From Nitrospiraceae bacterium (lineage in GTDB: Bacteria; Nitrospirota; Thermodesulfovibrionia; UBA6902), in assembly GCA_003599275.1 (NCBI GenBank), contig QZJG01000074.1, forward strand, positions 5,352-69,351: a stretch of 64,000 nucleotides of DNA, read 5' to 3'. A program made the position numbers and the translations under genes. The notes below the pieces were generated by a model. It was not told the origin of the DNA and searched no databases. It saw only the letters and a list, made by a program, of their open reading frames with translations. Every line of letters starts with the position of its first letter. Position 1 is the first letter of the stretch. Positions 1 to 64,000 of the stretch are shown here, piece after piece.

Positions 1-184
1 AAGGATAGGCGCCTGTGCCTGAGTGCGGCGTGTGGCACATTGCGCATCTTTCAAGGTCTCCGTCTCCGCCTCTTGCCGGCATCTTGTTGACGTCATGAGG
101 GGAGTCTTTGATTACGGCCATGGCAATCGAAGCAGTTCCGACTGTCAGCAGTATCAGCAATAGTATGCTTAACATTTTCTTCAT
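1..184 (-). CDS. c-type cytochrome of the multihaem family, N-terminal fragment; the gene continues beyond the window start
   Basis: Reverse-strand ATG at 182-184 lies 8 nt after GGAGG. It translates to MKKMLSILLLILLTVGTASIAMAVIKDSPHDVNKMPARGGDGDLERCAMCHTPHSG: a signal peptide, then CxxCH followed by PH, as in doubled-CXXCH cytochromes. It is truncated and absent from the ORF track. Confidence 0.6.
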   Translation of the reverse strand, partial: MKKMLSILLLILLTVGTASIAMAVIKDSPHDVNKMPARGGDGDLERCAMCHTPHSGTGAYP

Positions 185-521
185 ATTGAATACCTCCTTA
201 TTTTTTTCATTTCTTTAAACCTCCCTGAAATTAACTCCTCTTGTGTTGTTGAAACCATAAGCTTTTCTTTTTCCTGTCACCTCCTTCCAAGTCATAATCC
301 GCGCCGCATCCGGGTGCTGCATAAAAACGGGCGTGAAGTCTTTTGATTTTGCATTACGGATTATTGTCTTTGTAATTTTCATGGTTAATATTTTGATTGC
401 GAAAGCATGCGCCTTCGAATAAATGTAATCTTTGATAAAGCAAAGGATATGCCACGTTATTTTTGCTTTACAACCCCTTAAAAACAATGGGAAATTTATG
501 GACACCTGCAGGAATGACACT

Positions 522-563
522 TTTCACCTGGTGAAATCACCACCTCGGTTCCGTGATTTCACC
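522..563. repeat. cluster of dyad-symmetric TTTCACC/GGTGAAA motifs; candidate protein-binding site
   Basis: Read directly: a perfect 11-bp inverted repeat, GGTGAAATCAC (530-540) and GTGATTTCACC (553-563). An overlapping palindrome TTTCACC-T-GGTGAAA spans 522-536. The site is intergenic. Confidence 0.55.
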
Positions 564-605
564 AATTCACGATAAAACAGTAACCCTAATAACGGCAGTT
601 CATTT

Positions 606-732
606 ACCACAGAGGCACAGAGACACAGAGAAAACAACGGATTCCGGAAGCTTTGGTGTTACTCCCCTAATGAAGAATTGCTTCCGGTCTTTTCTCTTAT
701 TTTTCAACTCAGTGTCTCAGTGTCTCTGTGGT
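606..732. repeat. nested palindromic MITE/REP-like element (CACAGAG-type arms)
   Basis: The outer 25-nt arms, ACCACAGAGGCACAGAGACACAGAG (606-630) and its complement at 708-732, match at 22/25. An inner perfect 8-bp inverted repeat is CCGGAAGC (644-651) / GCTTCCGG (680-687). ORF 553..735 is just a translation of this element. Confidence 0.6.
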
Positions 733-835
733 TAACTGCTCTTTACAGATTCAGCCTTGCCAACTCATTACTTTCCAATTGTATTAAGTCAGTTTCTTTG
801 CTTTTGTAAGTGACATCGGCAATGTGATATATTAA

Positions 836-851
836 TGGCATATTAATTGCT
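836..851 (+). promoter_or_regulatory. sigma-54 (-24/-12) promoter candidate for the REC-PilZ gene
   Basis: TGGCATattaaTTGCT has the exact GG-N10-GC spacing and matches the consensus TGGCAC-N5-TTGCW at all but one core base. It lies 58 nt upstream of the ATG at 909. Confidence 0.55.
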
Positions 852-908
852 TTATGTTTAAGCACATTAAATGGAGCCGTTTGGGCCTTTCTTTAAATAA
901 AAATTATT

Positions 909-1595
909 ATGGTCAAAAAAATCCTTATAGTCGATGATGAGGCCCTGATACTCAGCGGCCTGTCAAAGTGCCTCGCAAACAGCAACACCGTAATAAAAAC
1001 CGTTGCAAACGGAGCTGATGCGCTCAAGGAAATCAGCTTATGTCCTTACGACCTCTGCTTTTTAGACGTCCGTCTTCCGGACACCAACGGTCTTTACCTC
1101 ATGAAAAAGATAAAGAGATTCTCTTCTGAAACCAAGGTCGTTATCATGACCGCCCATCCTTTAAGTGATGATCTGAGGAAGGAGGTTGAGGACAACGCCT
1201 TCAATTTTATCAGCAAGCCCTTTGACCTTTCACATATAAAGGCGATCGCCGAGCTGGCTTTGGGTAAAGACGGAAGCCGCAATGAGAGCCGTGCGTCCTG
1301 CGATCAGGAATTCAAAGAAGGAAGGCTGTTTTTGAGAAAACCGCTGGAAAAGACCATTGATTATTTTGCCGGCGTATTTGAAGGCGGGGAGCTGAAGCTG
1401 TTGACGCTCACGGGAAGTGTCATCGACATAAGCGACGGCGGGATCGGACTCAAAACCGGTTACAACCTCAAACCCGGTTATATGATAAGGTTCTCGGGTG
1501 AGACAATCCCTTACGAGGTGGGGGTCGTCAAATGGAGCATGCCTGCGGGGGACAATTCTTTCAGGGCGGGAATCGAGTTCATGAGAAGGGCTTAA
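909..1595 (+). CDS. response-regulator receiver domain fused to a PilZ (c-di-GMP binding) domain
   Basis: The N-terminus is REC-like (KILIVDDE...DLCFLDVRLPD...KP). The C-terminus carries the PilZ signatures RLFLR (RxxxR) and DISDGG (DxSxxG). Confidence 0.85.
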   Translation: MVKKILIVDDEALILSGLSKCLANSNTVIKTVANGADALKEISLCPYDLCFLDVRLPDTNGLYLMKKIKRFSSETKVVIMTAHPLSDDLRKEVEDNAFNFISKPFDLSHIKAIAELALGKDGSRNESRASCDQEFKEGRLFLRKPLEKTIDYFAGVFEGGELKLLTLTGSVIDISDGGIGLKTGYNLKPGYMIRFSGETIPYEVGVVKWSMPAGDNSFRAGIEFMRRA

Positions 1596-1680
1596 AAAAC
1601 AGGGTGTAGGGAATTAGGGTATAGGGGGTAGTTTGCGGCAGTTCCTGCTCCCTATACCCTAATTCCCTACACCCTGTTTT
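1596..1680. terminator. 31-bp perfect-stem hairpin built from GGGTRTA heptamers; bidirectional terminator between convergent genes
   Basis: AAAACAGGGTGTAGGGAATTAGGGTATAGGG (1596-1626) is the exact reverse complement of 1650-1680. The loop is 23 nt, with an A-run on the left and a T-run on the right. It fills the gap between the stop at 1595 and the stop at 1679-1681. Confidence 0.8.
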
Positions 1681-1900
1681 ATGATAATGCCTTAATCAGC
1701 ATCAGAATAATTCCAATATTCATAGTTACAAGGACGCCCATCATCCATTTAATAAGTTTTGTATCACTTTCAATTCTTGCAAGACGTTCTTCCTGTCCCA
1801 ACTCTGCCATAACTTTGGCCGCTTCCTTTGCCTTTTCATCAGGCGCCCCTGCCGCCCTTAACGCCTCATAAACTTCAGCAATCATTTTACTCATTATCAT
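1679..1900 (-). CDS. small coiled-coil protein with a C-terminal TM helix (DUF1640-like)
   Basis: The ORF reads ...EVYEALRAAGAPDEKAKEAAKVMAEL...IKWMMGVLVTMNIGIILMLI. The start is probably the ATG at 1894, 7 nt after GGGGG. Confidence 0.55.
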   Translation of the reverse strand: MIMSKMIAEVYEALRAAGAPDEKAKEAAKVMAELGQEERLARIESDTKLIKWMMGVLVTMNIGIILMLIKALS

Positions 1901-1980
1901 GCCCCCGCTTTTTTTAATATTGTTACGCCCTACTGTTTAACCGTAATACAAAAAAAAATTATTGTCAATTTATAAAGGCA

Positions 1981-2083
1981 GCGTATAGCGGGTAGGGAAA
2001 AACGACAAAAAATAGCATGTCGGGAGCTGCTTTTTTGTTTTTATACACGCTACCCCCTATACCCTAATTTCCTACACCCTGTT
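1981..2083. repeat. degenerate heptamer-repeat arms (G-rich left, C-rich right) flanking a short hairpin plus T-run
   Basis: The left arm is GCGTATAGCGGGTAGGG (1981-1997). The right arm is ACACGCTACCCCCTATACCCTAATTTCCTACACCCTG (2045-2081). The right arm is nearly identical to the right arm of the 1596-1680 hairpin. Confidence 0.5.
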
Positions 2084-3460
2084 TTATTCTATTCCAAACT
2101 TCTTTATCTGATATCTGAATGAATCATAACTTATCCGGAGGAGCTTTGCGGCAAGGGACCTGTTATTCCCCGTCCTCTGGAGCGCCTGCATTATCAGGTC
2201 TTTCTCCAATTCATCGAGCGAGACGCCTTCATCGGGGAGGACGCACCTGTGACTTGACTGGCATGTGGTCCTTACCGTCTCCAGCGGCAATTGAGAAGGG
2301 TCAATTAATTCGGAATTTTCCAGCACGACAAGCCGTTCAATGACGTTTTTCAGTTCCCTGACGTTGCCCGGCCACGTATAAGAAAGGAGTATCTTTTCAG
2401 CCTCGGGGGAAAAGCTTGCGGGATTGTTCTTTTTGTATTCCGCCTTGAAGTGTGAAAGAAAATGCCGCGCAAGAAAGAGTATGTCCTCTTTCCTCTCCCT
2501 CAGTGGAAGTATGTGCAGGGAAAAGGTGTTCAGCCTGTAAAACAGGTCCAGCCTGAAGTCCCCTTTTGCAACAGCGTCCTGAAGGTCCCTGTTTGTGGTG
2601 GCTATGACGGTAACTTCTATCGGTATCTCTTTTTTCCCGCCGATGCGTCTTATGGTCCTTTCTTCAAGCACCCTCAATAGCTTGCTCTGCAGGCCCATCT
2701 TCATGTCTCCTATTTCATCAAGGAGAATGGAGCCGCTGTTTGCCAGCTCAAAGAGTCCTTTCTTTTCAGACTTTGCGTCCGTAAAGGCGCCCTTTTCATA
2801 GCCGAAGAGCTCGCTCTCGAGGAGTGTTTCCGGGAGGGCGGTACAGTTGATGGTTATGAAAGGCGCGCATCTCAGGGTACTGTCGCTGTACAGCAGCGAA
2901 TGAACAAAGCGCGCCATAAGCTCCTTGCCGGTCCCGCTTTCACCCGTGATAAGCACGGTCGAGACGCCGGCGAGGGCGATCTTTTCGGCCTTTTCCCTCA
3001 GCTCCCTTATGACCCTGGATTCCCCGACGAGGTCCTTCTTGAAGGTGTCCAGGTATACCTTCCTCAGGTAATCGACCTCATGCTTGAGACTCCCCTTTTC
3101 GAGGAGCTTCTCTATGACAATTTTTACCTCGTCGATATTGAGGGGCTTTGTAAGATAATCCGTGGCGCCGAGCTTCATGGCCTTTACCGCGGTCTCTGCA
3201 GAGTCGTCCGCCGTGAGCATGACAACCTCTGCGTCTATCTCCCTCTCCCTGATCTCCTGGAGGATATCCAGACCGTTGGAATCAGGGATGTTTACATCCA
3301 GCATTATTACGTCGGGAGACCAGGAGCGTATTTTCTCGATGACCTCGTCGGCTTCGGTCACCGCCATCACCTCATAGCCCTGTTTTTTCAGGGACCTTGA
3401 AATCATCGAGATGATAAGCTCCTCGTCGTCCAGAAGAAAAATTTTACCTTTGCTTTTCAT
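2084..3460 (-). CDS. sigma-54-dependent response regulator (NtrC/AtoC family: REC + AAA+ + HTH)
   Basis: REC N-terminus, Walker A GESGTGKE, a GAFTDA (GAFTGA-type) sigma-54 contact loop, and a C-terminal Fis-type HTH. Confidence 0.95.
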   Translation of the reverse strand: MKSKGKIFLLDDEELIISMISRSLKKQGYEVMAVTEADEVIEKIRSWSPDVIMLDVNIPDSNGLDILQEIREREIDAEVVMLTADDSAETAVKAMKLGATDYLTKPLNIDEVKIVIEKLLEKGSLKHEVDYLRKVYLDTFKKDLVGESRVIRELREKAEKIALAGVSTVLITGESGTGKELMARFVHSLLYSDSTLRCAPFITINCTALPETLLESELFGYEKGAFTDAKSEKKGLFELANSGSILLDEIGDMKMGLQSKLLRVLEERTIRRIGGKKEIPIEVTVIATTNRDLQDAVAKGDFRLDLFYRLNTFSLHILPLRERKEDILFLARHFLSHFKAEYKKNNPASFSPEAEKILLSYTWPGNVRELKNVIERLVVLENSELIDPSQLPLETVRTTCQSSHRCVLPDEGVSLDELEKDLIMQALQRTGNNRSLAAKLLRISYDSFRYQIKKFGIE

Positions 3461-3470
3461 ATTTAAAATC

Positions 3471-3540
3471 AGGTGTAAGGCAGAGGTGGTAGCAGGTAGT
3501 TTTTTGTTCCCTACACCCTACTCCCTCTGCCCTACACCCT
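3471..3540. repeat. imperfect heptamer-based hairpin between the kinase and regulator genes
   Basis: AGGTGTAAGGCAGAGGTGGTAGCAGGTAG (3471-3499) faces CCCTACACCCTACTCCCTCTGCCCTACACCCT (3509-3540). About 24 of 29 positions are complementary. Confidence 0.5.
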
Positions 3541-3544
3541 TTCC

Positions 3545-4978
3545 CTAACTTTCCTTTCTGACCGGCAAAACGATCGTGAATGTTGTCCCCTTGCCCTGTT
3601 CGCTTTCTATGCTTATGCCCCCCCCGTGCTCTTCTACAATGCGCCTTGTAATGGCCAGCCCCATTCCCGTGCCTTTGGCCTTGGTAGTGAAAAAAGGCTG
3701 AAAGATCTTCTTCACCAGCTCCCTGTTGATCCCTTTACCGGTGTCGCCTATCTCTATCCTGATCGCTTTTCCATCGGGGTTGCGTGACGTATTGATGGTC
3801 AGGGTACCTCCGCCGGACATGGCGTCAACCGCATTCAGCAGAAGATTAAGAAACACCTGCTGCAACTGCATCTGGTCGGCCATTATGACCGGCAGCCTGC
3901 TGTCGAAATTTTTAACTACCGCGATCGCCTTTAAGCCGTTGCCGGATGAAGCCGACGGGATTTTGGTTGAAAACGTCATACATATGTCGATGATGTTGTT
4001 GACATTCGTTGGCGTAAGCTGGGGGACAGGCGGTTTTGCAAAATTAAGGAGCCCCTTTAACAGGGCGTCTATCCGTCTTACCTCGCCGATGACCTGCGTC
4101 AAGACAGTCCTGTCTTCCGCTGAAAGGCTGGAATCCTCCGAGAGGACTTCCATCGACACTTTGATGCCTGCCAGCGGGTTTTTGATTTCATGAGCAAGCC
4201 CGGTCGCTATCTCGCCGCACACCCTCAACTGCTCCGTCCTCTGCATGTTGAGTATCTGCTGTTTCAGAGAGCTTGCCATCTCATTAAAGGAAGCCGCGAC
4301 CTCGCCGAACTCGTCTTTCAGCGAAGCGACCCTGTAATCCAGGTCGCCTGCCTTCAATCTCCGCGTCGCATCGAGGATCGTATTGAGCGGCTCGGTGATC
4401 GCCTTTATAAAGATCAGGGACAGGACCGTCGCAAGGATGGGGCCGAGGGCCAGCACGATAAAAAGCGTAGACTTTGTGTCCGCTATCTTTTGCAGCGCCG
4501 ATCTGGTTTTTTCATCAAGCCTGCTGCTCGTCATTGTTATCATGCTGTTGACTTCCGCTATAAGGTCTTCACCGATCCTGAAGGCTTTTTCCGCTTTTGC
4601 GTGCAAAGCGCTGAAGTTGTCGCCCACGATCAGGATCCCGGTCACGGATTCCTTGTATTCATGTATATGACTTCTCAAGTCAACAAGCTTCTTCATCACT
4701 ATTTCATTGTGGTGGCAGTTAAAGCAGGTGTCCGCCACTTTCGCCATGTTGTTTATGGTCGTCAATATGGTTTTATTGTCCCGGTCTCTTGATTTGAGGT
4801 CTGTCTGTATCCTTGCAATATGTATCAGCAGATGTTCCCGCAGTATTTCAATCTGATGGAGTTTAATAAGGTTGTCAAGCCTGGATGTGGTGGTCTCGAT
4901 GGTGAAGATTACATAGACAGTCGCCAAAAAGAAGATCAGGGTAAAGAGCGCCAGTCCTGTGATGATTTTTTTCTTCAT
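3545..4978 (-). CDS. sensor histidine kinase (2 TM, periplasmic domain with CxxCH, HAMP, HisKA, HATPase)
   Basis: TM1 covers residues 7-27. CFNCH sits at residues 85-89 (nt 4712-4726). TM2 is at about residues 172-195, followed by a HAMP domain. The H-box is HEIKNPL and the ATPase carries a G-box (GTGMGL). Confidence 0.9.
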   Translation of the reverse strand: MKKKIITGLALFTLIFFLATVYVIFTIETTTSRLDNLIKLHQIEILREHLLIHIARIQTDLKSRDRDNKTILTTINNMAKVADTCFNCHHNEIVMKKLVDLRSHIHEYKESVTGILIVGDNFSALHAKAEKAFRIGEDLIAEVNSMITMTSSRLDEKTRSALQKIADTKSTLFIVLALGPILATVLSLIFIKAITEPLNTILDATRRLKAGDLDYRVASLKDEFGEVAASFNEMASSLKQQILNMQRTEQLRVCGEIATGLAHEIKNPLAGIKVSMEVLSEDSSLSAEDRTVLTQVIGEVRRIDALLKGLLNFAKPPVPQLTPTNVNNIIDICMTFSTKIPSASSGNGLKAIAVVKNFDSRLPVIMADQMQLQQVFLNLLLNAVDAMSGGGTLTINTSRNPDGKAIRIEIGDTGKGINRELVKKIFQPFFTTKAKGTGMGLAITRRIVEEHGGGISIESEQGKGTTFTIVLPVRKES

Positions 4979-5063
4979 CTATTATAAAGAGTTCTTCAGA
5001 AAGAATAGGATTACCGTTATAATAATAATCTCAGGCCCATTTCTGCAAGGGAAAAAAACGCGG

Positions 5064-5079
5064 GGCAAATTAAATGCCT
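5064..5079. promoter_or_regulatory. sigma-54-type -24/-12 element in the divergent intergenic region; orientation ambiguous
   Basis: The minus strand reads AGGCATttaatTTGCC. The plus strand reads GGGCAAattaaATGCC. Both keep GG-N10-GC because the core is palindromic, and the minus strand fits the consensus slightly better. Confidence 0.35.
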
Positions 5080-5113
5080 GATACAAAACAGGACGCAAGA
5101 CGAATGTTGTATA

Positions 5114-5122
5114 TGCTAAAAT
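5114..5122 (+). promoter_or_regulatory. extended -10 (TGcTAAAAT) sigma-70 promoter candidate for the 5158 operon
   Basis: TGCTAAAAT lies 36 nt upstream of the ATG at 5158. No good -35 element is present. Confidence 0.3.
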
Positions 5123-5157
5123 ATCAGGGTCTGAGGTTTGGAGCCAGGGGGTAATTG

Positions 5158-5727
5158 ATGTTGAACGTGATAAACAGGCGTTTCAGGACCGGCTTTATTG
5201 CCCTGATATCGTTGACGCTGATATCGGCGTTATTAATAAGCGCGATCGCTTTTTATTCTTATTCCGACAAAGAGCTGGGCGGGACTTACGGACAGAAAAT
5301 CGATACTATTTCCGAATTCAGGACGACCCTTGTAAAAGACTCCCTGCTGATATTCATACCGCCCGCCGTTATGGCCGTAATCTTTGTAATAACAGCCATT
5401 GTTCTGTATACCCACAGGATCGTCGGACCTCTGGTAAGGATAAAGGCCGTTACCCGGCAAATATCCGAAGGCGATTTCAACATACTTGTCAAGTTAAGAG
5501 AAAAAGACGCCATAATGCCCCTTGCGGATGCGCTGAATAAATTGTCCTCGGGATACAGAGAAAGATTTTCCATACTGGGCAAGGCCCTTGATGAAATGTC
5601 CAGGGACGCAGCGGAGATGCGGCAGGCCGTTGAAAGAGGAGATATGGAAGCAGCCGAAGCCAAAAGAGAAGAGTTAGGGAAAAAGGCCGGAGAGATAAAA
5701 ACCATGCTTTCCGGGATCAGGTTATGA
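5158..5727 (+). CDS. two-TM membrane protein with a HAMP domain and coiled-coil tail (no output domain)
   Basis: The ATG at 5158 lies 7 nt after GGGGG. Two hydrophobic helices are followed by a HAMP-like stretch, GPLVRIKAVTRQISEGDFNILVKLREKD. The stop overlaps the next start (ATGA). Confidence 0.7.
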   Translation: MLNVINRRFRTGFIALISLTLISALLISAIAFYSYSDKELGGTYGQKIDTISEFRTTLVKDSLLIFIPPAVMAVIFVITAIVLYTHRIVGPLVRIKAVTRQISEGDFNILVKLREKDAIMPLADALNKLSSGYRERFSILGKALDEMSRDAAEMRQAVERGDMEAAEAKREELGKKAGEIKTMLSGIRL

Positions 5728-6515
5728 AAAAAAGATTAATTGTCCCTCTGCTTCTTGTCATGGCCTCCATTATTATCGTGTACGCCGTGTTGGACAATCC
5801 GCACGACTTCTCCATGGAAGACTGCCAGCTCTGCCATCTGAATTACGAACAGGACCCTAAAAGACTGGCCATGCCCGTATCGGACCTCTGCAAAAGATGT
5901 CATGAGCAGATAAATGCGAAATCATCGCACCCTGTAAATATTTATCCGTCAAAGGCGGCAGTCCCTCCGGACCTGCCGTTGAGAAACGGGATGATAGCTT
6001 GCAGCACATGCCACGATATTCACAAAGAGAATTCCAATGTCTTCGGAGAAAAGACCTTCTTCCTGAGAAGACCGTATACGGGAAGGAGTTTTTGTCTCTC
6101 GTGTCATACTCAGGGGATAGATTTGACGAAGCATTCGGACACAATCGACACCGCCCACATGGGGAGCAGATTCAAAGTTACAGATCAGTCCGAGCCGCTC
6201 GATTCCATTTCCAAAGAATGCATCAGTTGCCACGGCGGCGTACTCGGCAAGAATGCGGTGTTCGGACTCGGCAGCGGAGTATGGACCCACGATGATCCAA
6301 CCCATTCTCATCCGATAGGCGTCGATTACGAAGAGAGCAGGACGGAAAGGAAGGACGCAAAATTAAAACCCATGTCCATGATCGACAAAAGGATAATATT
6401 TTTTGACGGGAAGATAGGGTGCGGGTCGTGTCATAACGTGTATTCTGAGTCTCAAATGTCCCTCGTGATGAGCAACAAGGGCAGCAGTCTCTGTCTTGCG
6501 TGTCATGAATTATAA
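5724..6515 (+). CDS. heptahaem c-type cytochrome with N-terminal signal/anchor
   Basis: Seven CxxCH motifs: CQLCH, CKRCH, CSTCH, CLSCH, CISCH, CGSCH and CLACH. The N-terminus is hydrophobic. Confidence 0.9.
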   Translation: MKKRLIVPLLLVMASIIIVYAVLDNPHDFSMEDCQLCHLNYEQDPKRLAMPVSDLCKRCHEQINAKSSHPVNIYPSKAAVPPDLPLRNGMIACSTCHDIHKENSNVFGEKTFFLRRPYTGRSFCLSCHTQGIDLTKHSDTIDTAHMGSRFKVTDQSEPLDSISKECISCHGGVLGKNAVFGLGSGVWTHDDPTHSHPIGVDYEESRTERKDAKLKPMSMIDKRIIFFDGKIGCGSCHNVYSESQMSLVMSNKGSSLCLACHEL

Positions 6516-6518
6516 AAG

Positions 6519-6583
6519 ACAGGGGGTAGTGTGTAGGGGGTAGTTTTTTCCGCTCCCTACCCCCTATGCCCTACACCCTAATT
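6519..6583. repeat. imperfect heptamer-based hairpin after the cytochrome gene
   Basis: ACAGGGGGTAGTGTGTAGGGGGTAG (6519-6543) faces CTCCCTACCCCCTATGCCCTACACCCTAATT (6553-6583), with a T-run in the loop. Confidence 0.5.
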
Positions 6584-6596
6584 TACGGGAGGAGTT

Positions 6597-7190
6597 ATGG
6601 AGCATAAGAGGAAACGGTACATCACAGATAAGGTTTATCAGTGGAGGCTGGCGTTACGGATCATATCCATCTGTTCTGTTTACCTGCTTTTGAACCTTGT
6701 ATTGTTCAATTATCTGTCCTACAGAAAAATCGAGTTTCTGAGATGGAAAATGAACCTGCCGTTTGAGACTACGGGTGAAATAGTCGAGCCTTACCTCATA
6801 TCCTCTACAGCGATAACAATGTCCCTTGCCGTGGCCACGCTTGTCATATACATAATCTTCATCCTCAATAAAACGTCAGGGCCGGTGTACAGACTGAAAG
6901 CGGACATGGAAAAAGCGGCAGACGGCGATCTTTCGACAAACATTTACCTGCGCAGCGGCGATGATTTCAAGGAAACGGCAAAAGACTGCAACAACATGGT
7001 ATTGTCACTGAGAGGCAGGTTTGCCCGTATAAAAGAAGGCTTCTCCTCAGCGGAAAAGTCCCTGGAAAAAATAGAGTATGTAAAAGACAGGCCGGAGATT
7101 GCCGCCAAAGAATGCAAAGCCCTTGCAGATACAATAGAGGCGTTAAAGAAAGAAATTTCATCCGTAAAGGTGGAAAATGCTGCAGGCTGA
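6597..7190 (+). CDS. second two-TM HAMP/coiled-coil membrane protein (paralogue of 5158..5727)
   Basis: The architecture matches 5158..5727 and the HAMP segment is similar (GPVYRLKADMEKAADGDLSTNIYLRSGDD). It overlaps the GspE-like start by 14 nt. Confidence 0.7.
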   Translation: MEHKRKRYITDKVYQWRLALRIISICSVYLLLNLVLFNYLSYRKIEFLRWKMNLPFETTGEIVEPYLISSTAITMSLAVATLVIYIIFILNKTSGPVYRLKADMEKAADGDLSTNIYLRSGDDFKETAKDCNNMVLSLRGRFARIKEGFSSAEKSLEKIEYVKDRPEIAAKECKALADTIEALKKEISSVKVENAAG

Positions 7191-8724
7191 CAAAAGGACC
7201 CCTGAAAAAAATCGCCGTCATCTGAAGGCCGAAGACCTGCCGAACGTCCCTCTTGTGATGAATGAGATATCGTCCCGTTTCATACGTGAAAACATGATCG
7301 TGCCCATAGATTTCAGGAACAATATTTTAAAGGTGGTAATGGCAAATCCCGGGGACAAAGCGACCATTGACGCCGTCAGGGTGGCGGCAGCGGCAGACGT
7401 CGAGGTATATTCAACCGGCCCGGACATCCTGGAAGAGTACATATCAAAGTTCTACGGGCAGGAGCCGCAGAATATAAACAAAATCATTGAGGACATCGGC
7501 GGAGAAGGTTTTGAATTCCTGAAAGACGATGAAGAAGACGTAGGACACCTCAAGGACCTCGCGTCAGAGGCCCCTATAATAAAACTCGTCAACATGCTCA
7601 TATCGAGGTCTGTCGAAAGCCGGGCCAGCGACATCCACATAGAGCCTTTTGAAGACGAGCTGAAGATCAGATACCGCATAGACGGCGTTTTATATGAAGT
7701 CGAATCGATACCCAAAAAACTGCAGGCGGCCATTATCTCGAGGATAAAGATAATGGCAAAGCTCAACATCGCTGAAAGGAGGCTGCCGCAGGACGGACGC
7801 ATCAAGCTCAAGGTCGCCGAGAGGGAGATAGACATGAGGGTCTCCACAATACCGGTGCTTTACGGTGAAAGCGTGGTAATGAGAATACTCAGCAAAGAAG
7901 GCATTGTCGTAGACCTGGACCTCCTCGGGTTTTCATCGCAGATGCTGTCCGCATTCAATCAGCTCATCAAAAAACCGAACGGCATCATACTGGTCACCGG
8001 GCCTACCGGCAGCGGAAAGACGACGACCCTTTACGGCGCCCTTGATAAAATAAATTCCCCGGACAGGAAGATCATCACCGTCGAAGACCCGATAGAGTAT
8101 CAGCTCAATGGAATAAACCAGATACAGATGAAACCGCAGATAGGCTTAAACTTTGCAACAACCCTCAGACACGTAGTCCGGCAGGACCCTGATATAATAA
8201 TGATCGGCGAAATCAGGGACCTCGAGACCGCCGAGATCGCCATACAGTCCGCCCTGACCGGACACCTTGTGTTTTCGACATTGCATACAAACGACGCCCC
8301 AAGCGCGATAACGAGACTTATCGACATGGGGCTTGAGAACTTTCTTCTTTCCTCCACCATCAGGGGAATACTGGCCCAGAGGCTTGTAAGGGTCATCTGC
8401 CCCGTGTGCAAAGAAATCGACACGTCAACGGCGGACCGGGAAGAGCTCGGGGTTTTGGGCATCGGCAGTGACGCGCCCCTTTATAAAGGCAGGGGCTGTG
8501 AGAAATGCACCCATACCGGTTATTACGGCAGGTCCGGGATATTCGAGCTGCTCGTCGTGACGGATGAAATACGAAGACTTGTCCTGAAGGACGCCGACTC
8601 CGGACAGATAAGGGAAGCGGCCAGAAAAGACGGCATGAAGACCCTGATGGAAGACGGCGCTGAAAAAATACGGTCGGGGGTCACAACCCTGAGCGAAATT
8701 TTGAAAGTAACGCAGGAGGCTTAA
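7177..8724 (+). CDS. gspE: type II secretion / type IV pilus assembly ATPase (GspE/PilB family)
   Basis: A T2SSE N-terminal domain, Walker A GPTGSGKTT, Asp and His boxes, and a C-terminal CPVC...CEKC zinc motif. The RBS is AAGGTGGA. Confidence 0.95.
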   Translation: MLQADKRTPEKNRRHLKAEDLPNVPLVMNEISSRFIRENMIVPIDFRNNILKVVMANPGDKATIDAVRVAAAADVEVYSTGPDILEEYISKFYGQEPQNINKIIEDIGGEGFEFLKDDEEDVGHLKDLASEAPIIKLVNMLISRSVESRASDIHIEPFEDELKIRYRIDGVLYEVESIPKKLQAAIISRIKIMAKLNIAERRLPQDGRIKLKVAEREIDMRVSTIPVLYGESVVMRILSKEGIVVDLDLLGFSSQMLSAFNQLIKKPNGIILVTGPTGSGKTTTLYGALDKINSPDRKIITVEDPIEYQLNGINQIQMKPQIGLNFATTLRHVVRQDPDIIMIGEIRDLETAEIAIQSALTGHLVFSTLHTNDAPSAITRLIDMGLENFLLSSTIRGILAQRLVRVICPVCKEIDTSTADREELGVLGIGSDAPLYKGRGCEKCTHTGYYGRSGIFELLVVTDEIRRLVLKDADSGQIREAARKDGMKTLMEDGAEKIRSGVTTLSEILKVTQEA

Positions 8725-8725
8725 A

Positions 8726-9922
8726 TTGGCTATCTTCTCGTACAAGGCCGCCTCCGCCGACGGGACTGTCGTAGAGGGTGTTCTGGAGGCTGCGGACGAG
8801 AGGGCAGCGGTCGAGAGGATCAAAAATTCCGGGGTCATCCTCCTGAAGATCGCCGCGCAGGGGGAAAAGACCGGGAAGAAATTACTGTTCAAAAAAACAT
8901 CAGGCGATGCGCTCCTTACGTTCACAACAGAGCTTTCCATCCTTTTGGCCGCAGGACTTCCCCTGGACAGGTCGCTGAATATACTCTCCGGAATTTCTGA
9001 AAGCGCAGAGATGAAAGGCGTGATCAGGACCATCCTGAAATCCATCCGGGAAGGCAGCTCGTTTTCCGAGGCCCTGCACAAGCATCCGAAAATATTCCCG
9101 AGGATTTATATAAACATAATAAAAGCCGGTGAGTCGGGCGGCGTGCTCAATGTGGTGCTGGACAAGCTGAATGAATTTCTTGAAACCACAAGAGAACTGA
9201 AAGAACATGTCATCTCTTCAATGATCTACCCTGTGATACTCCTTGCTACAGGCGGCATATCGATACTTATCCTCCTGACCTTTATGCTCCCGAAATTCAG
9301 CAAAATATTTTCGGAGCTCGGCGCATCGCTCCCCCTTTCCACACAAATGCTTCTCGCGTTCAGCAATGCAGTCAAGGCGTATTGGTGGTTCTTTCTGCTG
9401 TCCGCGGTCATAGGGGTAATGGCCTTCAGGAAATACATAGCCACCGAAAACGGCAGATACCGGTTTGATTCTTTTAAATTAAAGGTAATGGGAGACGTAA
9501 TAAGAAAACTCGAGACCGCGAGGTTCTGCAGGACGTTAGGCACCCTGCTGAAAAGCGGCGTGCCCATGCTCCAGGCGCTGAACAATGCAAAAGACGTTGT
9601 AAACAACCAGGCCATAGCCACAGCCATTGCTTCCGTGTCCAAAGGAGTCAAGGAAGGCAAAGGCATTACGGCTCCGTTGTCCGAAGCCGGGGTCCTGCCG
9701 CCGCTGGCCCTCTCGATGATACAGGTAGGCGAAGAAACGGGCCAGCTTGACAATATGCTGATCACGGTCGCAGTTACCTATGAAAAGAACCTGAAGGTCG
9801 CGATAAAGAGATTTATCAGCCTGCTTGAGCCTGCCATGATACTCGGAATGGGCCTGATAATAGGCTTTATAGTCCTCTCAATGCTCATGGGAATATTCAC
9901 CATATCGGAAGTACCGTTTTAG
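8726..9922 (+). CDS. gspF: type II secretion / type IV pilus inner-membrane platform protein (GspF/PilC family)
   Basis: TTG start 8 nt after GGAGG. The protein has the duplicated T2SSF domain architecture with three TM segments. The N-terminus is typical (MAIFSYKAASADG). Confidence 0.95.
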   Translation: MAIFSYKAASADGTVVEGVLEAADERAAVERIKNSGVILLKIAAQGEKTGKKLLFKKTSGDALLTFTTELSILLAAGLPLDRSLNILSGISESAEMKGVIRTILKSIREGSSFSEALHKHPKIFPRIYINIIKAGESGGVLNVVLDKLNEFLETTRELKEHVISSMIYPVILLATGGISILILLTFMLPKFSKIFSELGASLPLSTQMLLAFSNAVKAYWWFFLLSAVIGVMAFRKYIATENGRYRFDSFKLKVMGDVIRKLETARFCRTLGTLLKSGVPMLQALNNAKDVVNNQAIATAIASVSKGVKEGKGITAPLSEAGVLPPLALSMIQVGEETGQLDNMLITVAVTYEKNLKVAIKRFISLLEPAMILGMGLIIGFIVLSMLMGIFTISEVPF

Positions 9923-9926
9923 GAAA

Positions 9927-10073
9927 GCGTGTAGCGTATAGCGTGTAGCGTGTAGCGTGTATAAAAAAATTATGCGGAATGCAAGATTCATCCCGAATAT
10001 GTCGAGACCAATTTCAAATTTTAAATTTAAAAAAGACTTACCCTCTACACGCTACACGCTATACGCTACACGC
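9927..10073. repeat. 29-bp perfect-stem hairpin of GCGTRTA heptamers enclosing the start region of the first pseudopilin gene
   Basis: GCGTGTAGCGTATAGCGTGTAGCGTGTAG (9927-9955) is the exact reverse complement of 10045-10073. The 89-nt A/T-rich loop contains all candidate start codons. More CTACACG/CTACCCG heptamers follow up to 10140. Confidence 0.8.
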
Positions 10074-10574
10074 TTTCCCCTGCCCTCTACACGCTACACG
10101 CTCTTCCCTACCCGCTACCCGCTACACGCTACACGCTCTTCCCTGCGAAAGCAGGGCTTCACTCTGCTCGAGCTCATAATCGTAATGCTCATCGCCTCAC
10201 TCGTACTCGGACTTTCCACCGTTGTTTTTACCAATATGCTGCCGTCGGCAAGACTCGACGCAACGGTCAGGAAAATATCGGCCACCGTAAGACACGCCAG
10301 ATCGCTTGCAAAAGTCAACGGCGAAACGGAGAACGTCATAATAGACCTCGATGCAAGGAGGTTCGGGATGGAAGGCAGAGATTACGAAGCCATCCCCTCC
10401 GACATAAATATTAAAGTGCTGGACCCGCTGTCCGGAGAAACGAGCAGCGGAAAGTATACCCTGACTGTTAAGGCAACGGGCGGTATCGAAGGTGGGACCA
10501 TAGTAGTCTGGAGCAAAAAAAAGACCGTCCATATAGATATTGACCCGATTGTCGGAGCAGTGGTGGTTAAGTAA
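9957..10574 (+). CDS. GspH-like minor pseudopilin (prepilin-type G|FTLLE cleavage/methylation site); start uncertain
   Basis: RKQG|FTLLELIIVMLIASLVLGL is followed by a GspH-like body (ATVRKISATVRHARSLA). The only in-frame starts are GTG 9957, ATG 9972 and ATG 9999. Confidence 0.75.
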   Translation: MYKKIMRNARFIPNMSRPISNFKFKKDLPSTRYTLYATRFPLPSTRYTLFPTRYPLHATRSSLRKQGFTLLELIIVMLIASLVLGLSTVVFTNMLPSARLDATVRKISATVRHARSLAKVNGETENVIIDLDARRFGMEGRDYEAIPSDINIKVLDPLSGETSSGKYTLTVKATGGIEGGTIVVWSKKKTVHIDIDPIVGAVVVK

Positions 10575-10590
10575 GCAGCAAGGACAAGCA

Positions 10591-11079
10591 ATGCTGAATT
10601 TAACAACTTCAATAATTTCAAATCTCATATTTCAAATTTTAAATTTTAAATTTCAAAAAGACTTACCCCCTACTCCCTACTCTCTTGCCCCTTGCCCCTC
10701 CCGCAGGGCCGGCTTCACTCTGCTTGAAATCCTCGTGGCCCTTTCAATAACGGGCATTGCGCTTATAGTCGTGCTGCAGCTTTTTTCAGCCAATTTAAAG
10801 AATATCTCCGTCTCCGAAGACTATGTCTTCGCAGTCTCGAAAGCAGAGGCCCGGATGAGAGAGCTGCTGGAAGGTCAAAATCTCCAGGAGGGTTCATGGC
10901 GCGAGACCACGGCTGACGGATACAGGGTGGACATTGCCATAAAGAATTCTCAAAAGGAGAGGACGCAAAATCTGAAAGTGTCTCTCATGGAGATCGACCT
11001 GACAATACATTGGACAAACGCGGCAAAAGAGAGGTCGTTCACATTAAAATCAGCGAAGCTGGTAAAGAAAAGGGTGTAA
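10591..11079 (+). CDS. prepilin-type minor pseudopilin (GspI-like, tentative)
   Basis: The ATG at 10591 lies 6 nt after AAGGA. The cleavage site is SRRAG|FTLLEILVALSITGIALIVV. Confidence 0.7.
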   Translation: MLNLTTSIISNLIFQILNFKFQKDLPPTPYSLAPCPSRRAGFTLLEILVALSITGIALIVVLQLFSANLKNISVSEDYVFAVSKAEARMRELLEGQNLQEGSWRETTADGYRVDIAIKNSQKERTQNLKVSLMEIDLTIHWTNAAKERSFTLKSAKLVKKRV

Positions 11080-11089
11080 GGCAGAGACA

Positions 11090-11752
11090 ATGAACAATTC
11101 AAGATTCAAAATTCAAGATTCAAAATCTGATAACATTACTAATCTCAAATCCTCCTGCCCCCTACACCCTGCATCAAAAGGTTTCACCCTGCTTGAATTG
11201 ATGATCTCCATCACTATCCTCGGGGTCATTGTCCTGATCGTAAGCAGCGCCATGAAGGTGAGTTTCCGCTCTGTGAGCGCCGGGGAGAAAAAAATGGAGT
11301 CCCTCGAAAGGGTCCGGGCTTCCTTGAAAATTGTGGACTCGCAAATCCAGTCTTCAATCCCGCTCACTTACCTGACAGGCAGCGACCTTAAATACTATTT
11401 TTCCGGGCATAAGAGGTCTCTCAGGCTTTCAACAAATTATTCCCTGTGGAATGAAAACAGGGGATATGTCGTAGTTGCCTACAGAATTGTATCAGACGAT
11501 CACGGGAAAAAGTCTTTATATGCGTCTGAAAACATTGTAGGCGTCAAAGGTGAAAAAGAGGTGAAACTCCTCGACGGTCTTGACGAGATTTATTTTGAAT
11601 ACTTCTATACGGACCCGACGAAAACAGAAGGGGCATGGATAGAGGAATGGAAGTTTTTCAATTTTCCTGAAAAGATAAGATTAAACATAGTTGACGGGAC
11701 AAAGCGTTTTACCCTCGTCATGCCGTTGAGGGTAAGAAGTCTCGGCTTATAA
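11090..11752 (+). CDS. prepilin-type minor pseudopilin (GspJ-like, tentative)
   Basis: The only in-frame start is ATG 11090. The cleavage site is ASKG|FTLLELMISITILGVIVLIV. Confidence 0.7.
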   Translation: MNNSRFKIQDSKSDNITNLKSSCPLHPASKGFTLLELMISITILGVIVLIVSSAMKVSFRSVSAGEKKMESLERVRASLKIVDSQIQSSIPLTYLTGSDLKYYFSGHKRSLRLSTNYSLWNENRGYVVVAYRIVSDDHGKKSLYASENIVGVKGEKEVKLLDGLDEIYFEYFYTDPTKTEGAWIEEWKFFNFPEKIRLNIVDGTKRFTLVMPLRVRSLGL

Positions 11753-11804
11753 AACTGGAATACGGAAATAGCCTTCATAAATATGAAGACTTTATATAAA
11801 GCAT

Positions 11805-11834
11805 GTCATTCCCGCATATCTTTAGCGGGAATCC
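11805..11834. repeat. REP-like hairpin GTCATTCCCGC-N9-GCGGGAATCC
   Basis: Read directly. The same motif family recurs at 23147-23200, 24835-24858, 42713-42846 and 60155-60226. Confidence 0.65.
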
Positions 11835-11921
11835 ACCCTTCGCTCAGGATAACAGACGACCACCGAAGGACTCAGCGTAACCTGTACTCAGGACAGGCTC
11901 TGCCGAACCATGTATGCCCGA

Positions 11922-12080
11922 TTAATTGCCGCAGCAAATACGTCTCATTCTTTTCTTGCCTGTCGGCGATACGGACATGATAACATCCACCTTTTTTCCG
12001 CAGAGACTGCAGAGACGCGCTGACCCCTTCGCCTCGGCCCTTGCGGACACATCGGTCTTTGACTTCACTTTTCCGGCCAT
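11922..12080 (-). CDS. 52-aa basic Cys-rich (CxxC...CC) mini-protein, function unknown
   Basis: The ATG at 12080 lies 8 nt after a strong GGAGG. The product is MAGKVKSKTDVSARAEAKGSARLCSLCGKKVDVIMSVSPTGKKRMRRICCGN. The ORF track shows it only as part of the longer 11922..12179 frame. Confidence 0.5.
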   Translation of the reverse strand: MAGKVKSKTDVSARAEAKGSARLCSLCGKKVDVIMSVSPTGKKRMRRICCGN

Positions 12081-12354
12081 AATACTTACCTCCTCTCTTT
12101 TTATAACTTCCTGTACATACAAACATGACTTGCGCGCATTCGCCAGGCACACCGCTTCTTCACAAAAATGTGTCCTCATCTTCAGGATTTGAAAGTTGAG
12201 GAAACAGCAGGGCGGCGCTAATACGCAGCAAAATAATATAATTCAAACCTCAAAATATTGTCAAGGCCGCCAACTGTGCCGTGTCAAGCCCGGATTTTAA
12301 TCATCTGTATCTTGTGTATTGCAATACTGCCATGCAAAATTTTACGATTAACCT

Positions 12355-14748
12355 ATGGATGAACACACGTTCCGCGTACTTGAATTCGACAGGGTCCTCG
12401 AAATGGCTTCTGTGTTTGCCGTTACTGCGCCGGGAAAATACGCAGTTCAAAAAACAAAACCCCTCAAAAATATCGAAGAAGTAAAAAGGCGGACCGGCCT
12501 TGTATCCGAATGCCGGAATTTTCTTTCTGAAGGACGGTCTCCCGGCATAGAGCATTTCGACGACCTCACTCACCTGTTTCAGAAAATCAGGCCTGCCGAC
12601 GCAGTCCTTGCGCCCATGGAATTAAGGGCCTTCCTCCCGCTCTTCTATTCTTCATTCAACCTCAGGATATTAGGCGAAGGCACTTCATACCCCGGACTCG
12701 CCGGAATAGTTTCAGGGCTCATGACCCATCCGCATATCAGAAAGGCGATTGAGGGAGCAATAGACAGGGAAGGGAAAATCCGTGATGAGGCATCTCCGGA
12801 GCTCTCCCACATCCGGAGGACCATCAAGTCGATCGAGAACAGGATCAGGGGAATACTCGAAGTGATTTTGAAACAAAAAGAGATGGCGGCATACATGCAG
12901 GACTTCTATCTGGCAGAGAGGAACAACAGGTGGGTGGTCCCTGTGAAAAGGGGCTCCAAAGGGAATGTGCCGGGCGTAGTCCATGACATTTCAAATACCG
13001 GGGAGACAGTCTATGTCGAACCTTACGCCATTCAGATGCCGGGCAATGAGCTTGAATCTCTGCGGGCGGAAGAGAAACTTGAAGAATACAGGATACTAAG
13101 GGACCTGGCGTCCCTCGTGAGAGGGAGCCTTTCGGAAATTGAAGAGGATTACCGCATTGTTGCAAAGGTCGATGCATTGCAGGCCATAGCGGGCTTTTCA
13201 GGACAGATGGACATGGCGCCGCCTGAAATGACTGAAAAGAGTTATATGAAGATCATCAGGGGACGACATCCTCTCCTCTGGAAGACATTAAAAAAAGAAA
13301 GCCGTGAGGGGTCCCTTGTCCCGCTTGATGTCGAAACCGGCAGAGACCATTCGTGCATGGTAATTACCGGGTCCAATGCAGGCGGCAAGACAGTGACTCT
13401 CAAGACAATAGGCGTGCTGGCCCTCATGTCGCTTTCAGGGATGCACGTCCCTGCAGGCACGGGAACGGTAATCCCGTTTCTGAACAACGTTCTTGCGGAC
13501 ATCGGTGATGAGCAATCCATCGAACAGAACCTCTCCACCTTCTCGGCACACATCAAACGTATCTCCGGGATCATTCGCCGGAGCAGCGCCCACACGCTGA
13601 TTATTATTGACGAGCTCGGCACAGGCACAGACCCTGAACAGGGCGGAGCGCTTTCATGCGCCATTTTGAGGAAGCTGAAACAGCGGGGTGCGCTCACGCT
13701 TGTATCAACTCACCTCGGCACGCTCAAGGCTTTTGCCCATTCCGAGCCGGGCATGATAAACGCAGCCATGGAGATGAAGGAGACAAGCTCCAACGGAATC
13801 TCAACATACAGACCCACCTATAACCTTGTCATGGGAGAACCCGGGACATCACATGCCTTTGAGATTGCGGAATCACTCGGACTGGATGCCGACGTCATTG
13901 AAGAGGCAAGGGAATTCATCAAAGATGAGGGCGGGCGGATTGAATCGCTTATCACGGAGCTTAAACAGAAAACCGGGGACCTCGATAACAGGCTGAAGGA
14001 GACGGAAAAGCTGAAAATGGAAGTCGAGCATCTGAGGGCGGACCTGAAAGAAGAAAGCTCGCGTCTTAAAGCAATGGAAAAGGAAACACTGACAAAGGCG
14101 CTGAAGGACGCGGAAGAGGTTGTGCGCAAAACAAAGCGTGAGGCGCGGGACATTATCGAGACCCTGAAAAGGGCGACTCTCAAGGAGGCGGAAGAAGCGG
14201 CAATATCACTCGATAGAAAGCTCGATGAAATCGTGACCCTGCAAAAAGAGCATTCACCTGAAAAGGCCCTGCGGCTTAAAGAAGTCAGGGAAGGACAGCG
14301 TGTCTTCGTCAATACTTTCGGGAAACACGGCATAGTCAGGACGGTAAATGTGAGAACGCAAAGGTGCAGGGTAATAGTCGAAGGGAAAGAAATCACGGTC
14401 CCGCTCGATGAACTTTCAGGACCGTCAGCATCTCACACGCAGGTCCCAGCAGAAAAACGCAGGGACATGCCGCGATACACACATGCGGAGGCAACCGGAG
14501 ACATCAATATACCGGGGGAATTAAACGTCGTCGGCAAGCGCGTCGATCCTGCGTTATCTCTCATTGAACGCTACCTTAATGACGCATCACTGGCAGGTCT
14601 TGAGCGTATTAAAATAATCCACGGCATAGGCACAGGAATACTTTCAAAAGCGATAAGGGCTTATCTTAAAGACCATCCCCTCGTTGAAAGCTTCAGGAAA
14701 GGCGATGAAGACGAAGGCGGCGAGGCAGTGACTGTTGCGGCGCTGTGA
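12355..14748 (+). CDS. mutS2: endonuclease MutS2 (MutS ATPase + C-terminal Smr domain)
   Basis: Walker A GSNAGGKT, a long coiled-coil linker, and a C-terminal Smr domain (LNVVGKRVDPAL...IIHGIGTG). Confidence 0.95.
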   Translation: MDEHTFRVLEFDRVLEMASVFAVTAPGKYAVQKTKPLKNIEEVKRRTGLVSECRNFLSEGRSPGIEHFDDLTHLFQKIRPADAVLAPMELRAFLPLFYSSFNLRILGEGTSYPGLAGIVSGLMTHPHIRKAIEGAIDREGKIRDEASPELSHIRRTIKSIENRIRGILEVILKQKEMAAYMQDFYLAERNNRWVVPVKRGSKGNVPGVVHDISNTGETVYVEPYAIQMPGNELESLRAEEKLEEYRILRDLASLVRGSLSEIEEDYRIVAKVDALQAIAGFSGQMDMAPPEMTEKSYMKIIRGRHPLLWKTLKKESREGSLVPLDVETGRDHSCMVITGSNAGGKTVTLKTIGVLALMSLSGMHVPAGTGTVIPFLNNVLADIGDEQSIEQNLSTFSAHIKRISGIIRRSSAHTLIIIDELGTGTDPEQGGALSCAILRKLKQRGALTLVSTHLGTLKAFAHSEPGMINAAMEMKETSSNGISTYRPTYNLVMGEPGTSHAFEIAESLGLDADVIEEAREFIKDEGGRIESLITELKQKTGDLDNRLKETEKLKMEVEHLRADLKEESSRLKAMEKETLTKALKDAEEVVRKTKREARDIIETLKRATLKEAEEAAISLDRKLDEIVTLQKEHSPEKALRLKEVREGQRVFVNTFGKHGIVRTVNVRTQRCRVIVEGKEITVPLDELSGPSASHTQVPAEKRRDMPRYTHAEATGDINIPGELNVVGKRVDPALSLIERYLNDASLAGLERIKIIHGIGTGILSKAIRAYLKDHPLVESFRKGDEDEGGEAVTVAAL

Positions 14749-14793
14749 GAAGGCACTTGTAATGCGACGCCCTCGTATGCGACTATAATCACC

Positions 14794-15555
14794 ATGCTTG
14801 CGATATCCCTTCAATCAGGCAGCAACGGCAACTGCATGTATGTCGAAACTAAAGGCGTGAGACTGCTTTTTGACGCCGGTATCACGAGCGTTCAGGCGGC
14901 AGGCAGGCTTTCCGCCCACGGCATCAATATCAGGGACGTCAACGCCCTGATCATATCCCACGACCATGCCGACCACGTCCGTCATGCAGGGGTGTACCAG
15001 AGAAGATTCGGCCTGCCGGTGCATATAACCCCCTCGACAATGCAGAACGCCGCAAAGCGGCACGGCCTGGGGCAGATGGATGATATTAATTATTTCCGGT
15101 CGGGGGACGTCCTTAAATTCGGAGACGTTTCCGTGCATACCATCCCCTCGCCGCACGACGGCGTTGACGGGTCGGTCTTCGTGGTCTGCTCGGGCGACAA
15201 AAAGTTGGGGATATGGACAGACCTCGGTCATGTCTTCAAAGAGCTCTTTTCTCAAATCGCGTCTCTGGATGCTGTCTTCCTCGAAAGTAATTATGACCGT
15301 GAAATGTTGGCCAATGGGCCTTATCCCTGGTTTCTCAAGCAGCGGATACAGGGGCCGTCAGGCCATATCTCCAATGTGGAGGCCGCTGAACTTCTCCTGT
15401 CAGGCGGACGCCTGAAGTGGGCATGTCTGGCACATTTGTCAAAGCACAACAATAATCCCCATATAGCCCTTCAGACACACCGGCGGCTGATCGGGGATGC
15501 CCTTCCCCTGTATGTCGCAAGCCGGCACGAAGCTACAGGTGTAATGACCCTGTAA
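14794..15555 (+). CDS. MBL-fold metallo-hydrolase
   Basis: The HDHADH motif and overall beta-lactamase-fold sequence pattern. Confidence 0.85.
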   Translation: MLAISLQSGSNGNCMYVETKGVRLLFDAGITSVQAAGRLSAHGINIRDVNALIISHDHADHVRHAGVYQRRFGLPVHITPSTMQNAAKRHGLGQMDDINYFRSGDVLKFGDVSVHTIPSPHDGVDGSVFVVCSGDKKLGIWTDLGHVFKELFSQIASLDAVFLESNYDREMLANGPYPWFLKQRIQGPSGHISNVEAAELLLSGGRLKWACLAHLSKHNNNPHIALQTHRRLIGDALPLYVASRHEATGVMTL

Positions 15556-15566
15556 ATTACTCGTCT

Positions 15567-15893
15567 TTACTTGAATGTATTCAGGATATATCCCGCAATC
15601 TCCTTTGCCTCTTTATCGGGGATGGTATTTTCATCGAACTTGTTCATGCCGGGCCCGGGCTCCCGCATAATCTTTACGATATCCTCCTCGGTCTTGATAT
15701 TGTTCGCATCAAGGTCTTTTTTGTGCAGCGGCTTTGCCGGATTAACGGTATTACCGCCCCCGGGATGGCATAACGCGCAATTCTTATTGAATGACTCCTC
15801 TGCCATTTTCATTGACTTCCGGTCCGAGCAGGAAATCGCGAGAAACAGAAATATGCTTACTGCCAAAACAATTGTCACGGAAATTTTTTTCAT
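15567..15893 (-). CDS. small class-I c-type cytochrome, probable lipoprotein
   Basis: The ATG at 15893 follows GGAGAGAAGGG. The signal peptide has a lipobox (LAISC). A single CALCH motif is followed by a PGGGN stretch. Confidence 0.85.
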   Translation of the reverse strand: MKKISVTIVLAVSIFLFLAISCSDRKSMKMAEESFNKNCALCHPGGGNTVNPAKPLHKKDLDANNIKTEEDIVKIMREPGPGMNKFDENTIPDKEAKEIAGYILNTFK

Positions 15894-15919
15894 CCCTTCT
15901 CTCCTTTCCTGTTGAAGGA

Positions 15920-16495
15920 TCAATGCCCTCGGTGATGTGTATGCAGTTTTCTGAGGATCTTCACAGTGCTTGCCTGCGGGCCCTTCTCCCCCTGCTCTTC
16001 CCTGAAGCGGACCTCGGTGCCTACCTTGAGCCTGTCGAAACCGTCAAGCACGCTGTTTTTGTGAAAATATATCTCCCTCGCGCCGGACTCTTCGATAAAT
16101 CCATAGCCCTCCTCCGGGAAGAGTTTCGTAATCACACCATGCGGAAGAAGGTCGTGGTCTTTCACGTCGCCGGACTGAACAAACGCGAACTCCTCAATCT
16201 GCCGGGCCGCGTCGTCAAAGGCATGGTGGACTGCAACCAGTATATCTTCGTGGCTGTGATGAAGGGGATGCTCACGGCTCACAATTATCTGCTTTTCAGG
16301 CACATTGACCATTATGGTAGTTCTGAAGAGATTGCCGGTGTGGTGGTGCTTATGTGGTCTTTCGACCACGACACGGCAACTGGTGATCCTTGGGTAATAG
16401 ACCTCAAGTTTATCAGCCCGTTTCCTGATCTCTTCTTCGAGGACCTCTTTATAGAGATCAACGTCGCGCAATACAATCTGGAGAGGTGTTTCCAT
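15920..16495 (-). CDS. HPF/RaiA-family ribosome-associated protein fused to a cold-shock (CSD) domain
   Basis: The N-terminal part is RaiA-like (PLQIVLRDVDL...ITSCRVVVE). The C-terminal part is CSD-like (GYGFIEESGAREIYFHKNSV...GPQAS). I prefer the ATG at 16495 over the TTG at 16501. Confidence 0.85.
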   Translation of the reverse strand: METPLQIVLRDVDLYKEVLEEEIRKRADKLEVYYPRITSCRVVVERPHKHHHTGNLFRTTIMVNVPEKQIIVSREHPLHHSHEDILVAVHHAFDDAARQIEEFAFVQSGDVKDHDLLPHGVITKLFPEEGYGFIEESGAREIYFHKNSVLDGFDRLKVGTEVRFREEQGEKGPQASTVKILRKLHTHHRGH

Positions 16496-16501
16496 AAGCA
16501 A

Positions 16502-16530
16502 ATGGTATCAATGAATCCCCTGCGTGTCAA
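16502..16530 (-). promoter_or_regulatory. sigma-70 promoter candidate abutting the HPF-CSD start codon
   Basis: On the minus strand: TTGACA (16530-16525), a 17-nt spacer, then TACCAT (16507-16502). The ATG begins 7 nt after the -10 element. Confidence 0.4.
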
Positions 16531-16564
16531 GAGTTGCCCTGATAATTAAAATACAAATAAAAGC

Positions 16565-16866
16565 AAAAAAATAGAGTCATCATCCGGCTCAAACTCCTTT
16601 GGACAACTCCGCCGTAAACACGTGCTGCTTTTAATCACAACACCTTTGGGCAGCGTAACCAATTTGCCTTCAGATGGCTCTATAGGTTGCCTTTTAATGC
16701 GACTCCCGGGAGATTAAACGCTTGAGCTGACTTCTAAGTGGGTGCTTCGGCAGATGCTTCAGGCGTCCTTCATGGAAGGCATGCTCACCACATCCGACTC
16801 CCGCTCCCTAAGCTTATTGGCTTGGTCCTCAGGTCTAACCACCAGGGTATCGCAAGCTCCTTGTCT
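16565..16866 (-). ncRNA. candidate ~300-nt structured noncoding RNA or long leader; family unassigned
   Basis: The stretch is bounded by a near-consensus promoter (16873-16900) and a U7 run (A-run 16565-16571 on the plus strand). No ORF with an RBS is present. Several local hairpins are visible, for example CCUUC-CAU-GAAGG and the palindrome CUCCCGGGAG. Confidence 0.35.
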
Positions 16867-16872
16867 ATCTTT

Positions 16873-16900
16873 ATTTTAGCTCGAATTTATAACTTGTCAA
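16873..16900 (-). promoter_or_regulatory. near-consensus sigma-70 promoter
   Basis: On the minus strand: TTGACA (16900-16895), a 16-nt spacer, then TAAAAT (16878-16873). Confidence 0.55.
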
Positions 16901-17015
16901 GCCCCTGTTGATAACAAGGTCGAAACACTGGAATGGACCGTGGTCCTCAAGTTTCCATGCAGCAATACGATAAGAATATCAGGAGAGGTTCTCTCCTGGA
17001 AAGGAGTTGAGATAC

Positions 17016-17594
17016 ATGCTGGAAAGACCTGATATGGATTCGGGGCACCCTTTAAGAAAACTGTTCAGGAGCGCGCTTGAATACGGGTTCCGGCTGAACC
17101 CTACCGACAAGGAAGGTGTTGCCGACTATATCGAAGAGCAGATACTCTGCGAATTTATTAATCTCGACAACCTGTACAGGATAAAAGACGCAGAGGGAAG
17201 AAGCCTTGAAGATATGGCCGACATGCTTTCCGAAGGAGACATACTCCTGAACGCGCAGAGCTTTGACAGGGAATTCCAGGTCCATAAGCATATAGGAGAT
17301 TACACCCTCTTCATGTTAGGAATGTTCCCCTCGGCCCTTTGCGGCAGAAAGGGGAAAGAGCTGCTGCTTGGCAGTATTGTCGTCCCGGGCGCGAGCCTTT
17401 CCGAACTATATATATTGCAGGGCCGGCACTCTTACCGGATCGCCTCGGAATTCACCAACAGGGAGCTGTTCATGGAGTTGTCAATGAACTTCCAGAAATA
17501 CAGGGCGGTCATCGAGATCGTGAAGACGTATATCGATGCTCTGAGAAACAGCGAGTTTCTTAAGGCAAAAAAGATAATCGGCGGGACAGGTTAG
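17016..17594 (+). CDS. hypothetical cytoplasmic protein
   Basis: A long ORF. The ATG at 17016 lies about 10 nt after AAAGGAG. I recognise no domain. Confidence 0.55.
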   Translation: MLERPDMDSGHPLRKLFRSALEYGFRLNPTDKEGVADYIEEQILCEFINLDNLYRIKDAEGRSLEDMADMLSEGDILLNAQSFDREFQVHKHIGDYTLFMLGMFPSALCGRKGKELLLGSIVVPGASLSELYILQGRHSYRIASEFTNRELFMELSMNFQKYRAVIEIVKTYIDALRNSEFLKAKKIIGGTG

Positions 17595-17604
17595 GATTCT
17601 GATA

Positions 17605-17850
17605 TTACTCCCTGTCCATCCACTCGGGATCGAACTCTTTTAAGACGACGTTCTTCACTCTCTTGAATTTGTCCTTGAAACCGGGTATCAATTCAGCGAG
17701 GGTCATCTTCAGGGATTCAATCTCTATCTTCAGGGAGTCCACCCCTTCCTCAATATCAAGCTTGCCTTTCTCCGCTTCATCTCCTAAAAGTTTGACTTCC
17801 CTCTCCAGCAGTCCCAGTCTCTCCTCAAGTTCCAATTCCTTCTTTAACAT
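17605..17850 (-). CDS. 81-aa coiled-coil protein, function unknown
   Basis: The sequence is heptad-rich and acidic/basic (ELELEERLGLLEREVKLLGDEAEKGKLDIEEG). Confidence 0.45.
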   Translation of the reverse strand: MLKKELELEERLGLLEREVKLLGDEAEKGKLDIEEGVDSLKIEIESLKMTLAELIPGFKDKFKRVKNVVLKEFDPEWMDRE

Positions 17851-17996
17851 AAACTGTCACCTCCTCCACGGCCTTACTGTCTATTATCAAATCCCGCTCG
17901 GGATTGCAAATGATAAACGCAGGATTAAGTCTTTGGAGCGGATGCGGCACATTTGACATCAATGCAGTTTGTAGTAGTATTTGATTAGGGGCAATT

Positions 17997-19694
17997 ATGG
18001 TAGACGACCACGGGAACAAAGAGCATTTATTGCAGAATATGGAAGAAATGCGCCGGCAGCTCCTGGAAGTCGAAACATGTGAAATCGAATTCCAAAAGAT
18101 ACAGAAGAAGTATGAGAAGCTCCTCGACTCGGCCCCTGACGCCATGATTTTTGTAAACAGGGACCGCGAAATTGTTACGGTCAATGCGCAGTTCGAAACA
18201 ATGTTCGGATACGGCCAGGGTGAAATAATCGGCAGGGACCTTCATATACTGGTCCCGGAACGTTTCAGGGACAAACACCGCAATCACGTTGAAGATTTTT
18301 TTTCCAGTCCCAGGGTGCGTCAGATGGGCGCGGACTTTGAGCTGTATGCCCTGAAAAAAGACGGGACGGAATTCCCCGTCGATATCAGCCTCAGTTATTT
18401 GCAGATTGAAGGAGAGCTGATCGCCACCGCAGCCATCAGGGACATTACAAAACGCAAACAGATCGAGGAACAGGTCGAGACGAATTACCACGTCCAGAAA
18501 GTCATGAATTCCATGCTGAGGATATCGCTGGAACCGTTGTCGCTCGACGACCAGTTCGGCCGCATACTGGAGCTGATACTCACGGTCCCGCATCTCGCGA
18601 TGCAATCCAAAGGGGCCATTTACGTAGTGGAAGAAGACAAGCCGGCCCTCCTCGTAATGAAGGCCCACAGGGGATTTTCAGGGGAGGAAATTTTACCATG
18701 TGCGACGGTCCCTTTCGGCAAGTGCCTCTGCGGCGAGGCAGCGGCAGTCGCCGCATTGATCTACTCCGATCAGATTGACGACCGTCACGTGGTCCACTTT
18801 GAAGGGATGTTCCCTCACGGCCATTACTGCGTCCCGATCGTTTCCGGAGACAGACGCACCCTGGGATTGATCAACATATTTGTAAAAGAGGGACATAAAA
18901 GGATCAACGGCGAAGAGGAATTTCTTACCGCCGTGGCGACTACTCTTGCCGGCGTAATTGAGCACAACCGGACGGAACAGGAAAAAAGGCAGCTCCAGGA
19001 GCAGCTCCTGCAGGCTGAGAAACTCGCGGCCCTCGGGAGGTTTTCAGCAAACGTAGCACACGAAATACGGAATCCGCTGACCGCAGTCGGGGGGTTTGCA
19101 AGGAGACTGGACAAAAAGGTCCAGGAAGGGACAAAGGAAAAAGATTACGTAAGCTTCATAATATCCGAGGTCAGCAGGCTGGAAGTCATCCTGAGGAATG
19201 TGCTTACTTACTCAAAGGAGGTCAAGCCGCAGCTTGAGGAATTCGATATCCGTGACATCCTTGACAGGGTGCTGAGTTTAAATGAGGAGGCTTGCCGGGA
19301 GAGGGACATTTCAATAAATAAATCATACGGCGATGCGCCCCGGGTCCTCATTGATAAAGAACAGGTGCTTGAGGCGGTCGAAAACCTTATCCTGAACGCG
19401 ATAGATTCCATGCCTCGGGGCGGCACGCTCACTGCCGCAACGGACGTGGAGACGCACGAGGACAGGCCTTATGTGTGCGTAAGGATAAGCGACACCGGCA
19501 TCGGAATCCCGGAAGACAGATTAAATCTTATCTTTGAGCCTTTTTATACTACAAAGGTGCTTGAGAATGGCACGGGACTGGGTCTCTCCATATCCAAGAA
19601 AGTAGTCGAGTCTCTCGGAGGTTTCGTAAAGGTAGAGAGCGCCGTTGATAAAGGCTCCACCTTTACGCTCTGTTTCGTCTTGAGACCGGAATAA
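17997..19694 (+). CDS. cytoplasmic PAS-GAF sensor histidine kinase
   Basis: A PAS domain (DAMIFVNRDREIVTVNAQFETMFGY), a GAF-like middle region, an H-box (HEIRNPLTAV) and an HATPase domain (GTGLGLSISKKVVE). Confidence 0.9.
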   Translation: MVDDHGNKEHLLQNMEEMRRQLLEVETCEIEFQKIQKKYEKLLDSAPDAMIFVNRDREIVTVNAQFETMFGYGQGEIIGRDLHILVPERFRDKHRNHVEDFFSSPRVRQMGADFELYALKKDGTEFPVDISLSYLQIEGELIATAAIRDITKRKQIEEQVETNYHVQKVMNSMLRISLEPLSLDDQFGRILELILTVPHLAMQSKGAIYVVEEDKPALLVMKAHRGFSGEEILPCATVPFGKCLCGEAAAVAALIYSDQIDDRHVVHFEGMFPHGHYCVPIVSGDRRTLGLINIFVKEGHKRINGEEEFLTAVATTLAGVIEHNRTEQEKRQLQEQLLQAEKLAALGRFSANVAHEIRNPLTAVGGFARRLDKKVQEGTKEKDYVSFIISEVSRLEVILRNVLTYSKEVKPQLEEFDIRDILDRVLSLNEEACRERDISINKSYGDAPRVLIDKEQVLEAVENLILNAIDSMPRGGTLTAATDVETHEDRPYVCVRISDTGIGIPEDRLNLIFEPFYTTKVLENGTGLGLSISKKVVESLGGFVKVESAVDKGSTFTLCFVLRPE

Positions 19695-19737
19695 GGACCT
19701 TGAAGGCAAACGCAGGGTGTGCTCAAGGTCCTTTTGA
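19695..19737 (+). terminator. rho-independent terminator
   Basis: GGACCTTGA-N19-TCAAGGTCC is followed by TTTTGAG, directly after the kinase stop codon. Confidence 0.65.
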
Positions 19738-19775
19738 GAATGGATTGAATTCCGGGAGGACGACCGGAATTCACG

Positions 19776-21791
19776 TTACTCGAGTTTTGACATGAAGTTG
19801 TCGTATAATTTTTTCACGTAAGCCTTCTCCTCATCCGGCCCCATCTCAACGAACCTGTCAATCTTACTGCTCGTCTCCTCCGGTATCTCATCTAAAAATC
19901 TTGAAGGGACTGAAGGCGTTTCCTTTCCGTACTTTGTTCTGTGGTCAGTGTATGTAATGTAAAGCTCGTTCATCGCCCTTGTTATTCCGACGTAGAAGAG
20001 CCGTCTTTCTTCCTCGATACCTTCATCACTGTAAGCGGATTTTTTGTGCGGGAGGATGTCCTCCTCTGTGCCCGCTATGAATACCACGGGGAATTCCAGG
20101 CCCTTTGATGAGTGAAAGGAAATGAGGGTCACGCCGTGCCCGCCTTTTTCCTCCTTCTCTTCGATCATGTCCGTGAGCGCCATTGTCTCAAGGAAACCGT
20201 GAATTGAAGGCGAAGCGTCAGTTGACTCGTAATGGGTTATGGACTGGACGAACCCGTCGAGGTTCTCTATCCGGCCGTATGCAGCATCGGGGGTCTTATA
20301 GAGTTCGATTAAATAATCCTTGTAACTGATCTCTTCAATGAGCGCATTGAGCGTCATGCCCATGTCCCTGCCCTTCATGAACAAGTCGCGGTAACGGCTT
20401 ATGAGCTTGAAAAAGTCTTCAGCAGATGCGGCAGCCTTTGGGCTCAATGCGGTAATCCCGCCTGCCTTGCCAAAGGCTTCGAGAAGCCCCGTTGAATCAG
20501 AGCGGGCAAAATCCGAAAGCTTGCTGATGGCCGAAGGACCGAGTCCTCTCTTCGGCACATTTGCCGCTCTTAAAAGACTCATGTCGTCGGAAGGATTTGC
20601 AATGATCTTGAGATACGCTGCGAGGTCTTTGATCTCAGTGCGCTCGAAATAGCTTGTCCCGCCCACAACAGAATAGGGGATCCTCTTGCTTCTAAGCGCC
20701 TCTTCAAAGGGCCTTGAAAATGTATTCGCCCTGTAGATGACCGCCATACTCTCGTATGGAATGCTCTTCCCGTCTTTCATCATCGAGATCCTGTCGGCAA
20801 CCCACTCCGCCTCGTCTTCGGTATCGACGGCCCTGAATATGTTGACCTTTGTGCCGTCACCCCTTTCCGTCCAGAGGGATTTTTCCATCCTCCTCGTGTT
20901 GTTTTTTATCACGCCGTTTGCAGCCTTGAGTATATGGCTGAAGGACCGGTAGTTCTGTTCAAGCCTCACAGTCACAGTGCCGGGGAAGTCTTTTTCAAAA
21001 TCGAGGATATTCCCGATGTCCGCGCCCCTCCATCCGTAAATGGACTGGTCGTCGTCGCCGACAACGCAGAGGTCCTTCCTCTCTCCGGCCAAAAGTTTGA
21101 TGAAATTATACTGGACGCGGTTCGTGTCCTGATACTCGTCTACCATTAAATATCTGAAACGCTCCCTGTATTTTTCGAGTACGACGGGATGCTCCCTGAA
21201 AAGTTTCAGCGTAAGCAGGAGGAGGTCATCGAAGTCGAGGGCATTCATGGACTTCAGCGCCTCGCAGTATCGCGGATGAATTATCTCCGAGGCCTCTTCC
21301 ACAGGGTCACCGGGAGCAGGGGACTCAGTCGATGTAAAATCATTCTTCGCCCTGCTTATCCTTTCGAGTATGGACTCCGCCTTGAAACTCTTATCGTAGA
21401 ACCTGATTTCCGACATGATGTTCCTCAGGAGTGAAACCTGGTCCGATGTGTCGTAGATAGTGAAGTCCTTTCTGTAACCGATGTGCTCTATCTCGCGTCT
21501 CAAAATCCTGAGGCAGAGGGAATGAAATGTAGAGATGACCGGCGAGCCGTTCCCGCCCTTTACCATGGTCTTTACCCTTTCCTTCATCTCCCTCGCGGCC
21601 TTGTTTGTAAAAGTGACTGCCAGGACAGACCCTGCCGGGACGCCTGTGTGTATGAGGTAAGCTGTCCTCATTGTTATCACCCTCGTCTTGCCCGAACCTG
21701 CCCCGGCGAGGATGAGGAGCGGGCCGTCAGTGTGCAGTACAGCTTCCTTTTGCCTTGGATTAAGGCGCGCTATTTCTCTGTAGATGTCCAT
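19776..21791 (-). CDS. UvrD/PcrA/Rep-family superfamily-1 DNA helicase
   Basis: Walker A AGAGSGKTRV, the DEYQDT motif, and typical helicase motifs III-VI. Confidence 0.95.
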   Translation of the reverse strand: MDIYREIARLNPRQKEAVLHTDGPLLILAGAGSGKTRVITMRTAYLIHTGVPAGSVLAVTFTNKAAREMKERVKTMVKGGNGSPVISTFHSLCLRILRREIEHIGYRKDFTIYDTSDQVSLLRNIMSEIRFYDKSFKAESILERISRAKNDFTSTESPAPGDPVEEASEIIHPRYCEALKSMNALDFDDLLLLTLKLFREHPVVLEKYRERFRYLMVDEYQDTNRVQYNFIKLLAGERKDLCVVGDDDQSIYGWRGADIGNILDFEKDFPGTVTVRLEQNYRSFSHILKAANGVIKNNTRRMEKSLWTERGDGTKVNIFRAVDTEDEAEWVADRISMMKDGKSIPYESMAVIYRANTFSRPFEEALRSKRIPYSVVGGTSYFERTEIKDLAAYLKIIANPSDDMSLLRAANVPKRGLGPSAISKLSDFARSDSTGLLEAFGKAGGITALSPKAAASAEDFFKLISRYRDLFMKGRDMGMTLNALIEEISYKDYLIELYKTPDAAYGRIENLDGFVQSITHYESTDASPSIHGFLETMALTDMIEEKEEKGGHGVTLISFHSSKGLEFPVVFIAGTEEDILPHKKSAYSDEGIEEERRLFYVGITRAMNELYITYTDHRTKYGKETPSVPSRFLDEIPEETSSKIDRFVEMGPDEEKAYVKKLYDNFMSKLE

Positions 21792-21803
21792 GTGTGTGCC
21801 CGG

Positions 21804-22904
21804 TTATACGTTAAAAAGAAAATGCATCACATCGCCGTTAGAGACGACATACTCCTTGCCTTCCGTGCGAAGTTTGCCTGCAATGCGCGCCCCGGCTTCT
21901 CCCTCATGCTCAATAAAACTGTCATACCCTATGACCTCGGCCCGGATAAAACCGCGTTCGAAATCATCGTGAATTACTGCGGCGGCCTTCGGCGCCTTCC
22001 ATCCGCGCTCGATGGTCCAGGCACGGACCTCTTTGACACCGGCGGTAAAATAACTGATCAGACCGAGTGCGTGATAACCGTGGTTAATTATCTGGTCGAG
22101 CCCGCCTTCAGATACGCCGAGGGCTTCGAGAAATTCATTGCGCTCTTCATCGCTCATCCCGGACATTTCCTCCTCGATCTTTGCGCAGATCTTCACCGAA
22201 TGTGAATTCTGTTCTGCCGCAAACTTATGGACAGCCTTAACATGTTCGTTGTCCTCACCAAGGCCTTCTTCATCGACATTGGCCGCGTATATCACCGGCT
22301 TCATAGAGATGAGGCGTATTTCTCTGATCAGCTCCATGAAAGCATCTGAGTCGCGTTCATTAAAACTGCTTGCAGGCTTGCCGGTGTTGAGATGATCGAG
22401 CGCCCTCCTTGCCATGTCGAGCAGCGGCTGAATTTTTTTATCTCCCCTTGCCTGTTTATCAAGGCGTGATATCCTGTTTTCAAGTGTCTGAATATCGGCG
22501 AGTACCAGTTCTGTGTTGATAACTTCAATATCGCGCAGCGGACCAACGCTGCCGTCAACGTGAATTATCGATTCGCTTTCAAAGCATCGAACAACATGCA
22601 CGATCGCCGACGTTTCCCTTATATGCGAAAGGAACTGGTTGCCGAGTCCTTCGCCTTTTGAAGCCCCCCTCACAAGACCCGCAATGTCGGTAAACTCCAC
22701 AATCGCGTTCTGTATCCTTTGAGGATTTACGATGTCCGACAGCCGGTCCAGGCGCTTGTCCGGAACAGCAACTATCGCCTTATTGGGTTCTATGGTGCAA
22801 AACGGGTAATTTGCAGCCGCGGCATTCTGGGCCTTGGTGAGCGCATTGAACAGTGTCGATTTCCCCACATTCGGAAGGCCGACGATTCCTATACTTAAAG
22901 CCAT
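21804..22904 (-). CDS. ychF: redox-regulated ATPase YchF
   Basis: MALSIGIVGLPNVGKSTLFNALT with an AAGGAG RBS, and a C-terminal TGS-like domain. The ORF-track start at 22919 actually covers the RBS. Confidence 0.95.
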   Translation of the reverse strand: MALSIGIVGLPNVGKSTLFNALTKAQNAAAANYPFCTIEPNKAIVAVPDKRLDRLSDIVNPQRIQNAIVEFTDIAGLVRGASKGEGLGNQFLSHIRETSAIVHVVRCFESESIIHVDGSVGPLRDIEVINTELVLADIQTLENRISRLDKQARGDKKIQPLLDMARRALDHLNTGKPASSFNERDSDAFMELIREIRLISMKPVIYAANVDEEGLGEDNEHVKAVHKFAAEQNSHSVKICAKIEEEMSGMSDEERNEFLEALGVSEGGLDQIINHGYHALGLISYFTAGVKEVRAWTIERGWKAPKAAAVIHDDFERGFIRAEVIGYDSFIEHEGEAGARIAGKLRTEGKEYVVSNGDVMHFLFNV

Positions 22905-23110
22905 GATGATCTCCTTCAATAATTTATTTAATTCAAGTTATTGCTGCATGAAATATGGGAAGAAGGTAATGTTAAAGCGAGGCATCAAAAAGGGGTTTGG
23001 TGTACCCTTGATTTCAAAGCATGCTGTTTACTACTTCCTGTATTTTCCCATCAATCCGATAAAGACGACTTACAGTTTACTACAAAGCTGCTGAATATTT
23101 CTAATCCTCT

Positions 23111-23200
23111 GTAAGGACGAACGGTCGTTCGCCCTTACGTGCTTCCGGATTCCCGCTCAAAAGATTGCCAACAGTAGGTGCTTTAGGCACGGGGATGACA
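23111..23200. repeat. two REP-like units downstream of the FAD gene: GTAAGGACGAACGGTCGTTCGCCCTTAC and GGATTCCCG...CGGGGATGACA
   Basis: Read directly. The first unit spans 23111-23138 and the second 23147-23200. Confidence 0.55.
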
Positions 23201-23225
23201 ACTTAAAACAAACCCTACGTACCCT

Positions 23226-24746
23226 TCATCCAAGACAGCTCTCCACAGCCTTTATGGCATCGGCTGCCGAGCTCGTTATACCGCCTGCATATCCCGAACC
23301 TTCACCTATCGGGTACAGGTTTTTTATATTTACGGACTCGTATTTTTCGCTGCGTTTAATTCTTACCGGACAGGACGTCCTTGTTTCCGCGCCTAACAAT
23401 ATCGCGTGATCTGAAACAAATAATGGGTAATACTCTTTCCATTCATTAAATGCTGACAAAAGTGCGCCGCCAATAAATGCCGGGAAGATCTCTTTCATAT
23501 CCGCGGTCTCAGCCCCCATCCTGTAAGAATTTTTATTCAAGTCGGCAGTGACTCTCCCGTGCAGAAAATCCATCAGGTTCTGAGCAGGGGCCCTCCATCT
23601 TCCGCCTCCGGCATTAAATGCCTTGCGCTCTATTTCCTTTTGGAACTCAATGCCGGCCAATGGGTCCGTTGCTCCATAATCATCCGTATGACAGGTCACA
23701 ACGATTGCTGAATTGGAGAATGCCGAGGCCCTGCCCGAGTAGCTCATACCGTTTACAACCAGCAGGCCCTCTTCAGATGAAGCATTTATTACCTCACCCC
23801 CGGGGCACATGCAGAAGGAATAGACCCCACGCCCTATTTTTCGATTGGTGTATGTGAAAGAATAATTGGCGGCCCCTATGCCGGGGAAGTCCTTATATTT
23901 ATCTCCATATCTTATGAGATTAATGATCTCAGCGGGATGCTCTATTCTCACGCCTATGAAGATCGGCTTCTGCTCAATGGCAATGCCTTTATCGCGGAGC
24001 ATTTGAAATGTATCACGCGCGGAATGTCCCGGCGCAAGAAAGATAATTGAAGAACGATATTCCATATTCCCGTTTATCACGAAGCCTATGGCGCTGTCGT
24101 CTGAAATAAGCAGGTCCGTCATTTTTGAGTTGTAATGTATCTCGCCGCCTCTATCGAGGATATAGCTCCTCATGTTTTTTACTATCCTGCACAACACATC
24201 TGTCCCTAAATGGGGTTTACTGATGTACCTTATTTCTTCAGGCGCGCCGAATTTAATGAAAGTATCCAGCACCCTGTCCGCATATCGCGAATTCTTTGGC
24301 CTGGAAAACAGCTTCCCGTCCGAATATGAACCGGCCCCGCCTTCGCCGAACTGGATATTTGACTCAGGGTCCAGTTCTCTTTCTTTAATAAATCGTTGAA
24401 CATCGATGGAGCGCTCTTCTATTTTTTTGCCTCTTTCAAATATCAGAGGTTTAATCCCGTGATCAATAAGCTCAAGGGCTGCGAACATACCCGCAGGACC
24501 AAAGCCTATTATGATGGGCCTCTCCATGATGTTCGCTGGTTTATTGTTCGGTTTTATTTTTTCCGCGTAGGCCGGAAAGTGCTCGCTGTTTTCGAAGCTG
24601 TCAGGAACGCTTACCGCTATTGAGATGTCGTAGTAGAACTGTTCTTTACTGCCCGCGTCAAGTGACTTGCTCAGGATTTTAGTGAATTGAATATCGTCTT
24701 CGCTGATGTTCAGCTTTTGCGAAGCGGCCCTTACATATTCATCCAC
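23226..24746 (-). CDS. FAD-dependent oxidoreductase (COG2509-type NAD(FAD)-utilising dehydrogenase)
   Basis: A dinucleotide fold (IIIGFGPAGMFAALEL) after a ~75-aa N-terminal domain. The length and C-terminal region are typical of this family. Confidence 0.8.
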   Translation of the reverse strand: MDEYVRAASQKLNISEDDIQFTKILSKSLDAGSKEQFYYDISIAVSVPDSFENSEHFPAYAEKIKPNNKPANIMERPIIIGFGPAGMFAALELIDHGIKPLIFERGKKIEERSIDVQRFIKERELDPESNIQFGEGGAGSYSDGKLFSRPKNSRYADRVLDTFIKFGAPEEIRYISKPHLGTDVLCRIVKNMRSYILDRGGEIHYNSKMTDLLISDDSAIGFVINGNMEYRSSIIFLAPGHSARDTFQMLRDKGIAIEQKPIFIGVRIEHPAEIINLIRYGDKYKDFPGIGAANYSFTYTNRKIGRGVYSFCMCPGGEVINASSEEGLLVVNGMSYSGRASAFSNSAIVVTCHTDDYGATDPLAGIEFQKEIERKAFNAGGGRWRAPAQNLMDFLHGRVTADLNKNSYRMGAETADMKEIFPAFIGGALLSAFNEWKEYYPLFVSDHAILLGAETRTSCPVRIKRSEKYESVNIKNLYPIGEGSGYAGGITSSAADAIKAVESCLG

Positions 24747-24834
24747 CCCGTCCTTTTCAACCGGTAGCCGCAGATTGCTTATTATCAGGTCCAGAAGTCG
24801 CCTCCAACTTTTTTGTTACTCCGGCAATTAAATC

Positions 24835-24858
24835 GTCATTCCCGCTTGTCGGGAATCC
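24835..24858. repeat. REP-like hairpin GTCATTCCCG-cttgt-CGGGAATCC
   Basis: Read directly. A second hairpin, GCCGG..CCGGC, follows at 24873-24906. Confidence 0.6.
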
Positions 24859-24982
24859 TTGCTAAAGAAAGATGCCGGACAAGTTCGGTACGAATCTCTG
24901 ACCGGCATGACTCCGGGTTGTTAATTGCCGTAATAATTGATATACAGTGACATAATTATTGCATTAAATGGTGGTTTAATGT

Positions 24983-25006
24983 AGGGGCGAACAGCCGTTC
25001 GCCCTC
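24983..25006. repeat. REP-like hairpin GGGGCGAAC-agcc-GTTCGCCC
   Basis: Read directly. It belongs to the same motif family as 23111-23138. Confidence 0.55.
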
Positions 25007-25018
25007 CTATTGCGTTAA

Positions 25019-25762
25019 ATGTTACAATGCTTCATGACTCACGAAAAATCAACATTTGCGACCGTGGAGATTCCTCCCTATCTTGTGAACAAACATTATG
25101 ACGACCGCTATTTCGATGTGGTCAATGCACTTGAAGAAGCGAAGCACATCTTTTTTCAGGGCACGGGAATCATGGATGTCCTTTCTGCCGCAGGCCCGGG
25201 GCGAAAAGAGTTCATTATAGGTGAAACCGGCTTCGGCGCAGGCCGTCTGCTCATCGCCCTCATGGATTTTCTGGACAATTGCGGCATCACTGATATCGCT
25301 GTCACCTACAATTCCGTTGAGCTGCATCCGGTCACTTCCGAACGGATGGCTTCCATTCTCAGTGGATTCAGGACAGAGGCCGGTCCGCTCATTGACCTGC
25401 TTGTCCAGGCCTACAGCCGCGTTGAAATTTCAAGACCTGGGTGGCATAAGATACACCTCACCCGGCCTTTCGGCATCGTGACCCTGGACCTCTGGATCGG
25501 CGAGGCGCTTGAAATGGTCCATGCACTCACAACTCCCTGTGACGCATGGTTTCTGGATGGTCATGGCCCAAAGAAAAACCCCGCCATGTGGCGGTATGAG
25601 CTTCTTATGGCAATCGGAGAAAAAACAGTGCCCGGCGGGACCGTTGCCACATTTACAGTTGCCGGAGAAGTTCGACGCGGACTTACTGATGCCGGGTTTA
25701 CTGTTGAACAGCGACCTGGGTTTGGCGGGAAGAAAGCGGTGCTTAAGGGGATGAAGTTGTAG
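25019..25762 (+). CDS. stand-alone MnmC-type SAM-dependent tRNA (mnm5s2U34) methyltransferase domain (DUF752)
   Basis: GETGFGAGRLLIAL ... DAWFLDGHGPKKNPAMW ... TFTVAGEVRRGLTDAGF. These are the hallmarks of the MnmC methyltransferase half. No DAO oxidase half is present. Confidence 0.8.
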   Translation: MLQCFMTHEKSTFATVEIPPYLVNKHYDDRYFDVVNALEEAKHIFFQGTGIMDVLSAAGPGRKEFIIGETGFGAGRLLIALMDFLDNCGITDIAVTYNSVELHPVTSERMASILSGFRTEAGPLIDLLVQAYSRVEISRPGWHKIHLTRPFGIVTLDLWIGEALEMVHALTTPCDAWFLDGHGPKKNPAMWRYELLMAIGEKTVPGGTVATFTVAGEVRRGLTDAGFTVEQRPGFGGKKAVLKGMKL

Positions 25763-25991
25763 GTGCGGGTATTGCAGACAAAAAGGGTCCCTATTTATTC
25801 CTCTGTGTATCTGTAAAGAGAGTAGACCTGACCCTGCTCGCTGTGTAATTTCAGACGAGCTCGTGCTCCATTTGTTAAGCAATTATTTGAACGGGTTATA
25901 TCAGTTCTATTTTAATAAAAAAGACTGTTTCTGCTATACTCTTTTTGTTGCTTAATAATAATATGGATTGACATAGAGTGAATCAATAACG

Positions 25992-27290
25992 ATGGCAAAA
26001 ACAACAAAACGCAAACCACGCAGACAAGCCCCTGCTCATGCAAGCAGTATGATTCACGAAGACCAGATAAATTACATTGCCGCAACGCCAAGAAAACAGC
26101 GTGTTTCAACCGTAGCTGCGTCCAGGAAATATGCGGTCGCGTTTGTCAGCGGTGCCAAAAGCATTGCTAAGGGCTGGTTGAAAACATTCAATTTGGAAAA
26201 CGCTGTTGGTTTCGGACTGCCGGAAATCGATGACCGCTATCATATTTGGCGCGTTCCCTTAGTGAAGTCGGGAACAAAAGAAAGAATCGGCGAAGTTGTC
26301 ATTGATGCATATACTTCACTGGTTTCCGTCAATGAAACTACCGCACCAGAAGTTATAGAAGCCCGATTGCTTGGCCGGAACCCGGCAGAGAAACTTACAC
26401 AGCGCGCAAACGGCAATTCTACGCAAAGCCTGATTTCATTTATTCGTAACACCATAATTTTCGGCGATAGTGAACAGGCGTTATTGGATATGCCATCTCA
26501 ATCGGTGGATTTAGTATTCACCTCGCCGCCCTATTACAACGCACGTCCGGAATATGAAGACTACCTTTCTTACGAAAGCTATTTACTCAAAATGCGCCGA
26601 ATTATCCACAATTGCCACCGAGTTTTAGGCGAGGGTCGTTTCTTTGTTATGAATATCTCTCCTGTTTTGATCCGGAGAGCAAGTCGCAACGAAGCATCCA
26701 AGCGAATAGCAGTACCTTTCGACATGCATAAAATCTTCATTGAAGAAGGTTTCGATTTTATTGACGACATTCATTGGGTTAAGCCAGAAGGTGCGGGCTG
26801 GGCTACCGGACGCGGACGCCGTTTTGCCGCAGACCGCCAACCACTTCAATATAAAGCGGTTCCCGTTACAGAATATGTTTTGGTCTACCGTAAACACACG
26901 GACAAATTGATCGATTGGAACATTCGAAATCATCCAGATCAACGAGCAGTAAAGGAGTCGAAGATCACTGGGGAATACGATACAACTAATCTGTGGCGTA
27001 TCCATCCAGCGTTTCATTCAGAACATCCGGCGGTTTTTCCAATAGAACTGGCTAAAAGAGTCATCAAGTACTACTCTTTCAAGAACGATGTTGTGTTAGA
27101 CCCGTTCGCAGGGACGGGAACCGTTGGACGTGCTGCCGCAAGCCTGGATCGTCGGTTTGTGCTAATAGAAAATGAACCTAAATATATTAAAATCATTTGC
27201 ACAGAGATGCCGGATTGGTTGGGTGCTGCTACGAAGGATGTTCTTTTCATCGGCTGTCAAGCGCCAGACACCGCATCTATTTTACTATAA
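25992..27290 (+). CDS. beta-class N4-cytosine/N6-adenine DNA methyltransferase with a ~150-aa N-terminal extension
   Basis: Motif IV SPPY (nt 26523-26534) comes before motif I DPFAGTGT (about nt 27100), which is the beta-class order. SPPY favours m4C. Confidence 0.9.
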   Translation: MAKTTKRKPRRQAPAHASSMIHEDQINYIAATPRKQRVSTVAASRKYAVAFVSGAKSIAKGWLKTFNLENAVGFGLPEIDDRYHIWRVPLVKSGTKERIGEVVIDAYTSLVSVNETTAPEVIEARLLGRNPAEKLTQRANGNSTQSLISFIRNTIIFGDSEQALLDMPSQSVDLVFTSPPYYNARPEYEDYLSYESYLLKMRRIIHNCHRVLGEGRFFVMNISPVLIRRASRNEASKRIAVPFDMHKIFIEEGFDFIDDIHWVKPEGAGWATGRGRRFAADRQPLQYKAVPVTEYVLVYRKHTDKLIDWNIRNHPDQRAVKESKITGEYDTTNLWRIHPAFHSEHPAVFPIELAKRVIKYYSFKNDVVLDPFAGTGTVGRAAASLDRRFVLIENEPKYIKIICTEMPDWLGAATKDVLFIGCQAPDTASILL

Positions 27291-28417
27291 TGAAATCTAC
27301 CTCCATTAATTTGTCCGATTTGCTGCCAAAAAACTTTGACGCTTTGCTCGAATGCAAAGGGGTAACTTTCATCAAGCGGGCGGGCGAAGACAGTGTTCGG
27401 CAAGTTGTTATTGATGTCCTTTGCGGAAACAACCTTCGCGCGTCCACAGAACATTTGACTCGCCTGCGGCTGGGGAAACTAAATGCTGCCACATTTATGG
27501 TCTATTTGTTGGGAGTACACGCAGTTAAAGAATTTGGACGCACAATTCCTCTAATGGCCTTTAAAACTATCACTGGACGAGCCTCTAAATCAGAAAAGGA
27601 ACTCTGTCAATGGATGATCGGGCTGACGAAAAAAGGCGTCCAAAACATTTTGCGCGATGACAAAAAGCAACTTGAGAAATATACAGAATCTTTTGCCGCC
27701 AATTTGAAGGTGCTCGCCACAGAGACCGAGAAGGAATCAGGCAAATTACAATGCTGCGTCAAATATGCCAATGGCAAGGAGTCAGTTCTGGATTGGCACG
27801 ATATGTTGAGTTTGTTCTGCACAATTGGCAGCCAAACTCTGGCTATTCGCGGCTCAGAAAAGAGCACTTATGGGAAACTTTTCGAAAGACTCGTCTTGGG
27901 CAGTGTGCTGGTAGCATTGGGATTTGAGCAAACCATATATCCGCCAAAGAAAACTTCAAAGGTGTTCTGGCTCTCAAGTAAAATCGGTGAGCGTGAAGCC
28001 GATGCAACTTTGTTAGTCGCTCCAGGACAGGCAGTTCGTTTTGATCTGGGCTTTATTGGTCGCGGGAACCCAGAAATTACGAAAGACAAGGTCTCACGTT
28101 TTGAACGTAATCTGGAAATCAACAAGCAAACATATCACTCTGCTACGTGCATTATTGTTGACCGAGTAGGTGACGGATCGGGATTAGAGGAACAGGCCAA
28201 ACGTGCCGGAGCGCGAGTGATCCAAATGAGTATGAGCTACTGGCCTATAGAACTGGCGAAATGGCTTTCAACCAAGTTCGAACATGAATCTGATATTGCT
28301 AATTGCAATGCGACGAAATTGCCTGCCCTTTTGAAGAAAAAACTTGCTGCTGTGTCGTTCGAGAATTTTGTCCGAGGGCTCACTATCTGCGAGGCGGGAA
28401 ACGACTTGGATACTTAA
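27290..28417 (+). CDS. putative type II restriction endonuclease partner of the methyltransferase
   Basis: The start overlaps the methyltransferase stop (TAATG). The protein is about 375 aa with no recognised enzymatic domain. It has candidate acidic/Lys motifs (GKLFERLV, EREADATL, DLGFIG...EITKDK). The assignment is positional. Confidence 0.5.
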   Translation: MKSTSINLSDLLPKNFDALLECKGVTFIKRAGEDSVRQVVIDVLCGNNLRASTEHLTRLRLGKLNAATFMVYLLGVHAVKEFGRTIPLMAFKTITGRASKSEKELCQWMIGLTKKGVQNILRDDKKQLEKYTESFAANLKVLATETEKESGKLQCCVKYANGKESVLDWHDMLSLFCTIGSQTLAIRGSEKSTYGKLFERLVLGSVLVALGFEQTIYPPKKTSKVFWLSSKIGEREADATLLVAPGQAVRFDLGFIGRGNPEITKDKVSRFERNLEINKQTYHSATCIIVDRVGDGSGLEEQAKRAGARVIQMSMSYWPIELAKWLSTKFEHESDIANCNATKLPALLKKKLAAVSFENFVRGLTICEAGNDLDT

Positions 28418-28494
28418 GATATGGATACTTAGCTCTGTCCTAAACTTTTCATCTTACCTCAATTACCGCCGGGCGTTTTTTTGTCGTGGTTTGA

Positions 28495-30366
28495 TTACTG
28501 AAGGACAGTCAGCAGACCTTCCAGCTCTTCCTCAAACTCTTTTGTCCTGCCTTCAACCTCCGCGCGCAGCAGGTCAAGCTTTGAAAAAAGGGAGTCGAGT
28601 CCGGCCTTTGAATCGTGGAGCTTTTTTGTGAGTATTTTAATGGCTTGCCCGTCATTCTTAAGGTAGGCCTCTATAATTTCCCGGTTGTCCCGCTCGATCA
28701 TTTCTTCCAGCTTAACAATTTCTTTTTCCGCTTCATCAATGCTCTTTTGCAGGGCGCCCATTGTTTTTGATTTTTTATTCAGCAGCTCCGCCCGTTCTCG
28801 CCTGAGCTGTTTTTTATTGATGGAATTGTTCCGGGACTTCGGTTTTTTGAGGCGGGACACACCGGAATCATTTTCACTCTTCCAGCCGACACGGTCAAGG
28901 AAGTCCTGATACGTTCCTTCGAATAAAGTCACTTTCCCATCATCAAAGACAATCAGGCGCGTGGCCAGCGCGTGAAGCATCATTTCACTGTGAGTCACTA
29001 TAATTACAGAGCCGTTGAACTCAGCCAGGGCCTCAACCAGGGAATCATTGGATTCCATATCAAGATGGTTTGTCGGCTCATCCAACACGAGCATGTTGGA
29101 GGGGCTGACGAGCAGCTTGCCAAGCAGCACACGGCTCTTTTCGCCTCCGGAAAGGACACTGATCTTTTTTAACGCATTGTCCCCGGGAAACATCATAATG
29201 CCGCAAATTTTGCGGGCCGCGCCCCGGCTGCCGTCGGGATGCACGTCTATAATTTCTTCTTCAACGGTTTTGTGCAGGCTGAGGCGGTTTATATTGGTCT
29301 GGCCGAAATAGGCCATCTGCAGCTGATCATGATGACTGACATCGCCGGTTTTGGTTTTCAGCTCTTTTGCAAGCAGATTCAGCAGTGTTGTTTTTCCCTT
29401 GCCGTTTTTGCCGATAATGGCTATGCGGTCCTTCTTTCCCACTGAAAAGCTCAAACCGTCAATCAGGGGAGGACCGTCACTGTCAAATGAAAAAGATATG
29501 TCCCTTACCTCCATCAGCATTTTCCCTGTAAAAGACGCTGACCTGAACGCAAAGTCAAGATTCCTTATCTCCGTCAATTTTTCAAGGCTCCCTTTTCTCT
29601 GCAGGGCCTTTACCCGTGACTGAACGGCCCTGGCCTTGCTTGCCTTTGCCCTGAACCTGTTTATGAATTCCTCTGTTTCCCTGCGCTTCTTGTCATCATT
29701 CACCCTGGTCTTCTCGTGTATCTCTTCCTCCATCAGCAGCTGCTGATATACCTTGTCGGTCGGTCCGGCCTCTTTCCGCATCTTGCACCGGTGGATGGCC
29801 ATCGTGTGCGTAGTCACGCCGTCCATGAAATCACGGTCATGGGTAATAATTATGAGCTCCTTCTTCCAGTTGCGCAAAAACTGTGTAAGCCAGCGAAGCG
29901 AGATAATATCAAGGTAGTTGGTAGGCTCGTCGAGCAGGAGAAGATTGGGGTCGGAGACGAGCGCCTTTGCAAGATTTAAACGGACCTGGTATCCCCCTGA
30001 TAAATCCAGTGGATTGAGACTGAAATCTTCCAGGGTAAAACCGAGTCCCGTAAGAATGATTTCCGCCTTATATGTCTCATCGATGCCGTCCTCGTTGTCC
30101 CGGAGACTCAGGCACGCCTCCTTCAGCACAGTGTCTTCAGAGAAGCTGATATGCTGTGACAGATGACCTATCATATATCCGTTTGGAATGCTGATACATC
30201 CTGAATCAGGGTGTTCCTGCCCTAATATCATTTTAAAGAGAGTGGTTTTGCCGTGCCCGTTTCTGCCGACAAGGCCTACGCGTTCACCCGGATTAAGGGT
30301 AAAACCGGCCTTCTCAAAAATGACCTGACGACCATAACATTTATCCAGGTTATTTACCTGTATCAT
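28495..30366 (-). CDS. ABC-F family ATPase (two ABC cassettes, C-terminal coiled coil)
   Basis: The start is MIQVNNLDKCYG at 30366. Cassette 1 has GRNGHGKTT/LSGGYQ and cassette 2 has GKNGKGKTT/LSGGEK. The 119-codon upstream extension in the ORF track has no support. Confidence 0.95.
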   Translation of the reverse strand: MIQVNNLDKCYGRQVIFEKAGFTLNPGERVGLVGRNGHGKTTLFKMILGQEHPDSGCISIPNGYMIGHLSQHISFSEDTVLKEACLSLRDNEDGIDETYKAEIILTGLGFTLEDFSLNPLDLSGGYQVRLNLAKALVSDPNLLLLDEPTNYLDIISLRWLTQFLRNWKKELIIITHDRDFMDGVTTHTMAIHRCKMRKEAGPTDKVYQQLLMEEEIHEKTRVNDDKKRRETEEFINRFRAKASKARAVQSRVKALQRKGSLEKLTEIRNLDFAFRSASFTGKMLMEVRDISFSFDSDGPPLIDGLSFSVGKKDRIAIIGKNGKGKTTLLNLLAKELKTKTGDVSHHDQLQMAYFGQTNINRLSLHKTVEEEIIDVHPDGSRGAARKICGIMMFPGDNALKKISVLSGGEKSRVLLGKLLVSPSNMLVLDEPTNHLDMESNDSLVEALAEFNGSVIIVTHSEMMLHALATRLIVFDDGKVTLFEGTYQDFLDRVGWKSENDSGVSRLKKPKSRNNSINKKQLRRERAELLNKKSKTMGALQKSIDEAEKEIVKLEEMIERDNREIIEAYLKNDGQAIKILTKKLHDSKAGLDSLFSKLDLLRAEVEGRTKEFEEELEGLLTVLQ

Positions 30367-30570
30367 AATTATCCCTTCTTTGTTCCGGAACAAATTGCTA
30401 TCGGTTTTAAACAGCCCAGGCGGTTGAAACAGGTGGAACGGACCTTTTACTTTTCGCTCTTCCGGACATTCGCGGTTTAATTCAGGCAGCGGATTACTAT
30501 ACCTTAAATCTGATAAAAAAAGGAAATACGCGGAGCCGTGCCCATCCCGATTTTTATCTGAACACAAGTC

Positions 30571-30601
30571 TTGAAACTTTTTGAAATAAAACGGGTATAA
30601 T
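30571..30601 (+). promoter_or_regulatory. sigma-70 promoter candidate for the SWIB gene
   Basis: TTGAAA, a 19-nt spacer, then a perfect TATAAT (30596-30601). The spacer is longer than optimal. Confidence 0.3.
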
Positions 30602-30653
30602 ATCTGACCCCGGAAGGTAATTCCATTTAAATCTAATATGAAGGAGTTAAAAA

Positions 30654-30980
30654 ATGGCAGAAGCAAAAGGACTGAACAAACCGGTAAAGCTGAAAAAAGA
30701 TCTTGCGGAGTTTCTTGGAGCAACGGAACTTCCCAGGACGGAGATCACCAAAAAACTGTGGGACTATATTAAAGCGAATAAACTTCAGACTAAGACCGAA
30801 AACGGAAAGCCCGAGAACGCAGGCAAGTTTATTGTGGCAGACGCTAAACTGCTCCCGATCTTCAGAAACACAAAATCCACAAGCAAATCAGGCGCGCTCA
30901 CTGACCTTACAAATCTGAATGAAGGCCAAACGATCAACATGATGCAGATGGCCGCTGTTGTTGCTGCAAACATAGAATAA
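30654..30980 (+). CDS. SWIB/MDM2-domain protein
   Basis: AAGGAG RBS. LAEFLGATELPRTEITKKLWDYIKANKLQ is a typical SWIB core. Confidence 0.85.
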   Translation: MAEAKGLNKPVKLKKDLAEFLGATELPRTEITKKLWDYIKANKLQTKTENGKPENAGKFIVADAKLLPIFRNTKSTSKSGALTDLTNLNEGQTINMMQMAAVVAANIE

Positions 30981-30994
30981 TAGAATAAGCCGAT

Positions 30995-31033
30995 AGCGCC
31001 GGGCCTGCACATGAATAACGCAGGCCCGGCGCT
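30995..31033 (+). terminator. 14-bp perfect GC-rich hairpin after the SWIB gene (no T-tract)
   Basis: AGCGCCGGGCCTGC (30995-31008) pairs with GCAGGCCCGGCGCT (31020-31033). Confidence 0.4.
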
Positions 31034-31060
31034 GCTTGCAGTTCAGACCGGAGAATTATT

Positions 31061-31531
31061 ATGACCAATAATGATATCCTGCGCCGTGTCCGCTACGCCT
31101 TCGACTTTAACGATTCGAAGATGATCGCGTTGTTCGGCCTGGCTGATCATCAGGTAACGCGGGAGCAGATCAGCAATTGGTTAAAAAAAGATGATGACCC
31201 CTCGTATCAGGAATGCAGCGACTCTGAGATGGCGATCTTCCTGAATGGTTTAATTATCGACAGACGAGGCAAAAAAGAAGGGCCGCAACCCGGGCCGGAG
31301 CAGCGTTTGACCAATAATATCATTTTCAAAAAATTAAGGATCGCATTAAACCTGAAGGCCGAAGACATATTGGAAATTCTGGGCCTTGCCGGCATGCGCA
31401 TCAGTGAACACGAATTGAGCGCGTTTTTCCGCAGGCCGGACCATAAACACTACCGTGAATGTAAAGACCAGGTCCTGCGCAATTTCCTGAAAGGTGTACA
31501 GCTTAAATATCGCCCTGATACGGCGATGTGA
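31061..31531 (+). CDS. DUF1456 (YehS-like) protein
   Basis: The N-terminus is MTNNDILRRVRYAFDFND and the protein has a duplicated-domain layout. Confidence 0.75.
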   Translation: MTNNDILRRVRYAFDFNDSKMIALFGLADHQVTREQISNWLKKDDDPSYQECSDSEMAIFLNGLIIDRRGKKEGPQPGPEQRLTNNIIFKKLRIALNLKAEDILEILGLAGMRISEHELSAFFRRPDHKHYRECKDQVLRNFLKGVQLKYRPDTAM

Positions 31532-31558
31532 TGCATTTTCTTTTCAACGCGTAAAAAT

Positions 31559-31945
31559 ATGTCCGCAGGAGACAATAAAATGAATCCACACGCAATCCCC
31601 GATGAGGTAATATTTAATCTTTGCACAACGGTCCTTCCCGGTTTCCGTAAGATCATGAAGAACCTTGAAGGAGTTGATCACGAGCTGTCTTCCCATGCTT
31701 TTGCCCTGCACCTTATGGAATTAGGGAGAGAGCAGATGTCCGAGGTTGCCGACCCGAGCGAGAAGGACGTTGAGCTGATGACCGGATATATAGAGTCACT
31801 GGATTATGATAATGCGGAGAAGGCTTTTTTCACCGCATTTGCCGGCGGCTGCGTACTGGGGCTGGTAATCATAAATGAACTGGCCCGGGAGGATTTCAGC
31901 AGGGCGCTCCGCCTGATAGAGGATTTTACCCGGAAGGAGTTTTAG
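31559..31945 (+). CDS. hypothetical protein
   Basis: ORF only. The start is uncertain (31559 or 31580). Confidence 0.45.
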   Translation: MSAGDNKMNPHAIPDEVIFNLCTTVLPGFRKIMKNLEGVDHELSSHAFALHLMELGREQMSEVADPSEKDVELMTGYIESLDYDNAEKAFFTAFAGGCVLGLVIINELAREDFSRALRLIEDFTRKEF

Positions 31946-32039
31946 CGGGGCCACTTCTGATATCTGCATCTATGTGCTCTGGTTTTTTGTATTGTTGTCT
32001 TTACCTGTGAAATCTGTGGATATCCCTGTCGTTTTTAGG

Positions 32040-32441
32040 TTAGTGGAACTTTTCCCTGCTTTTCCGGGTTGTTTTCTTTGGAGAAGCTTTTCTCTCTTTA
32101 GCTACAGCAGGTTTGGCGGGCCTGACTTTTTCCGACCTTATGGCAATGTCCTCTTTAGTACCAAGCGCCGGGCCTTGTACCTCTATCTCTTCGACTGCGG
32201 TTGCATAATTTTCCTTGTCCCGCCCGGCAAACCTCGGCATTGTTCCTTCAACCTCTTCAAGGATCTCCTTTTCCGCAATCATCGGTTCTTCTCCTTCGGG
32301 CTCCTCTATGTCCTGACTGGCATGTCTTGTAAGCACTATCCTCTCAGCATCAATCCAGTTCTCAAAATCTCTGCCGCCGATGCCTCCACTTTTTTTATAG
32401 AGTTCATGAGCCACCTTTGCTATTTCTTCATGCAGGTCCAT
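32040..32441 (-). CDS. DUF2934-domain protein with an acidic/basic low-complexity tail
   Basis: The N-terminus is IAKVAHELYKKSGGIGGRDFENWIDAERIV. Confidence 0.7.
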   Translation of the reverse strand: MDLHEEIAKVAHELYKKSGGIGGRDFENWIDAERIVLTRHASQDIEEPEGEEPMIAEKEILEEVEGTMPRFAGRDKENYATAVEEIEVQGPALGTKEDIAIRSEKVRPAKPAVAKERKASPKKTTRKSREKFH

Positions 32442-32514
32442 TTATTACCTCCCGTATATTACTTTATAAAACTATATCACGTCTGTAATACAATTCAACT
32501 CCGATATGAAACAG

Positions 32515-35500
32515 TCAATATCCCCTCTCGTTCACGGTGAACATGCAGGCCCCGGAATATACAAGCCCGGTCGAGCCGTCGATGCTGAGAAAGGTCCCTT
32601 CTCTCACCTCATAGTTTCCTATGACGGCATAAGGAGTGCCGTCCTCATCAGTCATAATGGCCATGTCCGGACAGCCGACGACAGCGGTGAGATCGAATTT
32701 CTGCGAGAGGATCGCGGCATGAGATGTTGCACCGCCGACAGATGTAACGATGCCGTCTATCTCCGGCATCACCGATACATCCTGGGTGCTCGTCTCTTTT
32801 CGGAGGAGTATGATCGGCTGTTTTGTGTCGTCCCGCAGTCTGCGGACCCGTCCCGGAGCAGCGGCAAAGGCGGCCACCCCGCTGAGCGCCCCGCCGTTCA
32901 TCCCGACGCCCCGGCCGATCACGTTTGATTCCATTTTGCATATCTCGTGGAATTTTTTTGTAAGGCCCCTGTGAAACTCCATCCTCCTGGTCTGAAGTAT
33001 ATATATCGCTCTCTTACCGTCGCCTGTGACATAAACGGATTCCACCTCCTGAGGGATGCCGCCCATCGCGGCTTCTATTTTGTCCGATACTTCCCTGTAC
33101 AGGTTGAAAAGCGCCGGGTCGTTCTCTTCGAGACTGTCGCCCCGGTCCGACTGTTCACGCGCAAGCGGACGGTTGATCATTCTCCCGTATACAATGTCGT
33201 CACCGGTTGCCGACTCCCTGATCTCGCCATATATCCCTTTTTCGAGGCCCTGCGGCTTCCTTGTGAAAAAGACGGCGGCGCCCGCGCCCCTTTTGTTGCC
33301 GTATATCATCTGCATGAGCGTCACGGACGTTCCCCAGTGGTCCGATACGTTCATTGCTTCCCTGAATTGAACGGCCCTTTCGCCATACCACGATTTATAG
33401 ACCGCCTTTATGGATTGGCTCAATTGCTCAAATACGTCCGAAGGTATTTTATGTCCCTTGCCGGACAATATGCCGAGATATCCGGAGACGATCTTTTTTA
33501 TGCCTCCGGCGTCAAGGTCGCGTATCTCATTCACATGGCAGTGATTCAACACCTCATCCTTCAGCGCTTCAAAAAGGTCCGGCTCCGCTTCAAAGACGAC
33601 GGCAGCATACTGCTCCACAAATCTCCTGTATGAATCCCATGCGAGCCATTCATCGCCTGAAGCCCCGATGAACCCCTCAAGTGTCTCGCTGTTGATGCCG
33701 CAGTAGAGTATCGTTGAAAGCATCCCCGGCATTGATATATACGAGCCGCTCCTTACGGAAAGAAACAGGGGATTATGTCTGCCGCCGAATCTGCAGCCGG
33801 TGCGCGTCTCTATTACCCTGACCGCCTCCCTGAGCGACTGCATAAAATCTTCGGACCCTGAATAGTCTTCATACGTTTTTGTCATTGCCGAAGAAAAGAT
33901 GCTCCCATGAGGCACCGTCAGGCCGAGCTCTTTGAGCACGACAAGATTTTTTGCCTTGCTGCCGATAAACGGGGCGAGGCGCGCGGCATCTCCGGATGAC
34001 AGATCATGCAGCGAAAACCATTCCCTTTTCTCTTCTTCATACTCCGCAGGCCCGGCCTCGATGTCTTCCCCGTTCCTGACCGCGGACAAAAGCGCCTTTA
34101 TTAAACTGTTCAGCAGCCTGTCAAGCTCCTCGGTCCCCGTTACATTGCTTATCATGTCCCGCATGATGACATCCGAGGCCTTGTTGACAAAGTTCTCATC
34201 ATGGACACCAATGCTTTTCAGGAAGGGAGGAAGGTCTTCAGGGCCGCATGTCGCTAATATTTCCATAAGGGGCCCGTGAAACGTCCTGTATAGAAGCTCC
34301 ACCATCCATGTGAGCTCCTTCTGCCAGAGCCTGAGCAAGTCGATCACCTGCGAGAGATGGAGCCTGTTTGTCTTTATGATCGCGACAACCTCCGAGACGA
34401 CCGCGTTGCCGAGGTCCTGGTACCTGAAAAACCGGTCGATCCCGCCGAGGCCCATTAAGCGCTCCTGCAAAGCATCCGCGTTTAAACTTCCACCCTTTGC
34501 CCCGATCTCCACGATCATCTCCTCAAACAGCAGGCGCACCCGTTCTTCCAGCCTGAAGGCATCGGCAAGCGCGTCGAACTTGGGTTCGTGATAGTAGCCC
34601 ATCACGGAAGGAATGCCGAAGGCTATGTGCCTTTTGAAAAACAGGGACTCCTGCGGCTCCGTCTTCTGCGGCGATGTGAAAATTTCTTTGAGTTTATTCA
34701 GACGCTCCAGCATATCTGAAAATCCGGTCGCAGGATGTTCCGCATGTGCAATGCCGCTCAGGGAATACTTCTTCAATATTTCCCCGTAGAGACGGCATAC
34801 GAGGATTATCTTGCCTCTTATCTCCTCTGAAAATTGCGCTGTCTGAAGATGCATCTCAAATGTCTCATCGGAAATGGAAAGGATTTTATGGAAATCGATG
34901 TCCCGCCCGTCGAAGATCCCAAGCTCCTCAAAAAGCGGCCTCAAGGCCGAAGAATAACTCTTCAGCAATTCAGGATTTAAATTAATGCGGACTTCCTCCG
35001 GTACCCTGCCTTTCAAGACATCCGCATCGCCGCGCACCCAGGCGCTTATAACGGCCTCTATGATGGGAATATTGTTTGTGCTCGCGTTGGCATGGACCTG
35101 TTTTCGTAAAAAATAGATGACGGGGTCATTCCCCCATGAATCTATTTCAGTGGAAAGCTCCCTGATCCTGCCCGAGGCGCCTACCTCGTTGAAGTAGACG
35201 GGGAGCCTTTTCAGCAGCATGTGATGGAGCAGAAAGTCCTTTCCCGTGTCCACTGAATTCAGATACGCGGAGACCTCCCTCTGGAATAGCCTGTCATCAG
35301 GAATAAATACTCCGCTTACATGGAGATTGCATATCAGATGGACCAGCACATCACGGAGCTTTACCGGCTCAAGCCCCACAACAGTGAGAAAACCCGACAG
35401 CCTTTTCAGGTGGAGGGGGTTGGTCAATTCGGCCCAGGTCTCATCGGAAAAACCCGCTATCCCCGGGGGCGGCACTTTTATTTTTTTCAGGATGTTTTTA

Positions 35501-36879
35501 TATGTCTCTATAAGGTCGGGGCCGCCGCTTTTGAGAATGAGTCCGGCCACATCCCTGTTGAAGACGATATCGTCCTGCATCCCGGTCCTGCCGAGGGTAA
35601 CGAGCAGACCCGCGCAGGCAACGTTCCGCTTCAGGGACAAGAGCCTCTTCATCAGCTCCTTGAAACTTATAATAGCCGGCCCGCGGACGTCCCTCAACCT
35701 GCTTAAAGACTCTAACTCTCCAATGGCCGTCGCCAGTGTTCCGTCATCTATTTTCTCAGCACCTTCATTTAAAACCGTGAAGAATGCCCTGGTCATCCCC
35801 ATGCGGTCAAGAACGCCGACATCGAGGCTGTGGATTATGCCGATAATCTCCGGAAGCAGGGCGCCTTTGTTCAGCAGGTCTTCGGCGTTCCCGATCTTTT
35901 CGATCAGAACTTCCCTGCTGCCTTCAGAAAATTCTTCCAATTGTAAAACACTTTTTTCATCGAGGCGGCTTTTAAGCGCCGCGATCGTCTCCTCACGTAT
36001 TACCGGCGCAGACCGCGCCTCTGTCGCGATTGAGGACAAAAGTATTTTGACGAGAGGGACCAGATCAGACCCCGGCAGTTTTACGTTTATAAGGCTTATG
36101 ACCCGCAGGACCTGCCTGGGCCGCGAAAAGAGGTTTGTCCGCGCGGAGCATGCCTCTGCCAGCCAAGTGTCGACTACAGTCGCCAGCCGTGCGTTTTCGG
36201 TCTCATTTTCGAGCGGTAATTCAATGAACGAAAGGGCGTTGGACAGCGCCCGCTCCTTCGAACCTTCGCCGGCATATTCGCAGGCCCTGAAAAGAAAGCG
36301 GGACAATAGTCGGTGCCATACATAGAATGCGTCCCTTATATACCAGAAAAGATTTTTTGAGAAGCTGTTTATGTCCTCCGAAAGTGGTCCCCAGTTCTTC
36401 TTCGTTGAAAATATCGCTGAGATGAGAGACTCGGCCTTTTTCCTCAACCCTTCCTGTTCCCTGACGGATTCACCAAGTATCTTGAAATTCGTCCCCTGAA
36501 GGTCCGCCGATATTTCAAGCGCCGAGACGTACAGACCGCCCATCTCCTCTTTCTTCAGAAGGAACGTGCCGATGTGCCTGCCGTTTTGGACCACATCGAG
36601 CTGCAGATTCCTGGCGTCTTCGATGACCGCAGGGGCGGCCCTGAGATGGAAATACCCGTCTGTTATCTCATCCCTCGTTATTTCTGTCCCGCCCTGGATA
36701 AGGCATATAAAATACTTTCCGGCCGGCATAGGGATAATCGTCCCCTCAAAGTTGACTGTCCCTCCTCTTTCAGACATGCAGAAATCCTTCATAACGAGGG
36801 CCGTGATCGTCCCCTTATATCCTGTGGCGATAGTGCCCGTCAGATAGTCGAGGGAGCATATGTTGAATGAGTCATCCAT
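32515..36879 (-). CDS. 1454-aa protein: unknown ~950-aa N-terminal region + PPDK-type nucleotide-binding (ATP-grasp) domain + PEP-utilising phospho-His swivel domain; no PEP/pyruvate TIM-barrel domain
   Basis: Residues from about 950 read GSKAKNLVVLKELGLTVPHG, LFLSVRSGSYISMPGMLSTILYCGIN, TLMQMIYGN, FTRKP..GEIRESATGDDIVYG and ILQTRRM. The swivel is ILLRKETSTQDVSVM...GGATSHAAILSQKFDLTAVVG, with its His codon at 32719-32721. The ORF ends 68 residues after the His. Confidence 0.85.
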   Translation of the reverse strand: MDDSFNICSLDYLTGTIATGYKGTITALVMKDFCMSERGGTVNFEGTIIPMPAGKYFICLIQGGTEITRDEITDGYFHLRAAPAVIEDARNLQLDVVQNGRHIGTFLLKKEEMGGLYVSALEISADLQGTNFKILGESVREQEGLRKKAESLISAIFSTKKNWGPLSEDINSFSKNLFWYIRDAFYVWHRLLSRFLFRACEYAGEGSKERALSNALSFIELPLENETENARLATVVDTWLAEACSARTNLFSRPRQVLRVISLINVKLPGSDLVPLVKILLSSIATEARSAPVIREETIAALKSRLDEKSVLQLEEFSEGSREVLIEKIGNAEDLLNKGALLPEIIGIIHSLDVGVLDRMGMTRAFFTVLNEGAEKIDDGTLATAIGELESLSRLRDVRGPAIISFKELMKRLLSLKRNVACAGLLVTLGRTGMQDDIVFNRDVAGLILKSGGPDLIETYKNILKKIKVPPPGIAGFSDETWAELTNPLHLKRLSGFLTVVGLEPVKLRDVLVHLICNLHVSGVFIPDDRLFQREVSAYLNSVDTGKDFLLHHMLLKRLPVYFNEVGASGRIRELSTEIDSWGNDPVIYFLRKQVHANASTNNIPIIEAVISAWVRGDADVLKGRVPEEVRINLNPELLKSYSSALRPLFEELGIFDGRDIDFHKILSISDETFEMHLQTAQFSEEIRGKIILVCRLYGEILKKYSLSGIAHAEHPATGFSDMLERLNKLKEIFTSPQKTEPQESLFFKRHIAFGIPSVMGYYHEPKFDALADAFRLEERVRLLFEEMIVEIGAKGGSLNADALQERLMGLGGIDRFFRYQDLGNAVVSEVVAIIKTNRLHLSQVIDLLRLWQKELTWMVELLYRTFHGPLMEILATCGPEDLPPFLKSIGVHDENFVNKASDVIMRDMISNVTGTEELDRLLNSLIKALLSAVRNGEDIEAGPAEYEEEKREWFSLHDLSSGDAARLAPFIGSKAKNLVVLKELGLTVPHGSIFSSAMTKTYEDYSGSEDFMQSLREAVRVIETRTGCRFGGRHNPLFLSVRSGSYISMPGMLSTILYCGINSETLEGFIGASGDEWLAWDSYRRFVEQYAAVVFEAEPDLFEALKDEVLNHCHVNEIRDLDAGGIKKIVSGYLGILSGKGHKIPSDVFEQLSQSIKAVYKSWYGERAVQFREAMNVSDHWGTSVTLMQMIYGNKRGAGAAVFFTRKPQGLEKGIYGEIRESATGDDIVYGRMINRPLAREQSDRGDSLEENDPALFNLYREVSDKIEAAMGGIPQEVESVYVTGDGKRAIYILQTRRMEFHRGLTKKFHEICKMESNVIGRGVGMNGGALSGVAAFAAAPGRVRRLRDDTKQPIILLRKETSTQDVSVMPEIDGIVTSVGGATSHAAILSQKFDLTAVVGCPDMAIMTDEDGTPYAVIGNYEVREGTFLSIDGSTGLVYSGACMFTVNERGY

Positions 36880-36902
36880 GGTGAAAAAAGGAGACGGTTA
36901 TT

Positions 36903-38249
36903 TTATTTGGGAAGGATGAAATAGAAATTGTTTCCGTAATGGGTCGGCTCATAACCCGCCACCCCGCCGTGTATCTCTACGGCGTTTTTGATGAAGGACA
37001 GGCCGTGACCGGTGCCGGGCTGGGTCGCTACGTTGTTGCCGCGATATCCTTCCTCAAACAGTTTCTCCCTGTCTTCGAGGGGGATATGCGGACCGGTGCT
37101 GAAGACATTGAATTTTACGCCGTCCCTGCCCTCGCCGAAAAAATCCTTTTTGATCTCGTGCCCGTAAGAGATATATTTAAGCGTCTCGCCCGAATCGCCC
37201 GTTACGGACTGGGTGTATTTGACCGCATTCGAAAAGAGATTTGCATAAACCTGCGCTATCAGTCCCACATCGACAACGGTTATAATTTCGGCTTCGGGGA
37301 TGCCGCTGAGACGGTCATTGACTGAGATGCCCATCTTTCTGAACTGCTCGATATACCTCTCGATCTGAGGCTGTACGACATCGATTTTAATGTTGCAGGG
37401 CTTTGTGCGAAGTGTGAGCCGGCCCTGGTCGAAATGACTTTTCCTGAAAAGCGTCTCGATAAAGAGACTCATGTTCTTGTAATGCTTCTCTATATTCTCC
37501 AGCTCCGAATTCAACCCCTGGTTTATATCGGTCATCTCCTTAAGAAAATTTTTCATGCAGGCCTCGTCGCAAAGCCCCCCCGATGATTTTTCGGCGAAGA
37601 CCTTCTCCATCTCGATGTTCTTCATTATCTTTCTTCTGAGGCCCCTGAGGAAAAGCCTGTAAACCATATTGGGGACTATGATGTTATGCTCGATATCGGC
37701 TACAAGGGAGCGGATGAATTTCAGGTGTTCGATGTTCTTCTCGACGAGAAACTTGTTGTGTATGTTGAACCCGATGCGGTTTGCGTACTTCTGGAAGAAA
37801 AGGACCCTGTGCTCATCGAGGTCTTTGACGGGATAGATCTCGAGGAAGCCGAGGACATCGTCTTTTGTCTCAAAAGGGAGCTGTTCAATCAGCGGCTCCT
37901 TTCCCCGGATCGTCATGACAAGGCTGTTCCTTGCCGTATAATAAGGCCGGGAACCGGGTCTTATATCATCGGGCGGCGGCGAAAACAATACATCTTTCCC
38001 TTCTTCCGTCTTGGCAATAAGTATCAGGGAATTAAGTTTGGGGTCCACGATGTAAAGACGCGCGTCGAGGTCAAAAAAACTCCGTGGGATCGCGACGCAC
38101 AACGCATAAAGGTCCTCGATGCCGTCGAATTCCTGGGCAAGATCGAAAAAGGTCATTATGGCGTTGTTCTCTTCAGGGGTAAAATCATAGACCTCGTAAT
38201 CTTCTTTTTTGCTTTCTATACGTTCGAGTATGTGTTTTATATTTTCCAT
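36903..38249 (-). CDS. cytoplasmic GAF-domain histidine kinase-like protein (orphan)
   Basis: I prefer the start MENIKH at 38249. The N-terminal half is GAF-like. A possible H-box is ADIEHNIIVP. The N-box is LFSNAVKYT and the G-box is GTGHGLSFIKNAVE. It ends 23 nt before the 1454-aa gene. Confidence 0.75.
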   Translation of the reverse strand: MENIKHILERIESKKEDYEVYDFTPEENNAIMTFFDLAQEFDGIEDLYALCVAIPRSFFDLDARLYIVDPKLNSLILIAKTEEGKDVLFSPPPDDIRPGSRPYYTARNSLVMTIRGKEPLIEQLPFETKDDVLGFLEIYPVKDLDEHRVLFFQKYANRIGFNIHNKFLVEKNIEHLKFIRSLVADIEHNIIVPNMVYRLFLRGLRRKIMKNIEMEKVFAEKSSGGLCDEACMKNFLKEMTDINQGLNSELENIEKHYKNMSLFIETLFRKSHFDQGRLTLRTKPCNIKIDVVQPQIERYIEQFRKMGISVNDRLSGIPEAEIITVVDVGLIAQVYANLFSNAVKYTQSVTGDSGETLKYISYGHEIKKDFFGEGRDGVKFNVFSTGPHIPLEDREKLFEEGYRGNNVATQPGTGHGLSFIKNAVEIHGGVAGYEPTHYGNNFYFILPK

Positions 38250-38330
38250 AAAATATTGCCGGGGAAGGCCGTAAATCGAAAGGATCAAGAGTCCCGCCCG
38301 CCTGCTCAATTCTACCACAATTATAGCATC

Positions 38331-39119
38331 TTATATCCTGGCCTCTTTCAAGGCTTCTCCGCACGCGCATTTTCTCTGTTCGGGAATCAGGGCAAACGTC
38401 TCCTTAAGGAGGGACTTGATTTTTTCGGTCGAGGCCTTCATCGCCTCCATGACTTCCGCTACGGTGAGTTTTCTCCTGTTTATCCCTGCCGCATAGTTTG
38501 CGACCACGGAGACACCTGAATAACATATTTCCAGCTCTCTTGCGAGTGAGGCCTCAGGCATGCCGGTCATGCCGACAACGTCTCCGCCGAGCATGCCGAA
38601 GCTCCTTATTTCGGACGCGGTCTCAAGCCTCGGCCCTTCAACGGCAACATATGTCCCAGCCTCTTTAACAGAGACACCGGCCCGCTTTGCCGCTTTTAAA
38701 AATATTCGCCGGAGCTCGGGACAATAAGGCCCGGTGAAGTCTATATGTACGACCCCGCCCTCGCCGTCATAAAAAGTAGAGGCCCTGTTTTTCGTCATAT
38801 CCAGTATCTGGTCCAGGATCACGATGTCCCCGGGTTTTAGTCCTTTCCTGATGCCGCCCACCGCGCTGACAGACAGAATTCTTTCGACGCCGAGTTTTTT
38901 GAAACCCCAGATATTCGCCCTGTAGTTGATCATATGCGGAGGGATATTGTGATGCTTCCCGTGGCGCGGCAGGAAGATGATTTCTCTGTCGCCAAATTCA
39001 CCGATCAGATATTGATCTGAAGGTCTGCCGAAAGGGGTGTTGACCCTTTTCGATTTCTTCAGAACGAGGCCCCTGATTTCATATAATCCGCTTCCACCGA
39101 TTACGCCCGTCTTTGACAT
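38331..39119 (-). CDS. mtnP: S-methyl-5'-thioadenosine phosphorylase (MTAP)
   Basis: GVIGGSGLY, FLPRHGKHHNIPPHMINYRANIW, and PNP/UDP-family motifs throughout. Confidence 0.9.
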   Translation of the reverse strand: MSKTGVIGGSGLYEIRGLVLKKSKRVNTPFGRPSDQYLIGEFGDREIIFLPRHGKHHNIPPHMINYRANIWGFKKLGVERILSVSAVGGIRKGLKPGDIVILDQILDMTKNRASTFYDGEGGVVHIDFTGPYCPELRRIFLKAAKRAGVSVKEAGTYVAVEGPRLETASEIRSFGMLGGDVVGMTGMPEASLARELEICYSGVSVVANYAAGINRRKLTVAEVMEAMKASTEKIKSLLKETFALIPEQRKCACGEALKEARI

Positions 39120-39213
39120 AATGCACTCCTTTTATGTTAAATAAAAAAGACCGTAACTTTTAAATTCTAAATAATAAGGCTGAATTAAAGCAAAGGATTT
39201 TTTCCGGACTGAT

Positions 39214-40605
39214 ATGCCGATAATTCCAGAGGAGCTTTTTTCAAAGATTATTAAACGGGCGCTGTCAAGGGGCGGTGATTATGCGGATGTATTTGCAGAG
39301 CATGAGACCCCCCTGTCAATACAGCTTGAAGATGATAAGATTGAGAAGATCGTCTCCGGTTCGGATTCCGGCGTGGGGGTGAGGGTAATTTACGGAGACA
39401 GGTCGGCGTATGCTTACAGTAATGATTTTTCAAAAGATTCCCTGTTAGGCATTGCCGATGCGGTCAGCAGGGCCGTAAAGGAAGGCAGCGTAAAAGATGT
39501 GGCCCTTGATTTAAGAAAGGCCGTTGCCCCGGTCGATTTCAAAATAAAATACAACCCCCGCAATGTCGGTATAGAAAAAAAGCTCTCGCTTGTAGAAAAT
39601 GCCAACAAGGCCGCAAGAGGTGTCGGCTCCAGGATCAAACAGGTAACAGTGATTTACAGAGACACCATTCAGAATGTTTGCATCGCAACATCAGACGGGA
39701 CCATAGCCGAGGATGAACGCATTTATACGGTTGCCCTGGTCCAGGTGGTTGCTTCGGAGGGCGATAAACTTCAGACCGGGTACGAACCGGTCGGAGGATT
39801 TGCGGGGTTTGAACTTTTCGAAGAGAACCCGATGGATGAAATAGCAGTTATTGCTGCTCAGAAGGCTGTAACGATGCTGAATGCAAGAAAGGCGCCCGGA
39901 GGCAGAATGCCGGTTGTAATTTCAGCCAGGGCGGGGGGTACAATGATTCATGAGGCCATCGGACATGGTTTGGAAGCTGACCTTGTCCAGCAGGGGTTGT
40001 CTGTGTATACCGGCAAGACAGGACAACAGATTGCTTCTCCCCTGATTACTATCCTGGATGATTCGACACTTCCAAACAAACGAGGATCCTTCAGGTTCGA
40101 CGATGAGGGAATCGTTTCGCAGCGGACGGTCCTGGTTGAAAAAGGGGTACTCGTTGGTTATATGTATGACAGGCTGACGGCCATGAAAGACGGTGTCGCA
40201 TCAACCGGCAATGGAAGGCGCCAGTCATATAAGGACAGGCCGATTCCGAGGATGACCAACACTTTTATAGCTCCAGGTAAAGGTGACCCTGAGGAAATTA
40301 CAAGATCGGTGGAGAAAGGTCTTTTTGTCAGAAAAATGGGTGGAGGGCAGGTCAACACCGTAACGGGAGAATTTGTCTTTGAAGTCTCCGAGGGCTATAT
40401 GATAGATAAAGGGAAAATTGGGGAGCCGGTGAGGGGCGCTACGCTTATCGGGAACGGGCCGGAAGTCCTGAAGTCAATCGATATGGTAGGCAACGACCTG
40501 GGTTTTGCCATAGGGACCTGCGGTAAGGATGCACAGGGGGTCCCTGTCTCCGATGCCATGCCCACAGTCCGGATCCCCGAGATGGTTGTAGGTGGCGAAG
40601 TATAA
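39214..40605 (+). CDS. tldD: metalloprotease TldD
   Basis: The HEAIGHGLE motif, a C-terminal GGGQVNTVTGEFVF stretch, and a length typical of TldD. Confidence 0.95.
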   Translation: MPIIPEELFSKIIKRALSRGGDYADVFAEHETPLSIQLEDDKIEKIVSGSDSGVGVRVIYGDRSAYAYSNDFSKDSLLGIADAVSRAVKEGSVKDVALDLRKAVAPVDFKIKYNPRNVGIEKKLSLVENANKAARGVGSRIKQVTVIYRDTIQNVCIATSDGTIAEDERIYTVALVQVVASEGDKLQTGYEPVGGFAGFELFEENPMDEIAVIAAQKAVTMLNARKAPGGRMPVVISARAGGTMIHEAIGHGLEADLVQQGLSVYTGKTGQQIASPLITILDDSTLPNKRGSFRFDDEGIVSQRTVLVEKGVLVGYMYDRLTAMKDGVASTGNGRRQSYKDRPIPRMTNTFIAPGKGDPEEITRSVEKGLFVRKMGGGQVNTVTGEFVFEVSEGYMIDKGKIGEPVRGATLIGNGPEVLKSIDMVGNDLGFAIGTCGKDAQGVPVSDAMPTVRIPEMVVGGEV

Positions 40606-40864
40606 GGGAAGTTGTGCTTAATATAAACACAATAGATGTATTTATGATACATCTAAAAATATAACCACGCTGTTTTTTCAGGAAAAATCGTTTGGTATCT
40701 AATTTGCTATACTTCCTGCTCATAAGCTTTTAAAGGTTAAAGAAGGCCAATTTAAACTCTTGCCGTCAGGTATTCTCTTATGAATATAAGCTTGAGATTA
40801 TCTTTCGGCCTGTTGAGACAATCCGAAAGAAAGAGTACCAAACAATCAGGATATTTGAGAAGAA

Positions 40865-41779
40865 ATGAGGTTTTTCAGGTCTAAAATGAGGCTGCAGAAT
40901 ACATTAAAAAAAGAAATTGTCATAACAGGCAAAGGTCTTCATACGGGTCATGATATTAATATGAGACTCAGACCCGCGCCAAGGGACACCGGCGTCATCT
41001 TTATAAGAATCGACAAGGGAAATACGAAAATCAAGGCGGGCGTAAGCTCGGTCGTCGATACAACTTTTGCCACCACTCTTGCAGCTGAAGGCGTAAGGGT
41101 AGGAACGGTTGAACATCTTTTGGCCGCTTTTTCAGGTCTTAATATAGATAACGTATACGTCGAACTTGACGGCCCCGAAGTGCCCATAATGGACGGTAGC
41201 GCCCTGTTTTTTGTAAATATGCTGATGGCAGCCGGAATAGCCAAACAGGGAAAAACCGTGTCATTCATAAGGATACTTGAGCCGATAGCCATTATGGAGG
41301 GACAAAGCCAGATAGCAGTCACCCCTTACGAAGGCACAAGAATAACGTATCGCCTTTTTTACACACATCCGGCCTTCGGAGAACAAAGACTGGGGGTCGA
41401 CATCACGAGAATGAATTTCGCTAATGAACTGGCTCCGGCAAGGACATTTGGGTTCTTAAGGGATGTCGAGATGCTGAAATCGAAAGGTTTGGCAAAAGGG
41501 GGATCGCTGGAAAATGCGATTGTGCTTGGTGAAAAAGATGTTTTAAACGGTAACAAACTCAGATTCAAGGATGAATTTGTCAGACATAAGATACTTGACG
41601 CTGTGGGAGATATCTCATTAATAGGACTGCCGATTTACGGACATATCATCGCAAATAAATCCGGGCATACCCTGCATATTAAACTGCTCAGGAAAATCCT
41701 CTCCTGCAGGGAATCATGGGAACTTGTTTCAGAGCCTTTCATTACGCCTTCGGCTTCCGGTGTAGCTGCTCAGGTCTGA
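40865..41779 (+). CDS. lpxC: UDP-3-O-acyl-N-acetylglucosamine deacetylase
   Basis: TLKKEIVITGKGLHTG and FVRHKILDAVGDISLIG. The start may instead be the second ATG at 40886. Confidence 0.95.
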   Translation: MRFFRSKMRLQNTLKKEIVITGKGLHTGHDINMRLRPAPRDTGVIFIRIDKGNTKIKAGVSSVVDTTFATTLAAEGVRVGTVEHLLAAFSGLNIDNVYVELDGPEVPIMDGSALFFVNMLMAAGIAKQGKTVSFIRILEPIAIMEGQSQIAVTPYEGTRITYRLFYTHPAFGEQRLGVDITRMNFANELAPARTFGFLRDVEMLKSKGLAKGGSLENAIVLGEKDVLNGNKLRFKDEFVRHKILDAVGDISLIGLPIYGHIIANKSGHTLHIKLLRKILSCRESWELVSEPFITPSASGVAAQV

Positions 41780-41827
41780 GTCAAACGTAAGTTTCATTCT
41801 TGTGTACACTAATCAAACGGAATATGC

Positions 41828-41866
41828 AAAAAAAGAGCTGTCCCATCTATCGAGGATGGGACAGCT
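41828..41866 (-). terminator. rho-independent terminator of the Lys/Ala mini-gene
   Basis: AGCTGTCCCATC-N7-GATGGGACAGCT (41836-41866) is followed on the minus strand by a U7 run (A-run 41828-41834). Confidence 0.7.
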
Positions 41867-41887
41867 TAGCTCCTGAACGATAATGCG

Positions 41888-41977
41888 TTATTTCTTTTTC
41901 TTTGCAGGTGCTTTCTTAGCAGCAGCTTTCTTCGGAGCTGCTTTCTTTTTTGCAGCGGCTTTCTTTGTGGCGGCCAT
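41888..41977 (-). CDS. 29-aa Lys/Ala-rich (histone-H1-like) basic mini-protein
   Basis: The ATG at 41975-41977 (rc) lies 7 nt after GGGGGTG. The product is MAATKKAAAKKKAAPKKAAAKKAPAKKKK. A terminator follows. It is below the ORF-track size cut-off. Confidence 0.55.
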   Translation of the reverse strand: MAATKKAAAKKKAAPKKAAAKKAPAKKKK

Positions 41978-42020
41978 TCGTTTTCACCCCCTTTCCTCTC
42001 CCAGTATATGGGAGTAAGTT

Positions 42021-42575
42021 CTAAAGTCTTCCTAAAAGCAGTATCTTCTTTGTATTTAAAAGCTTTTTGAGATTGCGATCTCCGCTTTTTTTCTTTGTCT
42101 TATATTCTGCCTGATTCATTATTGTATGGCGAATTTCCCTGCCGAATCTTTTTTCAATGTCCCCGAGAATTTTGTCTATATTGTTTGAATCGGAGACAAC
42201 AAACAAATCAAGCGAAGGGAGATTTGTATCGTCCACATACGGTCCGTATATAAAGGAGGCTTTTGTATCAGAAGCTGTCAGTACGGATTTGAGTGCTCCC
42301 GGAAGTCCCAGGGATTTTGCGATCAATCCTTTCAGTTCGGGGAAGAGGGAAGAGTTCCTGTTGGCTTTGAAATATTTGAGATTGCCCTTTTTCTCACTTG
42401 TAACGAGGTCCATCTTTTCGAGTTTATCGAGCTCCCGTTTTATCCCGGAAGCATTTTTATTTGTCAGCCGGGCAATCTCTCTCATATAAAACTTTTCCTC
42501 AGGATTGTTAAACAACAGGGACATGATGTCGGCCCTGATACCTGATGTAAAAAGTTTCTCTAACATAACCTGCAT
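42021..42575 (-). CDS. winged-helix (ArsR-like) DNA-binding protein with a C-terminal nucleotidyltransferase-like domain
   Basis: The N-terminus is ADIMSLLFNNPEEKFYMREIARLTNKNASGIKRELDKLEKMDLV. The C-terminal assignment is tentative. Confidence 0.55.
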   Translation of the reverse strand: MQVMLEKLFTSGIRADIMSLLFNNPEEKFYMREIARLTNKNASGIKRELDKLEKMDLVTSEKKGNLKYFKANRNSSLFPELKGLIAKSLGLPGALKSVLTASDTKASFIYGPYVDDTNLPSLDLFVVSDSNNIDKILGDIEKRFGREIRHTIMNQAEYKTKKKSGDRNLKKLLNTKKILLLGRL

Positions 42576-42712
42576 ATAATTTATATAAAAAAAAAACTCT
42601 TGTCAAGAAAAAAATGCAAAATAGAAACAAAGAGATACTTTTTGTAAACAATCTTATTGTTGCAGATAATGATACTATTGTTGACAATTAATAAACAGCC
42701 TATATCAAGATC

Positions 42713-42846
42713 GTCATTCCCGATGTAGTAATCGGGTCAAAGCGACTCTGGCGTAGACTCGCAACGAGAATCCGATTCCTTCCAATGACCTGAATTCCCG
42801 CCGGCACCTGCCCTCGAATGCAGTAGTCGGGGGCGGAAATGACGGA
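42713..42846. repeat. composite REP-like element (GTCATTCCCGA...ATCGGG; GAATTCCCGCC...GGGCGGAAATGAC)
   Basis: Read directly. It is intergenic and lies upstream of the radical SAM gene. Confidence 0.55.
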
Positions 42847-42872
42847 CATGGGTATTGTGCTATAATTCCCCT

Positions 42873-43880
42873 ATGAAAGAAGCAATGTTTTATGAAAAAA
42901 TCGAGAAGAGGAAAATCAAATGTTTCCTCTGCGCGCACAACTGTCTGATCCTGGAAGGCAGGCGGGGCATTTGCGGCGTTCGTGAAAACAGGGAAGGCAC
43001 GCTTTACAGCCTCGTGTACGGAAAGCTTGCGTCCATGAACATCGATCCAATAGAAAAAAAACCGCTCTTCCATTTCCATCCCGCTTCAACCTCTCTTTCA
43101 ATTTCAACCGTCGGGTGTAATTTCAGATGTAAGCACTGCCAGAATTATGGTATATCCCAATTCCCGAAATTGCACACTGAAATACCCGGAGAAAATGTTA
43201 CTCCCGAAGCAGTAGTCGCTTACGCTCAAAAATCAGGGAGCAAAAGTATTTCTTACACCTACACCGAGCCGACGATATTTCTGGAATTTGCGCTTGACTG
43301 CGCAAAGCTTGCGCACGGCAAGGGGATTAAAAATGTATTTGTCAGCAACGGGTACACGAGTCCGGAAGCGACGAAGGCCATCGCCCCTTTCCTTGACGGC
43401 AACAATATAGACCTCAAGGGTGATGACGACTTCTATAGAAAAATATGCGGCGCAAGACTTCAGCCCGTTCTGGATACGATAAGACTTATGAAAGAATTGG
43501 GGATATGGGTTGAAATTACGACGTTAATTATCCCATCATATAATGACTCTGAAAAAACCATAAACGGCATAATAGATTTTATTCTGTCCGTGGACCCTGC
43601 CATCCCATGGCATGTGTCCCGGTTTTATCCGACATATCAGCTTCTGGACCAGCCCGGGACGCCGGTAAGTAGTTTACTGTGGGCAAGGGAACAGGGAATG
43701 AGAAGAGGACTCAAATACGTTTACACCGGCAATGTCCCCGGCGAAGGAGGAGAAAATACATATTGTCCGGAGTGCGGGGAGCTCCTGGTAGAGCGTTTGG
43801 GTTATCAGATTAAACAGAACAGGATAATTGAGGACCGCTGCTTTAGATGTGCAGCAGGAATCGAAGGAGTCTGGAGGTAA
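42873..43880 (+). CDS. amrS: AmmeMemoRadiSam-system radical SAM enzyme
   Basis: An N-terminal CFLCAHNCLI...CGVREN stretch and the radical SAM motif CNFRCKHCQN. The family-typical C-terminus reads YCPECGELLVER...CFRC. Confidence 0.85.
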   Translation: MKEAMFYEKIEKRKIKCFLCAHNCLILEGRRGICGVRENREGTLYSLVYGKLASMNIDPIEKKPLFHFHPASTSLSISTVGCNFRCKHCQNYGISQFPKLHTEIPGENVTPEAVVAYAQKSGSKSISYTYTEPTIFLEFALDCAKLAHGKGIKNVFVSNGYTSPEATKAIAPFLDGNNIDLKGDDDFYRKICGARLQPVLDTIRLMKELGIWVEITTLIIPSYNDSEKTINGIIDFILSVDPAIPWHVSRFYPTYQLLDQPGTPVSSLLWAREQGMRRGLKYVYTGNVPGEGGENTYCPECGELLVERLGYQIKQNRIIEDRCFRCAAGIEGVWR

Positions 43881-43886
43881 AAAAAT

Positions 43887-44537
43887 ATGGACAACAAACT
43901 GAGGGACGAAATACTGGAGCTTCTGTGGGCCATGAGAGAAAAAGGTTCAAAAAGCTTTTCCGGGGTAGTCAGGGATGTCAACGATAACAAGGCGTCGGAT
44001 GTTTTAAGGAAAATGGAAAAGTCCGGACTTGTCATGATTTCCAGCGATGACGTTGAATTGACCGATAAAGGCGAAGCCCGTGCGAGAGACCTGACAAGAC
44101 GGCACCGCCTTGCCGAAAGACTGTTTCATGACGTGCTCGAAGTCGGGATGGAGGAAAGCGAAGAGACCGCCTGCGAAATAGAACATTTCCTTTCCCCTTC
44201 CGTCACCGACAGCGTATGCTCATTTCTTGGGCACCCGCCAACCTGTCCCCATGGGAAACCCATACCCCGCGGCGAATGCTGTTCAAAATACAGAAACGAA
44301 GTGAAGCCGCTGGTCATGCAGTTAAAGGAGCTCGATATCGGCTCCAGGGGCAGGATTGTCTTTATTAAGCCCTCTGAAGATTCAAGACTTGAACGTCTTG
44401 CGTCCATGGGGATGCTGCCCGGCAGCATTATCAAACTGAAACAGAAGAGACCTTCATTTGTATTAGAGATCGACGAGACAACCCTTGCTGTAGACGGTCT
44501 GATAGCGGAAGAGATTTACGTTAAAGAGCAGAGATAA
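43887..44537 (+). CDS. DtxR/MntR-family metal-dependent regulator with a C-terminal FeoA domain
   Basis: RRHRLAERLFHDVL, EIEHFLS, CPHGKPIP, and a FeoA-like tail (GRIVFIKP...LASMGMLPGSIIKL). Confidence 0.9.
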   Translation: MDNKLRDEILELLWAMREKGSKSFSGVVRDVNDNKASDVLRKMEKSGLVMISSDDVELTDKGEARARDLTRRHRLAERLFHDVLEVGMEESEETACEIEHFLSPSVTDSVCSFLGHPPTCPHGKPIPRGECCSKYRNEVKPLVMQLKELDIGSRGRIVFIKPSEDSRLERLASMGMLPGSIIKLKQKRPSFVLEIDETTLAVDGLIAEEIYVKEQR

Positions 44538-44586
44538 ACTGTAGCAGAAGGAAGATGCTCCTTGATAGTATCATTGGGGCAGTCCA

Positions 44587-46020
44587 TTAATTTAACGTCG
44601 GCGCAAGCTCGGCGAGCCTTTTCCGTGCATGTCTTCCGAGTTCGGTATCGGGAGCAATTTGCAACTGGTACCGGTACTCTGAAACCGCTGTTCTGACATC
44701 GCCTGTTTTGTCATAGCAAATTCCGAGAAGGCCGTGCACCTCAGGATGCTTTGGCGCTGCCTCCGAGAAATTTTTGAGGTGCGGGACCGCTTCCCTGTAG
44801 CGCTTCAGATGGAAATGACTTTTCCCTAATCCCAGGTGGGTCTGTGCGTGATTGGGAAAGAGGTCGAGACTCTTTTTGAATTCTTCCACCGCCTGCCTGT
44901 AATTTTCCCGGTAATAATTAACGAGGCCAAGTCCATAATAGGAAGGCTGGTGACCGGTCTCGACCGAAAGTGCCTTGCGGAATGATTTTTCCGCCTCAGG
45001 GTAATCTTTCTGCCGGAGTTTTATGAAACCCATCAGATTGTAAAAAGAGGGCTGTAATGCATCAAGTTTAATCGCCTTTTTCAGACTCTCTTCGGCTGCG
45101 TCAAAATCCTCTTTCTGATAATAATTTTCCGCCTCGTCATAAATATAGTAGACCTTATTGATTTCCCGAACCCTTTCAGTCTCATCCAGGAAACGCCCTG
45201 CGAATTTGCCGTCGTCTTTAATACTGTAAGGAGGCAGCTCGTTTATCATGGACTGGATTTCGCTGATCCTGACTTCAGCCCTCGGGTGTGTTGACAGCAT
45301 CTCAGTGACGAAATTGTCTTCCGAGCGGGACTTACCCATTCTTTTCAAATAATCATCCACCGACTTTTCAAGGACCTTATGGGCGCCTATCGCCTCATGC
45401 GCATCATAACCGAGCCTTGCCATGTATTTAACGCCGAGCCGGTCAGCCTGTATCTCCTGCTCTCTGTCATAACTGAGCAGTAAAAGGCTGCTCCCTATCG
45501 CGCCTACAGTAAGAAGGGCGTCGCTTCCTCCCTTCCCTTCGAGCGCGACGGAACCGATCGCAAGCCCCAATTGCTGAAGGGTAAGACGCGAGATCCTCTG
45601 TGCAGTATGTCTCGCCATAACATGACCGATCTCATGGCCCACGACGGCTGCAAACTGTGCCTCGTTTTCCATATCGCTGAGAAGGCCCCTTGTAATGGCC
45701 ACATAACCCGGAAGGGCGAAGGCATTGGGCAACGAGGTATTCTGGATGTGAAATTTAAAGGGGAGATACGGTCTCTCCGAATTCTGCCATAACTCCTTTA
45801 CAATTGATTCAAGATAAGATTCGAGCGGCCTGTCACTATAATATCCCCCGAACTCCCACTGTAATGAAGGGGCGGAATCCTTCCCGATATCGAGCTCCTG
45901 TTCCTCGCTTACGAGCATCAATTCGCGCTCGCCCGTAACAGGGTTTACTGCGCAGGAGACAAAGAGAGGAAGAAGGATTATGACAAATATCCCAATAAGT
46001 ATTTTATTCCCTATATTCAT
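44587..46020 (-). CDS. M48-family Zn metalloprotease with C-terminal TPR repeats (BepA-like)
   Basis: A signal peptide, the HEIGHVMARH motif, and at least four TPR-like repeats at the C-terminus. Confidence 0.9.
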   Translation of the reverse strand: MNIGNKILIGIFVIILLPLFVSCAVNPVTGERELMLVSEEQELDIGKDSAPSLQWEFGGYYSDRPLESYLESIVKELWQNSERPYLPFKFHIQNTSLPNAFALPGYVAITRGLLSDMENEAQFAAVVGHEIGHVMARHTAQRISRLTLQQLGLAIGSVALEGKGGSDALLTVGAIGSSLLLLSYDREQEIQADRLGVKYMARLGYDAHEAIGAHKVLEKSVDDYLKRMGKSRSEDNFVTEMLSTHPRAEVRISEIQSMINELPPYSIKDDGKFAGRFLDETERVREINKVYYIYDEAENYYQKEDFDAAEESLKKAIKLDALQPSFYNLMGFIKLRQKDYPEAEKSFRKALSVETGHQPSYYGLGLVNYYRENYRQAVEEFKKSLDLFPNHAQTHLGLGKSHFHLKRYREAVPHLKNFSEAAPKHPEVHGLLGICYDKTGDVRTAVSEYRYQLQIAPDTELGRHARKRLAELAPTLN

Positions 46021-46224
46021 TTTGCACCTTTCTACCCATCTGCTTTTTAATTGATTCTGCCGTTCCGGAAAATCTCTATGCCCATCTCCCGGTATTTATA
46101 ACGTTGAGTCCGTCAATGTTTTATATGTTAACCAATTTCCCCGTGAAGTCAAGACGTGCCTTGTTTTTTTGGCCGGGACATGCTATCCTTTTGATAGTTT
46201 TTACCATACCAGTGGATTTAATTG

Positions 46225-46256
46225 AAAAGAGTGGGCCTTCCCACTCTTTTGTTTTT
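46225..46256 (+). terminator. intrinsic-terminator-like hairpin in the rimP-nusA leader (possible attenuator)
   Basis: AAAAGAGTGGG-cctt-CCCACTCTTTT forms an 11-bp stem, followed by GTTTTT. It ends 5 nt before the rimP ATG. Confidence 0.5.
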
Positions 46257-46260
46257 AGCG

Positions 46261-46725
46261 ATGAATATTGAAGAGTTAAAGAAAAAGATAACCGGGCTCA
46301 TTGAGCCGGTGATAAGTACTCTTGGGGCCGATCTTGAGGACGTGGAATTCAACAAGATGGGCGGAAAGGGGCTTTTGAGGGTCTTTGTCGACAAGCCGGA
46401 AGGGGTCACTATCGATGACTGTGAACGCGTCAGCCGGGAGATAGAGACAGCGCTCGACGTGGAAGACCTCATCCCTTTTCCATATGTCCTTGAGGTGTCA
46501 TCGCCCGGTCTCGACAGGCCGCTTAAAGGACCTAAGGACTTCAAACGTTTTACCGGAAAGACCATAAGGGTCACTACCAGCAGCCCTATTGAGCTGCAGA
46601 CTTTTTTCATCGGGAAGATCGCGGTGGCCGATGATGACGGAATTGTTCTTTTTTTGCCAAAAGACAGGAGAGTCATTATCCCTTATGAGAACATTTCAAA
46701 GGCAAGGCTGGAGGTGGAGATATAA
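46261..46725 (+). CDS. rimP: ribosome maturation factor RimP
   Basis: IEPVISTLGADLEDVEF...LLRVFVDKPEGVTIDDCERVSREIE. The ORF-track TTG at 46222 would place the hairpin inside the coding sequence. Confidence 0.85.
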   Translation: MNIEELKKKITGLIEPVISTLGADLEDVEFNKMGGKGLLRVFVDKPEGVTIDDCERVSREIETALDVEDLIPFPYVLEVSSPGLDRPLKGPKDFKRFTGKTIRVTTSSPIELQTFFIGKIAVADDDGIVLFLPKDRRVIIPYENISKARLEVEI

Positions 46726-47838
46726 ATGAACCGGGAACTTATTCACATTATAGAACAGATGAGCAAGGAGAGAGGCATTCCGAAGGGATCCATAATCGGA
46801 ACGCTGGAATCCGCCCTTTTGTCCGCCGTGAGAAAGAAGTACGGGCTGAAACCGGAAATAAATATAAAGATCGATGAAAAGTCAGGCGATATCCGGATAA
46901 CGGCACTGAAGAAGATCGTTGAAAAGGTTTCAACCCCCATGGAGGAGATATCTCTTAAAGACGCCCTGGCAATAGATCCCGCAAAGGTACTGGATGATAT
47001 GGTAGATTCCCCATTTCCGATTGAGAACTTCGGCAGGATTGCGGCCCAGACCGCAAAGCAGGTCCTCTTCCAAAGGGTAAGAGAAGCTGAGAAGGAGGCC
47101 ATCTTCGGGGAATATAAGGACAAGGCCGGCCAGATAGTCAGCGGTGTGGTCATGCGCAAGGAAAAAGGATACTACTATGTCGCGCTGGGCAGGGCCGAGG
47201 CTACGCTGCCTATTAAATCCACACTGCCGACGGAGAACCTTAAGAGGGGAGAAACGGTCAGGACTTACATTGAAGAGGTCAAGGTAACTCCGAAAGGCCC
47301 GGTTATCCTGCTTTCGAGGACGCACCCGAATTTTGTGGCCGAGCTCTTCAAGATGGAGATCCCCGAGATTTATGAGGGGTTAGTCGTGATCAAGAATATT
47401 GTAAGGGAAGCAGGTGACCGGACAAAACTGACGGTCTCTTCAAAAAATCCCATGGTGGACCCTGTCGGGGCCTGCGTGGGCATGAAAGGCACGCGCGTAC
47501 AGTCCATTGTGAGGGAACTGAAAGGCGAAAGGATCGATATAATCCCCTGGACGGATGACCCGAGGGTGCTCATTGCAAAGGCCCTGAGCCCTGCTGCGGT
47601 TGAGAGCATCGGCATCAATGAAGAGGAGAAAACGGCGATGGTCGTTGTAAATGACCAGCAGCTCTCCCTGGCAATCGGCAAAAAGGGGCAGAACGTCAGG
47701 CTGGCGATGAAGCTCACAGGATGGGACATCGATATTATCAGCGAGACGGAATATAGCAAGATGAGAAAGGGAGAGATCGAGGAGCAGTTGGAAGAGCTTC
47801 GTAGTGAAAGAGAGAAACAGGACCAGGAGAAAGAATAA
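46726..47838 (+). CDS. nusA: transcription termination/antitermination factor NusA
   Basis: N-terminal, S1 and two KH domains can be recognised (for example GACVGMKGTRVQSIVREL). Confidence 0.95.
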   Translation: MNRELIHIIEQMSKERGIPKGSIIGTLESALLSAVRKKYGLKPEINIKIDEKSGDIRITALKKIVEKVSTPMEEISLKDALAIDPAKVLDDMVDSPFPIENFGRIAAQTAKQVLFQRVREAEKEAIFGEYKDKAGQIVSGVVMRKEKGYYYVALGRAEATLPIKSTLPTENLKRGETVRTYIEEVKVTPKGPVILLSRTHPNFVAELFKMEIPEIYEGLVVIKNIVREAGDRTKLTVSSKNPMVDPVGACVGMKGTRVQSIVRELKGERIDIIPWTDDPRVLIAKALSPAAVESIGINEEEKTAMVVVNDQQLSLAIGKKGQNVRLAMKLTGWDIDIISETEYSKMRKGEIEEQLEELRSEREKQDQEKE

Positions 47839-47854
47839 AGACTTGATTAAAACC

Positions 47855-47881
47855 AAATAGGGCAGACATTGCCCTATTTTT
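47855..47881 (+). terminator. rho-independent terminator after nusA
   Basis: AAATAGGGC-agacatt-GCCCTATTT followed by a T-run. Confidence 0.7.
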
Positions 47882-47882
47882 A

Positions 47883-50018
47883 ATGTCGATGGAAAAGGTC
47901 AAAAACCTCACCCATAAAAAACCCTCAGGTTACAGCCCTCAGGCAACAAAAGACACCCCTGTTCAATATGTCAAAGGAGTCGGTCCCGCGCGCGCCAGGC
48001 TCCTGGAACGTCTCGGCATCGGGACCCTCGAAGAAATGCTTTTCTATTTCCCCTGGCGTTATGAAGACAGGAGGGACCTTAAAAAGATCAGCGACCTCCG
48101 ATACGGTAATATTGAAACAACCATGTGCGAAGTCGTGTCGGCTGAAGTAATCACTACGCCTAAAAAGAGGATGAAGATATTCGAGCTGACCGTCACCGAC
48201 AAAACAGGCTTTCTGAAATCAAAGTGGTTCAACCAGCCTTACCTGGAAAGATATTTTAAAAGAGGGCAGAAGGTCATTTTAAGCGGGGCTGTAAAAGGCA
48301 ATCCATATTCCATGACCGGAGCTGAGATGGAAAATCCCGATTTCGAGCTTGTCGGCGAGGAAGATACCTTTATCCATACCTCAAGGATTGTCCCTGTATA
48401 TAAAGCCACGGAAGGGATCTCTCCAAAACAGATCAGGACGCTCATGTTCAGCGCAGTGAATAATTATTTATCCATAATTGATGATTATCTGCCCGAAGAC
48501 ATATTAAAAAGAAACGGCCTGGAACCATTGCGCCGGGCAGTGAAGGAGACACATTTCCCGGAGGAATTCAGCGACATAAACGTCTTAAACAGGGCTTCAA
48601 GCCCTGCCCATAAGCGCCTTGCATTCGATGAATTTTTCCTGCTTGAACTCGGGCTCGCGCTTTTGAAAAAAAGAGAGACACTGGAGAAAGGCATCAGCTT
48701 TGAGGACAAAGGTGTTCTTGTAAACAGGTTTCTCAAGAGTCTCCCCTTCGAGCTGACCGGCGCACAGAAAAGGACCATCGACCGGATAAAAGATGACATG
48801 CTGAGGCCTCTTCCCATGAACAGGCTCGTTCACGGCGATGTCGGTTGCGGCAAGACCGTTGTTGCCCTCGTATCTATGCTGATCGCTGTTGAAAACGGGT
48901 ATCAGGCCTGCCTCATGGCCCCCACTGAAATTCTTGCCGAGCAGCATTTCATAAACATACACGGGGTGGTCGAGGCCCTCGGTCTGAATGCCGTACTGCT
49001 TACATCAGGCAGCAAAGGTAAATCCCTCGATGATATTTCTCAGGGAAGCGCACAGATCATCATTGGGACCCATGCGCTGATCCAGGAGCAGGTGAAATTC
49101 AAAAATCTCGGCCTTGCAATAATAGATGAACAACACAGGTTCGGAGTCGTTCAGAGGGCGGACCTCAGGAGCAAGGGGCCCAATCCCGACATACTCATCA
49201 TGACCGCAACGCCGATACCCAGGACCCTGGCCCTGACATTATACGGAGACCTCGACATCTCAATAATAGATGAACTTCCCGCCGGAAGAAAACCGGTTAT
49301 CACAAAGGTATTTTTCCCTAATCAGAAGGACAGGATTTATTCCCTCATTAAAGACGAACTTGCCAAAGGCAGACAGGTGTACATTGTATATCCGCTTATC
49401 GAAGAGTCCGAGAAACTGGACCTCAAATCCGCTATCGAGGGCTATGAGGCATTCAGGAAAATCTGTCCTGAAAACAAAATAGGTCTGGTCCACGGTAAAA
49501 TGCATCGCGATGAAAGGGAAACCGTCATGGCGCAGTTCAAGTCAGGTAATATTGATATACTTGTGGCGACAACGGTCATCGAAGTAGGGATAGACGTTCC
49601 CAATGCATCGCTCATGCTGATTGTCCACGCCGAGAGGTTCGGGCTTGCGCAACTGCACCAGTTGAGGGGAAGGACCGGGAGAGGCGCTCATGATTCTTAC
49701 TGTCTGCTCATGGCATATCCGCCTTTCAGTGAAGAAGCTAAAAGGCGTCTCAAGGCAATGGAGTCCACAGGCGACGGTTTCAAGATTGCAGAAGAAGACC
49801 TTGCAATACGGGGCCCGGGCGATTTCTTCGGCACGCGGCAGTCGGGAATTCCCGATTTGAAAATTGCTGATATAATACGGGACATAAACGTACTTGAGAA
49901 TGCGAGAAAAGAGGCGTTCGCTTTTATTGATACGGGACCGGATTTCAATAAATATCCCCTGCTCAGTAAGACGTTAAAAAAGAAATGGATGGGCAGGCTG
50001 GAGCTAATCAGGAGTTAA
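47883..50018 (+). CDS. recG: ATP-dependent DNA helicase RecG
   Basis: A wedge domain, Walker A GDVGCGKT, the DEQHRFG motif and a TRG motif region. Confidence 0.95.
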   Translation: MSMEKVKNLTHKKPSGYSPQATKDTPVQYVKGVGPARARLLERLGIGTLEEMLFYFPWRYEDRRDLKKISDLRYGNIETTMCEVVSAEVITTPKKRMKIFELTVTDKTGFLKSKWFNQPYLERYFKRGQKVILSGAVKGNPYSMTGAEMENPDFELVGEEDTFIHTSRIVPVYKATEGISPKQIRTLMFSAVNNYLSIIDDYLPEDILKRNGLEPLRRAVKETHFPEEFSDINVLNRASSPAHKRLAFDEFFLLELGLALLKKRETLEKGISFEDKGVLVNRFLKSLPFELTGAQKRTIDRIKDDMLRPLPMNRLVHGDVGCGKTVVALVSMLIAVENGYQACLMAPTEILAEQHFINIHGVVEALGLNAVLLTSGSKGKSLDDISQGSAQIIIGTHALIQEQVKFKNLGLAIIDEQHRFGVVQRADLRSKGPNPDILIMTATPIPRTLALTLYGDLDISIIDELPAGRKPVITKVFFPNQKDRIYSLIKDELAKGRQVYIVYPLIEESEKLDLKSAIEGYEAFRKICPENKIGLVHGKMHRDERETVMAQFKSGNIDILVATTVIEVGIDVPNASLMLIVHAERFGLAQLHQLRGRTGRGAHDSYCLLMAYPPFSEEAKRRLKAMESTGDGFKIAEEDLAIRGPGDFFGTRQSGIPDLKIADIIRDINVLENARKEAFAFIDTGPDFNKYPLLSKTLKKKWMGRLELIRS

Positions 50019-50029
50019 GAGGAGGGACC

Positions 50030-50344
50030 ATGATAGACAGAATAAGAAGAAGCCTGAACACGGGACTGGACCGCGTCAAATGGTTCGCGACATTCCTTGC
50101 CGAAAGGACCAAAGCCGAGACGTCAATTGCAAAGCTCCTTTATCAGAGCAGCAAGCTTGAGGACAGGATAGACGATCTCTACCGGGACATCGGCAGGCGG
50201 GTCATGGAGCTAAACGAAAAAGGAGAGAAATCCGTATTGAAGGATTTTGTCGTTCAGCAGGCGCTCGGTGAAATAAAGCACATGAGAGAGGCCTCGGATG
50301 AATTCAGAAATCAGGCACGGGACCTCAGCAAGCTGCCGGAATGA
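50030..50344 (+). CDS. 104-aa coiled-coil protein, unknown function
   Basis: The ATG at 50030 follows GAGGAGGG. The stop overlaps the prepilin peptidase start (ATGA). Confidence 0.55.
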   Translation: MIDRIRRSLNTGLDRVKWFATFLAERTKAETSIAKLLYQSSKLEDRIDDLYRDIGRRVMELNEKGEKSVLKDFVVQQALGEIKHMREASDEFRNQARDLSKLPE

Positions 50345-51147
50345 CGCTCTATATTTTCACCTTTGCGCTGGGCGCGGTAATAGGCTCTTTCCTTAATGTC
50401 TGCATTTACCGCATGCCAAGAGGCCTGTCTGTAGTAAGACCTTCCTCGCGATGCCCCTCATGCGGCGCCCCGATAAAATTTTACGACAACATCCCGCTAT
50501 TAAGTTACATGATGCTTATGGGAAGGTGCAGGACGTGCAGGGCCAAACTGTCCGCAAGATATCCCCTCGTGGAATTCCTCAATGCCGCTTTATACGTCAT
50601 CGTGCTTAACAGGTCCGGTTTTGACTCACCACTGGTTTTATTGGTCTACTGCATATTTGTTTCAGCTCTTGTGGTGATTTTCTTTATAGACATCGACTAT
50701 CAGATAATACCCGACGTCATAACGCTGCCCGGTATCGTCCTTGCCGTTGCCCTCGGCTCCACGATACTTCCCGATCCGTTTTTCCGGACGGACTTGCTTG
50801 GATGGAAATCATCTCTTGCCGGCTTTTTGGCAGGGGGAGGTTCTTTTTATCTTATAGCGGTGCTTGGGAAAGCGATACTGAAAAAAGACGCGATGGGCGG
50901 AGGCGACATAAAAATGATGGCAATGGTTGGCGGGCTATTGGGATGGAAGGGAGTAATCCTGACGACTTTCATGGGAAGCCTGTTCGGCTCGGTCATCGGG
51001 GTCGCTCTTATCCTGTTAAAAGGGAGAGAGTGGGGATCAAGAATACCCTTCGGCCCATATCTTGCCGTCGGCGCTTTGACAAGTCTCTTCTGGGGGCAGG
51101 ACATTATGATGTGGTATCTCCCGGATGGGGCTATAATTCTTCCCTGA
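50341..51147 (+). CDS. prepilin peptidase / N-methyltransferase (A24 family, PilD/GspO)
   Basis: CPSCGAPIKFYDNIPLLSY, the GGGDIKMMA motif, and multiple TM helices. Confidence 0.95.
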   Translation: MTLYIFTFALGAVIGSFLNVCIYRMPRGLSVVRPSSRCPSCGAPIKFYDNIPLLSYMMLMGRCRTCRAKLSARYPLVEFLNAALYVIVLNRSGFDSPLVLLVYCIFVSALVVIFFIDIDYQIIPDVITLPGIVLAVALGSTILPDPFFRTDLLGWKSSLAGFLAGGGSFYLIAVLGKAILKKDAMGGGDIKMMAMVGGLLGWKGVILTTFMGSLFGSVIGVALILLKGREWGSRIPFGPYLAVGALTSLFWGQDIMMWYLPDGAIILP

Positions 51148-51964
51148 TCCTCATGAACGAGGGGAACCTTGGGGTCCCGGACTCATAAAACCCGTAATGC
51201 TTGAAGGTTATCAACGAACCGATGGGGGGCGGATTCTCCCTGACTTTATCGGAAAAACCAGTGCCTATTTTGAACCTCGTTCGAGTGCCGGGCAATTCCA
51301 CCAGCAAAGAGCCCATTCTGCCCTCGTTTCTTCCTTCTCCGGCAACATGCCCGATCACCACGGCCTCTATGTCGAAATAGCTTTTGACTTTCAGGATGTC
51401 CCCGCTTCTGCCCTTTGTATAAGGAGAACCGGGTCTTCTGAGGATGATCCCTTCGCCTCCCAGTCCTTCCACCCTTTTCAATTCCTGCTGTAGATGCCTG
51501 CTGTTTTCAACGGGGAAGTGCTCGATGACAAAGGCATATCCGGAAGGATGCTTTGCAAACCAGTCCGCCGCGAGTTTCAGCCGCTCTTCAAAGCCCCCCG
51601 GTGCCCCCGGGACATCGAATACGGCGAATTTCAATGCCAGCCAGCCGTCATGGGCCTCCTGCTTTTTGACTATGCCGACGGTTTTCTCAAAGGTATTTCT
51701 GCCTCCCCATATTTCACCTTCGACAGCAAAGTCCGGAAAATTCCCGACAAACTCCGGGGGAGGCTGAAACAGCGCCCCGTTCTTCGAGAGCAGTTGCCTG
51801 CCGTCCCAATAGCCCCTTACGCCATCAAGTTTTTCGCTCATCAGCCAGCCTGAGACATCAATGTCTTCCTCATATACTTGAGGCAACATGATGTCCAGGG
51901 CATATGCGCCCGGCCACGCAAAGGCAATGAGAAACAGGAATGGAATGAGCGTCCTTTTAAACAT
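51131..51964 (-). CDS. minimal ATP-dependent DNA ligase with a signal peptide (LigE type)
   Basis: An N-terminal signal (LIPFLFLIAFAWPGAYA) and the adenylation motif SEKLDGVRGYWDG. The protein has only the nucleotidyltransferase and OB domains, about 255 aa when mature. Confidence 0.85.
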   Translation of the reverse strand: MFKRTLIPFLFLIAFAWPGAYALDIMLPQVYEEDIDVSGWLMSEKLDGVRGYWDGRQLLSKNGALFQPPPEFVGNFPDFAVEGEIWGGRNTFEKTVGIVKKQEAHDGWLALKFAVFDVPGAPGGFEERLKLAADWFAKHPSGYAFVIEHFPVENSRHLQQELKRVEGLGGEGIILRRPGSPYTKGRSGDILKVKSYFDIEAVVIGHVAGEGRNEGRMGSLLVELPGTRTRFKIGTGFSDKVRENPPPIGSLITFKHYGFYESGTPRFPSFMRIREEL

Positions 51965-51984
51965 GTTAGTATTTTGCAGTCCGG

Positions 51985-52263
51985 TCAGGATCTGTTCCGG
52001 TAATACAGTAAAATATCAATCAGCACCATGAGGCCGTTGATGATATATAGAATGATCACAAGATCGAAGTTATAGAAGGTCTTATGCATGATGCCCGCTA
52101 AATATCCAAGAAACACTATGTATAAAAACACAACGCTTTTGCCGGAATTCGACTTTGATTTGTATGATTTGTAAATCGAAAAAGGCCAGGCAAAGCCGAA
52201 GCACAATAACATGGTGATTTCAAAAATACTCATGCGGTATTTTACCTGTTTGTAATAAAACAT
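51985..52263 (-). CDS. small 3-TM membrane protein, PQ-loop/SemiSWEET-like (tentative)
   Basis: TM1 is followed by WPFSIYKSYKSKSNSGKS, then TM2 and TM3. The layout resembles PQ-loop proteins. Confidence 0.45.
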   Translation of the reverse strand: MFYYKQVKYRMSIFEITMLLCFGFAWPFSIYKSYKSKSNSGKSVVFLYIVFLGYLAGIMHKTFYNFDLVIILYIINGLMVLIDILLYYRNRS

Positions 52264-52277
52264 GTTTTCTGTTATTT

Positions 52278-52952
52278 TTGATTGTGCCCGGAAAATGGAA
52301 TAACATTTATAATCAGGCCTGGTTCCCGCGCGTCTTCCCCTTTGCTGTCTTCATGGCATTTATAATGCTGGAGTCCGCAATAACAGAGCATGTTTATCTG
52401 ATCTACATCGCAAAGACAGTTGTTGTCGGGCTTATCCTGCTGCACTTCAGGGACAGGTATTCCGAGATAAGCCTTGGCGCCTCACTGAAAGACATTATTA
52501 TCGCAGTCGTATTCGGAATCGCAGTATTTGTTTTGTGGATAAATATGACATGGGACTTTGCAGTCATAGGTCAGCCGGGGAACAATGACCCTTACACTAT
52601 GCTCGGCAAAGGAATTCTTTATCCGGCGATCTTCTTCCGCATATTCGGCGCATCGGTAGTGGTGCCTGTTATGGAGGAGCTCTTCTGGAGGTCTTTTGTA
52701 ATAAGATGGCTTGATAATAAAAACTTTATGTCTGTGCCCATCGGGACCTTCAGCCTTCAGTCTTTTTTGATAACCGTTCTGCTCTTCGGCTCGGAGCACA
52801 ATTTATGGCTGGCAGGCATCGCTGCAGGGATCTTATACAACCTGCTTCTTTACTACAGAAAAAGCATTTTTCTGTGCATCATTTCGCACAGTGTAACAAA
52901 TTTTATTCTTGCCATATATGTGCTTTATTCAGGAAAGTGGATGTTCTGGTAA
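52278..52952 (+). CDS. CPBP (CAAX protease/bacteriocin-processing) family intramembrane protease
   Basis: EELFWRSF (EExxxR), SEHNLW and SHSVTNF motifs set in a polytopic membrane protein. Confidence 0.8.
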   Translation: MIVPGKWNNIYNQAWFPRVFPFAVFMAFIMLESAITEHVYLIYIAKTVVVGLILLHFRDRYSEISLGASLKDIIIAVVFGIAVFVLWINMTWDFAVIGQPGNNDPYTMLGKGILYPAIFFRIFGASVVVPVMEELFWRSFVIRWLDNKNFMSVPIGTFSLQSFLITVLLFGSEHNLWLAGIAAGILYNLLLYYRKSIFLCIISHSVTNFILAIYVLYSGKWMFW

Positions 52953-53051
52953 AAGAGGTCCCTTTCCTTCTCAATTTTTGAAAGAAGCTCGGCAAGTAAC
53001 CTCTTTGGCATGGGATTATCCGAAGACTGTTCAATGGCATAAGGGAGATTC

Positions 53052-53699
53052 TTACTCCCTCTTCCTTCTCAACCTCTTGCTTCCCACAAGTACAGCCGCC
53101 CCTGCCGCAAGCATCGCGAGCGATCCCGGCTCCGGCGCCATCGGCGCCCCTGCGGCTATACCCACGCCCGCTTCCGTCTCGTAGCCCCAGGCAAGGGCTA
53201 ATAATCGACCAGGTACCTTTTCAGTCTGCACCCACCCATAATGATTACCGGGAATCTTCAAACCAAAATATCCGGTAGTTGCTATGTTGAGTTGCGAAGA
53301 GCCTTTAAAAGTCAAACCATCTCCAATTATTTCGCCTTCAGCAAACCCACCCTCCCATTCCTTCCATCCCATGTACGCAACCTGATAATCACTGTCACTA
53401 GTATATACAGTCGTTGAACTGCCCCAATACCTCTGATACCACATGCTTTGAAATCCTTCTGTAACGCCAAGCTGTTCAGATGCCGGTTTTGTGATATCCA
53501 AATAGCTGCTCCATTCCGGCTGCCAGCAATTCCCCCCTGGTTCCGGCCTCTCACACCAGACAAACGGCCCATCATACCTCACCGTATATGCATAAGCGTC
53601 CGTCCCCGCAGCTAACGCCGCTGCTCCTGCAAAACCTGCCAGGCCAAGTACTGCTGTCTTTTCCATAAGCTTTTTGCTTTCTTCTCTCTTTTTCATCAT
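53052..53699 (-). CDS. secreted PEP-CTERM sorting-domain protein
   Basis: A signal peptide, and a C-terminal PEPGSLAMLAAGAAVLVGSKRLRRKRE (PEP motif, TM helix, basic tail). The RBS is AGAGGAGGG. Confidence 0.85.
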   Translation of the reverse strand: MMKKREESKKLMEKTAVLGLAGFAGAAALAAGTDAYAYTVRYDGPFVWCERPEPGGNCWQPEWSSYLDITKPASEQLGVTEGFQSMWYQRYWGSSTTVYTSDSDYQVAYMGWKEWEGGFAEGEIIGDGLTFKGSSQLNIATTGYFGLKIPGNHYGWVQTEKVPGRLLALAWGYETEAGVGIAAGAPMAPEPGSLAMLAAGAAVLVGSKRLRRKRE

Positions 53700-53741
53700 C
53701 ACCCTCCTCTATGATTATGTTTCAGGAATATAATCAAATAG

Positions 53742-53757
53742 AGCAAGATCGAGGCCA
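53742..53757 (-). promoter_or_regulatory. sigma-54 (-24/-12) promoter candidate for the PEP-CTERM gene
   Basis: The minus strand reads TGGCCTcgatcTTGCT with correct GG-N10-GC spacing. It lies about 40 nt upstream of the start codons. Confidence 0.5.
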
Positions 53758-53929
53758 GATACAGGGAATAAATTAATTGTTAAGAATTAACAGGATGGCT
53801 TTTCGCGCTATATATAAAGGGGTGCGACGCAAGTTGACGCAAGATCCACTAAACGCAGCGTAACTCTTCGGGAATAAACATCAATATTGGCCTGCAACTT
53901 TTGTCTTGAAAGCAAAAAAAGTTGCAGCC

Positions 53930-55204
53930 CTATTTCCGTACCCTCACCGTATTTCCATGCGCCTCAAGGCCTTCAACATCGGCGAGCGTCTCAACGGTTT
54001 TTGCGAGGGCGCTGAATCCCTCTTTCGTGGCGTTGATAAGGCTGGTGCGTTTTATGAAATCATAAACGCCGAGCGGTGAGGAGAAGCGGGCCGTGCCGCT
54101 TGTGGGAAGAGTATGGTTCGGTCCGGCGGCATAATCGCCGAGAGGCTCCGTCGCCCATTGACCGAGGAAGATCGCCCCGGCATTTTTTATTCCGGGCAAT
54201 AATGCTGACGGGTTTTTTGTCATTACTTCAAGGTGCTCCGGCGCTATATGGTTTGCAATATCAACAGCGGCATCGATATCCTTTGTTATAATTATCGCGC
54301 CGTATTTACCAAGGGATTTCTTTGCTATCTCTTTTCGCACAAGACTTTTCAATCTGACTTCCGTTTCTTTTTTCACCTTTTCCGCAAGCTCTGCAGAATC
54401 GGTAAGCAATACAGATGACGCCATTTCATCATGCTCCGCCTGACTGAGAAGGTCGGAGGCGATGAAGGAAGGATCGGCTGTTTTATCGGCAATGATCAGA
54501 ATCTCACTGGGACCGGCGACCATATCGATGCCGACGTCGCCGAAGGCCATCCTCTTTGCAACCGCAACAAAGATATTGCCGGGACCGACAATCTTGTCCA
54601 CCTTTTTAATCGTCTCCGTGCCATAAGCAAGCGCAGCCACTGCCTGCGCCCCGCCGATCCTGTAGACCTCTTTTACATTCAGCAGCTTTATTGCAAATGC
54701 TACATAAGGGTTTATCTTTCCCCCCGGAGTCGGAACGCACAACGCGATCTCTTTGACGCCCGCTACCTGCGCCGGGATGACATTCATCAAAACAGTAGAC
54801 GGATATGCGGCCTTTCCTCCCGGGACATACACGCCGACCCTTTCGAGAGGCCGTATTATCTGTCCTACCGTGACGCCGTTCTCTGAAAACTCCCACGACC
54901 TTTCCTTCTGGCATTCGTGGAAGGTCCGTATCCTTTTCGCCGCGTGCTTCAGCGCCTGAGAAAAATTATTTTCAACCTTCTGCGCCGATGCTTCGATCTC
55001 TTTCTGACTGACAGCAAGCGATTTTAATTTTATTAAATCAAATTTTTCAGTATACCGTTTAACGGCGTCGTCCCCCTGCCGTTTAACATCAGCAATAATC
55101 TTCCTGACGGTTTTCTGTATGTCGTCTTCGATGCTTGAAGCAGAGGCCCTCTTTCTTAACAATTCCATGAAAGGTTGAATATCATGCCACTTGAGTATTC
55201 TCAT
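53930..55204 (-). CDS. hisD: histidinol dehydrogenase
   Basis: Family-wide similarity, including SQAEHDEMA and [13 protein letters not shown]. Confidence 0.95.
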
Positions 55205-56451
55205 TTCACTCTCCTTATTCTGGCCCCGAGCTTTTCCAGCTTCTCTTCTATCTTTTCATAGCCCCTGTCGAGGTGGTACACCCTGTCAATGACGGTCGTC
55301 CCTTCTGCCGCAAGACCCGCTACGACAAGCGATGCGCTCGCGCGAAGGTCCGTTGCCATCACAGGCGCGCCCTTGAGCGATCCGACCCCTTTTACCGTGG
55401 CCGTCGATCCTTCCACCTTTATATCGGCGCCCATCCTCCTCAGCTCCGCCACATGCATAAACCTGTTCTCAAATATATTTTCCGTGATAAGGCTCGTGCC
55501 GTCGGCAATCGACATCATTGTCATGAACTGCGCCTGCATGTCGGTAGGAAAACCGGGATAAGGCACCGTTTTTATGTCCACGGCAGACAATCTTTCCGCT
55601 CCCCTAACCATGAGTTTACCTGTCTTCTGTTTGATTTTGACACCGGCCTCCTGCATTTTGTTGATGACCGCATCGAGATGTTCCGGCCTGCATTTATTAA
55701 TTTTTACATCTCCCTTCGTAACGGCGGCAGCCGCGATAAACGTCGCCGTCTCTATCCTGTCGGGTATGGCCGCATAATTTAGCGGTTCGAGTCCTGCAAC
55801 TCCGTTGATTTTAATGACGCTCGTGCCCGCGCCCTGGATATCGGCCCCCATGGATATCAATGCATCGGCAAGGTCTGTGACTTCAGGTTCACATGCGGCA
55901 TTTTCAAGGACAGTGGTCCCGTCGGCGAGGGTCGCGGCCATCATCAGGTTTTCAGTCCCCGTCACAGTCGGCATGTCAAAATATACAGTCGCCCCCCTCA
56001 GCCGTCTGGCCTTTGCTTCAATATATCCTTCCGACAAAGTGATCTTTGCACCCATCTTTTCCAGCCCCATAATATGCAGGTTAATGGGTCTTGCGCCTAT
56101 TGCACAGCCGCCGGGCAGGGACACTTTTGCCCTGCCTGTCCGTGCAAGCAGGGGGCCAAGGACAAGCACCGATGCCCTCATCGTCTTGACGAAATCATAC
56201 GGCGCATCGAATGATGTTAATTTTTTTGTCAGCAGCAGGATACTGTTGTCTTCAATATGAAACCCGAAGCCGAGATGCGCCAGCAGTTTGCCCATAGTCA
56301 TCACATCACGGAGGTGAGGGACATTCCCTATAACATTTTCCCCTGAGCTTAAAATAGCGGCGGTCATGAGCGGCAGCACGGCATTCTTCGCGCCGCTGAC
56401 AGTCACCTCACCGTGCAATCTGACTCCGCCTGTGATTTCTATTTTGTCCAT
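55201..56451 (-). CDS. murA: UDP-N-acetylglucosamine 1-carboxyvinyltransferase
   Basis: [27 protein letters not shown] and an active-site Cys region ([12 protein letters not shown]). Confidence 0.95.
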
Positions 56452-57575
56452 TAAAGAAACGAGGTCTCGAACACCTCGTTAAACCTGGGCGCGAGGGGAA
56501 TAAAAGCGCCCAGCACGTCCGGATCGAAATGCCCGGGCATCGTCCTGCCGTCGCCTTCGGTAATTATCCTGAATGCTTCATCATGCCCTGTCGCCGGCTT
56601 ATACGGTCTCTCGCTCCTCAAAGCATCATACTGATCGACCAGCATTACTATTCTGCCTTCTCTGGGTATCTCCTCGCCCTTTAATCCCGCCGGATATCCG
56701 GTCCCGTCCCAGCGCTCATGATGGGTAAGCGCTATCGACTCGGCCATTTGCAGCACCGGGTGAGTGGAGCCGAAAAGGATCTTCTGCCCGTGCAACGTGT
56801 GCGCTTTGACCACTTCGAATTCCTCGAATGTAAGCGTACCCTTTTTGAAAAGCAGGTTCCCGGTTATTTTTATTTTTCCGATGTCATGCAGGGGGCTTGA
56901 ATGTTTCAGAAGCTGAACGAATTCAGCAGGCAATTTCATTTTTCTGGCAATCAGCTCTGAGAGGACCCCTATCCTCATCACGTGCAGTCCCTCTTCGTAA
57001 TCCTTGAATTCAGCGATGGTCGTCAACCGCCTGACCAGATCACGGCTGAAATTTTCAGCTTTTTCCTTCGCCACTTCCAGGTCCTGCGTCCTTTGTCTGA
57101 TCATATCTTCGAGATAATGCCTGTAATGCTCCCTGAATTTAATCAGGTTTTTGTGCTGGACCGCTTTTTTGACCGCATGGACCAGGTAATCGGAATGAAA
57201 AGGCTTGAGGATAAAATCGAAGGCGCCTCTCCTGATTGCGGCCACTGCCAGGCTCAGGTCGGCATACGCGGTCATAAGGATCACCGGAAGATGGGGATTG
57301 AGACTGTGTATTTTATCGAGGAGCTCAATGCCGGACATATCCGGCATCTTAATATCGGTCAATACTACATTGATGTTGTTTTCCTTTATCCTGTCCAGGG
57401 CCTCGTTTGCGCTGCCGCATGCGATCACATTATACTTGTATTCGGTCAGGACCAGTTTCGTTGCATCGAGGAGGTCCCTGTCGTCATCCACCAGAAGAAT
57501 GCTGTTGCCGGGTGTCGGTTCCATTGAGTGGAATATTTTACCATAATCAGCCGCTGATAAATCTTTTTTTTGCAA
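56451..57575 (-). CDS. response regulator with an HD-GYP phosphodiesterase domain
   Basis: A REC domain ([11 protein letters not shown]...[12 protein letters not shown]) plus HD..., [11 protein letters not shown]. Confidence 0.9.
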
Positions 57576-57593
57576 AATTTAATGCAAAAAAAA
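57564..57593. promoter_or_regulatory. A/T palindrome T8GCA-N8-TGCA8 in the divergent promoter region
   Basis: TTTTTTTTGCA aaatttaa TGCAAAAAAAA, read directly. It lies between the HD-GYP regulator and the PAS-GAF genes. Confidence 0.35.
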
Positions 57594-57678
57594 TCTTACG
57601 ACAAACCAAATCTGCTTTTTACCGCCATGATATAGTAAAATTTATAATTATTTATCTTTTCACCGGGAGTAAATCAAT

Positions 57679-59796
57679 ATGTTCAATTGGTTGGGAAAAA
57701 CATACCGGCAGATTCTCGATAACATGCCGGACGGAGTGTATGTTGTGGATCCGGGACAGAGAATTCAATACTGGAACAGGGCAGCGGAGTCCCTGACCGG
57801 AATTTCAGCAGACAACGCGACCGGAAGGGCTTTTACCGAAGCAGGCATTAAATACGAAGATGAAAAAGGCAATCCCGTACAGAATTTTGAATACCCTGCA
57901 GCCCTCTGTCTCCAGGAGAAAGGCCCCGTCGGCAGAAATTTTCACCTCATAACAAAGGACAACGGGAAAATACCTGTTGAGGAAAATGCCTCGCCGCTGT
58001 ACGTCAAAGGAAAAATGGAAGGGGTGATAGTCGTTGTCAGAGACATCTCGCATTCCATTCAGGCGGCAGAGCTTCGTATGAAGAATGAAAAAAAGGAGAG
58101 GCTGATCCCGATATGCGGCTGGTGCAAGAAAATCAGGAGCGATGAAAATTACTGGGAGCAGCTTGAGACCTACCTCACAAAAGAGGGGTTCGGCATCTTC
58201 ACTCACGGGATGTGTCCCTCCTGCGCTGAGAAGATCTTCGAGAAAAAGGTGTATCTCGAGAGTTACCAGCAGATATGCAGGGCGATAAGCGCAAGCATTA
58301 CGCTCGATGAAGTATTGCAGCTTATAGTAAAGAACGTGGTAAAGGTCATGAACGTCAAGGCGAGCCTGCTGCGGCTGCTCAACAGGGACACGAGGCAGCT
58401 CGAGCTTGCCGCATATTACGGGCTGAGTAAGAAATACGCCGATAAGGGCCCCGTTAAATACGACGGAAGCATCGATGACGCGCTCGCCGGGCAGACCGTG
58501 TCCGTATATGACATAGCCGAGCATCAGGACTCGCAGTATTACAAAGAGGCAAAAGAAGAAGGGATCAGGAGCATCCTTTCCATACCTCTGCGATTTGAAA
58601 AAGAAGTGATAGGCGTGCTCAGGATGTATACGACCGAGCCAGTGAAATACACCGAAGACGACTTGAAATTCATAACGGCGATTGCCGAGCAGGGCGCTAC
58701 GGCGATAGTAAACGCGAGACGTTTTGAAAAAGCCGTATCGAGGGAAAAAGAATATCTCAGGGCCTTTGAAGAAATCACAAAGGCGGTAGGCTCCACCTTG
58801 CATGTCAATGAAGTGCTGAACCTGATCGTGAAAAAAATCCCGCAGGTGATGGGGTTAAAAGGAGGCTCGCTCCGTCTTCTGAACAGGGAAAACAAGCAAT
58901 TAGAGCTCGCAGCCTATTACGGACTGAGCAAGAAATACGCCGATAAAGGTCCTGTGGCTTATGATGCGAGCATTGACGACGCAATAGCAGGCAAATCCGT
59001 CTCGGTGTTCGAGATAGCGGAGCACAAGGACTCAAAATATTACAAAGAGGCGCAGGAAGAAGGCATCAAGAGTATCCTGTCCGTACCAATGCGTTTCCAG
59101 AATGAGGTCACGGGCGTGCTCAGGTTATATACGGACAGGCCCGTCCGGTACAACGAAGAAGACCTGAGATTCATGGAAGCGATTGCAGAGCAGACGGCAA
59201 TAGCGATCGTCAATGCGAAATATTTTGAAACAGCCTTATCCAGGGAAAAAGAATACCTCAAGGTGTTTCAGGAAGTGACGAAGGCGCTCAGCTCCACCCT
59301 TCATGTAAGTGGAGTGCTGGATATGATAGTGAGGAAAATCCCGGAGGTAATGAAGCTGAAAGCGGCCACCATACGCCTTCTCGATCCTACGGGAAAGAAG
59401 CTCAGGCTTGTCGCTGCCTCAGGTCTCAGCGACAAATATCTGAACAGGGGGCCGGTGGACACCGAAGAAAATATAATCGAGGCGCTCAATGAAAAGCCTG
59501 TGGCCATTTACGATGTTACAACCGACAGGAGGGTCCGGTACCAGAAAGAGGCGGCAGAGGAAGGGATCAAGAGTTTACTCACCCTGCCTATCATTGCGAG
59601 GGGGAAGGTGTTGGGCATATTAAGACTTCTCACCGGCGAGCCGAGAAAATTCTCGCAGCAGGAAATAGACTTTGCGGCCTCACTTGCCGAACAGAGCGGA
59701 ATAGCCATAGAGAACGCCACCATGTATGAAAAGACAAAAAAGGAATACGACGACATGATGCAATTTGTTGACGGCGCGTTTTTTGAGAAAGAGTAG
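57679..59796 (+). CDS. PAS domain + Cys4 motif + three tandem GAF domains; no recognisable output domain
   Basis: A PAS domain (MPDGVYVVDPGQRIQYWNRAAESLTGI). The Cys4 segment is ICGWCKKIRSDENYWEQLETYLTKEGFGIFTHGMCPSC (nt 58114-58224). Three GAF units of 167 aa follow. Confidence 0.85.
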   Translation: MFNWLGKTYRQILDNMPDGVYVVDPGQRIQYWNRAAESLTGISADNATGRAFTEAGIKYEDEKGNPVQNFEYPAALCLQEKGPVGRNFHLITKDNGKIPVEENASPLYVKGKMEGVIVVVRDISHSIQAAELRMKNEKKERLIPICGWCKKIRSDENYWEQLETYLTKEGFGIFTHGMCPSCAEKIFEKKVYLESYQQICRAISASITLDEVLQLIVKNVVKVMNVKASLLRLLNRDTRQLELAAYYGLSKKYADKGPVKYDGSIDDALAGQTVSVYDIAEHQDSQYYKEAKEEGIRSILSIPLRFEKEVIGVLRMYTTEPVKYTEDDLKFITAIAEQGATAIVNARRFEKAVSREKEYLRAFEEITKAVGSTLHVNEVLNLIVKKIPQVMGLKGGSLRLLNRENKQLELAAYYGLSKKYADKGPVAYDASIDDAIAGKSVSVFEIAEHKDSKYYKEAQEEGIKSILSVPMRFQNEVTGVLRLYTDRPVRYNEEDLRFMEAIAEQTAIAIVNAKYFETALSREKEYLKVFQEVTKALSSTLHVSGVLDMIVRKIPEVMKLKAATIRLLDPTGKKLRLVAASGLSDKYLNRGPVDTEENIIEALNEKPVAIYDVTTDRRVRYQKEAAEEGIKSLLTLPIIARGKVLGILRLLTGEPRKFSQQEIDFAASLAEQSGIAIENATMYEKTKKEYDDMMQFVDGAFFEKE
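58261..59763 (+). repeat. intragenic tandem triplication (3 x 501 bp) encoding the GAF units
   Basis: LELAAYYGLSKKYADKGPV starts at nt 58399 and again at 58900. The diverged LRLVAASGLSDKYLNRGPV starts at 59401. Units 1 and 2 are highly similar at the protein and DNA level. Confidence 0.8.
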
Positions 59797-59797
59797 C

Positions 59798-59821
59798 CGC
59801 AGGCCTTGGCCTGCGTTTTTT
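59798..59821 (+). terminator. rho-independent terminator
   Basis: CGCAGGCCTTGGCCTGCG followed by TTTTTT, directly after the stop at 59796. Confidence 0.75.
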
Positions 59822-60035
59822 AATCCCCTCTCCCCGGTCCGTTTCTCTTCCTGTTTTTCGCCTGAGAGTCATTATATCTCCGGCGTGCCTCAGGGGAAAT
59901 AGTGACCCTGTCCCTGACATTCAGTCTGAAGCTGAGAATAGATTGAGTTGCCGGAGCAGACTCCGCAGCTTCCCTGGTTGCAACAGGATAAATTCTTTCG
60001 TTTGTCCCCGGTCCGCTTATCGCCTCGATATCCAT
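59820..60035 (-). CDS. 71-aa hypothetical protein (weak call)
   Basis: The ATG lies 5 nt after AAGGA. No domain is recognised. The DRVTISPEARRRY segment is only vaguely FlgM-like. Confidence 0.3.
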   Translation of the reverse strand: MDIEAISGPGTNERIYPVATREAAESAPATQSILSFRLNVRDRVTISPEARRRYNDSQAKNRKRNGPGRGD

Positions 60036-60154
60036 TTTTCCTTACCTGAAGTATGAGTAGCTTATTTTAAAACTTTTCAAGGCGGATGTCATTATTTTTT
60101 TTACACCCGCCCGGCACTGAAAACGCAAGCAATTGGATCCAGCTATAGTGTGAT

Positions 60155-60226
60155 TGTCATTCCGGCAGTCCTTAAGCCGGAATCCGGTCTTTTGTATTTC
60201 TTGATTCCCGACAAGCGGGAATGACA
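60155..60226. repeat. REP doublet / MITE-like element TGTCATTCC...GGGAATGACA
   Basis: Two internal hairpins, GTCATTCCGGC-N10-GCCGGAATCC and GATTCCCG-acaa-GCGGGAATGAC, sit inside outer inverted termini. Confidence 0.65.
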
Positions 60227-60354
60227 TTTGCTGCTTTCTTACCCATAAGTTTATCGCACAATCATACGGGCCCTGCCCTTTGCTCTGATCATCAAAAATA
60301 AATTATAATATCAATCTTAAGATACTTACTAAATTTTTCAGAGGAGATAAAAAA

Positions 60355-61305
60355 ATGTACAGACCTGAAATCAAAGTTATAGACTGCTCCGTGCGTGACG
60401 GAGGGTTGATGAATAAGTGGCAGTTTTCCGATTCTTTTGTATGCAAGGTTTATACGGCCTGCAGCGAGGCGGGCGTCGATTATATGGAGATCGGTTATCT
60501 GAGCTCGGAGTCGGCTTTTTCAAGGGCCGAAGTAGGTCCGTGGAAGTTTTGCGCTGAAGAAGATATCAAACGCATCATAGGCAAGAGTGAAAAGAGGATC
60601 AAGCTTTCGGCGATGGCCGATATCGGGCGCATTGATTATCAGGACATCCCTCACAAATCCGAGAGCTCGCTGGACATGATAAGGGTTGCGTGTTACGCGC
60701 ATCAGACCGACGCGGCCATAGACCTGGCTCATCACTGCATAGACAAAGGGTATGAGACGACCATTAATCTTATGGCGGTCTCGACCGTGGGTCTGCGGGA
60801 GCTGGATGAAGCGCTTGACGATCTGTCCAAAAGCCGGGTACCGATAATTTATGTAGTGGACAGCTTCGGCGCCTTCTATTCCGAAGACATAGATATGCTT
60901 GCAAAGAAATACATGGAGCGCCTGCCCGGCAAGACCATAGGGATCCATTGCCACAATAATCAGCAATTGGCCTTTGCCAATACCATATCGGCGATCATTT
61001 CCGGAGTCAATTACCTTGACGCAAGTTTATACGGCATCGGACGCGGCGCCGGCAACTGTCCCCTGGAGCTCCTTATCGCGTTCCTGAAGAACCCCAAGTT
61101 TAAAGTGCGTCCGCTTATCGATGCCATAGAAGCTGAGATACTTCCATGGACCGAAAAGATCGATTGGGGGTACTATATCCCTTACATGATCACAGGCGTC
61201 CTGAACCAGCACCCGCGCACCGCCATGGCGCATATGGAGTCGGACAAAAAGAACAAGGTCACGCAATTTTTTGACCAGATGACGAACGCTTCCGACCTTG
61301 ACTAA
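60355..61305 (+). CDS. HMGL-like (DRE-TIM metallolyase / pyruvate carboxyltransferase) aldolase-family enzyme
   Basis: VIDCSVRDGG, an HCHNN motif, and GAGNCPLE. The substrate is not assignable. Confidence 0.75.
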   Translation: MYRPEIKVIDCSVRDGGLMNKWQFSDSFVCKVYTACSEAGVDYMEIGYLSSESAFSRAEVGPWKFCAEEDIKRIIGKSEKRIKLSAMADIGRIDYQDIPHKSESSLDMIRVACYAHQTDAAIDLAHHCIDKGYETTINLMAVSTVGLRELDEALDDLSKSRVPIIYVVDSFGAFYSEDIDMLAKKYMERLPGKTIGIHCHNNQQLAFANTISAIISGVNYLDASLYGIGRGAGNCPLELLIAFLKNPKFKVRPLIDAIEAEILPWTEKIDWGYYIPYMITGVLNQHPRTAMAHMESDKKNKVTQFFDQMTNASDLD

Positions 61306-61323
61306 AGCTGGGAATATCCATGT

Positions 61324-61794
61324 CTAAAAAACCGCGGCGAGCCTCTCGACCGCCTTGCGTAAACGGATGACCAGGACCTGGTTCAGCCCTTTTAATATCT
61401 TTATCGCGATATGGGGATACTTATCAATAATGGTTTCCAGCGCCTCGTGTCTGAGGATGATCAGCTCTGAATTCTCAAGGGCCTCGACGGTCGTTGAACG
61501 CGGCTGTCTGCGGTCTGCGAGGGAGAGCTCTCCCACAAAAGACCCCTTCCCGAGGATTGCGACCACGATCTGCTTGTCTTTGAATTCCGTCTGCTTCTTT
61601 ACTTCAAGGTGGCCGTAGCTTATAAAACCCACAAAGTCCGCCGGGTCCCCCTCGCGGAACACGGTCGCCCCTTTGGGATAATCGACCGCTTCCATATAAG
61701 GGATAATCTTTCCCACTTCATCCTCATCGAGAAGATGAAAGAGGATCAATTCCCCCCTCGATTTACAAACAAGTTCTTTTATATCTGCGGCCAT
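61324..61794 (-). CDS. stand-alone cyclic-nucleotide-binding domain protein
   Basis: FREGDPADFVGFI..., GSFVGELSLADRRQPRSTTVEALE (the phosphate-binding cassette). Confidence 0.85.
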   Translation of the reverse strand: MAADIKELVCKSRGELILFHLLDEDEVGKIIPYMEAVDYPKGATVFREGDPADFVGFISYGHLEVKKQTEFKDKQIVVAILGKGSFVGELSLADRRQPRSTTVEALENSELIILRHEALETIIDKYPHIAIKILKGLNQVLVIRLRKAVERLAAVF

Positions 61795-61830
61795 AAAATA
61801 ATCCTTCCGTCATCAATAATCAGGGCTGGA

Positions 61831-62466
61831 TCACTTCCTTGCCGGCGCGCCTGCATCTTCAAGCGCCTTTATCTCTTCGACTTTGCTCTTCATTTTCCGG
61901 ACAAGTCCTTCATAGGATTCCCTGACGATAATCTGGTTGTACTGGCTCCTGTAAGTGCTGATGAAACTTACGCCTTCTATTACCACGTCATAGACCCACC
62001 ATTTGTCCCCTTTCAGCAGGACCCTGTACTCAATGGGGATTTTAACGTTCTTTGTAACGATTGTCGTATCGACCACACCCGTTTTTCCGTCTTCCCTAAA
62101 CGACTCCTTATCGTAGGTGATTTTTTCATCGGTGTAACTCTCGATCTTCCCGATGTAAGATTCAATTAACAATTCCGAGAAAATGCCGGTGAATTCCTTT
62201 TTTTCTTCAGGCGTCCTTTTGGGCCAGTGCGTAGCAAGAGAGCGCCGGGACATCTCTTCAAAATCAAACCTGTTTTTTATAAGCGCCGTTATCTTTTCCC
62301 GTCTCTCCTGTTTCTTCCCGGACAGGCCCTTGTCCTTTAATGTTTCGATGACGGCATCGACCGTCGACTTTATCGCCTCAGTGGGGGCTGGCACGGCATA
62401 AGCCGGAACAGAAAAAATCAACGCAAAAATCACTGCCGCAACAAACGTCCATGCAATCTTCATCAA
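61831..62466 (-). CDS. mlaC: MlaC/Ttg2D-family periplasmic phospholipid-binding protein
   Basis: A signal peptide, then FDFEEMSRRSLATHWPKRTPEEKKEFTGIFSELLIESY. Confidence 0.8.
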   Translation of the reverse strand: MMKIAWTFVAAVIFALIFSVPAYAVPAPTEAIKSTVDAVIETLKDKGLSGKKQERREKITALIKNRFDFEEMSRRSLATHWPKRTPEEKKEFTGIFSELLIESYIGKIESYTDEKITYDKESFREDGKTGVVDTTIVTKNVKIPIEYRVLLKGDKWWVYDVVIEGVSFISTYRSQYNQIIVRESYEGLVRKMKSKVEEIKALEDAGAPARK

Positions 62467-63845
62467 TTGCCCTCCTCTGAAGGGATTTCTTCTCCGGACA
62501 ACCCGGAGGCCTGCAACACATTGGCGTGACCCATGTTGAAATTATAAACAGACCTGATATATTCCTCTTTCATCTTTCCATATGCCGCTATTGCATCGGC
62601 GGCGTCCTTGGCCTCTCCGATTCCCATATCATAATTCATCACGGCCCCGATCATCCATTTCCTCGCGGCCCGAAAGGCCTTCCCGGTCGCTTCAATGTCC
62701 TCTTTTGCCTCTATCAATTCCCTGTAGGATTTCTCTACCTGCAGCGGGATGCCGATCTCGGCAAATTCACGGAGCCTTTCGAGTTTGATATAATCCGCGC
62801 GCGCACGGCGCACATGCGAATCCGTTATGCCGAAATCCGCGCTCCATTTCAGTCCGAGGGCCGCGCCTCCGGCACTATGCCTGAAGAAATCGTAAATCCA
62901 GGGGTTAGTCACCCTGTCTCTCCCGGTGGCGTCCGAATATGAGTAAAATGCGGCAGCGAATATGTTCGGATAATAATCGGTCTCCGTCATATTGATGAGC
63001 GCCTCTTTTGCCTTCAGGCCTTCCCTGAGCTGTGTGAATTCAGGCCTCAATTCCCTGCTCTTAGCAGAGTAAAAACCCAGCTCTTCAACCACGACGTCCA
63101 CGGGCTCCAGGGTCTCATCCTTCAGGGTAAATCCGGCGTCTTGCCCCAAACCCGTAAAAGTGCGGAGCGCCGACTTGCTGAGAGCGAGGTTCTTTTTCAC
63201 TTCCTCCCTGGACTTAGCCAAGAGCCCCTGGTATGTTTCGAGCTTGTGAAGGTCCAGTTCGGTAGCGGATTCCGAGCCGGCCTCTATCAGCCTCTTTGTC
63301 CGCTTCATTGTAGAGTCAAGATATCCCTGGATCTCGTCAATCAGTTTTTCCCCTTCCAGTGCCGCAAGGTGGCCGTAGTAATACTGTTTTATCTCAAGGG
63401 CCACATCCGTGCTTTTTTGCCTGACCCTCGATTTTTCTACGCTGATACCGTGTGAGGCCGCCTTTTTTGCCTCGGTGATCTTTCCGAAAGTGTACAGGGG
63501 CTGGATGACTTTTACGTCAGCGCTGCCGAAGACGCCGAGCCCCTCGACCCTGTCATTCCTGAAATCGGAGGCCACCTGGTCGCCCCTTGCATTTGGCGCA
63601 GGCCCGAACAGGGTAATAAGCTCAAGCTGGGGCCATTGATAGCCTTCCGCCTCTTCAAGCCTTGTCTTCGCTATTTCGACCTCCTGCTGCTGCTCTTTTA
63701 TTTGAGGGCTGAATTTCAATGCCATCCGGACAAGTTCATCAAGCGAATAAGCAGGGACATCCTGCGACAAGGCTTTAAAAGGCATGCATATAATGACGAG
63801 GACCAGGACAGTCATGAACTTACATCTTATCTTGCGGTCATACAT
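62463..63845 (-). CDS. TolC-family outer-membrane efflux protein
   Basis: The ATG at 63845 lies 7 nt after AAGGAG. There is a signal peptide and a duplicated OEP repeat pattern. It overlaps the MlaC-like start by 4 nt. Confidence 0.85.
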   Translation of the reverse strand: MYDRKIRCKFMTVLVLVIICMPFKALSQDVPAYSLDELVRMALKFSPQIKEQQQEVEIAKTRLEEAEGYQWPQLELITLFGPAPNARGDQVASDFRNDRVEGLGVFGSADVKVIQPLYTFGKITEAKKAASHGISVEKSRVRQKSTDVALEIKQYYYGHLAALEGEKLIDEIQGYLDSTMKRTKRLIEAGSESATELDLHKLETYQGLLAKSREEVKKNLALSKSALRTFTGLGQDAGFTLKDETLEPVDVVVEELGFYSAKSRELRPEFTQLREGLKAKEALINMTETDYYPNIFAAAFYSYSDATGRDRVTNPWIYDFFRHSAGGAALGLKWSADFGITDSHVRRARADYIKLERLREFAEIGIPLQVEKSYRELIEAKEDIEATGKAFRAARKWMIGAVMNYDMGIGEAKDAADAIAAYGKMKEEYIRSVYNFNMGHANVLQASGLSGEEIPSEEGN

Positions 63846-63897
63846 ATGTACTCCTTTGTCATTGATCATCTCTTCTCGGCCGGTCCCTAACCCTTTT

Positions 63898-64000
63898 TTA
63901 GGGTTTCTCTTTTTCGAAAATATATTTACCGATAAGCTCTTCCAGTTCTATGGCCGATTCGGTCTCGGTAATCTCTCCGTCCGCCTTTATATATTCTGAA
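63898..64000 (-). CDS. C-terminal fragment of an upstream gene in the TolC/MlaC operon (identity unknown)
   Basis: An open frame reads ...SEYIKADGEITETESAIELEELIGKYIFEKEKP, with its stop at 63898-63900. It runs off the window end. Confidence 0.4.
   Translation of the reverse strand, partial: SEYIKADGEITETESAIELEELIGKYIFEKEKP

Follow-up and report, generated by a model that had tools for sequence, protein, structure and literature searches.

A region of about 300 nt on the minus strand, upstream of a gene that fuses the Pfam Ribosomal_S30AE domain to a C-terminal CSD (HPF-CSD, 15920-16501), raises the question of whether it is the leader of that gene or a gene in its own right. The region lies in the window, by which we mean the whole 64-kb stretch of Nitrospirota DNA analysed here. 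An earlier sequence-only reading had described it as a promoter-bearing and structured noncoding region, had favoured an independent RNA linked to ribosome hibernation or cold shock, and had compared it with the raiA motif, with cspA-type thermosensing leaders and with part of 6S RNA. On the minus strand of 15800-17600, we found all of the features that this reading had listed, each where it had placed them. Comparative analysis led to a different view of what they belong to. The minus-strand segment 16866..16565 is a self-contained two-domain RNA gene and not an HPF-CSD leader (Table 1).

An independent unit bounded by a promoter and a U-run

The promoter from which the sequence-only reading had started, TTGACA-N16-TAAAAT at 16900-16873, is the best promoter-like site within 15500-18000 and is positionally conserved in homologs. 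Among homologous loci, TTGAC[AT]-N16-18-TAnnnT occurs at a constant distance from the closing stem of the RNA in 32 of 49, and the -10 hexamer is present in 46 of 49. A UAAGAA-like sequence is conserved in the alignments within the short leader that would follow the start site. At the other end, the U7 run that had also been singled out lies at 16571-16565. A U-run is present 3' of the basal stem P1 in all homologs, and sequence conservation stops there. The distance from promoter to terminator predicts an RNA of ~302 nt.

A blastn search with 16910-16502 against 30 relatives showed that ~340 nt are conserved at 65-74% identity (16905-16565). The unit from promoter to U-run is present in all 10 other same-genus genomes, as well as in several other genera, often at two or more loci per genome. 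The conserved block of the alignment opens with the G-run and TTGACA and closes right after the U-run. The boundaries of the predicted gene are fixed by this comparative conservation; transcription would begin close to the predicted start and would be expected to terminate at the U-run. The earlier suggestion of an independent structured RNA is thereby upheld: the region has its own promoter and its own terminator, and relatives conserve it as a unit.

On the far side of the RNA promoter is a divergent 195-aa ORF on the plus strand (17007-17594) that has a GGAG ribosome-binding site and no Pfam match, and that does not lie beside the RNA in other genomes. A stem-loop (16998-16980) occupies the gap between this ORF and the promoter.

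Table 1. Features of the two-domain RNA gene and the promoter of the neighbouring HPF-CSD gene (window coordinates)
Feature	Position	Strand	Remarks
Sigma-70-type promoter TTGACA-N16-TAAAAT	16900-16873	(-)	11/12 consensus positions; G-run precedes
Predicted transcription start (~16866) and short purine-rich 5' leader	16866-16857	(-)	Start placed 7 nt from the -10 hexamer
6S-RNA-like domain, extended rod	16856-16695	(-)	RF00013 match; 162 nt
Closing stem	16853-16844 with 16708-16698	(-)	UGCGAU.CCCU with 3' strand GGG.AUCGCA in the fold of 17 homologs
Lower stem	16831-16828 with 16726-16723	(-)	Covariation
Central bubble, 5' strand, 19 nt	16827-16809	(-)	Small internal hairpin inside
Upper stem	from 16808	(-)	Covariation
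Apical hairpin CCUUC-CAU-GAAGG	16779-16767	(-)	Helix 9; aligns with apical loop of Rfam 6S model
Central bubble, 3' strand, 14 nt, CACUUAGAAGUCAG	16740-16727	(-)	Unpaired; flanked by covarying helices 3 and 5
A/U-rich single-stranded linker joining the domains	16697-16685	(-)	Unpaired in all folds; length 8-14 nt
Conserved 3' domain, long irregular hairpin, ~115 nt	16684-16571	(-)	Covariance model R1
P1, AUAGAG with CUCUAU	16683-16678 with 16576-16571	(-)	
P1b, CAUC with GAUG	16676-16673 with 16581-16578	(-)	
Conserved unpaired CUGAA	16673-16669	(-)	
P2, GGC with GCC	16668-16666 with 16588-16586	(-)	
P3, UUGG with CCAA	16662-16659 with 16602-16599	(-)	
Conserved unpaired AGGAGUUUGA	16598-16589	(-)	AGGAAGCAG in most homologs
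U7 tract, predicted intrinsic-terminator tail and 3' end of RNA	16571-16565	(-)	Directly after P1
Separate HPF-CSD promoter TTGACA-N17-TACCAT	16530-16502	(-)	TG before -10 hexamer; not part of RNA

The 5' domain resembles 6S RNA

6S RNA (SsrS) blocks RNA polymerase in the bacteria in which it has been studied. When 16450-16960 was searched against Rfam, the window copy matched the 6S model RF00013 over model positions 1-187 with 38.5 bits (E 2.3e-6). At the scale of the whole genome (74 contigs, 3.05 Mb) the E value of this match is 3.2e-6, and it is the second-best 6S match there. Because 38.5 bits falls below the gathering score of 46.4 bits, we refer to the window RNA as 6S-like rather than calling it a 6S member. 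No Rfam family matches any part of the 64-kb window at gathering scores. Matches to snoRNA, RUF6 and similar families that appear on the U-rich tail at E <= 10 were set aside as chance.

Within the RF00013 alignment, the apical and bubble-flanking segments have high posterior probability and the closing-stem part is poor. The sequence-only reading had pointed to a likeness to the apical region of 6S RNA, and it is this very segment (GGUGAGCAUGC-hairpin-ACGCCUGAAG) that RF00013 aligns with high posterior probability. Its hairpin CCUUC-CAU-GAAGG is present as described, and all four counted pairs of the corresponding helix 9 have compensatory changes. Two other features of that reading take on a different meaning. 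The palindrome CUCCCGGGAG does exist at 16712-16703, although it forms no hairpin itself and instead pairs as one side of the closing stem. As for the direct repeat, CGGGAGUCG (9 nt) occurs at 16803-16795 and 16708-16700, but it is specific to this copy and is most likely a chance occurrence, since the two segments differ in homologs.

The small hairpin inside the bubble reads AAGC/GCUU in the window and CCAA/UUGG in most homologs; this helix (helix 4) changes on both sides. By the precedent of known 6S RNAs, the 5' strand of the bubble may serve as the pRNA start site.

Structure is conserved and reading frames are not

RNAalifold analysis of 17 full-length homologs gave a 6S-type rod over the first ~180 nt, with a consensus of 52 pairs of which 16 show compensatory changes. 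We then evaluated a 56-pair structure on 47 full-length homologs from the order, using as controls structures in which the 3' partner was slid by 1-3 columns and 500 shuffles. Cells were paired in 88.8% of cases in the given structure, versus 34-46% in the slid and 84.6% in the shuffled controls. Pairs that changed on both sides numbered 34, versus 15-25 for the slid structures and 17.6 for the shuffles, and none of the 500 shuffles reached 34. A closing stem, a large single-stranded bubble and a terminal stem, the architecture of 6S RNA, are kept by compensatory changes. The folding energy of the whole transcript is not unusual (z = -0.85); it is thus covariation that argues for a structure.

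The same set of homologs bears on whether the region could instead encode a small protein or an RNA of a mobile element, for example a transposon-borne guide RNA, an account to which we give almost no credence. There are several copies per genome, as this account would have it, and the RNA strand of the window copy has two short ORFs, of 27 aa and 38 aa, and no others. However, among ORFs of at least 20 aa in the 47 homologs, the best common stop column is shared by just 12, start positions differ, and indel lengths do not follow a triplet pattern, on which grounds the small-ORF reading is rejected. The sequence-only reading had seen no RBS-preceded ORF in the region, and across the 47 homologs we looked for a conserved small ORF and found none. 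The copies within a genome, moreover, are ~70% identical and belong to old subfamilies, and ordinary housekeeping genes flank them, with no transposase-like cluster of shared neighbours on inspection by eye. The flanking genes and the divergence between copies lead us to reject the mobile-element reading as well.

A conserved 3' domain that probably terminates transcription

The linker is followed by a long irregular hairpin for which we built the covariance model R1, and which that model scores at 94.9 bits in the window. No Rfam family matches this domain in the search of 16450-16960. Its helices (helices 10-12) are 97%, 93% and 70% paired across the 47 homologs. P1 and P1b are separated by a C.A mismatch, in place of which 6 of the 47 aligned homologs have a C-G pair. 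The unpaired segments CUGAAGGCA and CCAAGGAAGCAGGCC are near-invariant. The feature ACGCUGC...GCAGCACGU from the earlier description is found at 16656-16650 and 16628-16620. For the apex of the domain, neither RNAalifold nor a column-pair scan produced a single consensus, and it seems to vary between subfamilies. In one paralog (L071) the 3' hairpin is far shorter, but its base is kept by the compensatory pair ACAGAG/CUCUGU. No part of the RNA varies less than the base and loops of this domain, and the 3' domain surpasses the 6S-like domain in sequence conservation, which means that the selected function may lie in the 3' domain.

In all homologs the P1/P1b stem (11 pairs) is followed by the U-run (U7 in the window), the arrangement of an intrinsic terminator, and the 3' domain probably acts as one. 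The stem is atypical in its A/U-rich base and in enclosing ~90 nt. A simple terminator scan missed it, since the loop that it encloses greatly exceeds 8 nt. Whereas ordinary intrinsic terminators have a short G+C-rich stem, the window hairpin is ~115 nt long with large internal loops and an A/U-rich base. Its sequence is also kept throughout a bacterial class, a degree of conservation that ordinary terminators lack. In having a stem with a U-run right behind it, just where conservation stops, the RNA also recalls Hfq-binding terminator hairpins with a U-tail, and the genome encodes Hfq.

The two-domain RNA is distributed across a class that retains canonical 6S RNA

The lineage belongs to the class Thermodesulfovibrionia of the Nitrospirota and is known only from metagenome-assembled genomes, of groundwater and subsurface origin. 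We counted occurrences with model R1, which was built on the 3' domain alone. Within the order, the 3' domain is found in 37 of 64 genomes, at 1-3 copies each, and is unevenly spread among families (33/49 genomes in f1, 3/7 in f5 and 0/7 in f2-f4). An even sample of the class contains it in 42 of 151 genomes, including three further families in other orders. In the sample of the rest of the phylum, it is found in 0 of 150 genomes (28 of these 150 are from the same class), so that in these samples the RNA is confined to the one class. A metagenome scan contributed 19 further members.

Nearly every 3' domain is directly preceded by a promoter and a 6S-like domain. Elsewhere in the class, outside this order, the 5' domains that precede it give Rfam 6S scores of 54.7 and 46.7 bits, which reach the gathering score, and of 41.9 and 40.4 bits, which do not; the same genomes also contain a canonical 6S RNA at 82-101 bits. 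The genome from which the window derives has its own canonical 6S RNA, at 68.2 bits, on another contig (C7). Across the 30 relatives and the window genome, canonical 6S RNA is present in 31 of 31, and at least two 6S-type matches occur in 15 of the 31. The recurrence of the two-domain arrangement across orders, together with a coexisting canonical 6S RNA, thus points to the two-domain RNA being an old, class-wide 6S paralog. Our literature search found no paper on 6S paralogs in Nitrospirota.

The family has variants at both ends. In one subfamily (L229, L231-L233 and L237), members have the 3' domain and a 5' domain that the 6S model does not recognise at E <= 0.01. The window genome has a third, shorter 6S-type RNA gene on contig C13 (~18326-18149, minus strand; promoter TTGACT-N17-TATAAT) that has the same closing stem (UUGCGAUACCCUG...CAGGGUAUCGCAA); a U-run comes immediately after the stem, and the 3' domain is absent. 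This paralog has no Rfam 6S match at E <= 1, and its 5' half resembles that of the subfamily just mentioned, which carries the 3' domain.

A separate observation concerns locus L220 (G008:C99, 1501-1608 and upstream), which has the 3' domain with only the 3' half of a 6S-like domain and without a promoter. It looks like a 5'-truncated remnant.

These variants bear on which of the two domains carries the function. One account is that the RNA is a structured small RNA unrelated to RNA polymerase, working mainly through its 3' domain as an RNA that titrates or depends on a protein (CsrA- or Hfq-type) or as a base-pairing regulator. The purine-rich unpaired segments CUGAAGGCA, CCAAGGAAGCAGGCC and GGAAGAUGA would be putative binding sites, and the rod an evolutionary remnant or scaffold. 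We regard this as rather unlikely. It would fit the invariance of the base and loops, the GGA-type motifs in those loops, the presence of both CsrA and Hfq in the genome, the subfamily with a 5' domain unrecognised by the 6S model, and the L071 paralog, which retains just a short version of the terminator base. However, the RNA has only two or three GGA motifs, far below the number in known CsrA sponges. The C13 paralog shows that the rod is also kept alone, and the compensatory changes in the rod place its structure under selection.

A second account, which we judge distinctly unlikely, is that the transcript is a precursor of two products. A 6S-type RNA of ~165-175 nt would be cut out at the linker (16697-16685), and the 3' hairpin would be discarded or would become a separate small RNA. 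The linker is a candidate processing site in that it is single-stranded, A/U-rich and variable in length, and the C13 paralog ends directly after its closing stem. Known 6S RNAs mature from longer transcripts; the E. coli ssrS transcript, for example, is processed. Processing of B. subtilis 6S-1 and 6S-2 has likewise been described (PMC10578484). Strong sequence conservation of the 3' domain is nevertheless left unexplained if the hairpin is merely discarded.

The neighbouring HPF-CSD gene is not controlled by the RNA in cis

In the window, the RNA is positioned 35 nt upstream of the HPF-CSD promoter and on the same strand. HPF-CSD is furthermore the immediate downstream neighbour of the RNA in 9 of 52 loci from 6 genera, as identified by flanking-ORF clustering. 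These facts would fit readings that we consider scarcely probable, namely a cis-acting HPF-CSD leader, a thermosensing or raiA-type element, or an RNA whose function is coupled to ribosome hibernation.

The sequence-only reading had noted that HPF-CSD appears to have its own promoter, and TTGACA-N17-TACCAT is indeed found at 16530-16502. The same promoter lies upstream of the orthologs in two genomes (G005 and G008), at loci without a copy of the RNA. It ends a few bases before the start codon, so the HPF-CSD mRNA may be leaderless. In the other 8 adjacent loci, HPF-CSD is convergent with the RNA, lying 23-278 nt past the terminator, and hence cannot be controlled by it in cis; the two are co-directional only in the window. 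Of the 30 relatives searched, 14 have an HPF-CSD ortholog. In the other same-genus genomes the gene lies on other contigs with no RNA copy upstream, and HPF-CSD is near the RNA in 0 of 19 metagenome loci. That the block is conserved while HPF-CSD is on other contigs in most genomes identifies the region as its own gene rather than a leader, and we reject the cis-leader on gene orientation and the lack of linkage in relatives.

The specific motifs that had been suggested do not appear either. Neither the raiA motif, searched on both strands, nor the cspA thermoregulator (RF01766) gives a match in 16450-16960 at E <= 10. The raiA motif has none window-wide at gathering scores, and the RNA ends at its own U-run. 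The only likeness to these elements is the location beside an HPF/RaiA-family gene with a cold-shock domain; the RNA is not a leader and lies mostly away from HPF genes. Of the proposal that a structured RNA is tied to hibernation or cold shock, the structured RNA stands, and the tie comes down to the adjacency of HPF-CSD at 9 of 52 loci. This synteny is a weak hint that could simply reflect gene order inherited within one subfamily.

At eight loci (L199-L201, L205-L207, L209 and L211), the convergent HPF-CSD gene is followed on the same strand by a gene for a conserved ~260-aa protein. By eye, its N-terminus looks PilZ-like and its C-terminal part desulfoferrodoxin-like.

Comparison with known RNAs that act on RNA polymerase

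The window 5' domain shares with 6S RNA a rod-shaped hairpin (~165 nt) in which a large central bubble lies between the closing and terminal stems, a full-length though sub-threshold Rfam match, and a strong sigma-70-type promoter of its own. Like the second 6S paralogs of other bacteria, the window RNA coexists with a canonical 6S RNA. Such second paralogs include Bacillus subtilis 6S-2 and the tandem 6S genes of the B. cereus group (PMC7726162, PMC4793215). Unlike 6S RNA, the window copy scores below gathering, and the RNA is present in up to three copies per genome from distinct old subfamilies. The predicted primary transcript reaches ~300 nt because the conserved ~115-nt 3' domain follows the 6S-like domain, and we know of no 6S RNA with such a conserved 3' domain. 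Known 6S RNAs span about 150-210 nt. None of ~300 nt is known (PMC4191392).

The closest parallel in size and shape is Ms1, an RNA of mycobacteria and other Actinobacteria that was found through its similarity to 6S RNA (PMC4191392, PMC9130861). Both RNAs are ~300 nt, outside the 6S length range, and both have a 6S-like long hairpin with a central bubble. In Ms1, however, the whole 300 nt form one long hairpin, and the binding partner of this RNA is the core form of RNA polymerase, not the holoenzyme (PMC4191392, PMC9130861). It replaces 6S RNA where that is absent and is confined to Actinobacteria (PMC4191392, PMC9130861). The extra length of the window RNA, by contrast, is a separate 3' hairpin and not an extension of the rod, its host belongs to Nitrospirota and has a canonical 6S RNA, and its sole significant Rfam family is 6S. 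The likeness to Ms1 is thus one of size and shape only.

A model for the two-domain RNA

The window RNA has significant similarity to the 6S model, is a paralog of canonical 6S RNA and follows a defined taxonomic distribution. The account that we consider probable is that it is a 6S-type decoy of RNA polymerase with an extra 3' domain, which would terminate transcription and probably also act in some sequence-specific way. The 5' domain (~165 nt) would be a diverged 6S paralog with a 19-nt/14-nt central bubble that mimics an open promoter. Most likely it would bind the housekeeping RNA polymerase holoenzyme as a decoy, beside the canonical 6S RNA that another contig encodes; by analogy with 6S RNA, it may both bind the polymerase and template pRNA synthesis. 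In the 3' domain, the basal stem and U-run would end transcription. The near-invariant base and internal loops would probably form a stability element or a protein-binding module, or may be cut off as a separate product. Several observations temper this account: the window copy is sub-threshold and its closing stem aligns poorly, a length of ~300 nt is unusual, and conservation is higher in the 3' domain than in the rod. One subfamily with this 3' domain escapes the 6S model, the folding energy is unexceptional, and the putative terminator stem has an A/U-rich base.

A more elaborate version, which we think very improbable, would make the RNA a bipartite dormancy RNA. Its 6S-like domain would sequester RNA polymerase while its 3' domain engaged translation, coupling both shut-downs in one transcript. 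The Shine-Dalgarno-like unpaired AAGGAG/AAGGAAG would contact 30S subunits or the cold-shock domain of HPF-CSD, the neighbouring gene in 9 loci.

Implications for 6S RNA in Thermodesulfovibrionia

Few RNAs are known to act directly on RNA polymerase as regulators, and 6S RNA is one of them; extra 6S paralogs have been studied mainly in Firmicutes. Our analyses indicate that Thermodesulfovibrionia, a mostly uncultivated, subsurface group of Nitrospirota, keep a canonical 6S RNA and one to three diverged 6S-like RNAs, most of which carry a conserved 115-nt 3' domain that lies outside any RNA database family. Since the Rfam 6S model misses most of these members at threshold, genome annotation in this lineage lacks them, and alignments of the 6S-like RNA and its 3' domain could seed a new family. 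Should the RNA function as a 6S RNA, a conserved accessory domain would be described in a 6S-type RNA for the first time, and the family would span a wider range of lengths. Should it not, it would represent a new structured RNA, derived from 6S and spread across the class.

Follow-up and report, generated by a model that had tools for sequence, protein, structure and literature searches.

Known swivelling-histidine dikinases

Swivelling-histidine dikinases form a small set, where we find pyruvate phosphate dikinase (PPDK), PEP synthase, rifampin phosphotransferase (RPH), the phenol and acetophenone kinases and glucan water dikinase (GWD), and in each of them a different acceptor domain leads to a different chemistry. 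In the case of GWD, the His domain precedes the nucleotide-binding domain. GWD1 is described as a protein of ~1400 aa with N-terminal non-catalytic modules, whose His domain shuttles phosphate to an acceptor other than pyruvate. Work with RPH and with the two-component dikinases of small molecules HpeHI, CreHI and phenylphosphate synthase PpsAB has revealed a common logic, in which an ATP-grasp domain is combined with a swivel His domain at the C-terminus and with a non-TIM acceptor domain that sets the specificity (PMC4844700, PMC12167813). Moreover, studies with VadK (Rv1127c), the closest characterised truncated PPDK, indicated that truncated PPDK modules remain active autokinases, this protein being a regulatory autokinase and not a metabolic enzyme (PMC13400623).

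A giant PPDK-derived gene in a Nitrospiraceae genome

The locus described here lies in a 64-kb stretch of DNA (hereafter, the window) from a Nitrospiraceae bacterium, and is centred on a giant gene that we call BIG. Its 1454-aa ORF was confirmed at the position given by the initial annotation, and is 100% identical to the database entry 'hypothetical protein C4560_14585' of a MAG labelled Nitrospiraceae bacterium. The main features are the following:

32040..32441, minus strand: DUF2934 gene (Pfam)
32515..36879, minus strand: BIG, ORF of 1454 aa
32548..32925, minus strand: BIG aa 1319-1444, swivelling phospho-histidine domain (Pfam, phmmer against PDB)
32719..32721, minus strand: codon of His1387, in GGATSHAAIL (residue alignment)
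32980..33993, minus strand: BIG aa 963-1300, PPDK-type ATP-grasp nucleotide-binding domain (Pfam, phmmer against PDB, residue alignment)
34030..35538, minus strand: BIG aa 448-950, conserved core, proposed acceptor-substrate domain (cross-clade alignment, AF2)
34588..34653, minus strand: BIG aa 743-764, beta-hairpin with the invariant motif FKRHIAFGIPS (alignments, AF2)
35539..36549, minus strand: BIG aa 111-447, clade-specific all-helical region (AF2, Pfam, HHalign between clades)
36550..36879, minus strand: BIG aa 1-110, predicted beta-sandwich (AF2 secondary structure; near-invariant residues in the Nitrospirota alignment)
36903..38318, minus strand: histidine-kinase-like gene with a DHp-like region and HATPase_c, probable ATG at 38249, ending 23 nt upstream of BIG
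38331..39119, minus strand: MTAP, S-methyl-5'-thioadenosine phosphorylase (TIGR01694, 302 bits against a cut-off of 275)

The MTAP and DUF2934 genes had been correctly named in the initial annotation, the former scoring above the TIGR01694 cut-off and the latter matching in Pfam; neither is conserved beside BIG homologs among the genome loci compared.

The C-terminal module is of the PPDK type

Pfam detected in BIG a PPDK_N domain (aa 1010-1236) and the PEP-utilizers mobile domain (PF00391, aa 1354-1438, E 3e-17). In phmmer searches against the PDB, aa 963-1444 aligned to residues 10-508 of the PPDK of C. symbiosum (EC 2.7.9.1; 1KBL) with an E value of 1e-65, the identity over PPDK residues 11-509 being 32%, and the swivel domain also matched the isolated central domain 2fm4 (E 1.6e-14). 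The ATP-grasp signature originally read in the C-terminal ~500 residues thus corresponds to ~490 aa that align to PPDK with intact catalytic residues, and the catalytic histidine of GGATSHAAIL is indeed residue 1387, encoded by the codon first proposed. A loss of essential ATP-binding residues, which had been considered as a weak point of a phosphotransferase reading, was looked for in the alignment to C. symbiosum PPDK, where these residues are kept. Residues K975, R1043, G1052, E1278, E1280, Q1296 and R1298 of BIG correspond to K22, R92, G101, D321, E323, Q335 and R337, so that all the catalytic residues tested are present, with Glu at the D321 position, and the TSH motif is kept. Conservation extends to 88 Nitrospirota and 116 Bacteroidales-type homologs (204 in total): His1387 is invariant, the equivalents of K22, R92, G101, E323, Q335, R337 and H455 are conserved, except for a Lys at the R337 position in 18 of the 88 Nitrospirota members, and Glu replaces D321 in 203 of the 204.

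Whereas PPDK carries a C-terminal PEP/pyruvate TIM barrel, BIG lacks it: PF02896 (PEP-utilizers_C) was not found by Pfam, no barrel appeared in the PDB alignment, and the N-terminal region is helical in AF2. The early claim that the chain ends shortly after the catalytic His with no barrel therefore holds, though the distance to the stop is 67 residues and not 68. Scores against family models place the module closest to true PPDK (TIGR01828, 303 bits, below the cut-off of 843), followed by the short 'PPDK' model NF004531 (534 positions; 229 bits, below the cut-off of 456), whereas the rifamycin phosphotransferase model NF041857 gave just 19 bits against a cut-off of 999, in a match limited to the His domain. 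BIG resembles RPH in having the His domain last in the chain, and would share the three-part logic of RPH, HpeHI, CreHI and PpsAB with a proposed acceptor domain of its own, but its ATP-grasp and His domains are PPDK-type. Like VadK, it is PPDK-derived, with nucleotide-binding and His domains and no PEP domain, and it carries the residues that VadK-type autophosphorylation on the swivel His would require. VadK-type proteins of the Actinomycetes are however short and have no added domain, whereas BIG, found in Nitrospirota and FCB-group bacteria, carries 950 additional N-terminal residues that include a conserved core.

A conserved core within 950 N-terminal residues

The extra module, of ~950 aa with no known fold, is N-terminal in BIG, which again departs from PPDK. 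Residues 1-950 had been described as unrecognisable, and so they proved: they gave no Pfam match even at E≤5 and no PDB match by sequence, and Foldseek searches of the PDB with the AF2 models of the N-terminal region, themselves confident, returned no specific fold match, with only generic alpha-solenoids among the matches listed. A known substrate-binding domain, which would have made the region less novel, did not emerge from Pfam, PDB sequence or Foldseek searches. The generic alpha-solenoid matches would also suit a protein-binding scaffold. As to its size, a region of 850-950 extra residues is large for the binding of a C3 acid.

Directly N-terminal to the PPDK-type module stands the core (aa 448-950), which AF2 models confidently (pLDDT 86, pTM 0.85) as helical with one beta-hairpin, and for which no PDB fold match was found; no RPH, HpeH or HpeI structure appeared among the Foldseek matches listed. 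The alignment between clades, at only ~26% identity, contains ~34 invariant positions, mostly charged (R/K/H/D/E-rich), which include W482, H490, D528, Q533, R573, D580, D585, R592, K593, H596, K704, K749, R750, H751, S758, E765, Q844, R907 and D920, among others. Its motifs are FKRHIAFGIPS, IPDDRLFQR, PVYFNEVGA and YFLRKQ.H, and every invariant position is present in BIG. In both AF2 models the tip loop of the hairpin falls under a pLDDT of 50, over aa 750-755 when the full N-terminal region is modelled and over aa 752-755 when the core is.

N-terminal to the core, aa 1-447 are specific to the clade. The beta-sandwich of aa 1-110 is strongly conserved inside the Nitrospirota clade and missing from other clades, and aa 1-130 gave no CBM or other Pfam match at E≤5. 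The helical stretch of aa 111-447 gave no Pfam match and is not homologous to the N-terminal part of Bacteroidales-type relatives, HHalign of the N-terminal regions between clades giving a probability of 0.3%.

A widespread family of predicted dikinases

An HMM search with the core among 1.84 billion proteins found it only in the arrangement variable N-terminus, core, nucleotide-binding domain and His domain, in 415 clusters at 50% identity whose full-length members measure ~1280-1540 aa. Core-bearing taxa comprise Nitrospirota, Bacteroidales and other anaerobe MAGs, and the Bacteroidales-type clade, with ~2000 clusters at 90% identity, is much larger than that of Nitrospirota. These organisms are abundant anaerobes, rumen and gut Bacteroidales MAGs among them, and one subclade shows Hemerythrin sensor domains fused to the BIG homologs. 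Database labels for the family are 'hypothetical', 'PEP/pyruvate-binding domain-containing protein' or, misleadingly, 'pyruvate phosphate dikinase'. Judging from sequence, BIG is a member of a widespread, uncharacterised family of single-chain swivelling-histidine dikinases.

The label of PPDK deserves consideration, since a working PPDK or PEP synthase could have its pyruvate/PEP site supplied by a non-homologous N-terminal domain, in agreement with a C-terminal module closest to true PPDK and with a lower-glycolysis gene context (see below). At least one genome nevertheless encodes a canonical PPDK besides BIG: in locus L001, a three-domain PPDK of 889 aa with PEP-utilizers_C lies 3 kb from BIG, which is therefore not the PPDK of that cell. 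Together with the lack of a TIM barrel and of PEP-utilizers_C signal, and with a specific pairing with GAPDH and not with enolase or pyruvate enzymes, this makes a functional PPDK very unlikely.

GAPDH paralogs are the conserved partners in other clades

All 12 Bacteroidales-type genome loci show either gap1-BIG-gap2 or BIG-gap2, with upstream overlaps of -4 or -8 nt in 6 of the 9 loci having gap1, and distances from BIG to the downstream gene mostly of 11-31 nt (one of 112 nt). The same cassette arrangement occurs in L083-L085, gap1-BIG in L088 and L089, a convergent Gp_dh gene of 424 aa in L092, and a full gap1-BIG-gap2-pgk-tpiA-secG series in L086. Among Nitrospirota, a type I gap gene directly follows BIG in L025, L036 and L065; in L034 a single ORF separates the two. 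In the reciprocal test, BIG was present at 5 of the 5 gap2-like metagenome loci whose upstream DNA was long enough and at none of 70 canonical GAPDH loci, and the gap2 paralog was found solely beside BIG in the loci tested. The catalytic Cys/His and the residues of the phosphate site are retained in this paralog. The position of Asp32, which determines the use of NAD under the GapA/GapB coenzyme rule, is occupied by Arg in gap2 and by Ala in the Nitrospirota partner gap, as in GapB. Many Bacteroidales, Cloacimonadota, Ignavibacteria, sulfate reducers and Nitrospirota possess the pair of BIG and a GAPDH paralog, and the conserved partners of BIG in other clades are GAPDH-family genes.

Within the Nitrospirota clade BIG mostly stands alone, with GAPDH adjacent in ~4 of ~60 loci and 166 different Pfam families among 150 flanking genes, and no gap, pgk or tpi gene occurs anywhere within the 64-kb window. 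Other close Nitrospirota homologs adjoin pentose-phosphate genes, or glycogen phosphorylase and a sugar ABC transporter. The latter case, that of one homolog, brings to mind a polymer (alpha-glucan or glycogen) dikinase like plant glucan, water dikinase, with the predicted beta-sandwich of aa 1-110 as a carbohydrate-binding module; GWD1 is likewise described as a very large dikinase (~1400 aa) with N-terminal extra modules, CBMs included. Such a role is highly improbable, as the beta-sandwich is missing from the much larger Bacteroidales-type clade, no CBM45, other CBM or any Pfam match was found at E≤5, and the nucleotide-binding domain of BIG precedes the His domain, an order that differs from that of GWD. 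Moreover, BIG is bacterial and its conserved partners are GAPDH genes, not glycogen or starch genes.

The adjacent histidine kinase

The initial annotation proposed that BIG may be wired to an upstream GAF-type histidine kinase, in a model where both would form a two-gene unit of signalling and phosphotransfer. The kinase gene does lie 23 nt upstream on the same strand (38249, given as its end, is the probable ATG), with no terminator-like site on that strand at the junction, and the two genes are probably co-transcribed, in this genome only. It is also true that no receiver domain is near, those closest in the window (about 3095-3445 and 57156-57455) being ~19 kb or more away. As for the composition of the protein, HATPase_c was found (aa 353-470, E 4e-13, Pfam) but GAF was not: by sequence profile, Pfam matches at E≤1 on aa 1-350 were noise. 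There was no HisKA Pfam match, an H-box LVADIEHNIIVPN read by eye is plausible, and the best PDB match is HK853, aligned from DHp helix 2 onward.

Analysis of the phylogenetic co-occurrence of both genes revealed a pair that is not conserved elsewhere. Among 80 genome loci with a BIG homolog, a kinase homolog was found in just two related genomes (L028 and L048), ~5 kb downstream of BIG, in a different order and beyond a reverse-strand cassette; the other 78 had none (tblastn, E≤1e-5). No kinase gene adjoins the closer BIG homologs L037, L081 and L082, and HATPase_c occurs in 4 of the 150 flanking genes of Nitrospirota homologs. The two-gene model is largely refuted by this absent co-occurrence and we regard it as extremely unlikely; as judged from the loci compared, the adjacent kinase is a genome-specific neighbour, outside the BIG system.

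Proposed mechanism and acceptor

An intact PPDK-derived module with no PEP domain, joined to ~950 unmatched residues, has as its natural reading a phosphotransferase with a new acceptor site, and in this sense the original proposal of a large phosphotransferase whose acceptor is bound by a novel N-terminus is supported. The general mechanism of phosphotransfer is well supported at the level of homology and conserved residues. ATP is bound, as homology and the conserved catalytic residues show, by the ATP-grasp domain (aa 963-1300). Phosphorylation would then take place on His1387 of the C-terminal swivel, and this domain would carry the phosphate to an acceptor held in the core, which may take the place of the PEP/pyruvate TIM barrel. 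A second active site could be formed by the invariant Arg/Lys/His/Asp residues of the core and the flexible K749-R750-H751 hairpin loop seen in the models. For the first 447 residues, a regulatory or structural role is probable.

Considering gene neighbourhood only, that of the sister clades, a three-carbon intermediate of glycolysis or gluconeogenesis is the probable acceptor, and it would be a small anion from either side of the GAPDH reaction. We lean towards this combined reading, a swivelling-histidine dikinase derived from true PPDK whose core-held acceptor is likely a C3 anion near the GAPDH reaction, with moderate confidence. In the simplest case, 3-phosphoglycerate would be converted into 1,3-bisphosphoglycerate, as an ATP-to-AMP-driven alternative to phosphoglycerate kinase (PGK) feeding an NADP-type GAPDH. 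That BIG and its dedicated GAPDH paralog constitute such a new pair of steps in central carbon metabolism, with a dikinase interconverting 3-phosphoglycerate and 1,3-bisphosphoglycerate as ATP goes to AMP (plus Pi or PPi), is a speculative and rather unlikely version; the presence of pgk within the same operon of L086 indicates that BIG is not a simple PGK replacement.

A different role for the same chemistry would be that of a regulatory autophosphorylating histidine kinase or protein phosphotransferase, where the helical N-terminus scaffolds or controls partners such as the GAPDH paralogs. VadK, a PPDK minus the PEP domain, autophosphorylates and binds enzymes of the methylcitrate cycle (PMC13400623). 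The 229 bits of BIG on NF004531, the resemblance of its N-terminal region to alpha-solenoids only, which are typical protein-binding scaffolds, the fused Hemerythrin domains and the variable N-termini, suggestive of regulatory inputs, all agree with this role. On the other hand, that score is far under the cut-off and the module is nearer to true PPDK, the many invariant charged core residues at 26% identity follow a pattern typical of catalytic pockets, and the start/stop-overlapping operons with metabolic enzymes look like pathway units, so that we consider a VadK-like function unlikely.

Implications for lower glycolysis

Lower glycolysis and gluconeogenesis are usually taken as fully mapped. 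The tight reciprocal linkage between BIG and a dedicated GAPDH paralog, found once within a gap-pgk-tpi operon, suggests that a reaction or a control point of this part of metabolism has gone unrecognised. The proteins appear to be a further family of swivelling-histidine dikinases, for whose acceptor domain no relative was detected in Pfam or the PDB. If the interconversion of 3-phosphoglycerate and 1,3-bisphosphoglycerate were true, anaerobes would gain in the anabolic direction an energetically pulled, PGK-independent route from 3-phosphoglycerate to triose phosphate via NADP-type GAPDH, and in the reverse direction a glycolytic step that depends on PPi and yields ATP, in analogy with glycolytic PPDK. 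In metabolic reconstructions, the automatic annotation of BIG-family genes as PPDK is corrected by these results.

Gene context and the histidine-kinase-like neighbour

The giant gene, hereafter BIG, is a 1454-codon ORF that lies on the minus strand in the order MTAP, kinase-like gene, BIG and DUF2934 gene, exactly the neighbourhood described in the initial annotation, including the 23 nt that separate the kinase-like gene from BIG. The features of the region are as follows.

27197-28417, plus strand: CfrBI restriction endonuclease family ORF, 406 aa (PF09516, E 1e-21)
28495-30723, minus strand: ABC-F ATPase
31061-31531, plus strand: DUF1456 protein
32515..36879, minus strand: BIG, 1454-codon ORF
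36903..38318 (probable start 38249), same strand as BIG, ending 23 nt upstream of it: histidine-kinase-like gene
39214-40605, plus strand: TldD/PmbA metallopeptidase
40865-41779, plus strand: LpxC
42855-43880, plus strand: radical SAM protein

The ABC-F, DUF1456, TldD/PmbA, LpxC and radical SAM genes are ordinary housekeeping genes, and none of them is kept beside BIG homologs. A 188-aa ORF without a Pfam match (31974-32540, plus strand) runs antisense to the whole DUF2934 gene (32040-32441, minus strand) and shares 26 nt with the 3′ end of BIG; in all probability it is no real gene. A reading of the region as a defence system was rejected: PADLOC had no match for BIG or for the DUF2934 gene, and its single weak match was the ATPase of the kinase.

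The upstream gene had been labelled a GAF and HATPase kinase without a receiver domain nearby. Its HATPase_c domain was recovered, together with a DHp-like region resembling HK853, but no GAF domain was detected in its first 350 residues at a Pfam E-value of up to 1; the receiver domains closest to it within the window lie at a distance of ~19 kb or more. In the window genome, kinase and BIG probably share a transcript, because only 23 nt separate them and no terminator-like site stands between them on that strand, an arrangement specific to that genome. The search for partners, in which all flanking ORFs of 80 genome loci (simple longest-ORF calls) were clustered and a Pfam census was made of 150 neighbours of Nitrospirota homologs, led us to reject the kinase as a conserved partner, since its homologs occurred in only two of the 80 loci. 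These two (L028:19220-20560 and L048:16687-18135, in related genomes) share 62-63% identity with it and are found some 5 kb downstream of BIG, beyond two or three genes that form a cassette on the reverse strand; this is a loose vicinity without operon structure. The proposed wiring of BIG to the kinase, for which the pair should recur elsewhere, is thus contradicted by 2/80 loci with neither adjacent, and a coupled system formed by both proteins seems extremely improbable. Neither MTAP nor DUF2934 is conserved beside BIG homologs, and the census gave no conserved Nitrospirota partner: 166 Pfam families were found in the 150 flanking genes, the commonest in 7 and HATPase_c in 4 of them.

A PPDK-type module that retains its catalytic residues

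Pfam assigns BIG no more than two domains, which fall within its last third: PPDK_N covers aa 1010-1236, and the PEP-utilising-enzyme mobile domain covers aa 1354-1438. In a phmmer search against PDB sequences, residues 963-1444 align with residues 10-508 of the pyruvate phosphate dikinase (PPDK) of Clostridium symbiosum (E 1e-65), that is, with the whole nucleotide-binding domain and the central swivelling domain. These data bear out the PPDK-like C-terminal part first recognised by eye, and place the catalytic histidine of the GGATSHAAIL motif at the expected codon (32719-32721, His1387). Also as noticed initially, the TIM-barrel domain is absent: there is no PEP-utilizers_C signal and the protein stops 67 residues past this histidine, one fewer than first counted.

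Alignment with the C. symbiosum enzyme over the last 500 residues of 204 homologs, 88 from Nitrospirota and 116 of Bacteroidales type, answered the concern that essential ATP-binding residues could have been lost. The ATP-grasp residues that mutagenesis has identified in this PPDK, K22, R92, G101, E323, Q335 and R337, are kept among the 204 homologs (K975, R1043, G1052, E1280, Q1296 and R1298 in the window protein), with Lys at the R337 position in 18 of the 88 Nitrospirota sequences; the D321 position is Glu in 203/204. Within the Thr-Ser-His motif, Ser and His (His1387) are invariant and Thr is replaced by Ala or Ser in 17/204. Because both its ATP-grasp and its His domain keep their catalytic residues, the module looks catalytically competent for ATP-to-His phosphotransfer, and no decayed remnant.

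Identity of the module to PPDK is 32%. Among NCBIfam models, true PPDK (TIGR01828) scores higher, at 303 bits, than the short 'PPDK' (NF004531, 229 bits) and PEP synthase, all three being far under their cut-offs. One could ask whether BIG still functions as a PPDK, its pyruvate site being supplied by a non-homologous domain. On a complete Thermodesulfovibrionales chromosome, however, a canonical 889-aa PPDK with PEP-utilizers_C (L001:17622-20291) lies 3.2 kb downstream of a BIG homolog, and the two paralogs coexist there. Therefore BIG is not the cell's PPDK there, and such a function is very unlikely.

The N-terminal region and its conserved core

The first 950 residues had been reported to match nothing recognisable, and this holds for Pfam, PDB sequences and PDB folds. 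Pfam searches with five pieces of the N-terminal region of the window protein and of a Bacteroidales homolog gave only noise at E-values up to 5, and no NCBIfam model matched outside the PPDK-type module. The AlphaFold2 model of aa 1-950, built from a 34-sequence alignment, is confident (pLDDT 85.7) and predicts a beta-sandwich for aa 1-110 followed by an all-helical remainder interrupted by a single beta-hairpin (aa 743-764). Foldseek comparison of this model with the PDB retrieved exportin-like alpha-solenoids alone (TM 0.12-0.14), which we read as non-specific helical similarity. The segment 448-950 (the core), modelled alone, reached a pLDDT of 86.2 and a pTM of 0.85; its best PDB fold match had an E-value of 0.11 (TM≤0.15), and the core profile found nothing meaningful among PDB sequences, the sole match being a designed minibinder (E 0.02).

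Despite an overall identity of only 26%, about 34 core positions are invariant across both main clades, Nitrospirota and Bacteroidales-type: W482, H490, D528, F532, Q533, P560, G567, A568, R573, D580, D585, F590, R592, K593, H596, K704, Y705, K749, R750, H751, I752, A753, G755, I756, P757, S758, G761, Y763, E765, F768, Q844, R907 and D920. Charged residues are dense among them, and the motif FKRHIAFGIPS is located on the beta-hairpin, whose tip loop is probably mobile, because its pLDDT is under 50 at aa 750-755 of the aa 1-950 model and at aa 752-755 of the core model. No homology was detected between the N-terminal ~450 residues of the two clades (HHalign probability 0.3%). In one subclade a hemerythrin (HHE cation-binding) domain is fused at the extreme N-terminus (L087:1166-5788; proteins P0293 and P0303), a hint that the variable N-terminal region serves as an input for sensing or regulation.

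Such sensor-like variable N-termini, the solenoids as the only fold matches and the precedent of VadK itself (PMC13400623) would suit a VadK-like regulatory autokinase that binds partner enzymes through a solenoid-like N-terminus. Against the short PPDK/VadK model, BIG fails in both architecture and score cut-off, and we regard this role as unlikely.

Extent of the family

A search with aa 1-950 returned 102 clusters at 90% identity. Nearly all measure 1450-1470 aa and share the Pfam pair of BIG, and where a source is named it is a MAG of Nitrospirota or Thermodesulfovibrionales; the entry for the window protein reads 'hypothetical protein C4560_14585' of a Nitrospiraceae MAG. The genome scan revealed a second clade of proteins of ~1365 aa, in MAGs labelled Bacteroidales, other Bacteroidota and one Alphaproteobacteria, which match the window protein over aa 448-1443 only, at ~27% identity. 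A search seeded from this clade gave 1957 clusters, named, where a name is given, 'hypothetical protein', 'PEP/pyruvate-binding domain-containing protein' or 'pyruvate phosphate dikinase'. When 1.84 billion representative proteins were searched with a profile HMM of the core, 415 were found, and all full-length ones measure ~1280-1540 aa and carry the core immediately ahead of the PPDK-type module, on its N-terminal side. No other architecture occurred among the 415, where shorter matches look like contig fragments. Because every full-length match has this architecture, the core is, judging from its distribution, no promiscuous domain and exists only as partner of a PPDK-type phosphotransfer unit. 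At three loci (L061, L067 and L068) the BIG homolog is broken into several consecutive ORFs, which could be frameshifted pseudogenes or long-read assembly errors.

Linkage to GAPDH genes

A GAPDH paralog, gap2 (413-417 aa), follows BIG in 12/12 Bacteroidales-type genome loci at a distance of 11-31 nt (112 nt once), and a type I GAPDH gene, gap1, precedes BIG in nine of them, with a stop/start overlap of 4 or 8 nt in six of these nine. The same gap1-BIG-gap2 cassette is found on three further contigs with otherwise unrelated surroundings, two of which carry cluster labels indicating Ignavibacteria and Cloacimonetes. A sulfate-reducer contig has the order gap1-BIG-gap2-pgk-tpiA-secG, so BIG and gap2 sit there inside a classical gap operon. 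Of two further subclades, one has the pair gap1-BIG and the other a 424-aa Gp_dh gene convergent with BIG; a 364-aa protein without a Pfam match (L088:11342-12436) holds the place of gap2 downstream of BIG in one subclade. Three Nitrospirota loci carry a type I gap gene downstream of BIG at a distance of 136-303 nt, and in a fourth one small ORF intervenes; all four are among members more divergent from the window protein. GAPDH linkage is absent from the window genome itself, and close relatives of the window protein adjoin pentose-phosphate genes, or glycogen phosphorylase and a sugar ABC transporter.

The reciprocal test agrees with this linkage: in a metagenome scan seeded with gap2, BIG was immediately upstream in 5/5 gap2-like loci whose upstream sequence extends for 4 kb or more, against 0/70 canonical GAPDH loci. 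Overall, gap2 (413-424 aa; loci L069-L086, L093-L096 and L099, e.g., L070:13110-14363) was found only directly beside BIG homologs. It scores below the type I GAPDH cut-off (TIGR01534, 295 vs 367 bits), retains the catalytic Cys and His as well as the STGAAK motif and the arginines of the phosphate site, and carries four insertions. Asp32 is the residue that makes GapA-type enzymes specific for NAD (GapA/GapB of Bacillus subtilis); its position is occupied by Asp in gap1, by Arg in gap2 (16/16) and by Ala in the Nitrospirota partner, there within a GapB-like VAANS motif. Because of these Arg and Ala replacements, the dedicated GAPDH partners of BIG look NADP(H)-using and anabolic in type, and gap2, a distinct and uncharacterised GAPDH paralog, is possibly NADP-dependent.

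Relation to known dikinases and proposed mechanism

In its mode of action BIG would resemble dikinases with alternative acceptors, such as rifampin phosphotransferase, HpeHI/PpsAB and GWD (PMC4844700, PMC12167813), and yet it is a member of none of them: it lacks RPH-type domains and, in comparison with PPDK, the defining TIM barrel, besides falling under the PPDK score cut-off. That it is a glucan dikinase, for all this likeness to GWD, is hardly to be expected. Full-text literature searching, itself not exhaustive, retrieved the comparators VadK, RPH, HpeHI and GWD and no description of the BIG family, which is best described as a new family among swivelling-His dikinases.

Following the established chemistry of these enzymes, ATP would pyrophosphorylate or phosphorylate His1387, and the swivel domain would take the phosphate to a second site. 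From its conservation and exclusive co-occurrence with the module, this site may correspond to the core (aa 448-950), where the invariant Arg, Lys, His and Asp residues, together with the mobile KRH hairpin, would hold Mg2+ and an acceptor of anionic nature. We consider this general route, from ATP through His1387 to an acceptor at a second site, very probable. The sister-clade operons point to a C3 metabolite adjoining the GAPDH step as the acceptor, and such a GAPDH-linked small molecule is more tentative, indeed rather doubtful when taken by itself. The explanation as a whole, a dikinase with a C3, GAPDH-linked acceptor, is one towards which we lean slightly. The simplest chemistry would be 3-PG + ATP (+Pi or H2O) → 1,3-bisphosphoglycerate + AMP (+PPi or Pi), with 1,3-bisphosphoglycerate passing to the NADP-type GAPDH; glyceraldehyde or glycerate would be alternative acceptors. 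Run in reverse, it would depend on PPi and yield ATP, as glycolytic PPDK does. By our own estimate from standard free energies, the 3-PG dikinase step would be more favourable than the phosphoglycerate kinase reaction by ~15-30 kJ/mol in the gluconeogenic direction.
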